In this document: positions 1 through 64,000 of the stretch, in pieces
Layout: every line of letters starts with the position of its first letter
Numbering within the stretch: position 1 is the stretch's first letter
Assembly (NCBI GenBank): GCA_050273025.1
Contig: CP158635.1
Span: 10,540,001-10,604,000 of the forward strand
DNA length: 64,000 nucleotides
Source of the DNA: Cenococcum geophilum
Taxonomy: Eukaryota
Direction: 5' to 3'
Notes under the pieces: generated by a model
What the model was told of the DNA's origin: nothing
Seen by the model: the letters and a program-made list of their open reading frames with translations, nothing else
The model's database searches: none
Made by a program: the position numbers and the translations under genes

Positions 1-503
1 CCCTTTAATTAGTTAGGTTAAAGAAATACTAAAGTTTATATAACCTACTGCTGAAGTTATTACTTAAAATATTACTTACCCTACAAACATATATATAACT
101 ATTTAAATTTAATAAGATATAAATTACCCTTACTATAAACCCTAAACTAATATAATAAAGCTATAACTGCTAATCGCGGTAAAGAACGCGAAGATATTAC
201 GCTAAAACCTCTTAAAATTCGCGCGATATAAGCTATACCTTTTATTTTATTAGCAAGAAAATAAAACTTATAAAATCTTTACTATAATAATAGAAGATAT
301 TAAGAAAGCACTAAAACCAAAGTAGTATATTAACCCTTAACCTCTTATATCTAAAGAGTACCACAATCTAATTAATAAGTTTAAAAAACAATTTATAAAC
401 TAACTACCCCCGCACTAAGATAAGCACAATTTTAAGATAGAACTTAAGCCTAGTATAACACTAAAGTTCGGTCCGCTATACGGTATATTATAAGAAAAAC
501 TGC

Positions 504-2667
504 AGCCACAGCCTTTACCACACATGCAACCTTACCAAAAGGTAGCGCCACACTCTAAAACTTACGCATACCCATCTTACCATCAAAAACAATCGATTTT
601 CTAACTTTCAAGACCTAATTCCTACTGCCTAGCGAGCTAGAGGTGGATTTATTTATCGTTTTACCCCCTTTTCCCAACAGAAAAATTTCTCTAAGGGTGG
701 CCCTAGCTTATAAGCGAGGCACGGACAGGAACACCAAAACTACTACCACTACCACTAATACCAAAACTACAAAATAGGGGCTAGTTTCTCTACTACCTCT
801 TAGCCTAATCTCCCCAGAAATCTTCTAGTAGGATTAGTAAGGAGAAAGGGTATAAGGATAGTAGGAAACCCCCCTATAAAATGCCGAAGCCAAAGCCTGG
901 TAGGCCAAAAAAAAAACCTCCTTTAGAAATAAGTGATCATCAGTCTGATATATTCACCTTTTCTCTCCCCTCTTCTTCTTCTTCTAGCCTATTTAGGGCA
1001 GGAGAAAAAAGAGGACATCCTCAGTCTTCTCCTGAAAATGAAAACCAAAACCAAAACCAAAAACCTGCAAAAAAGATAACAAAATCGACGACTACTATGG
1101 ATAGTATGCCTAGCATACCTTTCCCTCCCCTTTCTCCAAAACAACACCTACAAAAAGCTCTAGAAAGCCTAACTCAGGCCTATAAAGGGCTAGAAGAAGA
1201 AGAAAAAGAAGAAAAAGAACAAGTTAAACAGCTAGAAGACTATACACGGAGTATCCTAGCAGGAGAAACCCCCTTTATACAAGGAAAAGAAAAGGCAAAA
1301 GATGTCCTACAAGGACTAGTAGAAGAAGTAAGAGCTCTCCGTAAGGAGGTAGCTCCTACGAAAGAAACTTACGTAGAGAGGCTAAAGAAAGGCCTCACTT
1401 CTTCGTCCTCCCCACCCTCCTCCTTATTATCATTACCACCACCACCTTCTACCCCTTCTAGTAGGAGTTTTACTTCTACTAGAAGTAGGAAAAAGCAGCT
1501 ATAAGAAAGAAAGCTAGTCCTAATTATAGACGAAAAGGACCAACCTTTAGATACCTTCTTTATACGGAATAAAGTCAACCAACTATTTGCATTAAAACTG
1601 CAAGTAAAAAAGCCAGTACTAGCGTCTATAGCTAGAACTAAAGGAAAACAAAATATTCTCCTTATGACTACGGAAGAGTATAATGCGGATTTCCTAGTTA
1701 AATATAAGGAAATCTGGCATAACTGCTTTACCTTTTAAAGAGAACAAAAACTGGAACCATGGGTTCAAATTATAGCCCATGGGGTTCCTACCCTACCTTT
1801 CCTAGGAGAAGGAGGCTCTAAGCTTCTAAAAGAAGAAATTGAGACCTTTAATCCTATAAGGATACAAGGACTACCTAAATGGATCTTATCTAGTGTAAAA
1901 AGACACGATCCACAGACCAGATTTAGCTCTATAGTTTTTACTATAGAGAGCGAAGAAAAAAGACAAGAAATCCTTAAGCAAAAAGAGATATCAATTGCAG
2001 GTACAGCTACTAAGGTAGTAAAATACCTCGAAGTCTCTCCTACTACGCAGTGTACGAGCTGCCAAAAATTTGGCCATATAGGAGACAGGTGCTCTACTAG
2101 GGCCTGCAGATACTGTGCGGCTGCACATTTATCTAAAGACCATTCCTGTTCTACCTGTATAACAACAGGCAAGCCTTGCTAGCATACCACCCCTCTTTGC
2201 ATTAATTGTAAAGAAAAACACTTTGCTAATAGTAAAGACTGCGAGACTCTTAAAGCTGCTAAACTAGTACGCGAAGAAGATTCTATGGAAGAATAAAAAC
2301 AGATAGGATTCTAGAAGGAGGCAACTCCTACTAGGCTCTTAAAAAGATATTAGAGAGCAAAAGGACAGAAATAAATTGCAAAAGGACAGGGACAGGGGTT
2401 AGGATTTCTTATAGTTTTTCTTACCATTTTCTCATTCCCTAGTAGTTGTAGTATCTTAGTATTTTACTAGGAAACTATAAACTCCTAATTTAGGAGTTTA
2501 TAAACTACTAATTTAGGAGTTTATAAACTACTAGGACATAGCTACTAGTACATATTAAGCTGCCTAGAAAGGATTTATGTATATAGAACTATAGCGCCAT
2601 AGCCTAAGGCTGCATGCGCAGTATTGTACGTAGTATAATACAATGGATAAAAAAAAAAAAAAAAAAA
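504..2667 (+). mobile_element. Non-autonomous LINE derivative carrying only a gag-like ORF1, with a poly(A) tail
   Basis: TSD AAGAAAAACTGC at 492-503 and 2668-2679. Poly(A) run at 2649-2669. The host pol resumes after the TSD. No ORF2/RT inside. Confidence 0.9.
881..2296 (+). pseudogene. LINE ORF1 (gag-like nucleic-acid-binding protein, ~471 codons) with three premature stops
   Basis: One frame from ATG 881 to TAA 2294-2296, interrupted only by TAA 1502, TAA 1736 and TAG 2180 (all RIP-compatible). C-terminal Cys/His knuckles: CTSCQKFGHIGDRC, CRYCAAAH and CINCKEKHFANSKDC. Confidence 0.85.
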
Positions 2668-4156
2668 AAGAAAAACTGCTTATAATGCGATAATACCTTA
2701 ATAAGCATCTAGAAAAAGGATTTATTTGCCCTAGTTAATCTCTATTTACCTTACTAGTACTATTTATTAAAAAGCTAGAAGGAGGCTTAAGATTCTATAT
2801 TAATTATTAAGTCTTAAACGCAATTACAATTTAAAACTAATATCCAATCCGCCTACTTTAAGAGACGCTTAACCGCCTAGTTGTTACAGCACTAACCTAA
2901 CGCATACTGTTTCATACTATCTCGTACTATTTCCTACTGTTAGCTAGCCCACCACTAGTGCCTCAGCGGCCGGCACTACTACTTATATATAATACCCCCT
3001 TTCCACCTTCTTCTCCTCTTTATACTACAACGTAGTTATTTAGTCTACTTTATTACAGCACTATAACAGTTTGTGGTATCTTTAATTTACGCCCTATTAC
3101 GATTACTAATTCCCTATACCCTAGCTAATTAACCTCCGCCCTAAAGCAATCGCGACTTATACGCGCCTCTGCTAAAACTAATACGTCCCTAGCATAGTTT
3201 TAGAACAATCCTTAGTTTTTACCTAACGCCTAAATAGGCGATATTAATAACGCCGAAATGGCCAAAACCTAAAACCCCTGCAATATTTTCATAGACCTCT
3301 TTATATAAATATACCCTAAGACCTTTAAGCCTAGCAAAGCTTACTTTACCCTTATTAACTATACCAACGAGTTTCTTAACAATATTAAAGTAGGACTATA
3401 GTATATATATAACATAAACACCACCAACAAAAAAGCTAATAAAAACCTTAGTGCCCTTATTGCTTTTTAAATAGGAACTATTAACTCCTAGGTAGAGACT
3501 ATCGCCATCCTAAAATAATTAACCCCTATAATAATAGTAGTAACTTAGCAAAAAAAATAAAGGTCTAAAGACCCGCCAATATTTAGTGAAAAAGGTACCC
3601 CGCTAGAATAATAAGCTAATTTTAAGACCTAGCATATTAAGATTAAGGGAGTCTTTAACCGCGACTAGGACTACTTTAATATAGTTTAGTCCTAGATCCT
3701 TTATATCTTAGATATACTAAAGAATAAGGCCTATAAGTTTATTAAGTAGGGCTTAGAGCTTATATATAAGAACCTAAATAAAATATCTGCGTAGAAATAG
3801 CCCACTAAGGAAAATATACTTAAAAACCTTACTACCTACTATAAGGTCCTTAATATAACCTAGGTTGTAAAGAATAAGCTTAATTATTTCCCCTAGGGCA
3901 AGCGTAATTATTGGTCCTAAAAGGGAGAGCTTAATAAGCTAATAGTCAGCGCTAAGAAGATAGATAAATAGAAGGTAGACCTACTTCGGAAGTTTATTTC
4001 TCTAAAGATAAAAGAGCTAGTACTTAGACTTGCCTATAAAATTAATAATAGTAACTATATAGGTTAGAGTAAGTAAATAGATATATTTGCTAAGAACCTT
4101 ATAAACTATACACATTAAGCCAACCTTAAGAAGAACGCTAACCACCGCCTACCTAC

Positions 4157-7100
4157 TATTACGGCACTGGCAGAACTTAGCAGAACTTAGTTGCAGAACT
4201 GGCAAAACTTCGCGGTTATATAACTAGAGGACCGCATAAAAAAACCCTACTTTAACCAGCGCTACTCTTCTTCTCCTTTTCTTTCTCTAGCTTTAGATCC
4301 TCGTTTATAGACAATCCAATTATACAGGCTTGCGCGACCCTTTTACCATACTTATGCCTCGATTAACTAAGTCGCTAACATTATCTAAAGCTCGTCTACT
4401 CTTCTTCCTAAGAAGAAACTTAAAAAATATCTACGGACTATAAATAAGAATAGAACACAGAAGCAGACCTAAAGACTATTACTAGAACTTAAAGAACAAA
4501 ACAGAACCAGAAGAATAGAAAAGAATAACAAGATCTACAGAATATATATAGACTAGAACCCCTATAGAATCCTACTAAAAGTTACCCTAACAACCGTATC
4601 ACTATGCTAAGAACTACAGTGGCCGGCAAAGCAGCCACAGGACCCTTAAATACCTCTAATAGTAAAACAGCAACTAACTCGAACTCCCAAGTGGAGCTTA
4701 CAGCAGCTAATACCAAAATTAAATAACTTTAAGAGCTGCTTAAAGCTAAAGAACCCCTTATACCTAGCGAAGAGTTATTAGATACCTAGAGACTTACTAC
4801 GGTCCTTAAGGCCCTAGCCTAATATACAGTATTAGCATTATTACGGTCCGCAAAGGTTGCGGACCCCCTATTACTTATAGACGGAACTAACCCTATATTT
4901 AATAATTGGAAGCTTTAATTACAGGATAAGCTCAAAGTTAATACGGACCACTTCCCTACTATTTAAGCTAAAATAGCCTACGTCTTCGGCCGTACCGGCG
5001 GGGACGTATAGATGCACCTACGTCCTTAATACACACAGGACTTAGCAAATCCCTTCCTCTCTAGAGAAGAGATAATTGTATACCTGTCTTCTATTTATAA
5101 GGACCCCTCCAAAGTATAGAACGCCCAACTTAATTATAAAAGCCTAAACATAAAAACGACGGAGACCTTCTTAGCCTTTTAGACCCGCTTTCTACACCTA
5201 GCCGGCCAGGCTCGAATTCCCCAGAAAGATTTAATGCCAGACCTATTTAACAAGCTTACCCTAAACTTGCAGCGAGCCGTACTACTAGTTTTTACTACTG
5301 TATAGACGCTAAAGGAACTTACGGACTAGTGCTTAGCTATTGACCAAGGCCTCCGCCGAATTAAGGCACGCGCTAAATAGTATAAAGCTAGAAACCCTTT
5401 AAATCAGACTATAAGCAATATAAGAACGGCCCGCAATGCCCTAGCACGATTAGTAACCCCTATAGCACCACCTATATAGCCCGCCGCTAATTTAGCAGCT
5501 AGCTATACGGCTAGCCCTACCATAAGTCTAGCAAATGCTTGGCCTACGTATAGCAACCCCCGTATATAGGCCCTTAGTAATTAAGGAGCTTGCTTCTCTT
5601 ACGGCTAAAAAGGTTACTATATAAAGGATTACCTAACAGGCGTAAAAGCGGACGAGGTTCTGTTAATCCAGGAGGATAGCGCGGAATTAGAAAAAGAGGA
5701 ACCCTAGAGGAAGACTTCTCTCTAGGGTCAAAAGGGATCGATATATTAGATGTTAATCTGGGTTAGCTAGTTAGTAAAAGAAGCTGCACTATCCCTTATA
5801 CTTTATTCCGCAATAAATACTAAGTTTTAACCTCTGCTTTAGCTAACTCTAAAGTAAATACTTTTGCCTTAATAGATACCCAGTATACCGTAAAGCTGGC
5901 TGACTTTCTAAATATACCTATTAAAGAACTACTCAAACTAATTCCTATCCGTGGGTATAATAGGCGGATAGGGCCACCCATTATAACTATCTTGCGGATT
6001 TACCTCCGTATTAATAGACAAAGGTAATATAATATCCCCTTTCTTATTATAGACCTAGGTAGCTATAATATAATCTTAAGGCGAAAATAGCTAGCCTATT
6101 TAGGCTTATAGCTTAATATATAGAGTAAATGGCTTATCTGGCCCAAAACTCTACCCCTAACCCCTTCCTTTATAAAAGAAATTAGTATTATAATAGAAAA
6201 CCTTATACGGCCCCAGATTAATACTATTTACTAGGCTGATACTATACGTAGGGACTAGGCCTTTGAGAAAGATATATAGCTTAATTCGCAACAGATCTAT
6301 ATACTATATCACCCCCAGACTACCTATATTACGCCACCCGCATTAAAGACCTAGGAAGTTAATAGTAACCTAAAAAAGCCCCCTATAGAGAGCTTAGGCC
6401 CTATATAGCTATAAAGAACAGTAAGGGACGTTAAATGTTATACTAAACTAATAGATCGGAGGGACAGTTTGCGGAAAATGGAACAGAAGCTAAGAAAGAT
6501 TATAAACCCTAAACCGCAAAATACGGTCCAGAAAACAGCTATAAGAAAACTAGCGGACCTCCCACTAATTAATATCTGCTATATTAATGCCGTAGGATTC
6601 TACCGGAACTTAGTTCAGCCTAATACCATCGCCTTTACGACGAGCTTATATAAAGTTAATTAAATAATTAAGGAAAAGGGAAGCGAGCTTAGCGGATAAG
6701 AAAGCGAGCTTATAAATAAGGAACTAGTAGAACAAAAGCTGCCCTATTAACACCAGAAATTTAAGGATATATTTTCTAAAACAGCGTCTAATATACTTCT
6801 ACCTCACTAACCGTATAACTATAAGATTAAGATTAAGCAGGGCAAGGAAAACACCCTTAGCTTTAGCCCCCTCTACAAGCAGTTTATTACCAAATTATAG
6901 GCTATAAAGTAGTATCTCATTAATAACCTAAATAAGGGCTTTATTAAGCCTAGCTAAGCCCCTTTTACCTTGCCTATTCTCTTTATTAAAAAGCCAAATA
7001 GAGGACTCCGCTTCTATATTAACTACTATAAACTAAATAATATAACCCGCAAGGACCGCTATCCGCTACCCCTACTTAATAAGACTCTAGCCTAAATAAG

Positions 7101-10052
7101 TAGAGCTAAGGTCTTTATAAAGCTTAATATCCGCCAGGCCTTCTACTAAATTAGAATAGACCCCGGGTTTAAAGATCTTATTATATTTTAGACCTGTTAC
7201 GGAACGTATAAATATAAGGTACTCCCTTTTAGACTAACTAACGGACTAGCTACGTACCAGCGGTATATAAATAATATACTCTTTAACTACCTTAATAACT
7301 TCTATACGGCCTATTTAGATAATATTATAATCTACTCTAAGAACAAGCTAGAATACAAGGAGCACGTCTATAAAGTCCTACAACGGCTCCATAAGGCTGG
7401 CCTCTAGGTTAACATTAAGAAGTTAGAGTTTAGTGTTAAGCGTACAAAGTACCTAGGTTTTATTATTAGTACGGACGGAATTAAAACCGACCTAGAGAAA
7501 ACGACCGCAATTAACTAGTAGGCACCCCTATGGACCGTAAAGGGGGTATAATTATTTTTAGGTTTTTGTAACTTCTACTAACGCTTTATTAAGAACTACA
7601 GCAGGATCACCTAGCCTCTTAACCGTCTTACTAGAAAAGACCAGCCCTTCTACTTTAACGCTATATATAGGCAGGCCTTTAATAAGCTTAAGAAACGGCT
7701 AGTATCGGCTCCCCTACTTGCCCATTTTGACCTAAAACGGCCCTTAATACTAGAAACTAATGCCTTAGACGGCGTAATAGCTAGTGTTTTTTCCTAGAAG
7801 CAATCGGATGGAGAGTAGCACCCTATTATATACTATTCGAAGACTATAATAGATGCTAAGCTAAACTACCACATCCATAATAAAGAAATGCTGGCTATTA
7901 TCTCTAGCTTTTAGCACTGGCGTATATAGCTAGAGGGGACCCCTAAGCCGATTAAGGTAGTTTTAAATCATAAGGCCCTAGAATACTTTATAATAACCAA
8001 GGCCCTTACGGCCTAATAGGCACGCTAGGCAGATACCCTATCTTAATTTAACTTCTTAATTATATATAAACTAGGCGCTATAAACTGTGTGGACGCTCTT
8101 ATAAGGCGCAAGTAAGACCTAGATAACCAGATAGCTACAAAGATCTCATTACAGATTTAGACGCTACTATAACTAAAATACCTTAACCCCCAAATACGGG
8201 CAGAACTAAGCACAAACTCCTTAGGCGCCAAGATATATCCTATTAACTCCTCTAAACTTAACCTTATTAATAAACTACTACAGGCTAACCAAACGACCCC
8301 CTCTTTATAGGAGTACCGTAAAAAGGCAAAGAATATTGCCAGCCTATAGTCCCTCAAAAACGGACTACTTAAGCACCAGGAACGGCTAGTAGTAGCTAAG
8401 GAATAGAACTTACGGACCCGGCTTATTACCAAAGCTTATACCTAGGTCTCTACGGCCTAGCCTAAAAAAAATAAAACCCGTAAGATTATTAGCGACCGCT
8501 ATTACTGGCCCGGAATAGTTATAGATATTAACCGCTATATACGGAACTGTAATAACTGCTATAGATCTATAATTCCACAAAATAAGACCCTAGGACTATT
8601 AAAACTACTCCTAATACCAGAACGCCCCTAGCAGCATATCTCTATAGATTTTTATAAACTACCTACGGACCGTAACGGATATAATATAGTTATAATCCTA
8701 GTTAACCACTTTAGTAAGCGCCTATTCTTAATCCCCTATTATAAGAATATCGATACTAAAGAGGCGGCCCAACTATATATCCACTACGTCTACCAAATTT
8801 ACGGACTACCAAATACTATTATATCCGATTATAGGCCGCAATTTATTTCGGCTTTCTAAAATAAGTTTACCTAGATCTTAGGCATTAAGCTAAAGCTTTC
8901 TATAGTATACCACCCCCAGATAAATAGTTGGACGGAAATTATAAATTAATACTTAAACTAGAGACTTCGGCCCTTTGTTAACTACTTCTAAGATAACTAG
9001 GCCAAACTGCTACCCCTAATAGACTACGCCCAAGCGACCCTACCTTACGATTCCACAGGATTTGCCCCTATTTAGCTAGAAATAGGCTACTTACCCTATA
9101 TAAGCTTTAACTAAGAAAGACTAGAAGGACCCCAGACTGTACACAAAAAACTATCTTATAAGGAAGCCCAGCAGTACGCCAAGCGCTTAGAAGAAGCCTA
9201 AACAGTAGCCCATATAAATCTAGAAAAGGCTTAAAAATTAATACAATAGTAGGTAAATAAGTATAGGCGAGAGCCTGACTTTACTATAGGAGATATAGTC
9301 TAGGTTATAATAAAGAACTAGAAGACGGAACGACCTAGCTATAAGCTAGACTATTAGATGGCAGGACTATATAAGATTTTTAAGAAAATAGGCAACGCGT
9401 ATAAAGTAAAGCTCCCAAATTTAATTAAAGTTTACCCTATTTTCTCTCTAGATAAACTATAAAAAGCCGTAAACAACCTATTACCTAGACAAAAGAATAA
9501 ACCTCCCCTGCCGATTTAAGTTAATAGCGATAATAAATGGGAAATTAAAGAAATACTAGCCTACAAGCTTATAAGGGGGACGTTAAAATATTATATTAGT
9601 TAAAAAGGCTATGACCTAAATCCTACCTAGTACCCTACATGGAACTTTATTAGCAGTCCCTATAAGCTTTAAAATAAACCAAGACCCCTAAAGTACCTAG
9701 ACAAGTAAATAGAGTGCTAGCATAGCAAAGACGATAAGCTACCGGAAGAACATAAAGATAAAAACGCCCTATAAGCATAATATAGACTACAAAGCCTAAG
9801 GACAGGCTTTTGCGAAGGGGGGGGGTAATGTTACGGCACTGGCAGAACTTGGTAGAACTTAGTTACAGAACTAGTAGAACTTCGCGGTCACGTAACTAGA
9901 GGACCGTATAAAAGAACCCTACTTTAACCAGCGCTGCTCTTCTTCTCCTTTTCTTTCTTTAGCTTTAGATCCTCGTTTATAGACAATCCAATTATATAGG
10001 CTTGCGCGACCCTTTTGCCGTACTTATACCTCGATTGACTAAGTCGCTAATA
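4157..10052 (+). mobile_element. Ty3/Gypsy chromovirus C, full length (5.9 kb), inserted in the gag of B
   Basis: 224-bp LTRs 4157-4380 and 9829-10052. TSD CCTAC. G-run PPT at 9817-9825. RT with YLD(D) at ~7312, RNaseH, integrase, and chromodomain at ~9535-9660. Confidence 0.95.
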
Positions 10053-12604
10053 CCTACTTAAGCCCCTACCCCTATATTAACCCTAACCCTAGTAGTAACT
10101 AAAGAACCTATAAACCTTAATATAATCTTAAACACAGAGTATAAGCGCCGTGTTAATAATAGATTATACCTTACCTATAGCCTACCTAGCTACTAAAAGG
10201 ACGCCTATAACCCTATTAAGACAGTAAACCTAGTCCTAATGCTACCCTATTAAATAATACGAACTAATAACCGCGGACGCGGTAACCGTAGAGTTTATTA
10301 TAAACGCGGCGACCGCGGAGCCTATTATAGCCGCGGCGGATAACCCCCCCTTTAACCCTATAGCTTAGTTACTCTAAATAATGCCCTATATAGGAGCCTA
10401 ACCCATTAATAATGCCTAGTATTAGCGACTCCGCGCTAGCAAATACGAATATAGCCATATTATTAGCAAGGTATTATCTTTCTATACCCCAACTAAGACT
10501 AAAACTAATACCGCTAGCTAGATAGACACTAGGCTACCCTACTAAAATAGCCCCATACCCTAGTTATTAAAAGGTAAACCCTTAAACTAAGTTATATTTA
10601 AGGGTCTAAACTATATAAGGAGGAAGATAAGAAGATTAGGTCCCTATTACTAGATTAATTAGTCCTTTTTATTAGTAAACTACCACTTAATTTTAGATTA
10701 GCAAATAGTAATAAAAAATTAATCCTTATTTAAACCCAACTCTCCTTATTACGTAACATATACCCCTAAGTTTATATTAATATAGTAAGCCTAGTAAACT
10801 CCAGTAGTACTATAATAGCATTTACTAATATAGAGTCTATTATAAAAAAGTATAATATTATAATTAAGAAGCTACTAGTACCTAGGCTGCTATACCTTAT
10901 AGATAGTATTCTAACTTCGCTTATTACGGACTACTTTACTACCTAAATATTAATTAGCCTCTATACTAAAGCTATACTCTTTTTTATTACTAAACTCTCG
11001 CCTACTACCCTAATTATCCTAGGTATACCTTAGCTTTAAAAGTATAAGCCCCGCCCTAGCTTTAGGAAGCTTAAAATCCGCTTTAACTTAGACTACTACT
11101 CTAGGTACTACCTCTTATAGAGGATAACCAACGGTAGCAGGGACGCCCTATGTAAATACTTAGCACTACTAAGCCTAGTGCCTAAGACTATATATAAAGC
11201 CCTAATAGTAGAAGACGTTCCTAATAAAGGGGAGCCTATATAGCTGTAAAGCAACGAGATAGTAGAAGACTGGACTACCCTAGCACTTAAGACTAAAACA
11301 ATAGGCTAGCCAGCCCTACTAAGACTAAGAAAAAAGGTCCACTTCGCGCCGCTACTATTAAGAATCTAACCCTAACCTAGATACTATTTGAACCCTAGCT
11401 ACCTAGCCTAATACCCAGAACTAAGCTATATACTATATACGCATACTATAGCTTATGTTATAGTAAGGACTAGCTATAAAACTACTAAGACTTAGATAAT
11501 AAAAACCGCACTACTATAACGCCTAACCTTATACCTATCTCCTACGCGTACCGTATAGGGCCGCTATCTTATTTCCGCCCCCCTAGGCTAACTAAGCCGT
11601 ACTAGCCTAGCTATAGCACTAGAGAACTAGATACGCCCTAACTTAAACAATATTAGATATACTTATACCATTAATTTTACCTAGTTCTATAAATAAAAAG
11701 ACGTAATAGTAATAAGGATCTATATAGCGGAGTTAGTAAAACTAGTTAAATAAGAAAAGTATTAACAGCTACTTAAGGAGCTGCCTATAGGCCTAATAGA
11801 AGTACCAAACCTATTAAAAAGGTCTTTCCGCTAGCTAGTAGAAGGCAACTATATAATAGAGGAAGCCTATAAAGTACTACCCCCCTATTTCTATAACTTT
11901 CTTAAAATAAATCTAAAAACTAAGCCTAAGCTTCTACGCTAGAAGATAGTTAATACCAATGTTAAAAAATTCCTAAAAGGTAAACTAGGATTAACCCACG
12001 AAGATATTCTATAACGCCTACTAAAGGAGTTTTATAAATATATTAAGCACTTTCTCCCTAAGAACGTAGATAAGCTACCCCCTTACCAACTATAGGACTA
12101 TAAAATTAAGATTATCCCTAGAAACTAGGCCCTATACTATAAAAATAGACTACTCTTATCTACTAAACTTAGGTGTGTAAAGAAATAGATTAATAAGATG
12201 CTAGATAAGGGTTTTATCCGCAAATTAACCTTACTAGCTGCCGTATTACTCCTCCTCACTATTAAGCCTAGTGGCGGTATATAAATCTACTATAACTACT
12301 AAGGCCTAAATATAGTTACTATTAAGAATTAGTACCTATTACCACTAATTTATAAAATACTTAACGCACTTTATAGTGCTAAGTACTTTACTAAACTTAA
12401 TATAATTGCTGTATTTAACCAGATCTGGATTATAAAGGGCTATAAATAGCTTATAGTATTTATTACCCAGTTCAGACTCTATAAGATACTAGTTATACTA
12501 TTTAGCCTTTATAATGCACCCGCTATATTTTATATAACGCCCTTAATAACTACTATACTACCTACCTTAATAATGTCCTTGTCTTTTCTAAAACACGCGC
12601 TAAG

Positions 12605-15600
12605 TGTTACGGACGCTTTAAGTACAATATTATAACTACTTGGAGAAGAGACGGAAGAAGCTAGTTAGTTGATTTAGGCACGGTCTAGAATGGAGCCGGT
12701 AAAACCATATGACGAGGAATGGTAACCAAGGTCACATAATATGCTACGTATTAAACGAGAGGAACGAGAGGAACTTACGTACCTCACGTATAAGACGTAC
12801 ACTATGTATAAGAAGGATTTTATAGGAGTACGATTATATATTTAAGGACCCTTAGTCTCTACCTAGATAGTTTCTTCTTTATAGTGATTCTTAGAATACA
12901 ATTAGAGTTAATCTATTAGGCAACCACTCTACCAGTTATTATTACGTTCTTAACTCTTATACTTACATTTCCTATATACCTAGCCTATTAACGAACCCAT
13001 TATAGTTCTTACTACAAGGTTCCGTTATACAATTACTACCTAGTTATAGTATTAATATAAGAAGTCGAATAATATGCCACTAAAGGCAGCTACTACAACG
13101 CCATTAACGGCAGCAACTACTTTAAGGACAGGAGGTAATACTAGTATGGCGGATACTAACTTATAGCAACCTGTAATGGTTGGATAGCTATAAGAAATAG
13201 TTAACTAGCTAATAGCTAACAATATAGTATTAGAAGAAAGACTTAATAGGATAGGAGTAGCAAAGATTAAGCTACTATTAATTAAGAGATTTATAAGAGA
13301 AAGGTTAAAGCTTAAAGGATTCCTTACGCAGATGCACTTTAAGGTCTTATAAAAGGGAGTAAAGTTACCTATACCCGTGGATTGGATAGCCTACGCAGGA
13401 CTATTCTTATTAGGAAAAGCACTTAAGTAGTTTAAATCTTACTTTATGGAGATATAGGTAAATAGAATAATAACCACTAACCAAGACGTGCGATTTATAT
13501 TCTTAAGTTAGAAAGGATTTGCAGAATAACTTACGCAGATATTTGGAGACCTAGAAGAAAAAACTACAGCGGAAAGAAAACTCCAGAACCTTATACAACG
13601 AACTTTAGTAATTAAGTATATAACATAATTCCAGATACTAGTAATATAAGTAGAGTAGAATAATAGGGCGCTTATAGCACAGTATAAATAGGGACTTAAG
13701 GCTAAAGTCTAGGACGCGATTATCCTAATAGAAGATGTGGAAACCCTAAGGGAACTAATAGATTAGATAATTAAAATTAATAATTAAATTTACTAAAGGG
13801 AACAGGTTAAGAGAGGCTAGGATAGAGTTTTATAGTTATATAAGGCGCAGAGTACGCAATAACAAAAGCTAAGTTAGAAACTATAGTATAGCGTAAAGCT
13901 AATAGACCTAAGCGGTACTAAAGAAGCCTATAAGAAATGGAGCAAACTATAGAAACCTAGAGGATAAGGATTAAGTAATTAAAGGTCTAAGGAGTAGAGG
14001 CCGAATTAGGGATCTTAATAGTAGAAGATATTTAGGCGGACTCTATAGTAAGAGAAATAGTTTAAAGAAGGAGCTTGTATAAATTATGGGAAATAGGGTT
14101 ATTATATTAGAGATTATAGAAGTAGGCAGAGTCACTATATAGTAAAGGGCACGAGATTAGTAGACGATATATATATATAAAGGGACGATAATATACTGCG
14201 AGGAACAAAAGAATGTTTAATTAGAAGTTTTGCGTTTTATTATAACAACGTATACCGAATTTATAAGGACGCTAAGTATAGCGTAAGCTATTAGCTATAA
14301 GAGCTAGCACCTATAGGATATAAAGGAACTAACGAACTAGTTTATAGATTAGATATTAAGGATAATAAATTTAACTTAGGCAAAATATTCTATAATAATA
14401 AGGTAATAAGGGCCGCTTACTAGGAGCAAGCAGACCTTAGAGATATTATACTAGAGGTAGAGGATGATTCTATTATAGAATAAGGAACATTAGTAGGGAT
14501 TAAAACCCCACTAAATATAATGTCTATTGCTTCACAAGACATAAGAGAAGTAGGATAGCAAACTACTTTAACACTTAATAAAGGCAAAGGGCTAAAGGCT
14601 TAAGATTCTTAAGATAAGATAAGAGATAACTAAGATTCTTAAGACAAGATGAGGTAAGCTTAAGGACCTATAATAGACAGAAACCAATAAAGTAGAGTAG
14701 TAGCTTAGTTTAAAGACATATAAATAAGCTCGGGATAAGAATTCCTAATGGTATAAGACTCTTAAGACGAGATAAGTAAGATCTAGGACTCTTAAGATGA
14801 GATAAGGACACTAGTTAAGCCTAGTTAGACTAAGATAGGGGCTAAGCTTAAGTTAGAAGTAAGCTCAAGATTAAAGAATCTAAGGGGTTAAGAATTTAGA
14901 GTATGAATTAGGATACCTATAAACAAGAGGTAAGGAGCTTTTTTATAGATTAGAGAATCTGCGGTATAAGTAGCGATTAGGCTAGGAGACAGATATATAG
15001 ACCTAGAAGACTTACTAGGGGAATATAGTGTTTGGACTAAAGATTGAAAAGCTAATATTAGGATTAAGAAGCAAGACGACTTTAAGGATTAGGGTATAAG
15101 GCGTAAACCAAAAGAAACCACGGAAGAGTTTAGGTAAAGAATTATTGCGTGGCAAGAATAGAAACTAGATAAAAGATCTAGTATATTGGGATGTATAAAG
15201 GACAGAGCACTAGTACAAAAAATCACTAATAGGCTGAGAATAGGCACACTAAGAGCTAAGTGGCTTACCGAACTGGAATAAGAAGAGGATTTAGGGATTC
15301 CTACTAGGTTTAAGGAACGATATACTAAAGGCTATTATGACGTAGTAATAAAGAGATATTTCCTTATAGACAGACCATATATACTCTAGTAACTGTATTA
15401 AAAGTGGTATAGGCAAAGGTATAGTAATGAGTGGGAAGATTTCTATATGTAGTTAGATAAAAAAGTTATCTAGAACTACCTAATTATAGAGAAAGCTATA
15501 ACGCATATTAAAGGAGCCTTAATTATAACATTAAAGGATTTAGAGGAATGTTTAGAAGACTAGAGAAGCAAGAAGCGTATCTTAGTACCTATAAATAAAG

Positions 15601-18600
15601 TTATAACGTTTAGATTAGTATAATAAAGGTTTAAACTTAGGGATAAAAATGAGCTAAGAGTTAACCTAAAGCACCTAGTATACTATACGATATTATAGAT
15701 TGCGTGTATGGACGATATATACGAAATACATAAGAATCCAAAAGAAAAGAATTAGAAATACCCTATAAGGATATACTAGATAATAGATAAGCAATAGTAT
15801 AGGAATGCTAAATATATGTATAGATGGCATCCAATAGAAATCCAAGAGGAAGAAAGTTTAGTACTTTAACTAGGAAGATTCCTTATGGAAGAATGCTTAA
15901 ATGGACAATAGTAGTAGGAATACCTAGAAAATATATGTCTATAGCATATTAAAGATAAAAAGCGAACTAGGCATTAGCTAAAGAGTAAACTAAGTGCACT
16001 AGGATTAAGCAGCTAATAGTTAGGAAAAGTAGAGGCCTATAGAACCAAAGGGAGCTAGTAGTAGAGCCTTAGACCCTTAAAGAAATTTAAGGACAACACC
16101 TAAATTTATAAATTAATTAGCAAGATCAGCAGTTTAAAGCGCTAATAGATAGTGGAGTAATATAAAACCATATCTTACTAGCAGTAGTTAAGAGAATAGG
16201 GCTACCTTATAGATAAAAAAAGCAACCTTACTTATTAGTTACAATTTTAGGAGATCTAATAACCTATAGAGGAGGGATTATTAGTCTTAAAATAGGACCT
16301 ATTTAGATAACTATTAAAGGAAGATAAATTAAGATGTCTTTTAATATCCTACCACTAAGACAGAACAAGGCAGTATTAGGTATGCCTTAATTATAGGAAT
16401 ACAATCTAAGGATTAATTAGATTATAGGTCAGGTTAATATTAGAGATACTTAACGCCGCAAGATGCAATAATAAGCTAAGTTAGTATAGTACTAAGTAGG
16501 AGTAACCTACGAAGAAATAGAAAAAGGACTAAGCTATATACTAAAGAGATACCATAAGTACGGCAAGAAACTATAGTCACTAGAAAGTAAAAAGCTATTA
16601 GAATATATAGTATAGGACTATAAAATAGAGTTAGAACTAGAAATAAGTCTAAAGTTTTTTCCAATCTATAAGCTTATTAAAGAAGAAGGTAGAGCGTTAA
16701 AAGAGTTTATCTAAGAAAATCTATAAAAGGGATATATTAGACTATCGCAGTCATTAGTGGGTTATCCAGTACTATTTGTATTAAAGAAAAATAGTAAACT
16801 AAGGCTGTGCATTAACTATAGACAGTTAAATAGCATTACTAGGAAGGATAGGTATCCTTTACCCTTAATTAGCGAAATCTAAGATAGGATAGGTAATGTG
16901 TAAATCTTCACGAAGATAGATCTAAGATAGGCGTACTATTAGATTAGGATTAAGGAAGGCAATAAATAAAAGGCAGCCTTTAGGTTAAAGGAAGGACTAT
17001 ATAAACTATTAGTTATACAATTCGGGCTTATAAACGCACTAGTAACATTCCAAAAGCGTATTAATAATATATTAGGAGAATACTTAGATAAATTTATTAT
17101 AGTATATCTTAACGATATTATCATCTACTTAATAAACAAGAAAGAATATAGAGAACACGTTAAATGGGTTTTAAAGAGACTATAAGAAGAATAGATACCA
17201 GTAGCAATTAAGAAATGCGAGTTCTTTACTAGGAAGACTGATTTTGTTAAATTTATTATTAAACTAGGCTAACTTAGTATAGACCTAAAGAAGATCAAGG
17301 CTATAGTAAATTAATAAAAACTAGAGAACGTTATACAGTTAAGATCGTTTCTAGGGTTTTATAATTACTGTAGAAGGTTTATAGCGCAGTAGTTAAAGAA
17401 TATTAAGTCATTTACGCGGTTAATAAAGAAAGAAGAACTATAGGTATGGGGAGAGGAGTAAAGAGAACTCTTTAAGAAAGTTAAAGAGTTGTTTACCTAG
17501 GAGCCAGTTTTTAAGATCTATTAACTAGGACTAGAGACGGTTATAAAGATAGATATATTAAACTATATACTAGGGGCGTGCTTTATATAAAGGTATTAAG
17601 ATAAATAGCACCTAGTGGCATACTACAGTCGGAAGATAACACTACTAGAGTTAAACTATAACATCTACAATAAGGAGTTATTAGGTATAGTTATAGCATT
17701 AAAGGAATAGAGAGTATTCTTATAAGGTATAGAGAAACTATTTATAGTTAAGATAGATTATAAGAACCTAATAGGATTCCTAATAACAAAGGAACTTAAC
17801 TAAAGATAGGTTAGATAGGCAGAGATGCTTATAGAATACCATTTTAAGATTTAATATACTAAAGGTATAGATAATATGCGGGCAGATGCTCTAAGCCGTA
17901 AAGCTAAACTATAAAATAAGGAAAAGCTATTAGGGGCTTTATTACGGAAAGATACAGACGGATTAATTAGGTATAATTATCCAAAAATTACAGCAACTTA
18001 AGAAGACGATAAACTAGAGAAAGTTTATAAGATACCGAAAAGCTTTTAGGTATAAAGAATTCTAGAAGTACAGCTAGAAGATCTATAAACGGATATATAT
18101 AAAAATTGAGAAGCAAAGTATATCCTAAGAAGTATAGCAGAGTAGTTTATAGAAGACTTCTATAAGGGACTAACCTAAGGACATAATAGAGCTACGAGCT
18201 TAGTGTTAAGACTTTAGGAGGAATATATTATTAATAGAATCTAAAGGATAGCTAGAAAGGTTATAAAGGAATATCTAGATTGCTAAAGGAATAAACTAAC
18301 GAGGTATAAGCCATATAGAGGGCTACAACCTATTAAAATACTAGAGAAACCATAGAAGGTTATATTATGGGACTTTATTATTAAGTTGCCAAAATTAAAA
18401 GATTCTATTACCGGATAAGATTATAATGTAATCTTAGTAATAGTAGATAAGCTTACGAAGTGGGGATACTTTATAGCATGCACAGAAGAAATCTTAGCGG
18501 AAAATATCGCTAGAATCTATATTAAAGAAGTATTTATAAGACATAGAGAACTAAGCAAGATTATATTAAATAGAGATCTAAGATTTATAGTAGCATTCTA

Positions 18601-20555
18601 GGAAGTGTTCTTAGCGGAGTAAGAAGTTTAAGCAGTAACTTCTACCGCATATTATCCGCAGACAGACGGTTAAACGGAAAGGTTAAATTAGACGCTAGAG
18701 TAGTATCTAAGGTATTATATTAATTATATATAGAACAATTAGGTATCGCTATTACTAGTTATATAGTTTATATATAATATAACACCTTAAGAAGGAATAG
18801 GCACATTACCATTTAAGGCAAATTATAGATATAAGCTAAGAATATCGTTGTTACTATAATAAGCGAAGAAAACGAGTAATATAGCTAAAGAGAGAATAAA
18901 GATATTAATAAATCTTTATATAGACCTTAAGGAATTAGTAAAGAAAGTACAAGAAAGAATAAAAAAGTACTATAATACTAAGAGATCTAAGGAACCAGAT
19001 CTTAAGGAGGGAGATAAAGTGTGGCTACTACACAAAAATTTTAAGAGTTAATAACTAAGTAAGAAATTGGACTATGTTAGGCTAGGACCCTTTAAAATTA
19101 TATAGAGGATTTCACCGGTTACGTTTAAGTTAAATCTACCAGCCAAAATAAAGATCTACCCTATACAGTACATTATAATGCTAAAGCTAGTATATAGGAA
19201 TATTAAGCCACTAGTTTATAAAGCAGACACGTATAGAGGATAAGAAGAAGACGAATAGTAAATATTAAAGATTATTAATTACAAGGACATTAATAACGAA
19301 ACATAGTACGAGGTTAAGTGGATAGGCTACACTAAGACTACCTGGGAGCCACTAGAGAATTTAAAAAACGCTATAGGAAAGGTATAGGAGTATTAAAAGA
19401 GATTAGGTTAGGTAGTATTAATAAAGAAGGATTACTAAAGAATAAGTCACCTAAAGGGGACCTAAGAAGAGCAGTTGCTAAGCTACTTAGATCTATTTTC
19501 TTCTCTATTAGAGGGGAATCCATTCTTTTATTACCTAGTTCCTGCAGACCTTATTCTATAAGTTTCTACTCCTTAGAATAAACCTTTTTATAAACCTTCT
19601 TAAGATAAAGCAAACGAGCAGACGCCGTAATTTAAGTATTTAGGGCCTTCTGTTCCGCATTACGGGAACGTTTTAACTTAGTAAGGGCTTATAATAGTTC
19701 ACTATTCAGCCGCGCAGCAGTAGATTAAATATAAAACCCTAAGACAAATTAATTAAGGAACCAGACGACTGTTAAGAGTAATAGGTCGCGTATATTTAGC
19801 ATTAGAAGTAGAGCAAACGTTATAGGACGAACGAATATTTGCTTTAGTATACTCTAAGTAAAAGAACGGTTGTCGCGAAGATGGGTTCGCTAATATAATA
19901 TAGATTAACCCCTCTTTCAAACAACAAGAACACGGAAACGGCATAATCTCACTAAAAGATAATATTGCAGTAATAGTGCAAGCACGACGTTAGGCGTATA
20001 AAGAAGAAATTACTTTAGGTATAATAAGTAATAATATTAACCAAATTAATTAAACGGATATTATACCTCTAGTAAACAACTTAGAGATGTTTTAAATCTT
20101 TAAGGATAAAGATAAAGAGGAGGGAGATGGTGTTACGGACGCTTTAAGTATAATGTTACAACTACTTAGAGAAGAGACGGAAGAAGCTAGTTAGTTAATT
20201 TAGGCACGGTCTAAAATAGAGCCGGTAGAACCATATGACGAGGAATAGTAACCGAGGTTATATAATATGCTACGTATTAAATAAGAGGAATAAGAGGAAC
20301 TTACGTACCTTATGTATAAGACGTATACCACGTATAAGAAGGATTTTATAGGAGTACAATTGTGTATTTAAGGACCCTTAGTCCCTACCTAGATAGTTCC
20401 TTCTTTATAGTAATTCTTAGAATATAATTAGAGTTAATCTGTTAGGCAACCACTCCACTAGTTGTTATTACGTTCTTGACTCTTGTACTTGCATTTCCTA
20501 TACACCTAGCCCATTAACGAACCCATCGTAGTTCTTGCTATAAGGTTCCGTTACA
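12605..20555 (+). mobile_element. Ty3/Gypsy chromovirus D, full length (7.95 kb), inserted in the RT of B
   Basis: 425-bp LTRs 12605-13029 and 20131-20555. TSD CTAAG. gag from ATG 13074 with a long extension. PR (LIDSG ~16142), RT, RH, IN, chromodomain at ~19250-19395, and a PPT. Confidence 0.95.
19371..20022 (-). pseudogene. Antisense accessory gene of D: Zn2Cys6-like cluster plus coiled coil, putative 55-nt intron 19739-19793, RIP-damaged
   Basis: The ORF track fragment MPFPCSCCLKEGLIYIILANPSSRQPFFYLEYTKANIRSSY gives C-x2-C-x6-C-x13-C-x2-C-x8-C when Tyr codons are reverted to Cys. Removing 55 nt ending in TTAG joins a helical frame conserved in copy D2. The start codon and GT donor are inferred by RIP reversal. 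Confidence 0.65.
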
Positions 20556-20974
20556 CTAAGTATACTAAGTATATAAATAAAGTTATTTAAAAACTTGGTA
20601 ATACTAGACTTTAAATTAATATTAATAAGTCTAAGTTTTACTCTACTAAAATAAAATACCTTAGCTTAATTATCTTAACTAATAGCATAACTATAGACCC
20701 TAAGAAGGTATAGGCCTTATAGGAATAGAAGGACCCAATATTAATTAAAGAACTATAACAATTTCTCAGCTTCGTAAACTTCTACTAACAATTTATCTAA
20801 GGCTACTTTACCGTTGCTATACCTATAACAAAACTCCTAAAGAAGGATATTAAATGGCTATAGGGACTAGAACAAGCTAAATCGTTTAAGGCCCTTAAGG
20901 GAGCTTTTACCTTAGCACTAGTACTAGCATACTATAACTATATAAAGAAAATAGTAGTAAAGATAGATATATTA

Positions 20975-22001
20975 TTATTATTATTATTTGTTTATTGCTT
21001 AACGTCTAATACGGATCCTATGTGGCCTACGCAGACTACTCCGTACATAGGAGAAACTTATAAATTTACAAGAAGAAAACCCCTAATATGTTGGGGGAGG
21101 GAAAACCCTATAAGCCACCTTAGTAGGATAAAAAACCCCAAATTGCTATGCCTGCACGAGTAGCGGCCCTGCGGGCCTATAGCTCGTCCTCCTCCTTAGA
21201 TGTTTTAAACTCCTTAGGAACTACTACTTCCTTCTCTAGCTTATCTAAAGCTAGGGTTCACTACGTCCTAGCTAGGCCTTGCCGATCGATTGCTGTACGC
21301 TTATAGTTGTGCCCTATATCTTAACTACCCCCTATATGCTATCTTTTGTTAACTATTGCTATATACGCTATGCCTCCCCCCCCCTAAGGCCTATTAAAGG
21401 CGTAAGGGGGATTTATCCGTTCTACTATCCTAAAACTAAAAAATAAAAGCGGGATGTGTGTATATATATCTGGGTATTTTTTATGCCTAGGCCCCAGTCA
21501 CTAGGCCCTCTTTAAGGGCACCACTCTATTAAGAGGAGACAAGGAAAACCGTATGGGGTTATCCAGCTGCCGCTTTTAGTAGTATTATTGCAGTACGGCG
21601 AGTAACCGCATGCTCCGCGGGCGATCGCCCTAGGGGTTGGGAGGGGCCGTATATTTACTCGTTCGTTCGTTCGTTCGCGTTTACTTATTCGTTAATATAA
21701 GGTCGTTAATGCTTTTTACTAGGGGACGGGGGATGATATTAAATACTGTGCATCCATGTTGGATCGTATAGGTGCCCTAGATAGGAGAATGTAGTAGTCG
21801 TTGTACTGTAAAGAGCCAACAGTAGTGGTTTTCAAGATCTCACCATCTGAAATTTTTTTACTACCGCCCTTAACGCCTACAACCACCATAGGTCCTATCC
21901 GCACGCTGTGCGACGTCTCTGCGTTAGCTTTAAATCTAAACTTCGAAGACCAGGTTCGTAGCCGTCACCACGTACAGGTGCAGAGTCCGATTTCGACGGC
22001 C
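20975..22001 (-). mobile_element. Non-coding SINE-like non-LTR element E (~1.03 kb) inserted in the RNaseH of B
   Basis: TSD AGATAGATATATTA at 20961-20974 and 22002-22015. (TAA)n tail on the minus strand. The 3' terminus resembles that of LINE F. No credible ORF. Confidence 0.88.
21917..22001 (-). ncRNA. HDV-like self-cleaving ribozyme at the 5' end of element E
   Basis: Minus strand: P1 GGCCGUC/GACGGCU (G1-U wobble), P2 CUCUGC/GCAGAG, P3 ACC/GGU, L3 UGUACGU, P1.1 GU/AC, P4 GAACCUGG...UUAGAUUU, J4/2 GCUAAC. G1 coincides with the element/TSD junction. Confidence 0.8.
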
Positions 22002-25000
22002 AGATAGATATATTAAATTAGGCTTTTAGCGGAGTCCTTTCCTAGTATAATAATAACGGTAAATTAAGACTAGTCGCATTCTTCTCTATAAAGCACTCTA
22101 CGCTAAAGTATAACTATAAGATCTATAATAAAGAACTCTTAGCTATTATTAAGGCTTTAAAGGAATATCGTCCTAAGCTATAAGGGACTAAGAAGCCGTT
22201 TAAAATTATTACCAACTATAAAAACCTATAGACGTTTATAACTACTAAATAGCTAAATTAATGTTAAGTCCAGTGGACAGAGTTCCTTTTATAATTTAAC
22301 TTTATAATTATATATAGACCTAATAGCAAAGCCACGCTCCCTAATACCTTAAGCTAGCTACTAAGAATAAGGCTTAAGGACGCTAATAATAAATGCCTCC
22401 GCTACCGAGCCTAAGTTGTTATACCGCCCTAAAATGTTAACCCTATAATCTTAGAAGAATTACTATATAAATCCCGTAACTTTAATAATGTAGAGTTTAT
22501 AGCCGCTCTAGACCCTAAAATAGCCAAAAAGTTACTAGATAAGTTAATTTAGTTAGGATACTAGGAAAATAAACTTATAAGAGATATAATAGCAGCCCTA
22601 CGTAATTAAAAAGCTCGCTAATAGCTAAAGAAGATTAGGAAATTACTTTATTATAACAAGTTAAAATATAGTATTATTAACGGATAAATCTACTTCCGCT
22701 AATATCTCTTTGTCCTTAACGCCCTAGACTTTTACCTAAAAGTTATTTATCGCTCTTATAGTAGCGGCCCCGCTAATTACCCCGGCTAGGTTAAAACCCT
22801 TAACCTTTTAAACCAAATATACTAGTAGCTAGGAATCTCCTAATTCACGGCTACCTTTATTAAAGACTGTGCCCTATACTTTCGTACTAAAACCCCCCGT
22901 TTTACCCCGCTTAGTTTTTTAAAGCTACTAAAACTACCTACTCGCCTATAGACCAATATTTTAATTAACTATATTATAACGCTGCTGGTATACTAACGCT
23001 ATAGTAAGGTATATAAATATATCCTTATTATTATGGACCGCCTAACTAAAATATAATACCTTATTTTAGTAATAGGACTTTTAATAGAGGAGCTAGTTAA
23101 CGGCTTTATTAATAACGTATATAAGCTCTACGGTATACTAAGCATAATTATCTTTAATTACGGTATATAATTTATTAGCGACTTCTAGCAACAACTAAGT
23201 AAACGCCTTAAGATAACCCTAAGACTAAGCTTAGTCTAGTACCCAGAAACGGACGGCTAAACTAAAATTATTAACGCTGCCGTAAATAAGTACCTTTATA
23301 CTTTTGTTAGCTTTATATAGGATAACTAGGTTAACTACCTACTGCTTACTAAGTTTACTATAAATAACTAAATTAATAAGAGCATAGGCATCTCCCTATT
23401 TTTTGCAAACTATAGCTTTAACCCTTACCTCGGAATTAAGCCTGCTAGCCCCTACCTACTAACACTATTAGTATAAGTAAAGAAGGAGTTCTTCTATACA
23501 GACTCTATAGCCAACCGCTTTAAGTAAATATTAATATAGCTTAAGGCCCTAGCCTAAATTTTATAGTAACGCTATAAAGATAATACTAATACCTATAGGG
23601 ATAAGAGTGCGTTATTTTACGAAGGCGATATAGTTATAGTTAGCTTAGAAAATATAAAGATAAATAGATTTAAGAAGAAATGGGATAATAAATAGGACGG
23701 CTTGTACCCCGTACTTATAGTATACTAAAGGGCAGTTATAGTAGACCTTTTAAACTATATCTAAGTAAATAAATCCTTTTATATATTTAAGGTCCGCCTT
23801 TAGGCTACGGAAAAGATCCCTAGCTAAGTAAATATTAATACTATAGAGCGCTGTAATATATAAGGACAAGTAGTAGAGAGAGATAATAATGGTAATATAG
23901 AAGACAAATAGGAGTTTAAGAAAATCCTTAATATATATAACAAAGACCCTTAAGGCCTAATTTATAAGATTAAATAGAAATATTATAGGGATATAACCTA
24001 GCAGCCAGAAAAAGACCTAAAGGGTTATAAATAAGCTATATAGCGCTTTTATAAGCAACACCCTAAGAAGCTAAAACCCCTAGACTGGGTACAAGATAAG
24101 GAAAAGCTACGCTAAGGTCGTGGCCGACCACTATATTAAAATTTGTGGTGGTTAAGATATTATAAAACTTTAACCGGCGGTTAAAGTTATTTAATTAGCT
24201 AGATTTTTGCTAAGAAACGCTACGCGGATTAATTTAGGTGGCGGTATAGAGTTCTACCAACCTTACTTACTAAACTAACTAATTAGGATTTTCTATGCCT
24301 AGTATAGAAAATTACTATTAGCTTAGTTAAGGGCAGTAAGCGGAACTAATATCTTTGCGGTAAAAAATAGGCGACCTTATATACTACCTATTTTAGAGTT
24401 ATCTATTTAGTTTAAGGACCAAACTATCTAGGGGAAAGGAGTACTGTTACGGCACTAACCTAACGTATACTGTTTTATACTATCTTATACTATTTCCTAC
24501 TATTAGCTAGCCTACTACTAGTGCCTTAGCGGCTGGCACTACTACTTATATATAATACCCCCTTTCACCTTCTTCTCCTCTTTATACTATAACGTAGTTA
24601 TTTAGTCTACTTTATTGCAGCACTGTAACACTAGTAAAAGTATAATATTTTATAAAGCTTAATATAGTCGCTGCCTTTAATTAAATTCGCGTCCGTAAAG
24701 GAGATAAGAAGTATATAGCTTTTTATATATAATAGGGGCTCTTTAAATACCTAGTAATGCTATTTAGTATAAAGAACGGTCCGGGCACGTTTTAGTAATA
24801 TATTAATAATACGCTTCGTAAGTTTCTTAATATATTTATTACCGCGTATATTAATAATATCTTAATTTACTTATCTTTACTTTCTAAGTATTAAAAACAT
24901 ATTTAAATGGTCCTTAAACGCCTATAGAATACAGGCTTATAATATAATATTAAAAAATATAAGTTTTACGCGTCTAAAGCTACGTACTTAGGCTTAATTA

Positions 25001-25843
25001 TATCCCGCAATAGAATTAAAATAGACTTTAAAAAAGTCGCTATAATTATAAACTAGGAAAGTCCTAGTAGTATATAATATATTTAAGGATTTCTAGGATT
25101 CGCAAATATCTATTACTAATTTATTAACCACTTCTTAAAAATTGTTTAGCTATTAGTAAACTTAATAAGGAAGAATATAAGATTTAAATAGACTACTAAA
25201 TGTAAATAAGCTTTTAATAACCTAAAATATTATTTTATAACTGCCCTAATTCTTACCTACTTTAATCTTAACCTTAAATACATTATTAAAACAGACTCGT
25301 CCAATTATATACTAGGAGGGGTATTATCGTAATATAATAAGAACGGCAAACTACGTCTAGTAGCCTTTCTCTCCTAGAAACTCGCCCCTATTAAATTAAA
25401 CTATAAGATATATAATAAGGAACTACTTATAATTATTAAATGCTTTAAATAATAGCGTCTAAAACTTAAAAAATTGCTATTCCTAATACGCGTACTAACG
25501 GACCATAAAAACCTATAGTACTTTATAACTATAAAACAGCTAATATAACGCTAAATCCGTTAGGCTAAATACCTCTTATAATTTAACTTTAAGATTATAT
25601 ACTAACTAGGTAAACTTAATTAGAAGCCTAATATATTAATATAATAATTATAAAACCTGCCTGTAAACGCTTTAGATAAATAGATTATAAATTAATTACG
25701 GATCCTACTGCCCCCTAAATATTTTAAGAAACTATATTCTATATTCCTAAACATAAAGCTTAATAATAAACCAGAAGTTAATAAATAGGAAATAAAAATT
25801 AATAAGTTAATAGAATATAAATATAAGAATAATATATAGATAG

Positions 25844-28800
25844 TAAAAGAACTTTATATTTTATTAAAGATCGGAAAAATTGGAGCTCTTGCTGCACCTG
25901 GCCTAAAAAGACTAAAACAAACCAAAAGAACCCTGAAAAACACCTAGAGAATCCCCCTAAGATGCATGTATCGCAGGGGAGGCACACGTCGAACGACGGT
26001 GGTTTGCACTCGCGCGCGTCCACCAAAACCACGCCTAGCAATGGCCCTCTATAATAAGAATAGGCGAATACTATACCATAAAGCGGAAAGACCTCTATTA
26101 AGAAGGCATCTAATAAAATATAAAGCCTATTAGACGCGTCTAGTATCCGCAGTTGCGGGGAAGCAACCGTTAGCTATAACAAACTAATATAGCTAGTAAA
26201 ATGGCTCCGCCAGTCTAGCGAACCTTAGGCGCCCCTTTAGCAAACCCTTAATTAAATCCTCTAATAGCTAAGCAAAATTAAAAATAAACAAAACCCCTTT
26301 TTACCGGCGAACTATACCTAGGCCGCCGTAGCTATGCGTCTATAGTATAGGGAACCTACCCCCTTAAAGACAATATCCGGGTATATAATTATAATATAAC
26401 TAAATATAAAAAAAGTAAAGGGGCTTAGGGGATAATTAGAAACAGAAGTCCTTATAAAGATTTATAAAGAGGTCTACGACGCTATTATAGTCTGACACCT
26501 TAGGAGCGGAGATATTAGAGTTACCTTAAGGGACTAATAGGTAAAGGAATAAGCCGTTAGGGTAGGGGATAGGCTAGGAGAACGTATTGGCATAAAAGTG
26601 CTCCGTAAAGATTACCTAGTTAAAGTCCTAGCGGTTCCCCTAAGCCTTAGGGTAGAAAAGGGACGCTAGGCGGATAATATAGCAACTATATATAAGATAG
26701 TAAAACAAACGGAACGCCTTATATTAGGACTTAAGATTACCCAAATTTAATAGCTTTAATAGGAAAATATAAACTAAGTATATAATAAGAATAATGAAAG
26801 AATATAAGGGTTGCTAGAGACTTGCTGTCACGGCACCGTTACAGACCCTAGTTAGGGGCTCGCTTGGAGACTTGGCGCCTGTATATAGACGTGTCCTTTC
26901 CTTAACCTTCTCTGCTCCTTAGCTTAGTATCTTCGTAATACAGCATTCTACAAGCTTCGGTTTAGAGGCATTTATACGAGCCGTAACACTTGCTAGGAAA
27001 ACGCCGGTTAAATATATGGCTCCCTTATTATCAGCATATATATACTAGAAATATAAAAACTCCTTATTTAAAAAGGTATTATTATAAATGGCCTTATATA
27101 TGACATAAGGCTCTATAACTATAGACTCCGCCTAGAATAATGCTATCGCTGTGTATAATAGGGGCATACCTAATCCACATGCGCAGTATAGGTATGCTAC
27201 GGCCACTATATAGGCCCCTATAATATAAGATACTGCTTAAATTAAGACTAAATAAAATGCGTAAACTGCCACTAAAGTATATATAAGGCATAGGAGAGAG
27301 AAGACTACATTAAATATAGGAGATGGAAGGTAAGGGCTTAACAGCTACGGGAATAACTATATACTAGGTTATATAAATAGAAATAATAGGCGATAAGCTA
27401 GGGGGGCGCAGGTGCCTTTCTAGCGTTTCCTACCTTTAATACTAGGGGACTAGGCCAGCTATCCTAAGCCTTAACGGGCCAGAAGTGACGCTATGTAATA
27501 TTATTAGACTATATAGGGACATAAAGGTTATAGGGGACATAAGGGAGAGGACGCCCTATAGGAAGACCCTTATGGATAGCTATAGTAAGCTTAAGACCGG
27601 GATAATTAAGAATTAGACTTAACGCGGTAAATATAATACTTATAGCCGACTCTTAAAGGGCATATAGCTAACTAGTAAGAATAGGGGAAGAACCGAAGAT
27701 AATAATAAATTTAGATATAGAAGCGCTAGTAAAAACACAAGATATAGGAATAGAAAGCTCTATATAAAATGAGTAGTAACTAGGGTATAGATATAAGAGA
27801 TAGAAGTTTTAAATATCCTAGAGAAAGTGGAAATAGAAAAAGTAAGGAATAATAGAAAGGCGAAGGACCCTTACTAGAGGTCCGCCACCTATCCATTATA
27901 TAGTATAACTATAGTAATACAAACTACTGTCTTATAAGGCCCTTACTAGACAGTCTAGACCTAGAGAAATATTATATCCTTACTATATAAGAGCCGTACT
28001 TTAATACCTATATATAATTAATATACTACCCCTAAGAATTCTAGCTCCTATACGAACTAAAAGCAGCTATACGCGTATGCTTTATAATCAGTAAGACCAT
28101 TAGCCTGTCCTTATGGTTATAGTAGGCAGTTAATCTAAATATTATAGTTGTAATAATCTAGACATATAGAGGACCGGTATAAATTATTAATATATATAAC
28201 CCTAGGGTTAAAGGGGTCTTATAAATAGAGAATATTATATTAGTAATAAGCTTACTTAAAACCGAAGGTACAGAGTTTATCCTATTAGGAGATATAAACC
28301 TCTACTACCCGTAGTGGGGGGGTATCTACGTCGCTGCTGAATAGTAGGTAAAGTGCCTACTAAAAGCTATAGACACCTAGGGCCTTAAGCTAGCCACCCC
28401 CCTAGAGCAATTATATGGCAATGAGGATCCGCTAGAAGTATAATTGACCTTATATTTATAGATAAAGGCCTATACTAGAGACTTAAAAGGTATAACCCCA
28501 AAAAAAATAGGCACTTACTTTAGACTATATCCCTATCTAGATATAGCTAGATTTAGATATTAAGGCGTAACTAAATAGCAAAAGATACGCAATAAGGATG
28601 TTTAAGGTAGACAGTTTCCTTAATATAGTTAAATAACAACTCTAAGACCTAGAAGAAATCCACCCAATACTAAATAAGCGAGGCTTATTAGCTACCCCTA
28701 AGGAAATTAACCGAAGACTAGAAAGAATCTAGGCAGCGATTAAAAATAGGCTAAAAGAGCACTACCCGGTCTTAAAACCGGGCCCCTATATATAATATAT

Positions 28801-31620
28801 ATGGTCCGCATAATGCGCGGTTCTTATAGCTAGCCAATAATAAGCAAGAAGGAAATACTTAAGTAGCTATAACCCTAAAGATAAGAGACGATATAAAGAT
28901 ATAAGAAACCAGTTAAAGAATACCCTAAAAAAAGAAGTAAGGAATAACTGGAGACGATTTATAAACGAGTACACTTTTAACCTAAGCCTCCCCTATAATA
29001 AGGGCCTATAGGCTATAGCGAAATAGGTAAAGAAAAAGGTAGGGCAACTAGTAGAAGACCTACACCTACTACCCCTATAAAGATTAGGGGAATTATAGGC
29101 CACTAATAATAATAATAAGAAGGCAAAGATCCTTATAAAAAGGTTCTTCCCCTAACCGGCTTTAGTAGACCTTAGTAATATTACGGGTAAAGCACCAGTG
29201 ACTTACCTATGGGTTGACAGCGATATAATAATAGAGGAAATGGCCAGAACTATTAGCCGCCTTTTAAATAATATAGTACTAGGTTTAAATGGGATTCTAA
29301 ATAAGGCCTTAAAGACTTATAGACCACTTATAGCACCCTAGCTTATAGATATAGCTAGAGCATACTTTACTATAGGCTACTACTTATAACTCGGAAGATC
29401 TATAATGACGGTTATTTTATAAAAAGAAGGTAAACCAGATTACTTAATCCCAGGAAGCTACCGCCCTATTACCTTAGAAAACACCCTTAGTAAGATCTTA
29501 GAAAAGGTAATAGCGGACCGCATAGTAGATACGGCTAAGGAATACGCCCTACTACTATAGAGCTAAATAGGGGTAAGAAAGAACCGCTTAACACTATTAG
29601 CACTTACGCTACTCGCTACCACCATTAAATCTACATAGGCGATGCGAAGGGACTTTATAGTATTAATGCTTAGCCTAGATATTAGTGGCGCCTATAATAA
29701 CGTACCCTATAAGCGTCTTCTATACATCTTTAGGGCAAAAGGCTTCTTAAAATAGATTGTATAATTTATCTAAGGGTTTATAGGTTAGAAAGAAATATTA
29801 CTAGTCTTTAGCGGATACTAGAGCCCCCCTATTATAGTTATAACAGGAATACCATAAAGAATACCCCTCTTGCCTATACTCTTCCTTTTCTTTATAAGTA
29901 ATCTGCTTAACTTCTTTAAGAAAGGGGCAACCTAGGGGATAGGCTTTGTTAATAATACAAACCTAATTATATACGGGCTATTAGCCGTAGAGAATTATAG
30001 AATGCTAGAGAAAGCTTATAACACCTATATAGAATAGGTAAGACGATATAGAGTCCAATTCTTACTAGAGAAATACCAGCTAATCTATTTTATAAGAAAA
30101 TGCAACTAATCTGTAGATCTTTAGCATATAATCTATATCTAAGGCTTTAGGGGTTAACCAGTTTAGGGCCTAAGGGTATTAGGAGTATAGGTAAATAGTA
30201 AGCTCTAGTAGAGCGTATATGCAGTATAAGCGGCCTATAAGGGCCAAGCACAGTACATCGCATTATTTAGGATCGTCAATTCTATATAGGGCCTGCTTTT
30301 AGAGGTCACGCCTACTATATATAGCAGTTGTCCAGCTAACTATAACGTATAGGTCTAGTATTTGGGCCATTAGAGAATCTAAGAAAGGCCCCCCTAAGTC
30401 GCTTCTTAAACTACTCTAAAAGGTCCAAACAGCCTACCTTTAGAGTATAATAGGCGGATATAAGCGAACGGCTACAGCACTGCTTAAGAAGGAAGCCAAT
30501 ATCCCCCCCCTATAACTATATATTAAAGCCGCTATAATATAAAGGGCCTAAAATAAACACAACTCTAATATTATAAAGTATATTAAGATACACCTAAATA
30601 AACTATAGAGGGACCCTAGGGCGCCCTATAGGAGAACAAACTAATAACCCTAAAGTAGGGGAAATATATTAGAGAAACAGGTAAAGAAAGTAGAAGAAAA
30701 ATAGTACTGCTTTAGGGCCTAGGCCTATATAGAGGAGGAAGGGAAATGCGTAAGAGGCTAGTAAAGATAATAGTAAGAAAGAGAAAGGAGCTAAAGTAGA
30801 GTATAAAAGAACGCTGGGAAACTATTTACTGTAATGCAATACTAGTTAGACTAACGCTGGAGAGATATATAGGAGTTAAAGGTATAGAGGCTAACTAAGG
30901 TAAGAGAAACCTAAGCCGTAGCATGGTTAACGCTATAGGGGGTAAATACTCTAGGGCTCTAAGAAGGCCTAACGAAGGCAGAAAATATAATAGCGATATT
31001 CTTAAGAATAGGAATAATAGGACTAAAAAACTGGCTCTACTGGGTGGGTGTCCTAGTAGGTAGCCTAAGATGTAAATATGGCTGGCTAAGACAGATACTA
31101 AAATATATAATACTATTATACCCCTTACGCACTAACTAAGAAGTAATACTTTTAGTAGCTAGCATAGAGAACTATAATACACTACTCTTAATATAAAAAG
31201 GCCTTAAGGCGGTTACCTAGTGGCTTATTAGCTAAAATATACTAAACTAGTTCTAGGTTATAAGGGAAATGGTAATAGAGGGTAGGGGGGCGAGTAACGG
31301 GCGCCCCCTAATGACTCTACAGTAGTAGAGTAAAGTTTGCAATACTAGTGCGTCCGTAGGCTTATTACGGCAGCAGTGGTTCCTAAGGAGGTTAAAAAGT
31401 AAGGTAGTAAGAGCACTACAGGTAACTCATAGGCGCCTTATAGGCGCCTCATAGGCGCCTTATAGGCGCCTTATAGGCGAGTCCTAAAAGGCAGGGAGAT
31501 AGATTACGGGGTTTTCTTAAATAGAGTTTTCTCCCCATATATACATAAGGAGTAATCCGCGTGGGCCTAATAGGGATCCAGATCGGACGTTAAGCAATAA
31601 ATTATTATTATTATTATTAT
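25844..31620 (+). mobile_element. Tad1-like LINE F, apparently full length, RIP-degraded
   Basis: TSD TAATATATAGATAG at 25830-25843 and 31621-31634. (ATT)n tail. ORF1 from ATG ~26041. ORF2 with APE (QYNC, IQEP ~27900-28000), RT (YRPITLENTLSKILEK ~29460, LSLDISG ~29668, GFV(DD) ~29942) and a C-terminal Cys/His finger (~31070). TAGGCGCCT repeats in the 3' UTR (31428-31480). Confidence 0.9.
26826..26988. mobile_element. Solo LTR (163 bp) inside ORF1 of LINE F
   Basis: TGTCACGG...CCGTAACA termini, TSD CTTGC on both sides, internal TATATA. Confidence 0.9.
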
Positions 31621-34600
31621 TAATATATAGATAGCAGATATAATAAAAGCGATTTAAATAGAAAAATAATAATATAAAGATATTATACTTGCTAAATACG
31701 AAATTTATAATAATTAATTATACTATTAACAGAAGATAGTAGTTCCGAATTCCAAATCCTTATAATTCCAAATACTTAAATTTATATATAACTCTCCTAT
31801 AGTAGGACATCCTAGCTATATAAAGACGTATAAGATAGTCTAGTAAGTGTATTACTAGCCTATAATATATAACTATATATAAAAATATATCTAAGCATAT
31901 AGATTATATATTTGTGGAAAGACTTCAAGTTCTTATATAAAAAAATAAGGAGTACTTTAATTATTATTAATTCTAATACAAAAATAGCGTAATATTTTAA
32001 TTAACTTTATAGTAGACCTACCTAACAGTAATAGATTTATAAACATTATAGTAGTAGTTAACCGTCTTATAAAAATGCGATATATAATTCCTATAGAATT
32101 AATTAATACTATTAGGAATATAGGCAAGTTGCCGTCACGCGAGGCAAGTTGCCGTCACGTAAGGCAAGCTGCCGTCACGTGTCGCCGCGGCACTAGCGTA
32201 ACGAGGAGCCTTAAGCTCCTTGCCCTTCCTTAAGCAAGGAAAGGTAGAATAATAATCATTATACTACCTATAACTTATAAATACATAATATTACCTTATA
32301 TTACCAACACTAATTAATAGTTAACTTTACTATTATACTATAGAACAGCTAGGTATTTCACTAAAAGGAGATAAGCCACTATACTAGTGCTACTTGTGCT
32401 AGAGGAAGCTATCTTTTAAGGTTAGAACTAGTCCTAAACATTAAATAAAACTCTTTTACGAATCTAAGGATTTAAAAGGCTAGAACTAGTCCTAAGCCTC
32501 TTCTAGATTATAGATTCTTGCGTCTATTATATAGAATAATACGCTTTATAAGTCTTTACGATTTAAGGCTAGAACTAGTCCTAAGCCTAATAATTACAGA
32601 TTCTTATTATAAACGCGTACTAAATAATAATCCCTATACTAATAATACTTCCCTTCCTTTAAAAACATGGCTACTCTAAATAACTAAAAAGACTCCTTAC
32701 TACTAGGGGTAACTACGTACATAAAACTTATTAATAAAAATTGGGACGAATTTACTATTAATATAATAACTTATACCGCAAAATAAATTAACGGCTTTCT
32801 TTTATACTATATTCTATTTTACTAAGATAGCTACTATACCGATTTACAGCTATAGGAATATTTTAAAAAGGATTTTATAGGATGGACCGCTAACACCTAG
32901 GCACTTAGAAATATTAATATTATTTAGGATTTTTAAGACTTCCTCTATAGGAATAGGGTATATATTACTAAAAACGGTAACCCAATTACTAGTAATATTT
33001 AGGCTGTTATTCTTAGTATAGAAGAACTAGTATAGACGGAAGCTAAAATTATACATTAACTATAGAAACCTAAAACTAACCTATATTCTTTAAAAGGCAA
33101 CTTTAATTTGGAATAAAACCTCTAGAACACTACTCTTCTACCTAAAGGTACTCTCCTACCTAAAGGTGCTCTTTCTCTACCTCCTCCGCTACCTTTAACT
33201 CCTCCATTCTAACTAACCGGTAAGCCTCTACTATAAGAAGTCACAAATCTAATAAAGGTATATTTAGATAAAGAGAAGAAGTTTAGAGGAGAATTATACG
33301 ATATACTTAAAGCAAAACTATAGGTCTTTTATAACTGTTATAATAAGGTTAAAATTTAATGCCACTAGTACTATTATACTTTCTCTATTATGTTAAAGGG
33401 ACAGGCGGTAATATTCTATTATAACTATATTATAGGTAAAAACTATAGCTTTAATATAATGCTTTAGCTTACTAGAGCTTACTTTAAAACTAATAAAAAT
33501 TACTAACTTTATATATCCGAATGGCGGGAAACTATATTCTAAAGAGCTATTGCTTCTAACCTAATAAAGACTTATTTAGAGTGCCTTTAACTACTCTTTA
33601 ATAAACTCTAGAAAATCTAATATAGCCTTACTGAGACTTACTAAAATAAGAACAATCTAAGGGACTAGGTTATTTTAGCCTGCTATAGCATTCCTAAGTG
33701 TAATTTAGCGCTATATAAACCTATAGATATATTTAAAGAAGTATATACCAAGCTACGCTCCGCTATAGGTACTATAATATAAATATAAGAATCTTAACAG
33801 TTTTATACTAAAAACCCTACCTAACTAAGTATTTCTAACTAATATAATTATAACTAGACTAACCAAATATATAGTAGCCGTAGTAGGGAATACGGTAAAG
33901 GGTATAATTAACGTTAACTATAAGGTAATCGTGGAGGTCCTTATAGAGGTTCATTTTAAAGTAATTGCTAGAAGAAGTGCTATATTTATAAGAAGCCAAA
34001 TTATTAGTTAACTAGATACTCCCTTAATAAGCGAAAGAAGATATATAATAAGTTTCGTTAAAGTATAAGAAACGTTAAAAATTATAAGGTTACTATAGCC
34101 TACTTTTAAAGCTTCTTAGCTTAATATAAAGGCGTAAAAAATCTTAAGGGAGAGGTTAATGAGGTTAAACAGCTCCTTATAGATATAAAAATTAAGGACT
34201 ATTCTCCTAACTAATACTTTACTAAATATGGTAAGGTAAATAGTATATAAACCGTCGCTATTCTTAATAACTAATCTACGCTCCATTTTATCACGAAATT
34301 AGATATCTTTAATAAGCTAAAGGAGAGTTCCGCGTTTTTCTTTAACAATAGATACTTAACAAACGTTTTTTATAGTATTATACCGGATATAGGAGCCGTA
34401 GGAGTATCTATAGTAGGAGAACCTTAAGTTTAAGCTCTCTAGCAGCTTAATAGCTCTATTTAGATCGACTAATTAACGGTAGGCCAATATACGATTTGTT
34501 TTAGCAAAGGTACTATAATCTCTTTTGGCACAATTAGGGTCTAAACCCCCTTGGGATATATTACTTTCTACATTATTCCTATAAATACTCTATTTTTATT

Positions 34601-35831
34601 CTACATTAGGGATATAGATAAATTAGGCGTTAAGCTTAATAACCTTAAAAATATGCTTATATAGGGAGATAATCGGGTGCCTATTATACGCAAGTAGGGT
34701 TACCCTTAGTTACTCCTTTAATAACTAGAAAAAAGCGTTACTTAAAGCTATTTAACTAAGTTAGAGTTACGCTAACTATACCATTATTTTAGTTACCTAT
34801 TAGTTTACTAATTACTTAGGGTTCTCTAGCGAGTAGGCTATAAGGTTAAAATTAAGACAATTAAACATCTTCTAAAGTACTACTATTACTATTAAATAAA
34901 CCAGAAGTTCTCTGGCTAATTTAAGTTTACCCTTAAAGATAACTATAACTTTAACTTCTATATTATTGTTAACGTTATATATCTTAGCGGCAAGCCAGTA
35001 CTCTAAGTTATTAACTTCTTAACCTTTTTCTAAGCCGTACGTTTCTTAAAGAATATATTAGCTAGGAACGTATAGGATACCCTTTAATTATACTAAATTA
35101 ATGTCTACCTAGAACCCCCTAATTAAATCGTCTATAATATAAAAAAGAACTTCTTATCTATAGAGTTTTAATAATAAATAAAGGCAATAGAAATTAAGGT
35201 TAAGGAAGTCCCTATTAAGGTATATAATAGTATTAGAAAAGTAAAGCAATATTATACGCTATTACACCGCGTATATAAAATTATCTCTTTAGAACTAGAG
35301 GACGCTAGCAAAAAACTTACCTTATAAATAGCTATTAAAGCTATTAACAATTCCACTGGCTTGGATGGACTTATACCTATACTACTAGTCTTTAACGCCT
35401 ACCCTTAAATAACTAATAATTCTCTATTATCTTCCTCCGTTATATAATAAGCTAAGGCTATCCGTAAGGTAATAAAGAAGGTATAATATCTCTACGCTAT
35501 ACGCTAGGTTAATAACGCACTAGGAATAAGAAATAGCCTAAATACCTTAACTATACTTAATCTACCACTCTAGTCTAAGGTACGCGTATAGCGTAAAAAG
35601 GGAGAATAGTTAGGCCTACATTAACTTATTATAATTAATAGTTAAACTTATACTATTTAGATGCCTTACGGACCCACTTAATTCCGTTTAACTGTTATTA
35701 AACCCTATTATAAAGATAATAGTTCTAAGCCTTTATAGGATACCCTAGAAGATACCCTAAAGGAGAACTACGATTAACGCGCTCTAGAAGGCGACTATAA
35801 TTCTAATATAATTGTAGTAGATATCCTATAA

Positions 35832-38800
35832 TGTTACGGCACTGACCTATCTTATACTGTTTCCTACTGTTAGCTAGCCCACTACTAGCGCCTTGGCGGC
35901 TGGCCCTACTATAGATATATAATACCCCTTTCGCCTCTTCTTCTCTTTATACTATAACGTAGTTATTTAGTCTACTTTACTACAGCACCGTGATAGTTTA
36001 TGGTATCTTCTCTTGCGCCCTATCGCGATCTTTATCTTTCTAGTTTACCGCCTCCGTCTATAGTCTCTGTTTTTCCTAGTATAATCGCGACCTAGCGCAA
36101 CTAACAATACTATACTACAGTCTTAGCATAGCCTTAGTATAGCCTCAGTATAGTCCTAAACAGTCTTAATAACCTTAGTATCACAGTTAGCCTTACAAGA
36201 TTTTAATTGCCTTACCCAGATTCCTCGGAATGGGCGACTAAAATATAGATAATACCCCGTTGACGAATACACGCGAAGCACTCGCTTGCCTCTTTGATAT
36301 TACCCATACTAATATTGCCTGAGCGATTAGGAACGGTCCTAAGTACCTTAAGGACCTTAATGTGGTAAAAACCTTCCAGCACTTCTCTATATATATAACC
36401 TTTTTAACTAGCGTTAAGAGCGGTCTCTAAATAGTCTATAATAAAGGTTAAACTACAAAGTCCTAACTTAAAGAAGCTCAGCATAGAATTAACTCCCTTA
36501 CGACGCCTAAACTACGTATACAACAATATAAATAATAAGCTTTTATATATACTAAGACCATATAAAGTCTAAGCTCTTAGATTACTATACTTACTTAAGC
36601 TATTGCCGATAAGAACACAAACCCTATAACTAGCTCCCCTTTTCTAACTAAGCCCTATAGAAAAAAGCGTAAAGTAAAAGATCCAACCCTATTTAACGGT
36701 AAGGGATCACCAATTAAAAAGTAAGAAAAATTTAAAATATAGGAAATAAAGATCTAAGGTATTTTCTAGAGGGATGTAAAGTGCTTTAAGACCCTAATGG
36801 ACGAAGTCCTCTATATGTTAGATATGCTGATAGATAAGGCCTACGACTATATTAAATATGGCCTTAATATGCTACGCATACACCTGAACGATTTAAGTAA
36901 ATGGACCTTTTCTAACCGAGAATCCATGTTTATATATATAAGAAGACACTATAAGACTATAGATATAACCTAAGCGGCTAAAAATAAGTTGGATACTTTA
37001 TATTAAGGCGAGCGTAACTACTAGTCCTAGAAAGCAGAGCTTAATAAGTTAATAATTAAAATAAACAAGACTAAGGAATAAAAGGTAGATTTACTTAAAA
37101 AGAATGTTTCCCCTAAAATAAAGGACCTAGCCTTTACCCTTAGCCGTAAAATTAATAATGCTAACTATAAGGGCTAGAGTAAGCAAATGGATGTGTTTGC
37201 TTATAATCTATAGAACTATGCCTACTATACTAAGCTAAATGCCGCTAAGCTAAATACCGCTGGCGGATATCGACCTATATTACCTAATAATAATACCTTA
37301 GTACTAGTACTATAGAATAACCTAATGGACCTTAACGCTGTTAAATTTGGTGGCGGTAGTAGTAGCCTCCTTAATAACGTCTAAAGATATTGTATAAATA
37401 ATAAACTCTATATAGCATGTGGCTAATCTAGCCACTAGAAAGATACTTACGACCCCTAGATAAACCTAAATCCCCTTTTAATACCACTACGCTAACCCCC
37501 TCCTAGCCGCGGCGGATTCTTTAATAGAGGGGATAGTAATTAAGGCGGTAACTAGGGATAAGGACGTGGGTTCGGATATAGAGACCCGCCCCCGCGATTT
37601 CCCTCCCTACTATAGCCCTAGCTAATAGTCCTATATATAAACTACGGATAAATGCTCTGTACTACTACCAATTATAAGACTGGCTATATTATTAGAGAAG
37701 TACCCCCTAGCATATATACACCGTTAGAGACCGATATATTAGGATATACTAGCTAAGACTATAGCTACTAGCTAAGCCCTATGATTTAGTTATTAAAAGG
37801 CTAACCCTTAGACTAAGTCGCCTTTAAGGGTTAGAACTATACGGGGAGGAGGATAAAAGAATTAGATCTATACTACTAGATTAGTTAAACCTTATTTTAA
37901 GCTAGCTAGTACTTAACCTTAGAATAGTAAATAATAATAGAAATGCTATCCTTATTTAGACTTACCTCTCCTTACCGCATAACTTACTCCTAGAAGTCTT
38001 TATTAAAACATTAAGCCTTATTAATAGTGGTAGTATAACACTAGTGTTTATAGATAAAGACTCGCTTATAAAAAAGCATAATATTATAATAAAAAGACTT
38101 CTAGTTTTAAAACCACTCCGCCTTGCCAACAGACTCCCATCTAGCTTTATTATCTATTACTTTATAGCAAAAATAATAATCGGCCACTATATAGAATCTA
38201 TGCTTTTCTATGTTATAAAGTTATTACCCTTAATACTAGTAATTCTTAGAATGCCCTAGCTTAAAAAGTATAACCTAAGAATAGACTTCCCCGTTTTAGA
38301 GCTTAAGTTTAACTTTAATTACTATGCCTATAACTATCTCCTATAGCATATCCCTAACTGTAACTAAGTAGCACTATATGGACGTATCGCACGGCTAACG
38401 CTTAGATACCGTTAGCTAATAGTAAAAGAGGTACCTAATACTGGCGAGTTAATATATATAGTAAACGAAGCGGAGATTCTAGAAGATTGGACTACCGCCT
38501 TACCCCTAAGAATATAAACACCGCTAGAACTATAAGTCCCCTATATATACCTGCTTAACCTAGGCCAGCTAATAAGATACTTAACCCTAAGTTATTTACT
38601 ATATGTATACGCGACCGCATATATAATAGCTAAAGGTATTATATCTAAGACCGAAACCAGAGCAATTAAGACCTCCCCCTTATAACGCCTAACCTTATAC
38701 CTATCTCCCGCGCGTACCGTATAGGGCTGCCGCCTTATTTCCGCCCTCTTGGGCCGACTAAGCCGCGCTAGCTTAGCCGTAGCACCGGAGAACTAGATAC

Positions 38801-41800
38801 GCCCTAACCTAGATAATATTAGATATACTTATGCCGTTAATTTTACCTAGTTCTGTAAATAAAAAGACGTAAAGGTAATAAGGATTTATATAGCGGAGCT
38901 AGTAGAACTAGTTAAATAAGAAGAGTATTAATAGCTACTTAAAGAGCTGCCTATAGGCCTAATAGAAGTACTGAACCTGTTAAAAAGGTCTTTTTGCTAG
39001 CTAGTGGAAGGTAACTATATAATGGAGGAAGCCTATAAAGTGCTACCCCCTTATTTCCATAACTTCCTTAAGATAAACCTAAAAACTAAGTCTAAGTTCC
39101 TACGCCAAAAGATAGTTGATACTAATATTGAAAAATTTCTAAAAGGTAAACTAGGATTAACCTGTAAAGATATTTTATAACGCTTATTAAAAGAGTTCCG
39201 TAAATATATTAAACACTTCCTCCCTAAAAATATAGATAAGCTACCCCCTCACTAACTATAGGACCATAAAATTAAGATTATGCCCAAAAAGTAAGCCCCG
39301 TATTATAAAAACAGACTACTTTTACCCGCTAAACTTAGTTATATAAAGAAGTAGATCAACAAGATACTAGATAAGGGTTTTATCCGCGAATTAACGTCAC
39401 TAGCCGCCGTATTACTCCTCCTTACTGCGAAACCTAGTAGCGGTATATAAATCTGCTATAACTACTAAGGCCTAAATATAGTTACTATTAAAAATCAGTA
39501 CCTATTACCACTAATTTATAAAACACTTAACGCACTTTATAGCGCTAAGTACTTTACTAAGCTTAATATAATTGCTACATTTAACTGGATCTGGATTACG
39601 GAAGGCTATAAGTGGCTTATAGCATTTATTACCCGGTTTAGGCTCTATAAAACATTAGTTATACTATTTAGTTTTTATAACGCACCCGCTATATTTTAGA
39701 ACTATATAAACTATGTTTTATATAACGCCCTTAACGACTACTACACTGCGTATCTTAATAATGTCCTTATCTTCTTAAAAACACGCGCTAAGTATATAAA
39801 ATATATAAATGAAATTATCTAGAGACTTAGTAATGCTGGACTCTAAATTAATATTAATAAGTCTAAGTTTTATACCACTAAAATAAAATACCTTAGCTTA
39901 ATTATCTTAACTAACGGCATAACTATAGACCCTAAGAAGGTATAGGCCTTATAGGAATAGAAGGACCCAATATTAGTTAAGGAACTATAGTAATTCCTTA
40001 GCTTTGCAAACTTCTACTAATAATTTATCTAAGGCTTTTTTAAGGTAGTTAAGTGTAACCGACTACCGACACTGTGCTGAGACACAAGATCACCGCTTGG
40101 AAGGATCCAAGACAGCGTCAACGCCACCCTATATATTGATTGCAGATCAATATTACTTGCAGATCACTGTTCCCATTTTAGTTGCCTATCACCTTTTCAT
40201 GTCTTATTTCCTCCACCTTCTTCGTGTATATATAGAGGCTTTAGAGCTACATTTACAATCAAGTTGTTCATTCCATTCCACACACTGCAAAGCTTACATT
40301 AAGCCTATAACTAGGCTACTAAAGAAAAGCACCGGCTGGTTATGGGGCCCTAATTAAGTATAGGCGTTCTAGACCCTAAAAATAGTATTTACTACAGCAC
40401 CGGTTTTAGCATACTACAACTATATAAAGAAGACTGTAGTAGAGACAGACGCCTTAAACTAGGCTTTAGAAGGAGTACTTTACTAAGCTAGCGAAGATAG
40501 CAAACTTAAGCTAGTCGCATTCTTCTCTACTAAATACTCCGCCCCTAAATATAACTATAAGATATATAATAAGGAGCTCCTAGTAATTATAAAAGCACTA
40601 AAAGAATGGCGCCCTAAACTATAAGGAACTAAGTAACCGTTTAAGATTATTACGGACTATAAGAACCTTTAGACCTTTATAATAATAAAACAACTAAACT
40701 AGCGCTAAGTCCGTTAGGCTAAGTTCCTCTCTTAGTTTAACTTTATTATTACTTATAGGCCTAGCACTAAAGCCACGATCCTAGACGCTCTTAGCCGCCT
40801 CCTAAGTGTAGTACCTACTAATACTGGTAATAAACGTCTACAACACTAAGACCGCGTTGTCTTACCACTAAAAAAAGTTAACCCTATTATCCTAGAAGAG
40901 CTGCTAAGCGAATCCTAAAACTAAAGCGTTAAAGACTTTATTGTAGTAATGGACCTAGAGCCTAAGAAAAAAACCCTTAAGGAGCTTATTAAGAATGCCT
41001 ATAAGGAGAATAAACTTGCTAGGGATATATTAGCTATATTACGCGAACAGGAAGGCCGTAAAGCACGCCGTTGGCCCAAGTAGATTAGGAAGTTACTCTG
41101 CTATAACAAATCCGAATATTTAATTATTAACGGCCTAATCTACTATAGGAATTAAGTATTTGTCCCTAATTTACCTGAACTCTAACTAGAAGTTATATAC
41201 TGTATATATAGTTTAGGTCCTGCGGGCCACCTAGGCCGCGTTAAGACACTAGACCTCCTTAATTAAACCTACTAGTGGCTAGGTATTTTATAGTTTATAG
41301 CTACCTTTATAAAAGACTGCGCTCTTTACTTCCGTATAAAAACCCTATGCTTAGCACCACCCGGTTTCCTAAAATTACTAGAACTACCAGTCCGCCCGTA
41401 AACTAATATCTCTATTAACCACGTCGTTGACCTACCTAAGTGCCTTCGCAATGGCAAAACATATAGATATATCTTTGTTATTGTTAACCGCCTAATAAAG
41501 ATAAGATACTTTATTCCTGTCACCAGCCTAGATATAAAGGAGCTTGTTAAAGTATTTATTTATACTATCTATAAGTTATATAGCGCCCTAAGTACCATTA
41601 TCTCTAATAAAGGCTCTTTATTTATTTCCGACTTCTAGCGCCGCCTAAACTAGCGCCTAAAGATAACTTTAAGCCCTAGTTCTGTATAGTACCCTAAAAT
41701 AAATAGCTAGACTAAAATCGTTAACGCAGTAATAAATAAGTATCTACGCGCTTTTGTAAGCTTTACCTAAAATAACTAGGTAGATTGGCTCCCCCTTACT

Positions 41801-43033
41801 AAGTTTACTATAAATAACTAGGTTAACGAAACCATAGAAATCTTACCGTTCTTTACTAACTATAGCTATAACCCACGTTTAGGCATTAAACTAGTAGGCC
41901 CCTAGCTATTAGCCCTGTCTATATATATAAAGAAAGAGTACTTATAAGCTAACGCTATTATTAACCGCTTTAAGCGTATCCTAATTTAGCTTAAGGCCCT
42001 AGCTTATATCTCCTAGCAACGCTATAAAGATAACGCTAATATAAAACGGGATAAAGGTATAATATTTAAAAAGGATAATATAGTTATAGTTAGCCTTAAA
42101 AATATAAAGACTAACCAGCCTAAGAGAAAATGGGATAATAACTAGGATAGACCCTGGCCCATCTTAGCCGCCTATAAAGGGGTAGTTATAGTAGACCTCC
42201 TAGACTATATTCGTGTTAATAAGTCTTTTTATACTTTAAAAGTCCGTCTTTAGTTCCCTAAAGAGATCCCCGGCCAAGTATATATTAATAAAGAGGAACG
42301 CCGTAATATTACAGGTAGGATAGCTAAAAGAGATAATAACGGCAATATTACGGATAAGTGGGAATTTAAAAAAATTCTTAATGTATATAATAAATAAAGA
42401 GACGAGCACGGCTTAACGTATTATATTAAGTGGAAGTATTATAATAAGAAAACCTAGGAACTTAAGAAGTCTCTAAAAGGGTACAAGCGCGTACTACTAA
42501 AGTTTTATAAACAACACCCTAAGAAGCCTAGACCCCTAGACTGGGTATAAGATAAGAGAGACTCGCTACGCTAAGGCCGTAGATAACGACTACAATAATT
42601 TAGAGAAGTTAAAATCTTATAGAACTTTAACCGGCGGTTAAAGTTGTCTAATTAGTTAGGTTCTTGCTAAGAACGCTACGCCTAACCAATTTGGGTAGTA
42701 GTGTAGAGTTCTGCCGACGCCATTTGTTAAACTAGCCATATAACCGCAGTTTACCATTATATGACGGCAATCTAACGGCAATATGATAATAATTTACTAG
42801 TACCGTAATATTCTGTTTTAAAGCTACTTATTTAGTTTAGGGACTAAACCTTTTAGGGGAAGGGAGTACTGTTATAGCACTGACCTGTCTTATACTGTTT
42901 TCTACTATTAGCTAGCCTACTACTAGCGCCTTAGCGGCTGGCCCTACTATTTATATACGATACCCCTTTCGCCTCTTCTCCTCTTTATACCACAATGTAG
43001 TTATTTAGTCTACTTTATTGCAGCACCGTGACA
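35832..43033 (+). mobile_element. Ty3/Gypsy chromovirus H (related to B), full length
   Basis: 164-bp LTRs 35832-35995 and 42870-43033. TSD TATAA/CACAA (RIP variants). PPT. gag-PR-RT-RH-IN-chromodomain (~42355-42550). Confidence 0.92.
40054..40298. mobile_element. Solo LTR (245 bp) inside the pol of H, essentially without RIP damage
   Basis: TGTAA...TTACA termini, TSD TTAAG on both sides, many intact CA/TG dinucleotides. Confidence 0.9.
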
Positions 43034-43508
43034 CACAACCACGACGCGGTAGAGGTCGCCCGAAGGGATTACAAAATCACTAATATCTTATTAATTTTAA
43101 AGAGTAATTTGTTACCACTATTAAGAATAGAGTTAAGTTATTAATAGCCTTTATAACAGCTAAGGAGAAGGCTAACTTTAAGCTTATAAAACAGCTCTAA
43201 AAAAAAGGTCGTATTATAACTCCTAGAGCTCCTTTCTAAGCATCTAATAAGTAGGAGATTAATAGTCTTATTATAAGAGGAGTCTTTAAATTTAAGAAGT
43301 ATAACCTTACTAAGTTTAATAAAGTTCGCATCTTTAAGTTAAGGATAGTTAATAAGATTAAGGGTAAAGCTACTAACGCCCTATTTAAGAAATTAAGGCT
43401 TATTATCTAAGGTTATAACGACGATAGTAAGGAGATAATTCTTATATAATCTCTTATAATTTAATAAGCTAGTTAGCGAGTTATTATTATATTAGCTCCC
43501 TCCTTAAT

Positions 43509-46500
43509 TATTACAGACACTTTAAATACAATGTTATAACTACTTGGAGAAGAGACAGAAGAAGCTAGTTAGTTAATATAGGTACGGTCCAGAATGGAGC
43601 CAATAGAACCATGTGATGAGGAATAGTAGCTAAGGTCACATGATATAATCTATATAATCTGTATAATCTACGTAATCCGTTATAGAGTAGATAGAGTATA
43701 CGTATATTACGTATAAGAAGGATTTTATAGGAGTATGGTTGTGTATTTAAGGACCCTTAGTCCCTACCTAGATAGTTCCTTCCTTATAGTGATTCTTAGA
43801 ATATAATTAGAGTTAATCTATTAGGCAACCACTCCACTAGTTATTATTACGTTGTTAACTCCTATACTTGCATTTTCTATACACCTAGCCTATTAATGAG
43901 CCTATTGTAGTTTCTGCTATAAGGTTCCGTTACACAATCACTACCTAGTTACGGTATTAAATATAGAAAGTCAAACAATATACTACTAAAAGCAGCCACC
44001 ACGACGCTATTGACGGTGGCAACTACTTTAGGGTTAGGTAACGACACTAGTATAGTAAATACTGACTTACAGCAACCTGTAACGGTTGGATAGCTATAAG
44101 AAATAGTTAACTAGTTAATAACTAACAATACAGCGCTAGAAAAAAGGGTTAATGGGATAGAAGTAGTAAAGATTAAGTTACTATCAATCAAAAGGTACTT
44201 AGGAGAAAGATTAAAGCTTAAAGGATTCCTTATATAAATGTACTTTAAAGTTACGTAAGAAGGAGCTAAACTGCTAATACCTATGGATCGAATAGTATAT
44301 GCGGGACTATTCCTATTAGAAAAGGCACTTAAGTAGTTTAAGCCTTACCTTACGGAAATATAGGTAAACGGAATAACAACCACTAATTAAGAGGTGCGAT
44401 TTATATTCTTAAGCTAGAAAGGGTTCGCGGAGCGACTTATATAAATATTTAGAGACCTAAAGGTAGTAACCACGGCGGAAAAAAAACTCTAAGACATTAC
44501 GCAACGGACCTTAGCAATTAAGTATATAATATAGTTCTAGACGTTAGCAACATAAGTAAAGTGGAATAATAGGGCGCTTATAGCATAGTATAAATAGGGA
44601 CTTAAGGCTAAAGTCTAGGACGTGATTATCCTAATAGAAGATATAGACACCCTACAGGAACTAATAGATTAAGCGATTAAGATTAATAATTAAATCTACT
44701 AAAGGGAATAGGCTAAGAGAGGCTAGGATAGAGTTCTATAGTTATATAAGGCGTAAAGTACGTAACGACCAAAGCTAAGTTAAAAACTATAGTATAGCGC
44801 AGAGCTAATAGACCTAAGCGGTACTAAAGAATCTAGAAGATGGAATAAAAGATTATAGAAACCTAGAGGATAAGGATTAAGTAATTAAAGGTTTAAGGAG
44901 TAGAGGCTAAACCAGGGATCTTAGTAGTAGAAGACGTTTAGGCGGACTCTATAGTAAGAAAAATGGTTTAAAGAAGGAGCTTATATAAATTGCGGAAAAT
45001 AAGGTTATTATATTAGAGACTGTAAAAGTAGGTAGAGTTATTATGTAGTAAAAGGGATAAGACTAGTAGACGATATATATATATAGAGGGACGACAATAT
45101 GCTACAAGGAATAAAAGAATGTTCAATTAAAAGTTTTACGTTTTGTTATAATAACGTATACCGAATTCATAAGGACGCTAAGTATGGCGTAAGCTATTAG
45201 CTATAAGAGCTAAGTTTATTAAAATATTAAGGAACTAACGAACCAGTTCGCAGATCGGACATTAAAGACGATGAATTTAACGAAGGCGAAATATTTAGTA
45301 ATAATAAGGTAATAAGAGCGGTTTACTAGGAACACGCAGCTATTAGAAATATTACACTAGAGGTAGAGGATAATTCCACTATAAAATAGGGAATATTAGT
45401 AGGGATTAAGACCCCACTAGATATAATGTCTATCGCTTTATAAGACGCAAGAGAAGTAGGATAGTAAGCTACTTTAGCACTTGATAAAGGTAAAAGGCCA
45501 CAAGCTTAAGACTCTTAAGACGAGATGCGAGACGACTAAGATTCTTAAGACGAGATAAGGTAAGCTTAAGGACCTATAACAGACGATAACCGATAAAGCA
45601 GAGTAATAGCTTAGTTTAGTGATATATGAATAAGCTTAGGACGAAGTTTCCTAAAAGTATAAGACTCTTAAGACGAGATAAGAACACTAAGTAAGCCTAG
45701 TTAGACTAAGGCTAAAGCTAAGCTTAAACTAGAAGTAAGCTTAGGATTAAAGAATCTAAGGGACTAAGAATTCGGAGTATAAATAAGGACACCTATAAAT
45801 AAGAGGTAAGAGGCTTCTTTATAGATTAGAGAATCTGTAGTATAAATAGTAGTTAGGCTGGGAGACAGATATATAGACCCAGAAGACTTATTAGGGGAAC
45901 GTAGTGTTTGGCCTAAAGATCAAAAAGTTAATACTAAGATTAAGAAGTAAGAGAACTTTAAGGATCTATCTACAAGACGCAAACTAAAAGAAACTATAGA
46001 AGAATTTAGGTAAAGAATTATTGCATGGCAAGAATAGAAACTAGATAAGAGATCTAGTATATTAGGATATACTAGGGACAGAGCACTAGTACGAAGAATT
46101 ACTAATAGGCCTAGGGCAGGCATACTAAGAGCTAAATAGCTTACTAAACTGGAAGATAAAGAGGATCTAGGGATCCCTACTAGGTTTAAAGAACGACATA
46201 TAAAAGGCTATTACGACGTAGTAATAAAAAGATACTTCCTTATAAACAAGCCGTATACACTCCAACAGCTATACTAAAAGTGGTATAGGTAGCAACACAA
46301 CGACGAGTAGGAAGATTTCTATATGTGGTTGGATAAGTAAGTTATCTAGGACTACCTAATTACAGAAAAGGCTATAACTTATATTAAAGGAGCCTTAATT
46401 ATAATATTAAAGGATCTAGAGGAATAATTAGAGGACTAGAGAAGTGAGAGGCGCATCTTAGTACCCGTAAATAAAGTCGTAACGTTCAGATCAGCATAAT

Positions 46501-49500
46501 AAAGGTTTAAACTTAAAGATAAAGACGAGTTAAGAGTTAACCTAAAGCACCTAGCACACTATATACTATTATAGATTGTATATATAGACGATATATACAA
46601 GATGTATAAGAATCCAAAGGAAAAGAATTGGAAATACCCTATAAGGATATACTAGATAATAAATAAGCGATAGTATAGAAATGCTAAATATATATATAAA
46701 TAGCATCTAGCAGAAGTTTAAGAGAAAGGGAATTTAATACTTTAGCTAGAAAGATTCCTTATAGAAGAATGCTTAGATGGACAATAGTAGTAGGAATGCC
46801 TAAAAAATATATATCTATGGTATATTAAAGACAAAAAGCGAACTAGGTATTGGCTAAAGAGTAAGCTAAGTATATAAGAATTAAGTAGCTAATAGTTAAG
46901 AAAAGTAAAGGCCCATAAGACTAGAGGGAGCCAGTAGTAGAGCCTTAGACCCTTAAAGGAATTTAAGGACAACACCTAAATTTATAAGTTAAATGGTAAG
47001 ATTAGCAGTTTAAAGCGCTAATAGATAGTGGAGCAACGCGGAACTATATCTTACTAGTAGTAGTTAAGAGAATAGGTTTACCTTATAGATAGAAGGAGCA
47101 ACTTTACCTATTAGTTACAATTTTAGGAGATCTAATAGCCTATAGAGGAGGGATTATTAACCTTAAAATAGGACCTATTTAGATAACTATTAAAGGAAGA
47201 TAAATTAAGATATCTTTTAATATCCTACTATTAGGACGGGATAAGGCAGTATTAGAAATGCCTTAGTTATAGAAATACAATCCAAAGATCGATTGGATTA
47301 TAGGTTAGGTTAATATTAGGGATATTTAACGCTATAAGATACAACAATAAACTAAATTAGTATAGTACTAAGTCGGAGTAATATATAAAGAAACTAAGCG
47401 AGGCTTAAGTTATATACTAAAGAGATACTATAAGTATAGCAAAAAACTATAGTCACTAGAAAGTAAAAAGCTATTAAATTATATAGTATAGGATTATAAG
47501 ATAGAGTTAGAACTAGAAATAAGTCTAAGGTTTTTTCTAACCTATAAGCTTACTAAAGAAGAAGGTAGAGCATTAAAAGAGTTTATTTAGGAGAACTTAT
47601 AAAAGGAATATATTAGACTATCGCAGTTATTAGTAGGTTATCCAGTACTGTTTATACAAAAGAAGAATGGTAAACTAAGGCTGTATATTAACTATAGGCA
47701 GTTAAATAGCATTACTTGGAAGGATAGTTATCCTTTACCCTTAATTAGCGAAATTTAAGATAGGATAAGCAACGCGTAAATCTTTACGAAGATAGATTTA
47801 AGATGGGCGTATTATTAAATTAGGATTAAGGAAGGCGACGAATAGAAAGTAGCTTTTAGATTAAAGGAAGGACTATATAAACTATTAGTTATGTAATTCG
47901 GGCTTATAAACGCACTAGTAATGTTCTAGAAGCGTATTAACAATGTATTAGGAGAATACTTAGATGAATTTGTTATAGCATACCTTAACGATATTATTAT
48001 TTATTTAATAAACGAAGAAGAATATAGAGAATACGTTAAATGGGTCTTAAAGAGACTATAAGAAGAATAGATACTAGTAGTAATTAAGAAATGCGAGTTC
48101 TTTACAAGGAAGACCGATTTTGTTAGATTTATTATCGAACTAGGCTAACTTAGCATAGATCTAAAGAAGATTAAGGCTATAGTAAATTAGCAAGAACTAG
48201 AGAACGTTACGTAATTAAGATCGTTTTTAGGGTTTTATAATTACTATAGAAGGTTTATAGCGTAATAGTTAAAGGATATTAAACCATTTACGCGGTTAAT
48301 AAAGAAAGAAGAACTATAGGTATGGGGAAAGGAACAGTAAGAGCTATTTAAGTAAGTTAAAGAATTATTTACCTAAGAGCTAGTTCTTAAGATCTATTAA
48401 CTAGAATTAAAAACGGTTGTAGAAACGGATGTATTAGACTTTATACTAGGGGCATACTTTATATAGAGATATTAAGATAGATAGCACCTAGTGGTATACT
48501 ATAGTTGGAAGATAACACCACTAGAGTTAAACTATAATATCTACAATAAGGAGTTATTAGGTATAGTTATAGTACTAAAAAAATAGAGAGCATTCTTATA
48601 AGGTATAGAGAAACTATTTATAGTTAAGACGGATTATAAAAACCTAATGGGATTTTTAATAATAAAGGAACTCAACCAAAGATAGGTTAGATGGGTAGAG
48701 ATGCTTATAGAATACCATTTTAAGATTTAGTATACTAAGGGCACGGATAACATATAAGTAGACGCTCTAAGCCGAAAAGCTAAACTACAAAATAACGAAA
48801 AGCCATTAGGGGCTTTACTGCGAAAAGACACAGATGGATTAATTAGGTACAATTATCCAAAAATTATAGTAACTTAAGAAGATAACGAACTAGGAAAAGT
48901 CTATAGGACACTAGAGAGCTTTTAGGAATAAAGAATTCTAGAGGTATAGCTAGAAGATCTATAGACGGATATATACGAAAATTAAGAAGCTAAGTATATC
49001 CTAAGAAGTATAGTAGAGTATTTTATAAAAGATTTCTATAAGGGAATAACTTAAGGATATAATAGAGCTACGGGCTTAGTGTTAAGACTCTAGGAAGAGT
49101 ATATTATTAACAGAATCTAGAATATCGTAAGAAAAGTTATAAAGGAGTGTTTAAATTGCTAAAGGAATAAATTAATAAGGTATAAGCTATACAGAGGGCT
49201 ATAACCTATTAAAATACTAGAGAAACTATAGGAGGTTATATTATAGGACTTTATCGTTAAGTTACTAAAGTTAAAAGATTCTATTACCGGATAAGATTAT
49301 AATATAATCTTAGTAGTAGTAGACAAGCTTATAAAGTAGGGATACTTTATAGTATATATAGAAGAAATATTAGCGGAAGATGTTGCTAAAATCTATATTA
49401 AAGAAGTGTTTGTAAGATATAGGGTACTAAGTAAAATTATATCGGATAGAGATCTAAGATTTATAGTAGTATTTTAGAAAGTATTTTTAGTAGAGTAAGG

Positions 49501-51453
49501 AGTTAGAGCAGTAACTTCTACCGTATATTATCCGCAAATAGACGGTTAAATAGAAAGATTAAATTAGACGCTAGAGTAGTATCTAAGGTATTATATTAAT
49601 TACGTATAGAACAATTAGGTATCGTTATTACTAGTTATATAGTTTATATATAATGCGACACCTTAAGAAGAAATAGGCATATTACTATTTAAGGCAAATT
49701 ATAGATATAAGCCGAGAACATTGTTGTTACTACGGTAAGCGAAGAAAATAAGTAGTATAGCTAAAGAAAGAATAAAGATGTTAATAAATCTTTATATAGA
49801 CCTTATAGAATTAATAAAGAGAGTATAAGAGAGAATAAAAAAGTATTATAATGCTAAGAGATCTAAGGGACCAGATCTTAAGGAGGGAGATAAAGTATAG
49901 CTACTACACAAAAATTTTAAGAGTTAATAACTAAGTAAGAAGTTAGACTATGTTAGACTAAGACCTTTTAAAATTATATAGAGGATTTTACCAGTTACGT
50001 TTAAGTTAAACCTACTAGCTAAGATAAAGATCTACCCTATATAGCACATCGCAATGCTAGAGCTAGTATACGGGAATGTTAAGCTACTAGTTTATAAAGT
50101 AGACACGTATAGAGGATAGAAGGAAGATAAATAGTAAGTTTTAAAGATTGTTAGTTATAAGGATATTAATAATAAAATATAGTATAAGGTTAAGTAAATA
50201 GGCTATAATAAGACTACCTAGGAGCCACTAGAAAATTTAAAAAATGCTATAAGAAAGGTATAGGAGTATTAGAAGAGATTAGGTTAGGCAGTATTAATAA
50301 AGAAGGATTACTAAAGAATAAGTTACCTAAGGGGGACCTAAGAAGAGCAGTTGCCGAACTACTTAGATCTATTTCCTTCTCTATTAGAAGAGAACCCGTT
50401 CTTTTATTGCTAAGTTTCTATAAACCTTATTCTATAAGCTTCTACTCCTTAAAACGGACCTTTTTATAAACCTTCTTAAGATAGATTAGCTAAGCGGACG
50501 CAGTAAGATAAGAATTAAGGGCCCTTTACTAAGCTTTAGTAGCCTCTTATTTAGCATTATAAGAATAATATAATTCCATTAGAGTAACAGACAGTTTATT
50601 ATCTAGCCGCGTAGCAGTAAATTAAATACAAGACCCTAAGACAAATTAATTAGGGAACTAGATAACTATTAAGAGTAATAGGTCGCGTATATTTAGTATT
50701 AGAGATAGAGCGAATGTTATAAGACGAACGAATATTTACTTTAGTGCACTCTAAGTAAGAGGACGGTTATTACGAAGATAGATTCGCCAACGCAATATAA
50801 ACTAACCCCTTTCTCAAATAGCAAGAACACGGAGATAGCATAATCTCACTAAGAGATAATATTATAGCAACGGTACGAGACCGACGGGCTGTAGAAGAAG
50901 AAGAAATTGCTTTAGGTATAATAAGTAACAATATTAACTAAATTAATTAGATGGATATTATACCTCTAGTAAACAACTTAGAGATGTTTTAAATCTTTAA
51001 GGACGAAGATAAAGAGGAGGGAGATAGTGTTACGGACGCTTTAAGTATAATATTACGACTACTTAGAGAAGAGACGGAAGAAGCTAGTTAGTTAATATAG
51101 GCACGGTCTAAAATAGAGCTAATAGAACTATATAACGAGGAATAGTAGCTAAGGTTATATAATATAATCTATATAATCTATATAATCTGCGTAATCTATT
51201 ATAGAGTAGATAGAGTATATATATATTATATATAAGAAGGATTTTATAGGAGTACGGTTGTGTATTTAAGGACCCTTAATCCCTACCTAGATAGTTCCTT
51301 CCTTATAGTAATTCTTAGAATATAATTAAAGTTAATCTATTAGGCAACCACTCCACCAGTTATTATTACGTTGTTAACTCCTATACTTGCATTTCCTACA
51401 CACCTAGCCTATTAACGAGCCTATTGTAGTTCCTGCTATAAGGTTCTGTTACA
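43509..51453 (+). mobile_element. Ty3/Gypsy chromovirus D2 (second D-family copy) inserted in the RT of G
   Basis: 426-bp LTRs 43509-43934 and 51028-51453. TSD TTAAT. Colinear with 12605-20555. Confidence 0.95.
50247..50919 (-). pseudogene. Antisense Zn2Cys6-like/coiled-coil accessory gene of D2, putative intron 50636-50690
   Basis: Homologous to 19371-20022, with the same 55-nt intervening segment and an in-frame 21-nt longer helical region. Retains ECTK, where D has EYTK. Confidence 0.65.
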
Positions 51454-53930
51454 TTAATAAAGAATAGAATAGCGGTCTATTTATAAGATATTACTTAGGC
51501 CTATACCTAATTAAAGACGCACCTTTAGCGCTTAATATTAGTACACCTTCTAGAGTAAATTCGCCACTAATATCCCAAAGATATAATTATAGTTATACTT
51601 AAGCCATTATACGAAATCGCAGAGGTAGAAACTTATTAGTGGGCTACCTATAGTAAGCACTATAAAGAGAAGCTTTTAATAACTATATCTATATTTAATC
51701 CCTACTTCCTTATTATAACTATAGAAACTCTATTTAGAATTATTAGCATACAAACTAATAATATAATTATCTTAAGAGATAACTCATTTTTAGCTCTTAA
51801 AGAAAATAAGCTAGTAAAGGTAAATCTAATAGTAAAACTAAAAGGAAAGCTTAATTTAATAACATTATTACTTTTTAATAGATGTATCCTCTCCCTAAAC
51901 AAGGATTCTATTGCTTTACGCTAGAAGGGTTAAGGTAAAAATATTAACGTTATTAACGTTAATTCTCTAAAGTAAGGATATATAGAGTAACGCGCTTATA
52001 AAGCTTATATTACTTCTATCTGTTAACCTAAGGCTTTTTTTAATTTATCTATTGCCGCTTAATACCAAAAACCAATTAAAAATAACGTTCTTACCCTAAA
52101 TAAGCGTCTTTCTTAGCAAATAAACCATCTTAATTAGGGACTACTCTATGTGCCTATTAATTTTCCCACCGCTAAGCTCTTCGTATTTATTAATAGATTA
52201 TTTATAAATAATAAAGATTTTAGCTTCCAGCTAGGATATAAGATTATTATTATAAATAAATCTACTAAAGAGAATAACTTTATAATCTACGGTAATCTTA
52301 TTTATTAGAGCTTAACTAAGAGTAAGCGCGTTACTTAAAGCGTTCTAGCGTTAGAAATATATAGAATAGTTAGCGGAGTTAATATAGCAATTGCAATTGG
52401 AACTTCCTGCTATTCCTATAATTGTATACACCAACTTATATTCCCTTTATAAGTATTTAATTAAACTTAGTACCACAAAGGAGAAGCGCCTAATAATTAA
52501 TATTATAGCACTTTAGCAATTCTATAAGCGTTAAAAACTCTTTAAGATTTAATAAATAAATAGCTAAAATAACCTAGTAGATGTAATAATAAAGGCGAAC
52601 CCAAATAGGGCACTAGAGACGTTTATTAATATAAATACTCTATATATATAAGTTAAAGGTTAGGTTAAAAGGGAGTAGGAGTATAACATTTTATAAACCC
52701 TAACTTAAACTAGCTAATTAGGATTTTCCATCCCCGGGATAGAAAATCGCTATTAGCTCACTTACTACTAGCGCCTTAGTAGCCCTCCTATAACTCCTAA
52801 ATAAGAAAGCACTACGTACTAAAAGGCAAATTTTAGGATAGTAAGACTTATATTATAATAGTAATAGTAAGTAAAGAGGATTAATATTTATTACGCTAGT
52901 CGAGCGATATATATATATAGATGGCAACCGCAAAAGAAAAGTTACTAGTATTGGGAATATAGGCAAGTTGCCGTCACGCGAGGCAAGTTGCCGTCACGTA
53001 AGGCAAGCTGCCGTTACGTGTTGCCGCGGCACTAGCGTGGCGAGGAGCCTTAAGCTCCTTGCCCTTCCTTAAGCAAGGAAAAGTAGAATAATAATCATCA
53101 TACTACCTACAACTTATAGATACGTGATATCACCTTATATTACCAACAAATACTATCTTAGTAGCTAAATATTTTATTAAATACGTCTTTAAGCTATATA
53201 GACTTCCTAATTTAATAATATCTAACCGCGGAAGATAGTTTGTTTTAAACTTCTAGCAAACTCTATATAAACAATTAAGTATATAAATACGACTCATAAC
53301 TGCATTTTATCTAGAGATAGATAGTTAAACTAAAATTGTAAATATAATTATAGAACAATACCTATAAATATACTACTCCTACCTATAAAATAACTAGAAG
53401 AAGTAGCTGCTATTAGCTAAGTTTACTATAAATAATACGATAAATAAATTAATAGGCGTAACGCTATTCTACGCAACTTACGGACAAGACCCTTATCTTA
53501 GATTTAAACTATAACCTAAAATCAATATAATAGGACCCATGATTAAGCGGAGTTAGTTAATTAACGCGTATAGCTTTGCTAATTAAATAAAGTAGTTAAC
53601 GGAACTACTATAAAGCAAATTAACATACGTTTAAACGATATAGAAATAGCATATAAATAAAGAACAAGCTCCCACGTGGGACTTTAAAGAAGGTAATATG
53701 GTTTACCTAAATATATAAAATATAAAGACTTAACGGCCCTTAAAGAAACTTAATTAGAAGTTTGTGGGCCTATATTAAATTAAAAAGAAGCTAAGCCCGT
53801 ATGCCTATAAGCTTAAACTACTAACTAAGATAAAGATATACCTAACGTTTTACGTAAGCTTACTGTAACCTTTAAAAGGTAAACCTTTAACTTGTAAAGT
53901 GCCGCCGCTACCTCTTATAGTTATTAATAA

Positions 53931-54730
53931 CGGTTATACTACCCAGACCTTAACCTTACTGCTTCCCTTTTTAGTTAGTTTAATTTTGTAATCTATTGCT
54001 GCTTTACTTACCTACTTCTTACCCCTAGCTTACCCGCGACCTACCCACCCACTTATTTTACTTACCCACTTAAACCCTAACTCTATGCTGGTTAAAACTT
54101 ATAGCTTCTTAACTAGCAATAACTTTTAGCGAGGAATTGGGCCCCTTGTTTTAAGGTTAGTATACTAATAGCTAAAGACCGTACTAGAGAAGAAGAGTAG
54201 TAGGAAGTAGGCCCCTTAAGTAGAAATAGGCCCCCCTTTACCATAGCTGCTCCAGCCTCCCTAGCGTCGCTTCTTATCCCCTTTTTATTTTCCTACCCTT
54301 TACTCCTACTCTATCTATTTCCACTACATTTTAACCTCGAATTTTTAACGCTGCCCTTATACCCCCCTTGCCTATTATATCTTCTCGGGCCTCTGAGCCC
54401 CTTAGATTCTTCTTTATAGAGCATTATATGTATCATTTCCACCAGCCTGCGCAGGGTCCGACATAAATTTTATAAACTCTCTATTTAAATAAAACAGTCG
54501 TCTTATAGCAAGCAGGTAAGCTATATATCTTATTATACTTTTCTATTTAAATATTACACAGCAAACAGAGCAGACAAATAGAGTTCTCAGAGCTCTGGTG
54601 TCAAAATTTGCGATATGCAAGGCTCGAAGTAGGGCAACGGCCACGGCCGCGGGGAGGACCCTCTCGCTCCCCGAGCCGGCGGAACAAAGCCTATATCGTC
54701 GGAAGTACGATCGGAAGGCACGGTTAACCA
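53931..54730. repeat. Unclassified RIP-affected sequence ending in a GC-rich structured stretch
   Basis: TpA-rich and not colinear with Gypsy A. GC-rich inverted repeats at ~54620-54677. Family not recognised. Confidence 0.4.
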
Positions 54731-55060
54731 AAACATATTCGGTGAATCTATAGAGGTAATACGCGTACTTCTAATTCTAGTGTTTTGGTGTTCCGCGCAC
54801 GGTCCAACTCTCGTAGGACTTCACCAGGGGAAGGGATATAGCAATGTGACAGCGGTAATGGAGGCAATTAGGACGAATCTTGTGGAAAGTAGACTCTCTA
54901 AACCCAGGGTAAGCACAGCTTTAAATCTCTATCTGGATAGGAAATATCTATTGGATATCCGGTCCAGTCCAATTACATCGCTGGGCCCTAAAACGTCCAA
55001 TTTTGTCCCGAGCACTCACAAGTGGGTCGCATCAACGACACCCAAGCCCCCTTGCACGTC

Positions 55061-56776
55061 CTACGCAATCGCCAAGAAAGATAGCAGCACTCCATACGTC
55101 GCCTGTAGCAAGACCGTCTCCTCCGCCGTATAAGTCCCATTAAACACTGGATCAGGCGTCGTCGTATTGTCCGGGATCGACTTGTCAAACACCAACTGGC
55201 TAACATTATGCGCCGCTCCATCAGTCTGCGGCATCTCTCCGTCCACGAAATAAGCCTTCACGGCTTTCGCAATTCCCAGCGAGGCAATGCTGACAGTCGT
55301 GTGCCCCGGGCCCTCCCGAATCACCAGCCTCGACGAGTTGGGCAGCGCGGCGCGCAGCCGCCGTGCTGACGCAAGCGGCGTGTTCGTATCGTGCCTGTTG
55401 TTGATAATCAGCATGGGTGTCTTCTGCGCAGCTAGGATCAAATCCGCGTCCGAGAGGCTCGCGGCACCAATGTTGGGAATCTGAGCGCGAGTCGTTGGGC
55501 CGTGCCGGCAGAAGAGGATGGGCCCCAGATCGGCGTTCAACCAAGGCGTGTTCTGGTTCAGCGAGATATGCTCGAAGGCCGAGGTGATGTAAGACAGTGA
55601 AAGCTGCGTGGAGGGCGCGTTGTCCATGCACTGCAGCGGGGGGGATGCGAGGATACGGGACCCCTGGGCAGCCGCACTGCGATCGCTTGGTTCCGAGGCG
55701 GCGCTGGCGGACATGATGGCGGCGAAGGTGCTGGGATCACGATCCTCCAAGCTTGCGATAGCGGAGGCGATGAGTGGCCAGGTCGTTGGAACGAGGAAGA
55801 AGGTCCAGAGCAGGGCGCTTAGAATACCGACTGTGATGGAGGAGCTCGAAGAGACCTTGACCGGGTTTTGGAAGACAGCTTCGTGCAGCTTGTATATCCG
55901 GTCGACGAGGTGACTGACAAATGTTGCGTTTGCGGCTAAAGCGCAGCCTTCAGAACCTGCAGCTATACAGAGTGCGGCGAAGTCGTGGATAGCATCGTTG
56001 ATCGAGATCTGGTCGTTGGGAAGTTGCACGTCATACGTCTTCGCATTAGCCGCTGCATCGAAAACGCCATCCAGCACAATTCGTCCGACACGCTCGGGGA
56101 ACGTCTGGATGAACTCGACGCCAAAAATGGTGCCGTACGAAAAGCCCCAGTAGTTCAGGGGCTTGTCAGTGCCGTCAAGTTCGTCCACGATAGCCGCCAT
56201 GTCGCGCACTACATACGCTGCCGTCGATGTGAAAAGCGCCGACGGATTTTTAGCGATGCACGCATCCGCAAATATCCTATACGAGGCATCGAGATCTTTC
56301 AAGCTTGCGCTGACCACTGCGCTGGAGGACGCGTTGCGCAGCTCGCCCAGGGATGTATCAGCTGCTACCAGCAGCTCGGTCTCAAAGTCGTACTCCTCCC
56401 CAACGGTATCGAAACACACCAAGCGCGGCTCTGCTTCGCCAATGCCCCGTGGGTCCCAACCGATGATGTCGTAGAAGCCGCCCGTCAACGCGGAGATGGA
56501 CTCTCCCGCACCATTCAGCACGAAAGATTTGCCAGACGCACCGGGTCCGCCGGGATTGACAAGGAGAGAGCCCTTGCGCTCTCCAGAGGAAACGGTGGCT
56601 TTGTAGCGCGCGAGTGGAATGATCGCAGTCCCACCTTGCCCGCTAGAGGCAGCATATTCAAGCGGGACTGAGAGGGTCGCACAGTCGAGTCCCGTGCCGC
56701 ATGATATCCAGGTAAGTGTCGCTGATGAAGTAATGCCAAAGAATGCGAGTAGTGCTATCGGAATTTTGGTAGGCAT
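55061..56776 (-). CDS. Secreted alpha/beta-hydrolase, TAP-like/peptidase S33-related (571 aa, intronless)
   Basis: Hydrophobic signal peptide. CATLSVPLEY, NPGGPG and WDPRG motifs. Nucleophile elbow GFSYG, LDG motif, and putative catalytic Asp (HDTNTP) and His (GPGHT). GC-rich, no RIP signature. Confidence 0.92.
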   Translation of the reverse strand: MPTKIPIALLAFFGITSSATLTWISCGTGLDCATLSVPLEYAASSGQGGTAIIPLARYKATVSSGERKGSLLVNPGGPGASGKSFVLNGAGESISALTGGFYDIIGWDPRGIGEAEPRLVCFDTVGEEYDFETELLVAADTSLGELRNASSSAVVSASLKDLDASYRIFADACIAKNPSALFTSTAAYVVRDMAAIVDELDGTDKPLNYWGFSYGTIFGVEFIQTFPERVGRIVLDGVFDAAANAKTYDVQLPNDQISINDAIHDFAALCIAAGSEGCALAANATFVSHLVDRIYKLHEAVFQNPVKVSSSSSITVGILSALLWTFFLVPTTWPLIASAIASLEDRDPSTFAAIMSASAASEPSDRSAAAQGSRILASPPLQCMDNAPSTQLSLSYITSAFEHISLNQNTPWLNADLGPILFCRHGPTTRAQIPNIGAASLSDADLILAAQKTPMLIINNRHDTNTPLASARRLRAALPNSSRLVIREGPGHTTVSIASLGIAKAVKAYFVDGEMPQTDGAAHNVSQLVFDKSIPDNTTTPDPVFNGTYTAEETVLLQATYGVLLSFLAIA

Positions 56777-57450
56777 GTTGGAAGCCAGGAAGAATTAGAA
56801 ATGAAGCAGATAGATAATCCGATGATCGCACTCTCGAAATCCACTGGAGGAATGGCAGCCGAATAGGGACAGACAAATTAAACCGAAGCGCAAAGTAAGG
56901 ACCGTAGAAGTGAAATAAGCTGCAAGACTTAAAAGAGCGAAAAGTCGACTGCCAACATGATAGTTTAACCAGAGCGCAACCAAACTTTCTCAAAGAAGAG
57001 CTCAAAGGCTAAGCAACGCAGGTTCATTTCCTTTAATTATGCATCTGTAAAAACTGTCACAAATAAAATGTCGAACTCAGTTACGGGGCGGACCTTTTTC
57101 GGCGCTATCCAGCGGTGTGGAAATAAATCCTAGCGCGCATTTGTAATTTGGCATTATTCGCGACGCTAATCTCCACGCGACTAATTAACACCATTTTTAA
57201 AATAGAACGCTGCTAGAGAAGCGGCCCCCTAGGGGGGGTTTCTGTTTTTTTTATACACGCAGACGTAGACTACTGGCTGCTTAGCGAGCGGATGAGTGAC
57301 CTTACCGCATAGGGTAAATACATGGGCGTATGGCTGGCCTAATGGGTCAATGGTACGCGCGCATCAGCGCCTCATTAGCGGGGGGGGTAAGATATTCGAA
57401 TATATCCACGGCTCAGCGACTCAGCGGGCGCTCAGCCGAGCCGTGAACAC

Positions 57451-57982
57451 CAATTTGCCAGCACGACCCTAACGATCGGCCAGATTGGAGAGTGCGTCTC
57501 TGAAATTCAATCCGGCGAAGTAGTGACATACTATGAGTTAAAGACATACCTTGAACACCGCTGGTGGCGTTACTATAAACTCTTCGACCCTCACCACCGC
57601 AACCGCTGTCCTAGGCATTCCGATCCATGGGTACAACTTTGCGCCTATCACGTCAACGTCTTCATCATCCCCGCCCACCTCCACCTCGACGCCCACCTCA
57701 ATCGCGTCCCCACAAAACCCATCAGCCCATACCGGACTCTCCACAGGCGCCAAAATTGGCCTGGGCCTTGGTATCCCTGCTGTAGCAATCCTCGCAGCAC
57801 TTGCATCCTTCTACATATTCCACGTAAGGCGAAATACCCGTGCTTCTACTATCCCCTCTGAAATATCGGCCGGGAGCACTACACAAAAGCACAAGAATCA
57901 TGAATTGCTTTCGACACAAGCACATGAGATGTTCCAGGACCATAGAGCCGAGCCAGAGGCGAGACATCTGGGCGAGTTGTAG
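57451..57982 (+). pseudogene. Ser/Thr-rich single-pass membrane protein remnant, frameshifted near 57540-57550, no clear start
   Basis: The downstream frame has an S/T stalk, a transmembrane segment GLSTGAKIGLGLGIPAVAILAALASFYIF and a basic HVRR. Upstream coding-like sequence (FASTTLTIGQIGECVSEIQSGEVVTYY) is in another frame, with TAA at 57539 in the downstream frame. Confidence 0.6.
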
Positions 57983-58276
57983 GGATAGTGGAGGATCGTT
58001 TCATTTCGTACTCTTTCTCGAGAAGGCTGTTTTTGCATATTCCTCGGCCTCATAAGCATGGTTTCATGATTAGGGCAGTAGAGTGTTGAAAGTCCTTTCC
58101 TTAATGACTAACAGTATAGCGGTCCAAATTTAAGTCTTCTATAGTGATTCTATGTTCTAGAGACGCTTGTATCTATTATTAGGCGATTTGCTCACTATTG
58201 GAAGCTAAGTGTTTAGGGTGAGGATCTGATACTTCTCTCCTATTACACTCTCAATTATATGTTTTATAAGTTCCTA

Positions 58277-58626
58277 GCTGGAACCACCGCATCGACCTTC
58301 ACCAACGGACGTTCTACCTACGGCTACATCGATAGCTTAACTGGACCAGATCGGGCTCACTGCCTACAACCAGCTCTACGCCGAATATAAAGACGATCTC
58401 CGCATACACGAGAAGCGAAAACAGGCTATAAACGATATCAGCAACTACATCGTTCGCACTACATCGGTAGCCTACCTTCCACTCATCGACGGCCTCAACA
58501 CGGTACATGAACGGCTTTAAGCATTAAAGACTGCACTTGCCCCTACCACCTTAGGTAAAAAGCACGACGTCCTCAATCAATATACGGCTTTGAGAGCCTA
58601 TAACAAAAAACAGAGCATTGATAAGA
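58277..58626 (+). mobile_element. Probable Copia-type gag N-terminal fragment, lightly RIP-mutated
   Basis: Frame LEPPHRPSPTDV...YAEYKDDLRIHEKRKQAINDISNYIVRT...HERL*ALKTALAPT, with two TAA stops consistent with CAA->TAA. Resembles fungal Copia gag from memory only. Confidence 0.55.
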
Positions 58627-59118
58627 GGCGGGCTATATCCTTTATAGTTATAGTCTTAAAACAAGGGAGGGAGAAGGATTATTTACTTAGTCGGTCGATT
58701 GCTATAAAGGCCATATTATAGCTATAGGCGTCCTTTAGGAATAACTTAAAGTCTATTATAATGTATTGCAAAGGACGTGCTAGGACTAGTAGTGGTTATA
58801 GCCACCTAAGAGTTTAATCCCTAGGGGTATCCGCGTGTCTGTAGGCGTAGCAGTTCCTAATAAATCGCTCTATATCAGATAGAAGTCCTTATTAGTAGTA
58901 ATAGGGCGTTAGTAGTTAGTAGGTTTTATCTTAACTAGGGTATACCGTAGAGACTTAATAGTAGGCTTTATGGATTAGCTCAATTTATAGGTTATTAACG
59001 TCCGGAACTATAAGCCGTTTTTAGTATAATAGCAGTCCTTCTTCTACTTCCAAATTAGGGTTACCTTTTATAGCTTAGTCGTAAAGGGCCTTTAGGGAGT
59101 TAGCTATATAGTTTATAG

Positions 59119-59553
59119 CAGTGGTCTTAGTAATAAATGCATGCATATTTTGGCCAAATATTTATTCAATTTATAAGCGCGCCAAAATATTTATGATTTG
59201 AATGCATATAATGAATATAGGTTAGGTATGCTTTATTACCAGTCTTAGTATAGTGCTATAATTAATCATCATCGTCGCTAACGCCTTCCTACACTCTACC
59301 CTAATTCTTAACTACATTTATACCTAATATAAGCTCCTTCTTCCATCCTACTATAAGCCCTATTCTTATCTACGACTTTAAGCACTCTATTTACTTAATA
59401 TTTACTAGTCTAAGCCTTATTTGTTACTATATGTATATTTAGAAGCTTATAAATAATTTAATTCATAAGGGAAAAAAAAATCAATGCATATTATTTGTTA
59501 TAAATGAATATATTTATAAAAATAAATAAATAAAAATATTCTTAGGACCACTA
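59119..59553. mobile_element. hAT-type MITE (435 bp)
   Basis: TIRs CAGTGGTCTTAG / TTAGGACCACTA (RIP variants). 8-bp TSD GTTTATAG at 59111-59118 and 59554-59561. No ORF. Confidence 0.85.
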
Positions 59554-60023
59554 GTTTATAGTTAGGATATAGTTAACTAGTCCTATTAGCTTATTTAGGA
59601 ACTCTCCTTCTATAGGCGCTAGCTTATTCCATTTAGAGTATAGCTCCTTAAAAATCCGTAAATTAAGCTATTTAGGACAGAGGAGTACCTATATTTAGTG
59701 CTAAGCCTTTAGCTCGTCCTAAGGACCTATATCCTATTCCCTTTAAGTTAGAGTATTAGCCTAGAAGTTCTATCTACTAGAATAATATATAATTATAAAG
59801 AAGAATTAGGAGAGTATTTTAGCCCACTAGGCCTATTAACTAGTAAGTTACTTTATTATTATAAAATACTCTAGGGCTTTATAATTTATATATATCCTAA
59901 TCCGGGAGTTTATACATTTAAGCTCTACACACTATTAGGATAGTAATTAGATTATAGCTAGTATTTCCTTATTATATATTTTATAGTTATACTTAGCCAG
60001 GTTTATTATTTTTAAAAAGAAAG

Positions 60024-62518
60024 TGTTGGTATCACCCAAGTGCACTTATATGGCCTATTAATCGATGGATTTGTTCGTTGTCTAATAGGTACAGAAAGTA
60101 GAGGATCGTAAGGATCGCGGTGCCTAAGTAGGGGGTTAATTAGTCACCATAAGGATAACTAATCAAAGACACGTAACCATATAACCTCTGTCCATATATT
60201 CCGACACTAGCAGTTCTTTCTTTATGCTTATAGTGCTGCAGGAAGGTAGCAAGGTAGCAAGGTAATAAGGCAGCAAGGTAGTAAGGCAGCAAGGCAGCAA
60301 GGTAGCAAGGTGTCGGTTTAGCTGGAGGTAGAAGCAGCAAAAGTCTGTTCGGGTAGTAGTACGGTACCAGCGGCGGTAGTAATAGTGGTCAAGCATAGAG
60401 CTTGTCTATCAGTCGGTCGGTTAATCGTAGGCGTACAGGCACGATCATTTGGTCGGTAGATCGCAGGCGTACAGGCATGATTATTCGGTTGGTAAATCGC
60501 AGGCGTATCGGCGCGATCAGTATTGTAATAGCAGGCATAGCGGCGCTATCAGTTTATCCATGGTATATGGCAGTACGGTGCTAGCGTCAGATGGATTGCA
60601 GGCGTAACGGCACAATTGTTTAGTCGGTAGAATGTGACCATATAACCTCTGTCTATACATTCCAACACTAGCAGTTCTTTCTTTATGCGTAAAATAGCTA
60701 TCCTAGCAAAGCTTAGTCTGTATCCAAATTCCCGTTTACATTTTTTAAACGATATCCCTAAACGTGCTTATAGAGAGTAGTATTTAAAGGGAATATAGAT
60801 CTGCATTTAGTACATTAAAATAGTTAATAATCTGGCAGATGCTTAAAGAGCGCTTAACCCAAAGGGAATATAGTAAAGCACTTTTTGTAGGTTTAAGGTT
60901 GCGGGGGTTTATACGAGCTTAGCTGCCGTAGCTCTTTGGCTTTAGTTAATAAAGAGGGTAAAACTAGTAGAGCTTACGCGGACGGAGCTTGTGCGGACGG
61001 AGCTTATACAGATAAAGCTTATTATTACTATAATTGCTTAACTACGCTTTATAACTCCTTAATCTCTTCCTTTTATTTTTAATATGCCTTCTAGACTCTT
61101 TTATACTGTCATTAACATAGGTCTAGAATATCTTACTACTGGCGTAATTTTACTTTAAAAGTCTGCTCTTATTGTTAAACTATATCTTATACATCCTAAA
61201 TCTGTTTTTAGTAAGCGGTTATAGTTAGAAACTCCTATTAGGCTTTATTATTATAGATATTAATATAGTAAGGCCGTCTGGTGGTTAAACAGTTCCCGCT
61301 TTTCCATCCTTTAGGAAGTTGTTATACTATATTAAGAGTTCGTAGCTGCCGTAGACGCTAGCAGAGGGCAGAGGGCAGAGGGTAGAGGGTAGAGGAGGGG
61401 GAGCGCGCTAGCGTTGTAGGCGCGCTATTAATAGGTCTTAATTCCTCTGGCGGAGTTATAATTGTTATAGATACTAGTAGATTTAAGAGGGCAGAGGATA
61501 GGGAGCGCGCTAGCGTTATAGGCGCGCTATTGACGTAATTTCCAACGTGGCGGATCTGCGAGGAAGGTAGTAGACGGTGTCAGGGTTATTAGTAGGTAGG
61601 GGATGGTTTACGGATCTATAACTGCTCTGCTAAGAGTGGTTTAGGGGTCTACTAGGTTATTAGATATTAGGTACTACGCAAGGCTATTAAGTTACTATAA
61701 CGCTGGGGTGCTATATAAGCTGGTATACTGCATATAGTGCTGCTAAGGTAGCTGCTAAAGTAGCTACTAATAGGGTACTGCCTAAAGGCGGTTAGGTATT
61801 GGGTGCTACTAACGCTACTAGGTTGCTATAACGCTAGAGTACTACATAAGGCTATTAGATATTGGTTTATATGCTAAGACGCGTACTAGATATTGGTTTG
61901 CTGCTAAGTTGTATTACTACACTGGGTTACTATATAAAGCTATTAGGTAATTAGATACTGCGCAAGGCTATTAGGTTACTGTAACGCTAGGTACTATATA
62001 AGCTGGTATGCTATATATAGTACTGCTAAGGTAGCTGCTAAGGTAGCTGCTGGGGTACTGCCTAAGGGCGGTTAGGTATTGGGTGCTATTAATAAGCTAG
62101 GGGTACTAGCACTTAGTAAAGAGGTCGTACTGGGTATTAATTTACGTGCTATAGAATGTCTTATACGTTGCGTATTTATATATATTCTAAGCTAGCTAGA
62201 ATTAGGTGCTGCCGGAGCTGCTAATGTGGTTTTGCTGCTAGGTACTGGGTTGCTGCTTTCAATTAAATAAAGCTACTAGGGCAGCAGTGAACCTTATTGC
62301 TCTATAGCCAACCGGTAAGGTTAACCATTAATTAATGTCGGTATCACCTAAGTGCACTTGTATGGCCTATTAATTAATGAATTTGTTTGTTGTCTAATAG
62401 GTATAGAAAGTAGAGGATTGTAAGGATCGCGGTGCCTAAGTAGGGGGTTGATTAGTCACCATAAGGATAACTAATTAAAGACACGTAACCACATAACCTC
62501 TGTCTATATATTCCGACA
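60024..62518 (-). mobile_element. Non-autonomous LTR element K (2.5 kb, TRIM/LARD-like, probably Copia-derived)
   Basis: 183-bp LTRs 60024-60206 and 62336-62518. TSD GAAAG. On the minus strand, the PBS-side TTAATTAATGGTTAACCTTAC and PPT-side AAAGAAAGAACTGCTAG resemble those of Copia G. The interior is largely tandem repeats, with no pol. Confidence 0.88.
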
Positions 62519-63707
62519 GAAAGTAATAGGGTACTATTTACTATCCAGATATAGCTATAATAGAATTCTCGCTATAACCCCGTTAGAAGCGTCCGTTTTT
62601 AATATTAATTTAAGGTCAGGGTTATAGTAATAGAGGATTAGAAAAGAGATAAGCCAACCTTTTAGCTCTTTAAAGGCTTTTATATAGTCGTTATTAAAGA
62701 TAAAAGGCGTATTTTTCCAAGTAAGTCGTACCAGAGGCTTAGCTATAACTCTATAGTTATAAATAAACCAGTAGTAGGAGTTATAAAAGCCTAGGAAGAA
62801 CTAGATCCCCTTTATAGTATAAGGGGGTTTCTAGTTATAGATTGCCTTAACCTTCTTAGAATTAACCTTAATTTCTTCTATAGTAATAATAAATCTAAGA
62901 TACTTTATACGTTTTACCCTAAATTCGCATTTCTTAATATCTACTTATAGGCCTACGTTTTGTAGCGTCTCTAGGACCTTCTTAATATGCACTTTATACT
63001 TAAGTTTATTATCTAAGTATATAAGAATATTGTCTAGATAGGCCGTATAGAACTTATTAAGGTAGTTAAAGGGACGTTATTAATATATTTTTAGTATATA
63101 GCCGGCTTATTTATTGATTTAAAAGGGAGGTCTTTATATTTATAGGACCTATAGCGGGTACAGAATATTATTAAGTCTTTAGCTATAGTGTCTATATAAA
63201 TTTAATAAAAAGCTTAATAAATATTAAGCTTTATAAAGACCTTTACCTAATTTAAGCGTATAAGGGTCTTATTAATTAACGGAATAGAGTACCGGTTCTT
63301 TTAAGTAATAGCGTTTAACTTTTAATAGTTAATATAAAAATAAAGGCCGTTATTAGGTTTTTTTATAAATAGAATAGGGGAAGTAAAAAGGGCTTAGCTT
63401 AGCTTAATAAACCCTTTATTAAGGTTATTAATTAGGTACTACTTTATTACTTTAAGTTTATCTATAGTTTATTAATAAAGGGGGCTATAGCCTAGAGAGT
63501 TATTCGCCTTTAATTAGATCTTATAGTTATAGGTTTAGTAAGGGGGTAGCTAGTTAAAGGCCGCCTTTAAGTATACGTCCTTATATCCCAAGTAGATAGT
63601 AGGGAGAAGACGCTTAACTAGCTCCTTATTAGTTTCTTTAGATAGCCCTTTCTCCCTTTTACTAAAAATCTAGTTAATTTTATATAAGCTAGTTATAAAG
63701 ACCTTAT

Positions 63708-64000
63708 TGTTAGCGACTCAGTCAATTAAGGCATAAGTACGGCAAAAGGGACGCGTAAGCCTATATAATTGGATTGTCTACAAACAAGAATATAAAGCTA
63801 AAGAAAGGAAAGAAGAAGAAGGGGAGCGCCGCTTAAAGCTATATACGATCCTCTAGTTACATAACTACAACTATATAAAACTATTTAAAACTATCTAAAA
63901 TTGTCCACTATAATCTACCGTTTTCCACTAGTGCCGTAACATTACCCCCCCCCCTCTAAAAAAGCCTACCCTTAGGCTTTATCGCTAAAAGTCTTAGCAA
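63708..64000 (-). mobile_element. 3' LTR (63708-63941) and PPT of a C-family Gypsy element continuing beyond the window
   Basis: The reverse complement matches the ends of the C LTR (TGTTACGGCACT...GTCGCTAACA). It is followed on the + strand by a C-run, the complement of the G-run PPT. Confidence 0.88.

Follow-up and report, generated by a model that had tools for sequence, protein, structure and literature searches.

A probable antisense accessory gene for a six-cysteine, helical protein in a Ty3/gypsy retrotransposon family of ascomycete fungi

Extra genes are rare in LTR retrotransposons, and the only fungal case that we know to have been reported is brtn of Boty, which is absent from the genome annotation. 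brtn is an antisense gene of Boty-like gypsy elements (Zhao et al. 2011, Virology 417:248, as described in passages of PMC7264820, PMC8365987, PMC4227169 and PMC5987419). As those passages present it, brtn shares several features with the gene described here: its host is a chromodomain-bearing gypsy element of fungi, it is placed after pol and before the 3′ LTR in antisense orientation to gag-pol, and genome annotation missed it. They also mention a Monilinia transcript that matches both a truncated Pol and BRTN, which fits a gene that abuts or overlaps pol; these passages make no mention of cysteines, of a zinc cluster, of a coiled coil or of an intron. A gene so placed and oriented has already been described in fungi, a precedent that an earlier, sequence-only reading of our locus had overlooked. 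The likeness concerns position and orientation.

Antisense genes of a similar placement are known outside fungi. The plant aORF-3R has been described in maize Grande, rice RIRE2, Silene Retand (with a TRP28 domain) and PvRetro13, and the passages that treat it (PMC7264820 and PMC11963269) give it the position and orientation of the present gene, a presence in most copies of a family and a suspected DNA-binding or nuclear role. The plant elements belong mostly to non-chromovirus lineages, with 2.9–6.6 kb between pol and the LTR compared with 0.7 kb here; the domains of their proteins are unrelated to those of ours, and the present gene also faces the end of pol. In HTLV-1, the antisense protein HBZ is made from a spliced message and carries a bZIP domain. 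HBZ localizes to the nucleus, according to a passage in PMC11963269. Deltaretroviral antisense proteins of this kind match the present one in outline, with an antisense gene on the side of the 3′ LTR and a helix that dimerizes, in our protein by prediction; a shared function is presumptive, there is no sequence relation, and HBZ is a basic-leucine-zipper protein of an animal retrovirus that lacks a Cys cluster. A full-text literature search for an antisense Zn2Cys6 or zinc-cluster gene in a retrotransposon returned unrelated papers only.

The gene described here was noticed in two copies, D and D2, of a retrotransposon within a 64,000-nucleotide stretch of Cenococcum geophilum DNA (hereafter, the window; Table 1). 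We consider it quite likely that D represents a chromodomain Ty3/gypsy family of ascomycete fungi and that its accessory gene is genuine. The gag-pol frame of D encodes, in order, a protease, a reverse transcriptase, an RNase H, an integrase-associated SH3 domain and a chromodomain that ends at about 19402, and Pfam recognized gag-asp_proteas (5.8e-5), RVT_1 (5e-20), RT_RNaseH_2 (3.8e-18), SH3_Tf2-1 (1.2e-8) and Chromo (9e-4, residues 2090–2134). A purine run directly precedes the 3′ LTR, and the polypurine tract (about 20103–20127, + strand) falls within the leader of the antisense gene. We aligned D and D2 with 80 further copies from metagenome contigs of 1072 to 174786 nt, giving a set of 82. 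Both copies in the window are RIP-inactivated relics: they differ by 125 transitions and 28 transversions, a signature of RIP, and the antisense gene contains 6 internal stops in D and 10 in D2. In 80 of the 82 copies the Trp codon of the chromodomain at 19343 has become a stop, so near-fixed RIP damage is normal in these elements. For the window itself the result is ordinary, as both copies are dead.

Table 1 Features of element D and of the antisense gene in D and D2 (positions in the window).
Feature	Position	Strand	Remarks
5′ LTR of D	12604..13055	+	Direct repeat with 20130-20581, 85-91% identity
gag-pol of D	13001..19402	+	Read through RIP stops; Pfam on the frame starting at 13001
Possible pol C-terminal tail past the chromodomain	19403..19603	+	Opposite antisense exon 2
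Antisense gene in D	20022-19371	-	Between pol and the 3′ LTR; D2 copy at 50919-50247
Exon 1, D	19794..20022	-	229 nt; ATA start at 20022-20020; 1 internal stop
Intron, D	19739..19793	-	55 nt, ATACGC...TCTTAG; donor G mutated to A
Exon 2, D	19371..19738	-	368 nt including TAG stop at 19373-19371; 5 internal stops
Six-Cys domain, D	19822..19932	-	C-x2-C-x6-C-x13-C-x2-C-x8-C
Leader, 3′ LTR edge to start codon	20023..20130	-	108 nt in 82/82 copies
3′ LTR of D	20130..20581	+	Repeat; putative antisense promoter
Exon 1, D2	50691..50919	-	229 nt; ATA start; 2 internal stops
Intron, D2	50636..50690	-	55 nt
Exon 2, D2	50247..50635	-	389 nt; 8 internal stops

The sequence-only reading had proposed an antisense frame at 19371..20022 in D and 50247-50919 in D2, broken in both by a 55-nt segment. 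All of its positions hold, as do the boundaries of exons and intron. Removal of the segment leaves 597 nt in D and 618 nt in D2, reproducing the proposed 199 and 206 codons, and the 21-nt difference between the copies is a single gap in the helical part near 19652. The antisense peptide that it quoted is present in D, which reads IMPFPCSCCLKEGLIYIILANPSSRQPFFYLEYTKANIRSSYNVCSTSNAK|W. As it had stated, start codon and splice donor are mutated in both copies, the start being ATA in D and D2. In the six-Cys domain of D, Cys 1 and Cys 2 are kept and Cys 3–6 have become Tyr through RIP. Exon 2 encodes a long helix and then a C-terminal tail that ends in NTPIPFL, and its 3′ part faces the chromodomain of pol and a tail of pol that may be coding, an overlap that had gone unremarked.

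We examined the 82 copies for signs of protein-level constraint. The frame is kept in 80 of 82 copies in exon 1, with lengths of 229 (69 copies), 241 (5), 226 (4), 232 (2) and 228 nt (2), and in all 82 in exon 2, despite 11 length classes between 353 and 401 nt; about 21 distinct gap blocks in the exons are all multiples of three, next to two 1-nt gaps in single copies. Substitutions were counted as alignment columns with a transversion in at least two copies, by codon position 1/2/3. These columns pile up at third positions in exon 1 (15/6/36; chi-square, p 4e-6) and in exon 2 outside the possible pol overlap (12/6/28; p 2e-4), with no such pile-up in the intron (5/5/3) or the 108-nt leader (3/1/4). 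The start codon is ATG in 16 copies and ATA in 65. The six cysteine columns hold only C or Y, bar one N and one stop, at C:Y counts of 24:58, 41:41, 8:73, 10:72, 56:25 and 21:61, and this alternation is the expected outcome of TGY to TAY changes by RIP. Each of the 80 in-frame genomic copies carries 4–13 internal stops; the TAA four codons past the junction is CAA in one copy of the 82, L079, the least RIPed. Beyond these copies, a relative is encoded by 563 of the 623 metagenome stretches that matched. An exon-1 profile found 233 representatives at a threshold of E≤1e-3 and 130 at the stricter E≤1e-10, the 233 clusters sharing less than 50% identity with one another. The exact C/Y spacing 2-6-13-2-8 recurs in 102 of 150 among the matches listed, and all six cysteines are intact in P0165, P0183, P0184, P0062 and P0086. 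Judged by these substitution and indel patterns, selection at the protein level has preserved the frame in many copies that diverged from one another, which upholds the coding constraint first suspected from the 21-nt difference. The open frame that the window copies have lost is present in intact relatives (P0165, P0183 and others). None of the grounds for rejection that the sequence-only reading had named applies: six cysteines, a GT donor, an open frame and conservation as protein are all found among the copies and the wider family.

The 55-nt intron is invariant in length in 82 of 82 copies and was kept in every aligned contig. The acceptor AG is present in 75 of the 82, and the donor G in 2 (GTGCGC in L073). 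A GT donor, which had been presumed from mutated copies, is seen in these two, and the wider family points the same way: in 25 of 103 unspliced ORFs the last exon-1 codon is followed by a Cys codon (T|GY). Six relatives (P0165, P0183, P0185, P0188, P0189 and P0191) lack the intron altogether and read ..[DN][AS]E-W-S[RQ]V.. across the site. In the intact P0165 and P0183 the contiguous protein reads ..SDAE|W|SRVQ.., identical to the predicted join, and the joined-exon product has about 200 residues. In P0068 the same two exons meet at a junction that differs slightly, and the junction of P0065 is also variant. P0183, P0189 and P0191 extend to the same C terminus as exon 2 of D, and the 5′ end of P0183 aligns over the leader into the LTR edge. 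When searched with tblastn, joined relatives match L079, L073, D and D2 as two halves in two frames flanking the intron; on D, the second half of P0183, P0165 and P0189 starts at 19724 and reaches 19374, 19377 and 19554, respectively, in a frame shifted from that of exon 1. The joined forms lie on contigs of 921–2113 nt that may be RNA or DNA, whereas P0192, read from the intron side, lies on a 120785-nt contig and P0184, read into the intron, on one of 1212 nt. We also mapped, at 80% likeness, one RNA run labelled with the same species and three sets of contigs. The 81 reads placed from the run were all partial, none was at least 95% alike and none crosses the intron, which makes them uninformative on expression; among mapped reads and contigs no joint fell at 19793/19739, and three contig joints skip 262, 176 and 67 nt. 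On sequence comparison, the gene has two exons, the first for an N-terminal helix and the six-Cys domain and the second for the long helix and tail, and between them a GT..AG intron fixed at 55 nt.

The cysteine domain had been called Zn2Cys6-like. This stands as far as the six conserved cysteines go; the match to the Pfam family Zn_clus never reaches its cut-off, and the AF2 confidence is low. Zn2Cys6 clusters follow the pattern C-x2-C-x6-C-x(5-12)-C-x2-C-x(6-8)-C, and the middle loop of 13 residues here is one beyond that range. With Gal4/Ppr1-type factors (PF00172) the protein shares six cysteines, arranged as two halves of the form C-x2-C-x6/8-C, the basic residues that lie between Cys 2 and Cys 3 and a predicted dimerizing helix directly after the cluster, where Gal4, Ppr1 and Put3 carry a dimerizing coiled coil. 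It differs from them in its loop, in going unmatched by Pfam at threshold, in the antiparallel arrangement of its predicted dimer and in its length of about 200 residues without middle homology or activation region. In every sequence scanned, Zn_clus (PF00172, gathering score 21 bits) stayed below the cut-off, with a best score of 13.6 bits. Sub-threshold matches occurred in 2 of 80 (best E 0.025), 1 of 150 and 2 of 9 sequences scanned, among them P0165 (E 0.075) and P0090 (E 0.073), and P0183 scored 8.1 bits; the alignment is partial and places the second half of the model alone onto the first three cysteines. DUF3716 (PF12511, gathering score 22 bits) also remained below its cut-off on P0184 (15.4 bits, E 0.018, model positions 3–59 of 59); one of 80 exon-1 peptides matched at E 0.062, and no other scanned sequence did. 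The window's own antisense pieces matched no Pfam family (4 of 4 pieces).

A profile search of PDB sequences with the exon-1 alignment and a Foldseek search of the PDB with a 152-residue model each returned no match at E≤10. The top PDB sequence match was PPR1 (1pyi), at a non-significant E of 0.56. The nearest ESM Atlas cluster (204 aa, ascomycete, score 0.90) bears the automatic label Zn(2)-C6 fungal-type domain-containing protein and is likewise not significant. AF2 gave the cysteine domain a pLDDT of 45–68 in two models, and still 45–61 when the domain was modelled alone (95 residues of P0183, 54 rows), with low-confidence short helices after Cys 2 (35–39) and at Cys 4–5 (56–70). The charged helix expected after the cysteine part was predicted far more firmly, as about 75 residues (77–151) at a pLDDT of 95–98. 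With the protein cut at residue 152, the homodimer scored 0.51 compared with 0.00 for the best of 3 controls; contacts agreed between runs by at least 89%, and the partner pLDDT was at least 78. As a rough guide, with a small molecule included, the mark for a dimer was reached by 21 of 30 solved same-chain pairs and by 0 of 23 single chains. On these models, the long helix would pair with itself as a homodimer. The prediction has the two helices antiparallel and centred on residue 115, whereas the coils of Gal4-type factors are parallel.

These observations suggest how the gene might work. Antisense transcription would start in the 3′ LTR or in the 108-nt leader, and the intron would be removed from the antisense RNA only. 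Because the intron can never be spliced from the sense genomic RNA, it would be copied faithfully at each retrotransposition. The six cysteines would bind zinc, and a dimer made by the helix may bind nucleic acid or chromatin and so regulate the expression or transposition of the element itself, a logic akin to that of the deltaretrovirus antisense regulators and the antisense ORFs of plant elements. Both the regulatory function and the expression from the 3′ LTR, which the sequence-only reading had also proposed, are put forward here as conjecture. In its most specific form, which we think unlikely, the proposal would be that a large clade of ascomycete gypsy elements encodes a divergent Zn2Cys6-type dimeric DNA-binding factor through a spliced antisense mRNA from the 3′ LTR, and that this factor binds its own LTR to balance sense and antisense transcription. 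If true, it would provide a fungal counterpart of retroviral antisense regulators and a mobile store that could give rise to zinc-cluster-like genes of the host or take them up by capture. The antisense gene in the brtn position is widespread, with hundreds of diverged sequence clusters, and is a candidate for a regulator that fungal retrotransposons encode for themselves. The case also serves to remind us that real genes can be concealed by repeat masking and RIP.

Other explanations were weighed against a spliced, regulatory antisense gene. The gene may be real and its product a protein-protein or RNA-binding adaptor rather than a DNA-binding regulator, acting, for example, in partnership with Gag or integrase or as a defence against silencing by the host or RIP, with a Zn2Cys6-like spacing that arose by convergence. 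The sub-threshold Zn_clus scores in all scanned sequences, the equally weak match of P0184 to another Cys-rich fungal family (DUF3716), the long inter-Cys loop, the antiparallel dimer and the cysteine domain without a confident fold would all suit an adaptor. Against it stand the spacing, which is made of two C-x2-C-x6/8-C halves and places Lys/Arg between Cys 2 and Cys 3, and the fact that the best PDB and Atlas leads, none significant, both point to Zn2Cys6 proteins; we regard an adaptor as somewhat doubtful. It is quite improbable that the 55-nt segment is never spliced, that the joined sequences are DNA of a lineage without the segment and that intron-bearing elements make an 80–90-residue exon-1 product or nothing. 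No RNA read spans the junction, the joined contigs may be DNA as well as RNA, the donor G is left in only 2 of 82 copies, and P0068 and P0065 have variant junctions. Such a history would nevertheless need a base-exact deletion at the GT..AG borders in at least six sequences that are about 60% identical to one another. It would leave exon 2, whose consensus lacks a Met of its own, with codon periodicity and in-frame indels only, next to a segment that lacks periodicity and is 55 nt long in 82 of 82 copies, and it does not account for the 25 unspliced ORFs, out of 103, in which a Cys codon (T|GY) comes after the last codon of exon 1.

Two further readings deny the frame a role or a reality. Transduction is described as a source of extra ORFs in LTR elements in a passage of PMC11963269, and the function of the antisense product is here only surmised, so that the ORF could be a captured host gene fragment that travels as a passenger without a role for the element. 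Passengers are found in a single copy or in a few, however, whereas this gene is found in 82 of 82 copies and in 233 clusters below 50% identity, with a constant position and intron and with purifying selection visible across clusters and copies; we give this account very little credence. A chance frame, arising as a by-product of a pyrimidine-rich antisense strand and of the conservation of pol and the polypurine tract, might be expected from the GC and AT skew that leaves the antisense strand purine-poor, from the 7 of 12 stop-free stretches of at least 60 codons in D that lie on this strand, and from the position of the 3′ part of exon 2 opposite pol. Third-position periodicity and in-frame indels where nothing overlaps, the intact relatives of about 200 residues and the family-wide conservation of the six cysteines contradict it, and we rejected it as next to impossible.

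On the + strand, the pol frame of D ends somewhere in 19402–19603: across the 82 copies, each stop in this frame between 19304 and 19574 gives way to a W, Q or R codon in some, and the first stop fixed in 82 of 82 copies is the TAA at 19601–19603. Within the possible pol-tail overlap, columns with transversions distribute by codon position as 7/7/17 when read in the antisense frame and as 7/17/7 when read in that of pol, which makes the antisense frame the likelier of the two to be under constraint.

Elements D and D2, two sister gypsy retrotransposons, lie in AT-rich fungal DNA that bears the marks of RIP, the fungal mutation process behind the damage described here (GC approximately 0.30–0.38 over most of the window). 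Translating the plus strand of D in the frame set by base 13001, and reading past stops, we obtained a protease, a reverse transcriptase, RNase H, an SH3 domain of the Tf2 type and a chromodomain whose end is near 19402; by these domains, D belongs to the chromodomain Ty3/gypsy elements, and its pol lies on the plus strand. The approximately 730 nt from the chromodomain to the 3' LTR hold a second gene on the opposite strand. The sequence-only reading had modelled this gene as two exons around a frame-breaking segment, and all of its coordinates and numbers were borne out when we rechecked the window sequence: removal of 55 nt gives 199 codons in D and 206 in D2, and the 21-nt difference between the copies is a single gap in the helical part. 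D has six internal stops and D2 has ten, and the two differ by 125 transitions and 28 transversions. Pfam recognized no family in any of the four damaged peptides taken from the window itself, and within the window intact antisense proteins searched by tblastn matched only D and D2. The gene is real, and the model drawn from two dead copies was right to the base.

Positions of the antisense gene and of the LTRs that bound its two host elements
Feature	Element	Position	Strand	Remarks
Exon 1	D	20022-19794	minus	229 nt, ATA at start
Intron (frame-breaking segment)	D	19793-19739	minus	55 nt, ATACGC..TCTTAG
Exon 2	D	19738-19371	minus	368 nt including TAG
Exon 1	D2	50919-50691	minus	counterpart of D exon 1
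Intron	D2	50690-50636	minus	counterpart of D intron
Exon 2	D2	50635-50247	minus	counterpart of D exon 2
LTRs	D	12604-13055 and 20130-20581		bounds of D
LTRs	D2	43511-43960 and 51030-51479		bounds of D2, sister of D

The exon-2 peptide of D matched eight short open reading frames (ORFs), all with an NTPIPFL end, and an alignment of these eight was used to retrieve DNA from metagenome contigs. This matched 623 stretches, 563 of which encode a relative; the 80 closest to D were retained as 79 loci (L001–L079), and these full-length copies of the approximately 900-nt region were aligned with D and D2 in 82 rows. All aligned copies are RIPed (GC 0.29–0.42), and better-preserved copies were probably missed because selection favoured the stretches nearest to a damaged query.

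The leader, from the LTR edge to the start codon, is 108 nt and the intron 55 nt in all 82 copies. Exon 1 measures 229 nt in 69 copies, 241 nt in 5, 226 nt in 4, 232 nt in 2 and 228 nt in the remaining 2, which are frameshifted; exon 2 falls into 11 length classes (353–401 nt) that share a common frame in 82 of 82. Gap blocks in the exons are multiples of three, except for two 1-nt gaps that each occur in a single copy. As RIP yields transitions only, we counted alignment columns with a transversion in at least two copies and split them by codon position. Positions 1/2/3 gave 15/6/36 in exon 1 (p = 4e-6) and 12/6/28 in the part of exon 2 outside any overlap with pol (p = 2e-4), and neither the intron (5/5/3) nor the leader (3/1/4) was significant. 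The order of position 3, then 1, then 2 agrees with the antisense frame; the mirror frame on the sense strand would place position 2 above position 1. The coding constraint suspected from D and D2 is thus upheld by the in-frame exon 2 and by the third-position excess in both exons. Gaps within the helix (approximately 19598–19660, minus strand, and the same region of L001–L079) are 12 or 21 nt, and such steps of 4 or 7 codons would preserve or mildly shift the heptad register. The six cysteine columns contain C or Y only, save one N and one stop (C in 24, 41, 8, 10, 56 and 21 of 82, columns 1 to 6), a mixture that is exactly the outcome of RIP turning TGY into TAY.

Searching 1.84 billion representatives with a profile of the 80 exon-1 peptides (X for stops) returned 233 proteins at E ≤ 1e-3, 130 of them at E ≤ 1e-10. 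The best 150 of the 233 are short ORF calls of 48–233 residues, and those inspected read exon 1 and continue into the intron. The spacing [CY]-x2-[CY]-x6-[CY]-x13-[CY]-x2-[CY]-x8-[CY] is exact in 102 of these 150, and all six positions are Cys in 2 among the 150 matches listed. In one representative, P0068, the Cys domain runs directly into the helix, with a junction variant (..SDAE-CTFHVR-SAAARLD..) that exceeds the usual W-SRVQ-S by one residue; another, P0065, stays in frame across an intron-like stretch and continues into the helix. Searches from P0068 and its relative P0165 recovered intact proteins with the exons joined exactly at the junction that the sequence-only reading had proposed, the same join recurring in P0165, P0183, P0185, P0188, P0189 and P0191. 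P0165 (152 residues) reads ..CSRCAKEGLVCVAIAAPAGRQPSSCAECTRANMRSFCDVRSVSDAE-W-SRVQSAAAKLDGEL.., and P0183 (239 residues) extends to DNTPVPFP. By tblastn, P0183, P0165 and P0189 were each placed on L079, L073, D and D2, and junction-spanning proteins aligned as two segments in two frames, one on each side of the intron.

The joined forms lie on contigs of 921–2113 nt. P0192, read from the intron side, comes from a 120785-nt contig and P0184, read into the intron (..SDAK-CARRLRL, T|GTGCGCG..), from one of 1212 nt; all aligned copies retain the intron, on contigs of 1072–174786 nt. The joined-exon sequences are only approximately 60% identical to each other, yet lack the GT..AG segment to the base. 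Such precise absence from several sequences this divergent is the product expected of splicing, and strongly suggests, short of proof, that the 55-nt segment is spliced out. The 5' end of P0183 aligns by tblastn over the leader and into the LTR edge and, if P0183 is a transcript, it would begin inside the LTR. Of the 81 reads from an RNA run that bears the same species label, all were less than 95% alike and none crossed the intron, a result with no bearing either way. Coverage in that run reached approximately 10 reads at 19298–19493, with the first mate on the plus strand; each of these reads departs from the window sequence at several positions, so that they stem from a different copy. Were the library stranded in the usual way, this RNA would run in the direction of the antisense gene.

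Damage is heavy at the sites that define the gene. The donor G is intact in 2 of 82 copies (GTGCGC in L073 and GTTTAC in one other), the acceptor AG in 75 and the ATG in 16. A TAA four codons past the junction (19727–19725) is CAA in a single copy, L079, and Gln occurs at this site in the joined-exon proteins. L079 has the highest GC of the aligned copies and L073 the second highest, so that the CAA and GT survivors are found in the best-preserved copies. As a control, the essential Trp codon of the chromodomain motif TWEP (19343–19345, plus strand) reads as a stop in 80 of the 82 copies; RIP can thus near completion at individual TpG sites, essential codons included, and near-fixed damage is expected in this set. 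Immediately past the last codon of exon 1, 103 wider-family ORFs have Cys in 25 cases (T|GY, donor G kept), Tyr in 75 (T|AY), Trp in 2 (the joined form) and Arg in 1. The GT donor, mutated in both D and D2 and previously only deduced, is seen in these relatives.

An AF2 model of P0165 (68 alignment rows) has an N-terminal helix (13–26), an ill-defined Cys region (pLDDT 52–68) with short helices after Cys 2 and across Cys 4–5, and one helix at 77–151 (pLDDT 95–98), in keeping with the charged helix proposed to follow the Cys domain. Modelling the Cys domain alone was no better (pLDDT 45–61). Two copies of P0165 with zinc scored 0.51 and the best of three controls 0.00, with at least 89% contact agreement between runs of the P0165 pair and partner pLDDT of at least 78. 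Of 30 proteins solved as one-chain pairs, 21 attained this mark, as did none of 23 solved as single chains; the counts are only rough for P0165 because a small molecule was included. The model supports but does not establish dimerization of the antisense protein, with the helices predicted to run antiparallel about residue 115 of this truncated protein.

The observed spacing of 2-6-13-2-8 resembles the Zn2Cys6 pattern, but has a middle loop one residue too long for it. Pfam Zn_clus did not reach its 21-bit cut-off in any sequence scanned; matches below it came from 2 of the 80 exon-1 peptides, all RIPed (lowest E = 0.025), 1 of 150 listed representatives (E = 0.073), P0165 (13.6 bits, E = 0.075, confined to the second half of the model) and P0183 (E = 4), and DUF3716 was about as weak (P0184, E = 0.018). 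Among PDB sequences, P0165 came closest to the Zn2Cys6 protein PPR1 (E = 0.56, not significant), in an alignment that pairs Cys 1–3 of the antisense protein with Cys 4–6 of PPR1. Foldseek with the P0165 model found no match, and the nearest ESM Atlas cluster (204 residues, Ascomycota; score 0.90, not significant) bears the automatic name 'Zn(2)-C6 fungal-type domain-containing protein'. These leads are mutually consistent but none is significant, so we describe a six-Cys domain with Zn2Cys6-like spacing and keep it out of the Zn2Cys6 family. Of the earlier Zn2Cys6-like label, the six conserved cysteines stand; given the sub-threshold Zn_clus scores, the Foldseek result and the Cys-region pLDDT of 45–68, the Zn2Cys6 fold is a candidate reading.

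Exon 2 also overlaps pol. In the pol frame, each stop over 19304–19574 is a W, Q or R codon in some of the 82 copies, and the first stop fixed in all 82 is the TAA at 19601–19603. The pol frame is potentially open for approximately 66 codons past the chromodomain (19403–19603, plus strand), where the stops are RIP-type and polymorphic. With the antisense stop (19373–19371) opposite the chromodomain, the overlap is at least approximately 30 nt and possibly 233 nt. Transversion columns over 19404–19603 split 7/7/17 when read in the antisense frame (p = 0.04) and 7/17/7 when read in that of pol, and the antisense gene looks the more strongly constrained of the two.

In the full-text literature searched, additional antisense ORFs located between pol and the 3' LTR are reported from plant elements and from one fungal case, brtn. 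Zhao et al. (2011), as cited by PMC7264820, PMC8365987, PMC4227169 and PMC5987419, reported this gene from the Boty-like gypsy elements found in Botrytis cinerea and Sclerotinia. By these descriptions, brtn and the antisense gene of D are alike in position, orientation and host group; the citing passages leave cysteines, a coiled coil and an intron unmentioned. A full-text literature search combining retrotransposon, antisense and Zn2Cys6 or zinc cluster returned unrelated work only. The gene is most likely a member of the brtn-type fungal antisense retrotransposon genes, to which our analysis adds breadth, a selection signature, a conserved antisense intron, the architecture of six cysteines with a predicted dimerizing helix, and the overlap with pol. 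That the product is a self-encoded regulator of the element is a reasonable inference.

One 87-residue exon-1 homologue (P0190) carries the source name vacuolar-type H+-ATPase subunit I/STV1, which looks like a mis-annotation. Further repeat pairs in the window (10539–11797 and 37765–38963; 22997–23944 and 41447–42394; 20556–20819 and 39788–40051) flank D and D2 in the same order, at spacings of 27166–27226, 18450 and 19232 nt, and therefore represent other elements or a larger duplicated block around D and D2. A GC-rich island at 54001–58000 (GC 0.51–0.52), between RIPed AT-rich blocks, is probably a gene-bearing stretch.

Follow-up and report, generated by a model that had tools for sequence, protein, structure and literature searches.

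The 5' head of the retroposon family to which element E belongs is predicted from its sequence to be a working HDV-like ribozyme, and very probably this ribozyme sets the 5' end of the element. E is an insertion of 1,027 bp on the minus strand of the window (the whole stretch of 64,000 nucleotides analysed here), and it belongs to a high-copy family of ~1-kb non-coding fungal non-LTR retroposons. The analysis shows the features of the fold, a 5' end shared between copies, a target-site duplication (TSD) together with an empty site, selective conservation, covariation in P4 and strand-specific RNA. For the E family, self-cleavage, a mobilisation that acts in trans and the origin of the transcripts are inferred.

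The borders of E were set with a direct repeat and an empty site, at the following positions of the window:

20975..22001, minus strand: element E, a 1,027-bp non-coding retroposon of non-LTR type, running from 22001 (5' end) to 20975 (3' end)
20961..20974, no strand: TSD on the 3' side of E, 14/14 identical to 22002-22015
22002..22015, no strand: TSD on the 5' side of E, a perfect 14-nt direct repeat with 20961-20974
40443..40456, no strand: paralogous empty site, a copy of the host repeat that lacks E (coordinates deduced from BLAST offsets)
20975..20987, minus strand: (TAA)n 3' tail of E; the point where it meets the TSD is uncertain within ~3 nt, as TAA also opens the TSD

In a paralogue of the host repeat found by BLAST within the window (~39788-42908), both flanks of E are contiguous and the 14-mer is present once; E is therefore a 1,027-bp insertion. 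The TSD reads the same in both copies, yet it departs from the paralogous empty site mostly through transitions, and it follows that E inserted after the host repeat had decayed. The initial annotation had placed an HDV-like fold at the 5' end of a non-coding, TSD-flanked element of non-LTR type, with the predicted cleavage site exactly on the TSD junction at 22001/22002. The placement was borne out by the TSD, the empty site and the ORF scan, and the coincidence with the junction by the perfect 14-nt repeat and the uninterrupted paralogue. The hallmarks of TPRT (14-bp TSD, empty site and (TAA)n tail) are those of the window copy alone; no E 3' ends occur in the related loci among the matches listed, and the evidence on tail and TSD comes from the window copy.

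The GC content of E is 45.6%, against ~30-33% in its flanks. No stop-to-stop ORF of more than 81 aa was found inside E, and Pfam returned 0 matches for the three frames of 69-99 aa that overlap it. As to a Pol III-type head, ARAGORN predicted 0 genes, and hence no tRNA-like head, in 20900-22100, and no Rfam family was matched at its gathering score. The reading of E as a Pol III SINE with a tRNA-, 5S- or 7SL-derived head was rejected, since neither ARAGORN nor Rfam detected such a head. The host repeats around E carry pieces of RVT_1, RT_RNaseH_2 and rve domains by Pfam and are degraded Ty3/Gypsy-type elements. No LINE-type domain was found among the 80 window ORFs, in which the RVT_1, RT_RNaseH_2 and rve domains are of Ty3/Gypsy type only, and BLAST detected no further E copies within the window. 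The window also holds a fungal-type alpha/beta hydrolase gene at 55061-56794.

The minus-strand sequence from 22001 to 21917 reads exactly as the initial annotation had quoted it. Numbering the RNA so that position i equals 22002 minus the window coordinate, the fold is made up as follows:

21917..22001, minus strand: HDV-like ribozyme fold, RNA 1-85, a nested double pseudoknot, from the descriptor and the family alignment
21995..22001, minus strand: P1 5' strand, G1-C7 (GGCCGUC), pairs with 21960-21966
22001/22002, minus strand: predicted cleavage site, directly 5' of G1, coinciding with the TSD junction
21986..21994, minus strand: J1/2 (GAAAUCGGA), RNA 8-16, with U or A at position 12 by subfamily
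21980..21985, minus strand: P2 5' strand CUCUGC, RNA 17-22, pairs with 21917-21922
21967..21979, minus strand: P3 (ACC/GGU, RNA 23-25 with 33-35) around L3 (UGUACGU, RNA 26-32), from the sequence
21960..21966, minus strand: P1 3' strand GACGGCU, RNA 36-42, 7 bp with a G1-U42 wobble
21958..21959, minus strand: P1.1 3' nucleotides A43 and C44, which pair with U28 and G27 of L3
21928..21957, minus strand: J1.1/4 (GAA, G45-A47) and the P4 hairpin, from family covariation and deletion variants
21923..21927, minus strand: J4/2 CUAAC, RNA 75-79, with the candidate catalytic C75 at plus-strand position 21927
21917..21922, minus strand: P2 3' strand GCAGAG, RNA 80-85, 6 bp with the P2 5' strand

In the window copy P1, P2, P3, the 7-nt L3, the 2-bp P1.1, P4 and the C-N-A-A of J4/2 follow one another with canonical spacing. 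P1 extends for ~7 bp from the cleavage site and opens with an R-Y pair, G-U. The P2 pseudoknot joins the strand 5' of P3 to the 3' end past J4/2, and the 3-bp P3 encloses the 7-nt L3 and leads directly into the P1 3' strand. Positions 2-3 of L3 pair with the two nucleotides past P1 (G27-C44 and U28-A43). A hairpin stands between P1.1 and J4/2, of 5-8 bp in the family and weakened in the window copy, and in J4/2 the candidate catalytic C is followed by N-A-A, position 76 being variable. The usual HDV P1.1 consists of C-G pairs; the P1.1 of E is a sequence variant of it. The double pseudoknot of the initial annotation stood for P1 with its G1-U pair, P2, P3, L3 and P1.1, but not for the register of P4, which had been drawn with GAACCUGG against UUUAGAUUU. 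The family copies show instead that C49-G52 pair with C69-G72, and because of this different register the P4 3' strand takes in part of what had been assigned to J4/2 as AAAG.

To place this fold against chance, we used a loose HDV descriptor that requires P1, P2, P3, L3, P1.1 and C-N-A-A and leaves P4 optional. With a P4 of at least 3 bp, 22001 is the sole site on both strands of the window, and with no P4 requirement one AT-rich site at 32822 is added; as a second HDV-like ribozyme this site was rejected as an AT-rich chance match. The descriptor gave 2 sites in 8 Mb of first-order Markov random sequence (~2.5e-7 per nt) and, in 220,676 nt of related loci on both strands, no match besides the E ribozymes. 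Against the ribozyme reading, 21/100 tested copies failed even the loosest form of the descriptor, and the window copy fails it at a P4 of at least 4 bp. The HDV-like fold at 22001 is more than chance, and its site also matches a junction that was set independently by the TSD.

The Rfam search gave 0 matches at gathering thresholds. In a 501-nt search, RF02682 (HDV-F-prausnitzii) aligned to E with 15.7 bits (E = 2.2, model positions 1-74) and RF01787 (drz-agam-1) with 13.0 bits (E = 9.2, model positions 1-82), both starting at 22001. Both alignments are end to end and sub-threshold: the two families resemble E in being full-length from G1, in the ACCU...ACGUGGUGA core and in the GCUAA of J4/2, but the scores lie far under gathering (15.7 vs 44 and 13.0 vs 37). 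The HDV matches were gone in a 5,588-nt search, and an intact relative reached a best Rfam score of 14.6 bits. The Rfam alignments put the fold at the right place, without significance. An Infernal or descriptor search had been suggested with the original reading; of the two, the descriptor agrees with it at 22001, while the Rfam scores are all below gathering. Folding without pseudoknots did not recover P1 and gave competing hairpins instead, with Z-scores of -0.43 for the window copy and, further, of -2.15, -1.74 and +0.17.

A search of sequencing runs detected the element in DNA of two organisms, and metagenomes labelled root, soil or fungus contain it as well. Four runs were aligned to the window copy; the matching contig pieces amounted to 4,993 records in run X1 and 3,910 in run X5, and 24 contigs (X1) and 14 contigs (X5) end in mutually unlike sequence exactly beyond 22001, with an agreement of ~0.5. 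When metagenome contigs were scanned with a 21-nt core (P3, L3 and the P1 3' strand) as the pattern, at least 121 E-related loci from nine dataset prefixes were obtained. Among the matches listed, 118 loci have 40 nt or more upstream, and all 118 flanks are unique: upstream, the majority base never exceeds a frequency of 0.61 and stands at 0.47 at -1, and at +1 it reaches 0.97. The common 5' end at G1 that had been foreseen for other copies is thus supported by 118/118 unrelated flanks among the matches listed. In these matches 98 copies start with GGCCGTC, and 4 more do so with one additional A permitted in J1/2; the other starts differ by one or two point changes, apart from one degenerate copy (L086). 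With unique flanks, the TSD junction and the loose ends of contigs taken together, the cleavage site equals the 5' junction in independent insertions. Between -15 and -10 the 118 flanks among the matches listed are almost purely A/T, which fits a nick ~14 nt upstream, as in the TSD of the window copy.

Downstream of the ribozyme, nearly all copies among the matches listed have bodies 72-94% identical to E, and a few are truncated or internally deleted. Four loci (L021, L031, L054 and L008) depart from E after ~65-220 nt, each into different unique sequence. Locus L008 resembles an E that has lost an internal part, and in L046 an internal deletion of E is present. No autonomous partner sharing the ribozyme or the 3' end was found among the window ORFs or the four loci with divergent bodies.

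The pairing was examined in an alignment of the 118 loci, 92 of them distinct, among the matches listed. Standard pairs fill 98.1% of 2,411 pair cells, whereas only 26-43% are paired when the partners are slid by 1-3 columns. Across the 92 distinct copies listed, 98.7% of P1 cells and 97.8% of P2 cells are paired. The first pair is G-U in 84/87 distinct listed rows with letters there; position 1 is G in 110/118 rows, and U42, which lies inside the search pattern, is invariant. Among the matches listed no two-sided changes were found in P1, P2, P3 or P1.1: P1 and P2 have at most one-sided changes or unpaired cells, and the changes in P1.1 are one-sided. The search pattern fixed P3, L3 and the P1 3' strand, so that variation there was impossible in the loci, and P3 is invariant in them because it is part of that pattern.

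P4 behaves differently from the other helices. Its family form combines C48-G74 (with A73 bulged) and CUGG(G)UCU paired with AGA(C)CCAG, around the core noted above. In the same alignment, three P4 pairs change on both sides, in 34 cells, and 22 cells of these three pairs are unpaired. The succession G-C, G-U, A-U in P4 is also the path favoured by a C>T/G>A mutation bias. The loci among the matches listed include the stem variants CUGAG/CUCAG, CUAAG/CUUAG and CUGC/GCAG, and natural variants in which P4 is shortened to 5 bp. At least three deletion forms keep the hairpin (CUGAG-ACUU-CUCAG, CUGGAU-CUU-AUCCAG and CUGAGU-UUCAG-ACUCAG). The stem covariation that the original reading called for is present in P4 (three pairs, 34 cells, among the matches listed) and in no other helix; the support from covariation is confined to P4.

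Among the matches listed, the candidate catalytic C75, assigned from the window copy to plus-strand position 21927, is kept in 116/118 rows, which upholds the position, catalysis being a prediction; A77 is kept in 116/118 and A78 in 117/118. Position 76 is C in 107 and U in 9 of the 118 rows listed. A43 and C44, both outside the search pattern, are found in 118/118 and 116/118 of them. Nucleotide diversity among the matches listed is 0.076 at positions 1-21 and 0.095 at positions 43-85, compared with 0.13-0.29 in most of the body. Variants common to at least 6 of the copies listed occur in 5/45 ribozyme columns and in 181/524 body columns (Fisher p = 0.0008), where the 45 columns leave out the anchor and distal P4. 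Rare variants are not depleted in the ribozyme (0.71 per column vs 0.42 in the body, among the matches listed). The depletion of shared variants without a depletion of rare ones is what would be expected if replicating lineages need the ribozyme and inserted copies decay freely. The shared variants among the matches listed stand at 8, 12, 45, 51, 57, 58, 68-70 and 76, that is, in J1/2, J1.1/4, P4 and the nucleotide past the candidate catalytic C. In HDV ribozymes J1/2, J1.1/4, P4 and position 76 are tolerant positions.

The window copy itself is slightly decayed. Its first 630 aligned nt show 69 differences from the family consensus; 50 of them are C>T or G>A and lie in CpA/TpG as well as CpG contexts. 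Its GC content is 47.1% against 53.8% in the consensus. Its ribozyme carries five differences (C64U, C69U, C70U, G72A and C76U), and 5/5 are C>T or G>A, so the damage in the P4 3' strand that had been attributed to later RIP was right in substance as RIP-like change. C69U, C70U and G72A turn the P4 strand CCAG into UUAA, leaving a C49-A72 mismatch and two G-U pairs. P1, P2, P3, P1.1, C75, A77 and A78 are intact. With a weakened P4 and an altered position 76, cleavage of the window copy may be poor.

To the possibility that the ribozyme of the family is real and the window copy is catalytically dead we give somewhat less than even weight. The change of CCAG to UUAA in P4, the added C64U and C76U and the failure of the descriptor at a P4 of at least 4 bp would all agree with a dead copy, but the rest of the core is untouched, U76 occurs in 9/118 copies among the matches listed and natural variants have a P4 of down to 5 bp. 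Among the helices of HDV ribozymes, P4 is the one most easily dispensed with.

RNA of the family was sought in run X24, raw reads of a related fungus aligned with the window copy as reference, to which most reads are less than 95% alike. First mates on the plus strand outnumbered those on the minus strand ~100-fold, and across 21720-22006 the first-mate counts were ~700-3,200 on one strand vs 20-46 on the other. If the usual stranded protocol was followed, the plus-strand first mates are E-sense RNA. Random read-through alone would not predict a bias of ~100:1, and the bias suggests a promoter of its own or selective stability rather than random read-through. Promoter independence, which the initial annotation had proposed together with release from read-through transcripts, stays conjectural next to this bias. 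Ends of fragments accumulate at 21989 (409 of a depth of 1,053) and not at 22001. This pile is likely due to alignment clipping, because the subfamilies differ by U12/A12 at 21990 and most reads fall under 95% likeness.

We propose the following cycle for E. Any transcript that runs through an E copy would be cut directly 5' of G1, and the cut RNA would start exactly at G1. The reverse transcriptase/endonuclease of a LINE would then act in trans on the E RNA, copying it by TPRT with the (TAA)n tail as the place of priming and A/T-rich DNA as the target. Each full-length daughter would start at G1, with the ribozyme intact and a duplication of ~14 bp at its flanks.

Two other accounts of the 5' head were weighed against this one. 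The first 85 nt may be a dual module, an internal promoter as well as a ribozyme, as in Pr77/L1TcRz, in which case transcription itself would set the start of most E RNA at or near +1, leaving to the ribozyme only the trimming of read-through transcripts. L1Tc and NARTc have been described with such a dual system (PMC3383444), and copies in both orientations with random read-through would not give the one-sided first-mate counts of X24. Preferential stability of the sense RNA, or a few copies lying behind strong promoters, could also produce this bias, and the strand protocol of X24 is not on record. We hold the dual module to be unlikely. Still less probable, in our judgement, is a non-catalytic head, where precise initiation sets the 5' end and the fold is structural, protein-binding or a coincidence. 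The insignificant Rfam scores, P1-P3 without covariation and nested folding without a thermodynamic signal would all be at home there. It does not account for seven structural hallmarks at canonical spacing, with the chance level of the descriptor as low as given above, nor for the confinement of shared variants, among the matches listed, to J1/2, J1.1/4, P4 and position 76. A ribozyme that sets the 5' end of the element is the reading that we retain for the family.

More tentatively, and with considerable doubt, HDV-like ribozymes could be a general 5'-end device of a large and still active class of fungal non-LTR elements, with a head that, in E, may double as an internal promoter. If true, this would make retroposon heads of the many 'orphan' fungal HDV ribozymes whose neighbouring genes vary, and a dual head would explain both the one-stranded RNA at ~100:1 and the high copy number despite C>T decay of the repeats. 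The ribozyme head of E reveals no new mechanism. The E family is very abundant, young and fungal and offers natural variants of P4; it could account for the location of fungal HDV ribozymes next to unrelated genes, and it provides a precise 5' boundary marker for annotating an unclassified, high-copy, non-coding repeat.

R2, RTE, Baggins and L1Tc elements have 5' ends formed by HDV-like ribozymes, as set out in a review (PMC6765202) that recounts hundreds of intergenic copies, noted long ago, with conserved downstream and varied upstream sequences. E is like these copies in having conserved sequence downstream and different sequences upstream. The ribozymes of animal R2, RTE and Baggins elements described there agree with that of E in fold and in the role proposed for them, which is to free the element RNA from a co-transcript, whereas E is non-coding and fungal and those elements are mostly coding metazoan LINEs. 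The R2 SIDEs and R2/R1 hybrid SIDEs of Drosophila are non-autonomous elements in which an HDV-like ribozyme sets the 5' end (Eickbush and Eickbush 2012, PMC3414825). As that paper describes them, SIDEs share with E a short, non-autonomous form with a 5' HDV-like ribozyme and a 3' end for TPRT, and the hybrid SIDEs also share 14-bp target-site duplications; unlike E, they occur rarely, are restricted to rDNA and clearly descend from an autonomous R2 or R1 that is known. E is a high-copy element of a fungus that is scattered over A/T-rich targets and carries a (TAA)n tail, and its parent was not found.

The L1Tc/NARTc pair of Trypanosoma cruzi has the dual promoter-plus-ribozyme system Pr77/L1TcRz (PMC3383444). 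According to the accounts of this system (PMC3185411, PMC3383444), L1TcRz resembles the head of E as an HDV-like ribozyme in the first ~77 nt of a LINE and of its non-autonomous partner, and L1Tc and NARTc are dispersed and high-copy like E; they differ in their trypanosomatid host, polycistronic transcription and poly(A)-type tails. A duality like that of Pr77/L1TcRz would be one possible fit, by analogy, to the strand-biased RNA of the E family.

In fungi, 230 variant HDV ribozymes in 26 species were reported, with in vitro cleavage shown, in a paper that also cites 11 conventional fungal examples from an earlier search and describes 'widely variable gene associations' of the variants in ascomycete genomes (Li and Breaker 2017, PMC5640933). 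Four HDV variants of A. nidulans were confirmed according to a 2026 preprint. By the marks given in PMC5640933, members of the variant class have a C-G pair where cleavage occurs, an E-loop that replaces part of P4 and one more nucleotide separating P2 from P3, whereas E has G1-U, a plain P4 hairpin and C22 of P2 abutting A23 of P3. E was rejected as a member of that variant class, as it has none of the three marks and follows the conventional consensus. The string 'retrotranspos' has 0 occurrences in the main text of PMC5640933, and relatives of E may be among its 230 variants or the 11 earlier examples. Our literature search found no paper in which an HDV-like ribozyme of a fungus is connected with a retroposon 5' end, and an earlier description is possible. 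Ribozymes of the HDV class in fungi, and HDV-like 5' ends of animal and trypanosomatid non-LTR elements, were known separately; E links the two.

The positions upstream of G1, the predicted cleavage-site nucleotide at the 5' end of the retroposon E, were compared across the 118 metagenome loci carrying relatives of E with at least 40 nt of upstream sequence. Among the matches listed, positions -15 to -10 were nearly all A or T, and A or T occupied position -14 in 114 of the 118 loci. This composition suggests an endonuclease target that is A/T-rich and lies about 14 nt 5' of G1, in agreement with the TSD around the window copy, which is 14 bp long. The surroundings of this copy are AT-rich (around 27-43% GC over 1-54000 and 58000-64000) and consist of degraded, nested repeats in which fragments of Ty3/Gypsy-type elements were recognized. 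Strong GC skew runs along 13000-19000 and 44000-50000, and the skewed stretches are also duplicated. An intact abhydrolase frame, whose nearest Atlas clusters are fungal, sits in a GC-rich island (51-59% GC).

7192-8856, 16970-17182 and 62558-62800: fragments of Ty3/Gypsy-type RVT_1, RT_RNaseH_2 and rve domains, within the AT-rich nested repeats
55061-56794, minus strand: intact frame of 577 aa with Abhydrolase_1 and TAP-like Abhydrolase_4 domains

Inside E, two further features were located.

21602-21651, minus strand: second strongly conserved block of E (E positions 351-400)
21660-21680, minus strand: (GAAC)n microsatellite

The diversity of the block was 0.071 among the metagenome copies in the matches listed, against 0.13-0.29 nearby. 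It is GC-rich, it carries palindromes of 12, 6 and 6 nt side by side, and summed depth peaks over it (bins 21597-21678) in each of the four sequencing runs that were aligned. The block could serve to bind a protein or to dimerise the RNA, or it could be a module that E has in common with other elements. The stretch 21679-21719, which adjoins the microsatellite, differs from copy to copy and was almost uncovered in the RNA run from a related fungus, with a depth of about 2.

In the DNA runs, the summed contig depth over the terminal 3' 130 nt or so of E (20975-21104) was 5- to 50-fold below that of most of the element. The 3' end of the window copy seems to be common to only part of the E family, which may use different 3' modules or partners. 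Two metagenome loci hold derivatives of E with internal deletions: in L008 the ribozyme is broken off inside P4 and joined to E positions ~155-180, followed by a stretch that, judged by eye, resembles the 3' region of E, and L046 lacks positions ~124-206.

When the ribozyme was folded without pseudoknots, RNA positions 3-15 (window 21987-21999) were predicted to form a short hairpin of the form CCG(U)...(A)CGG, which would tie up part of the P1 5' strand, and positions 27-48 a second hairpin in competition with P1 and P1.1. The ribozyme of E may have an alternative conformer, since the J1/2 residues C13, G14 and G15 are 98-100% conserved among the metagenome loci in the matches listed, although this junction normally tolerates variation.
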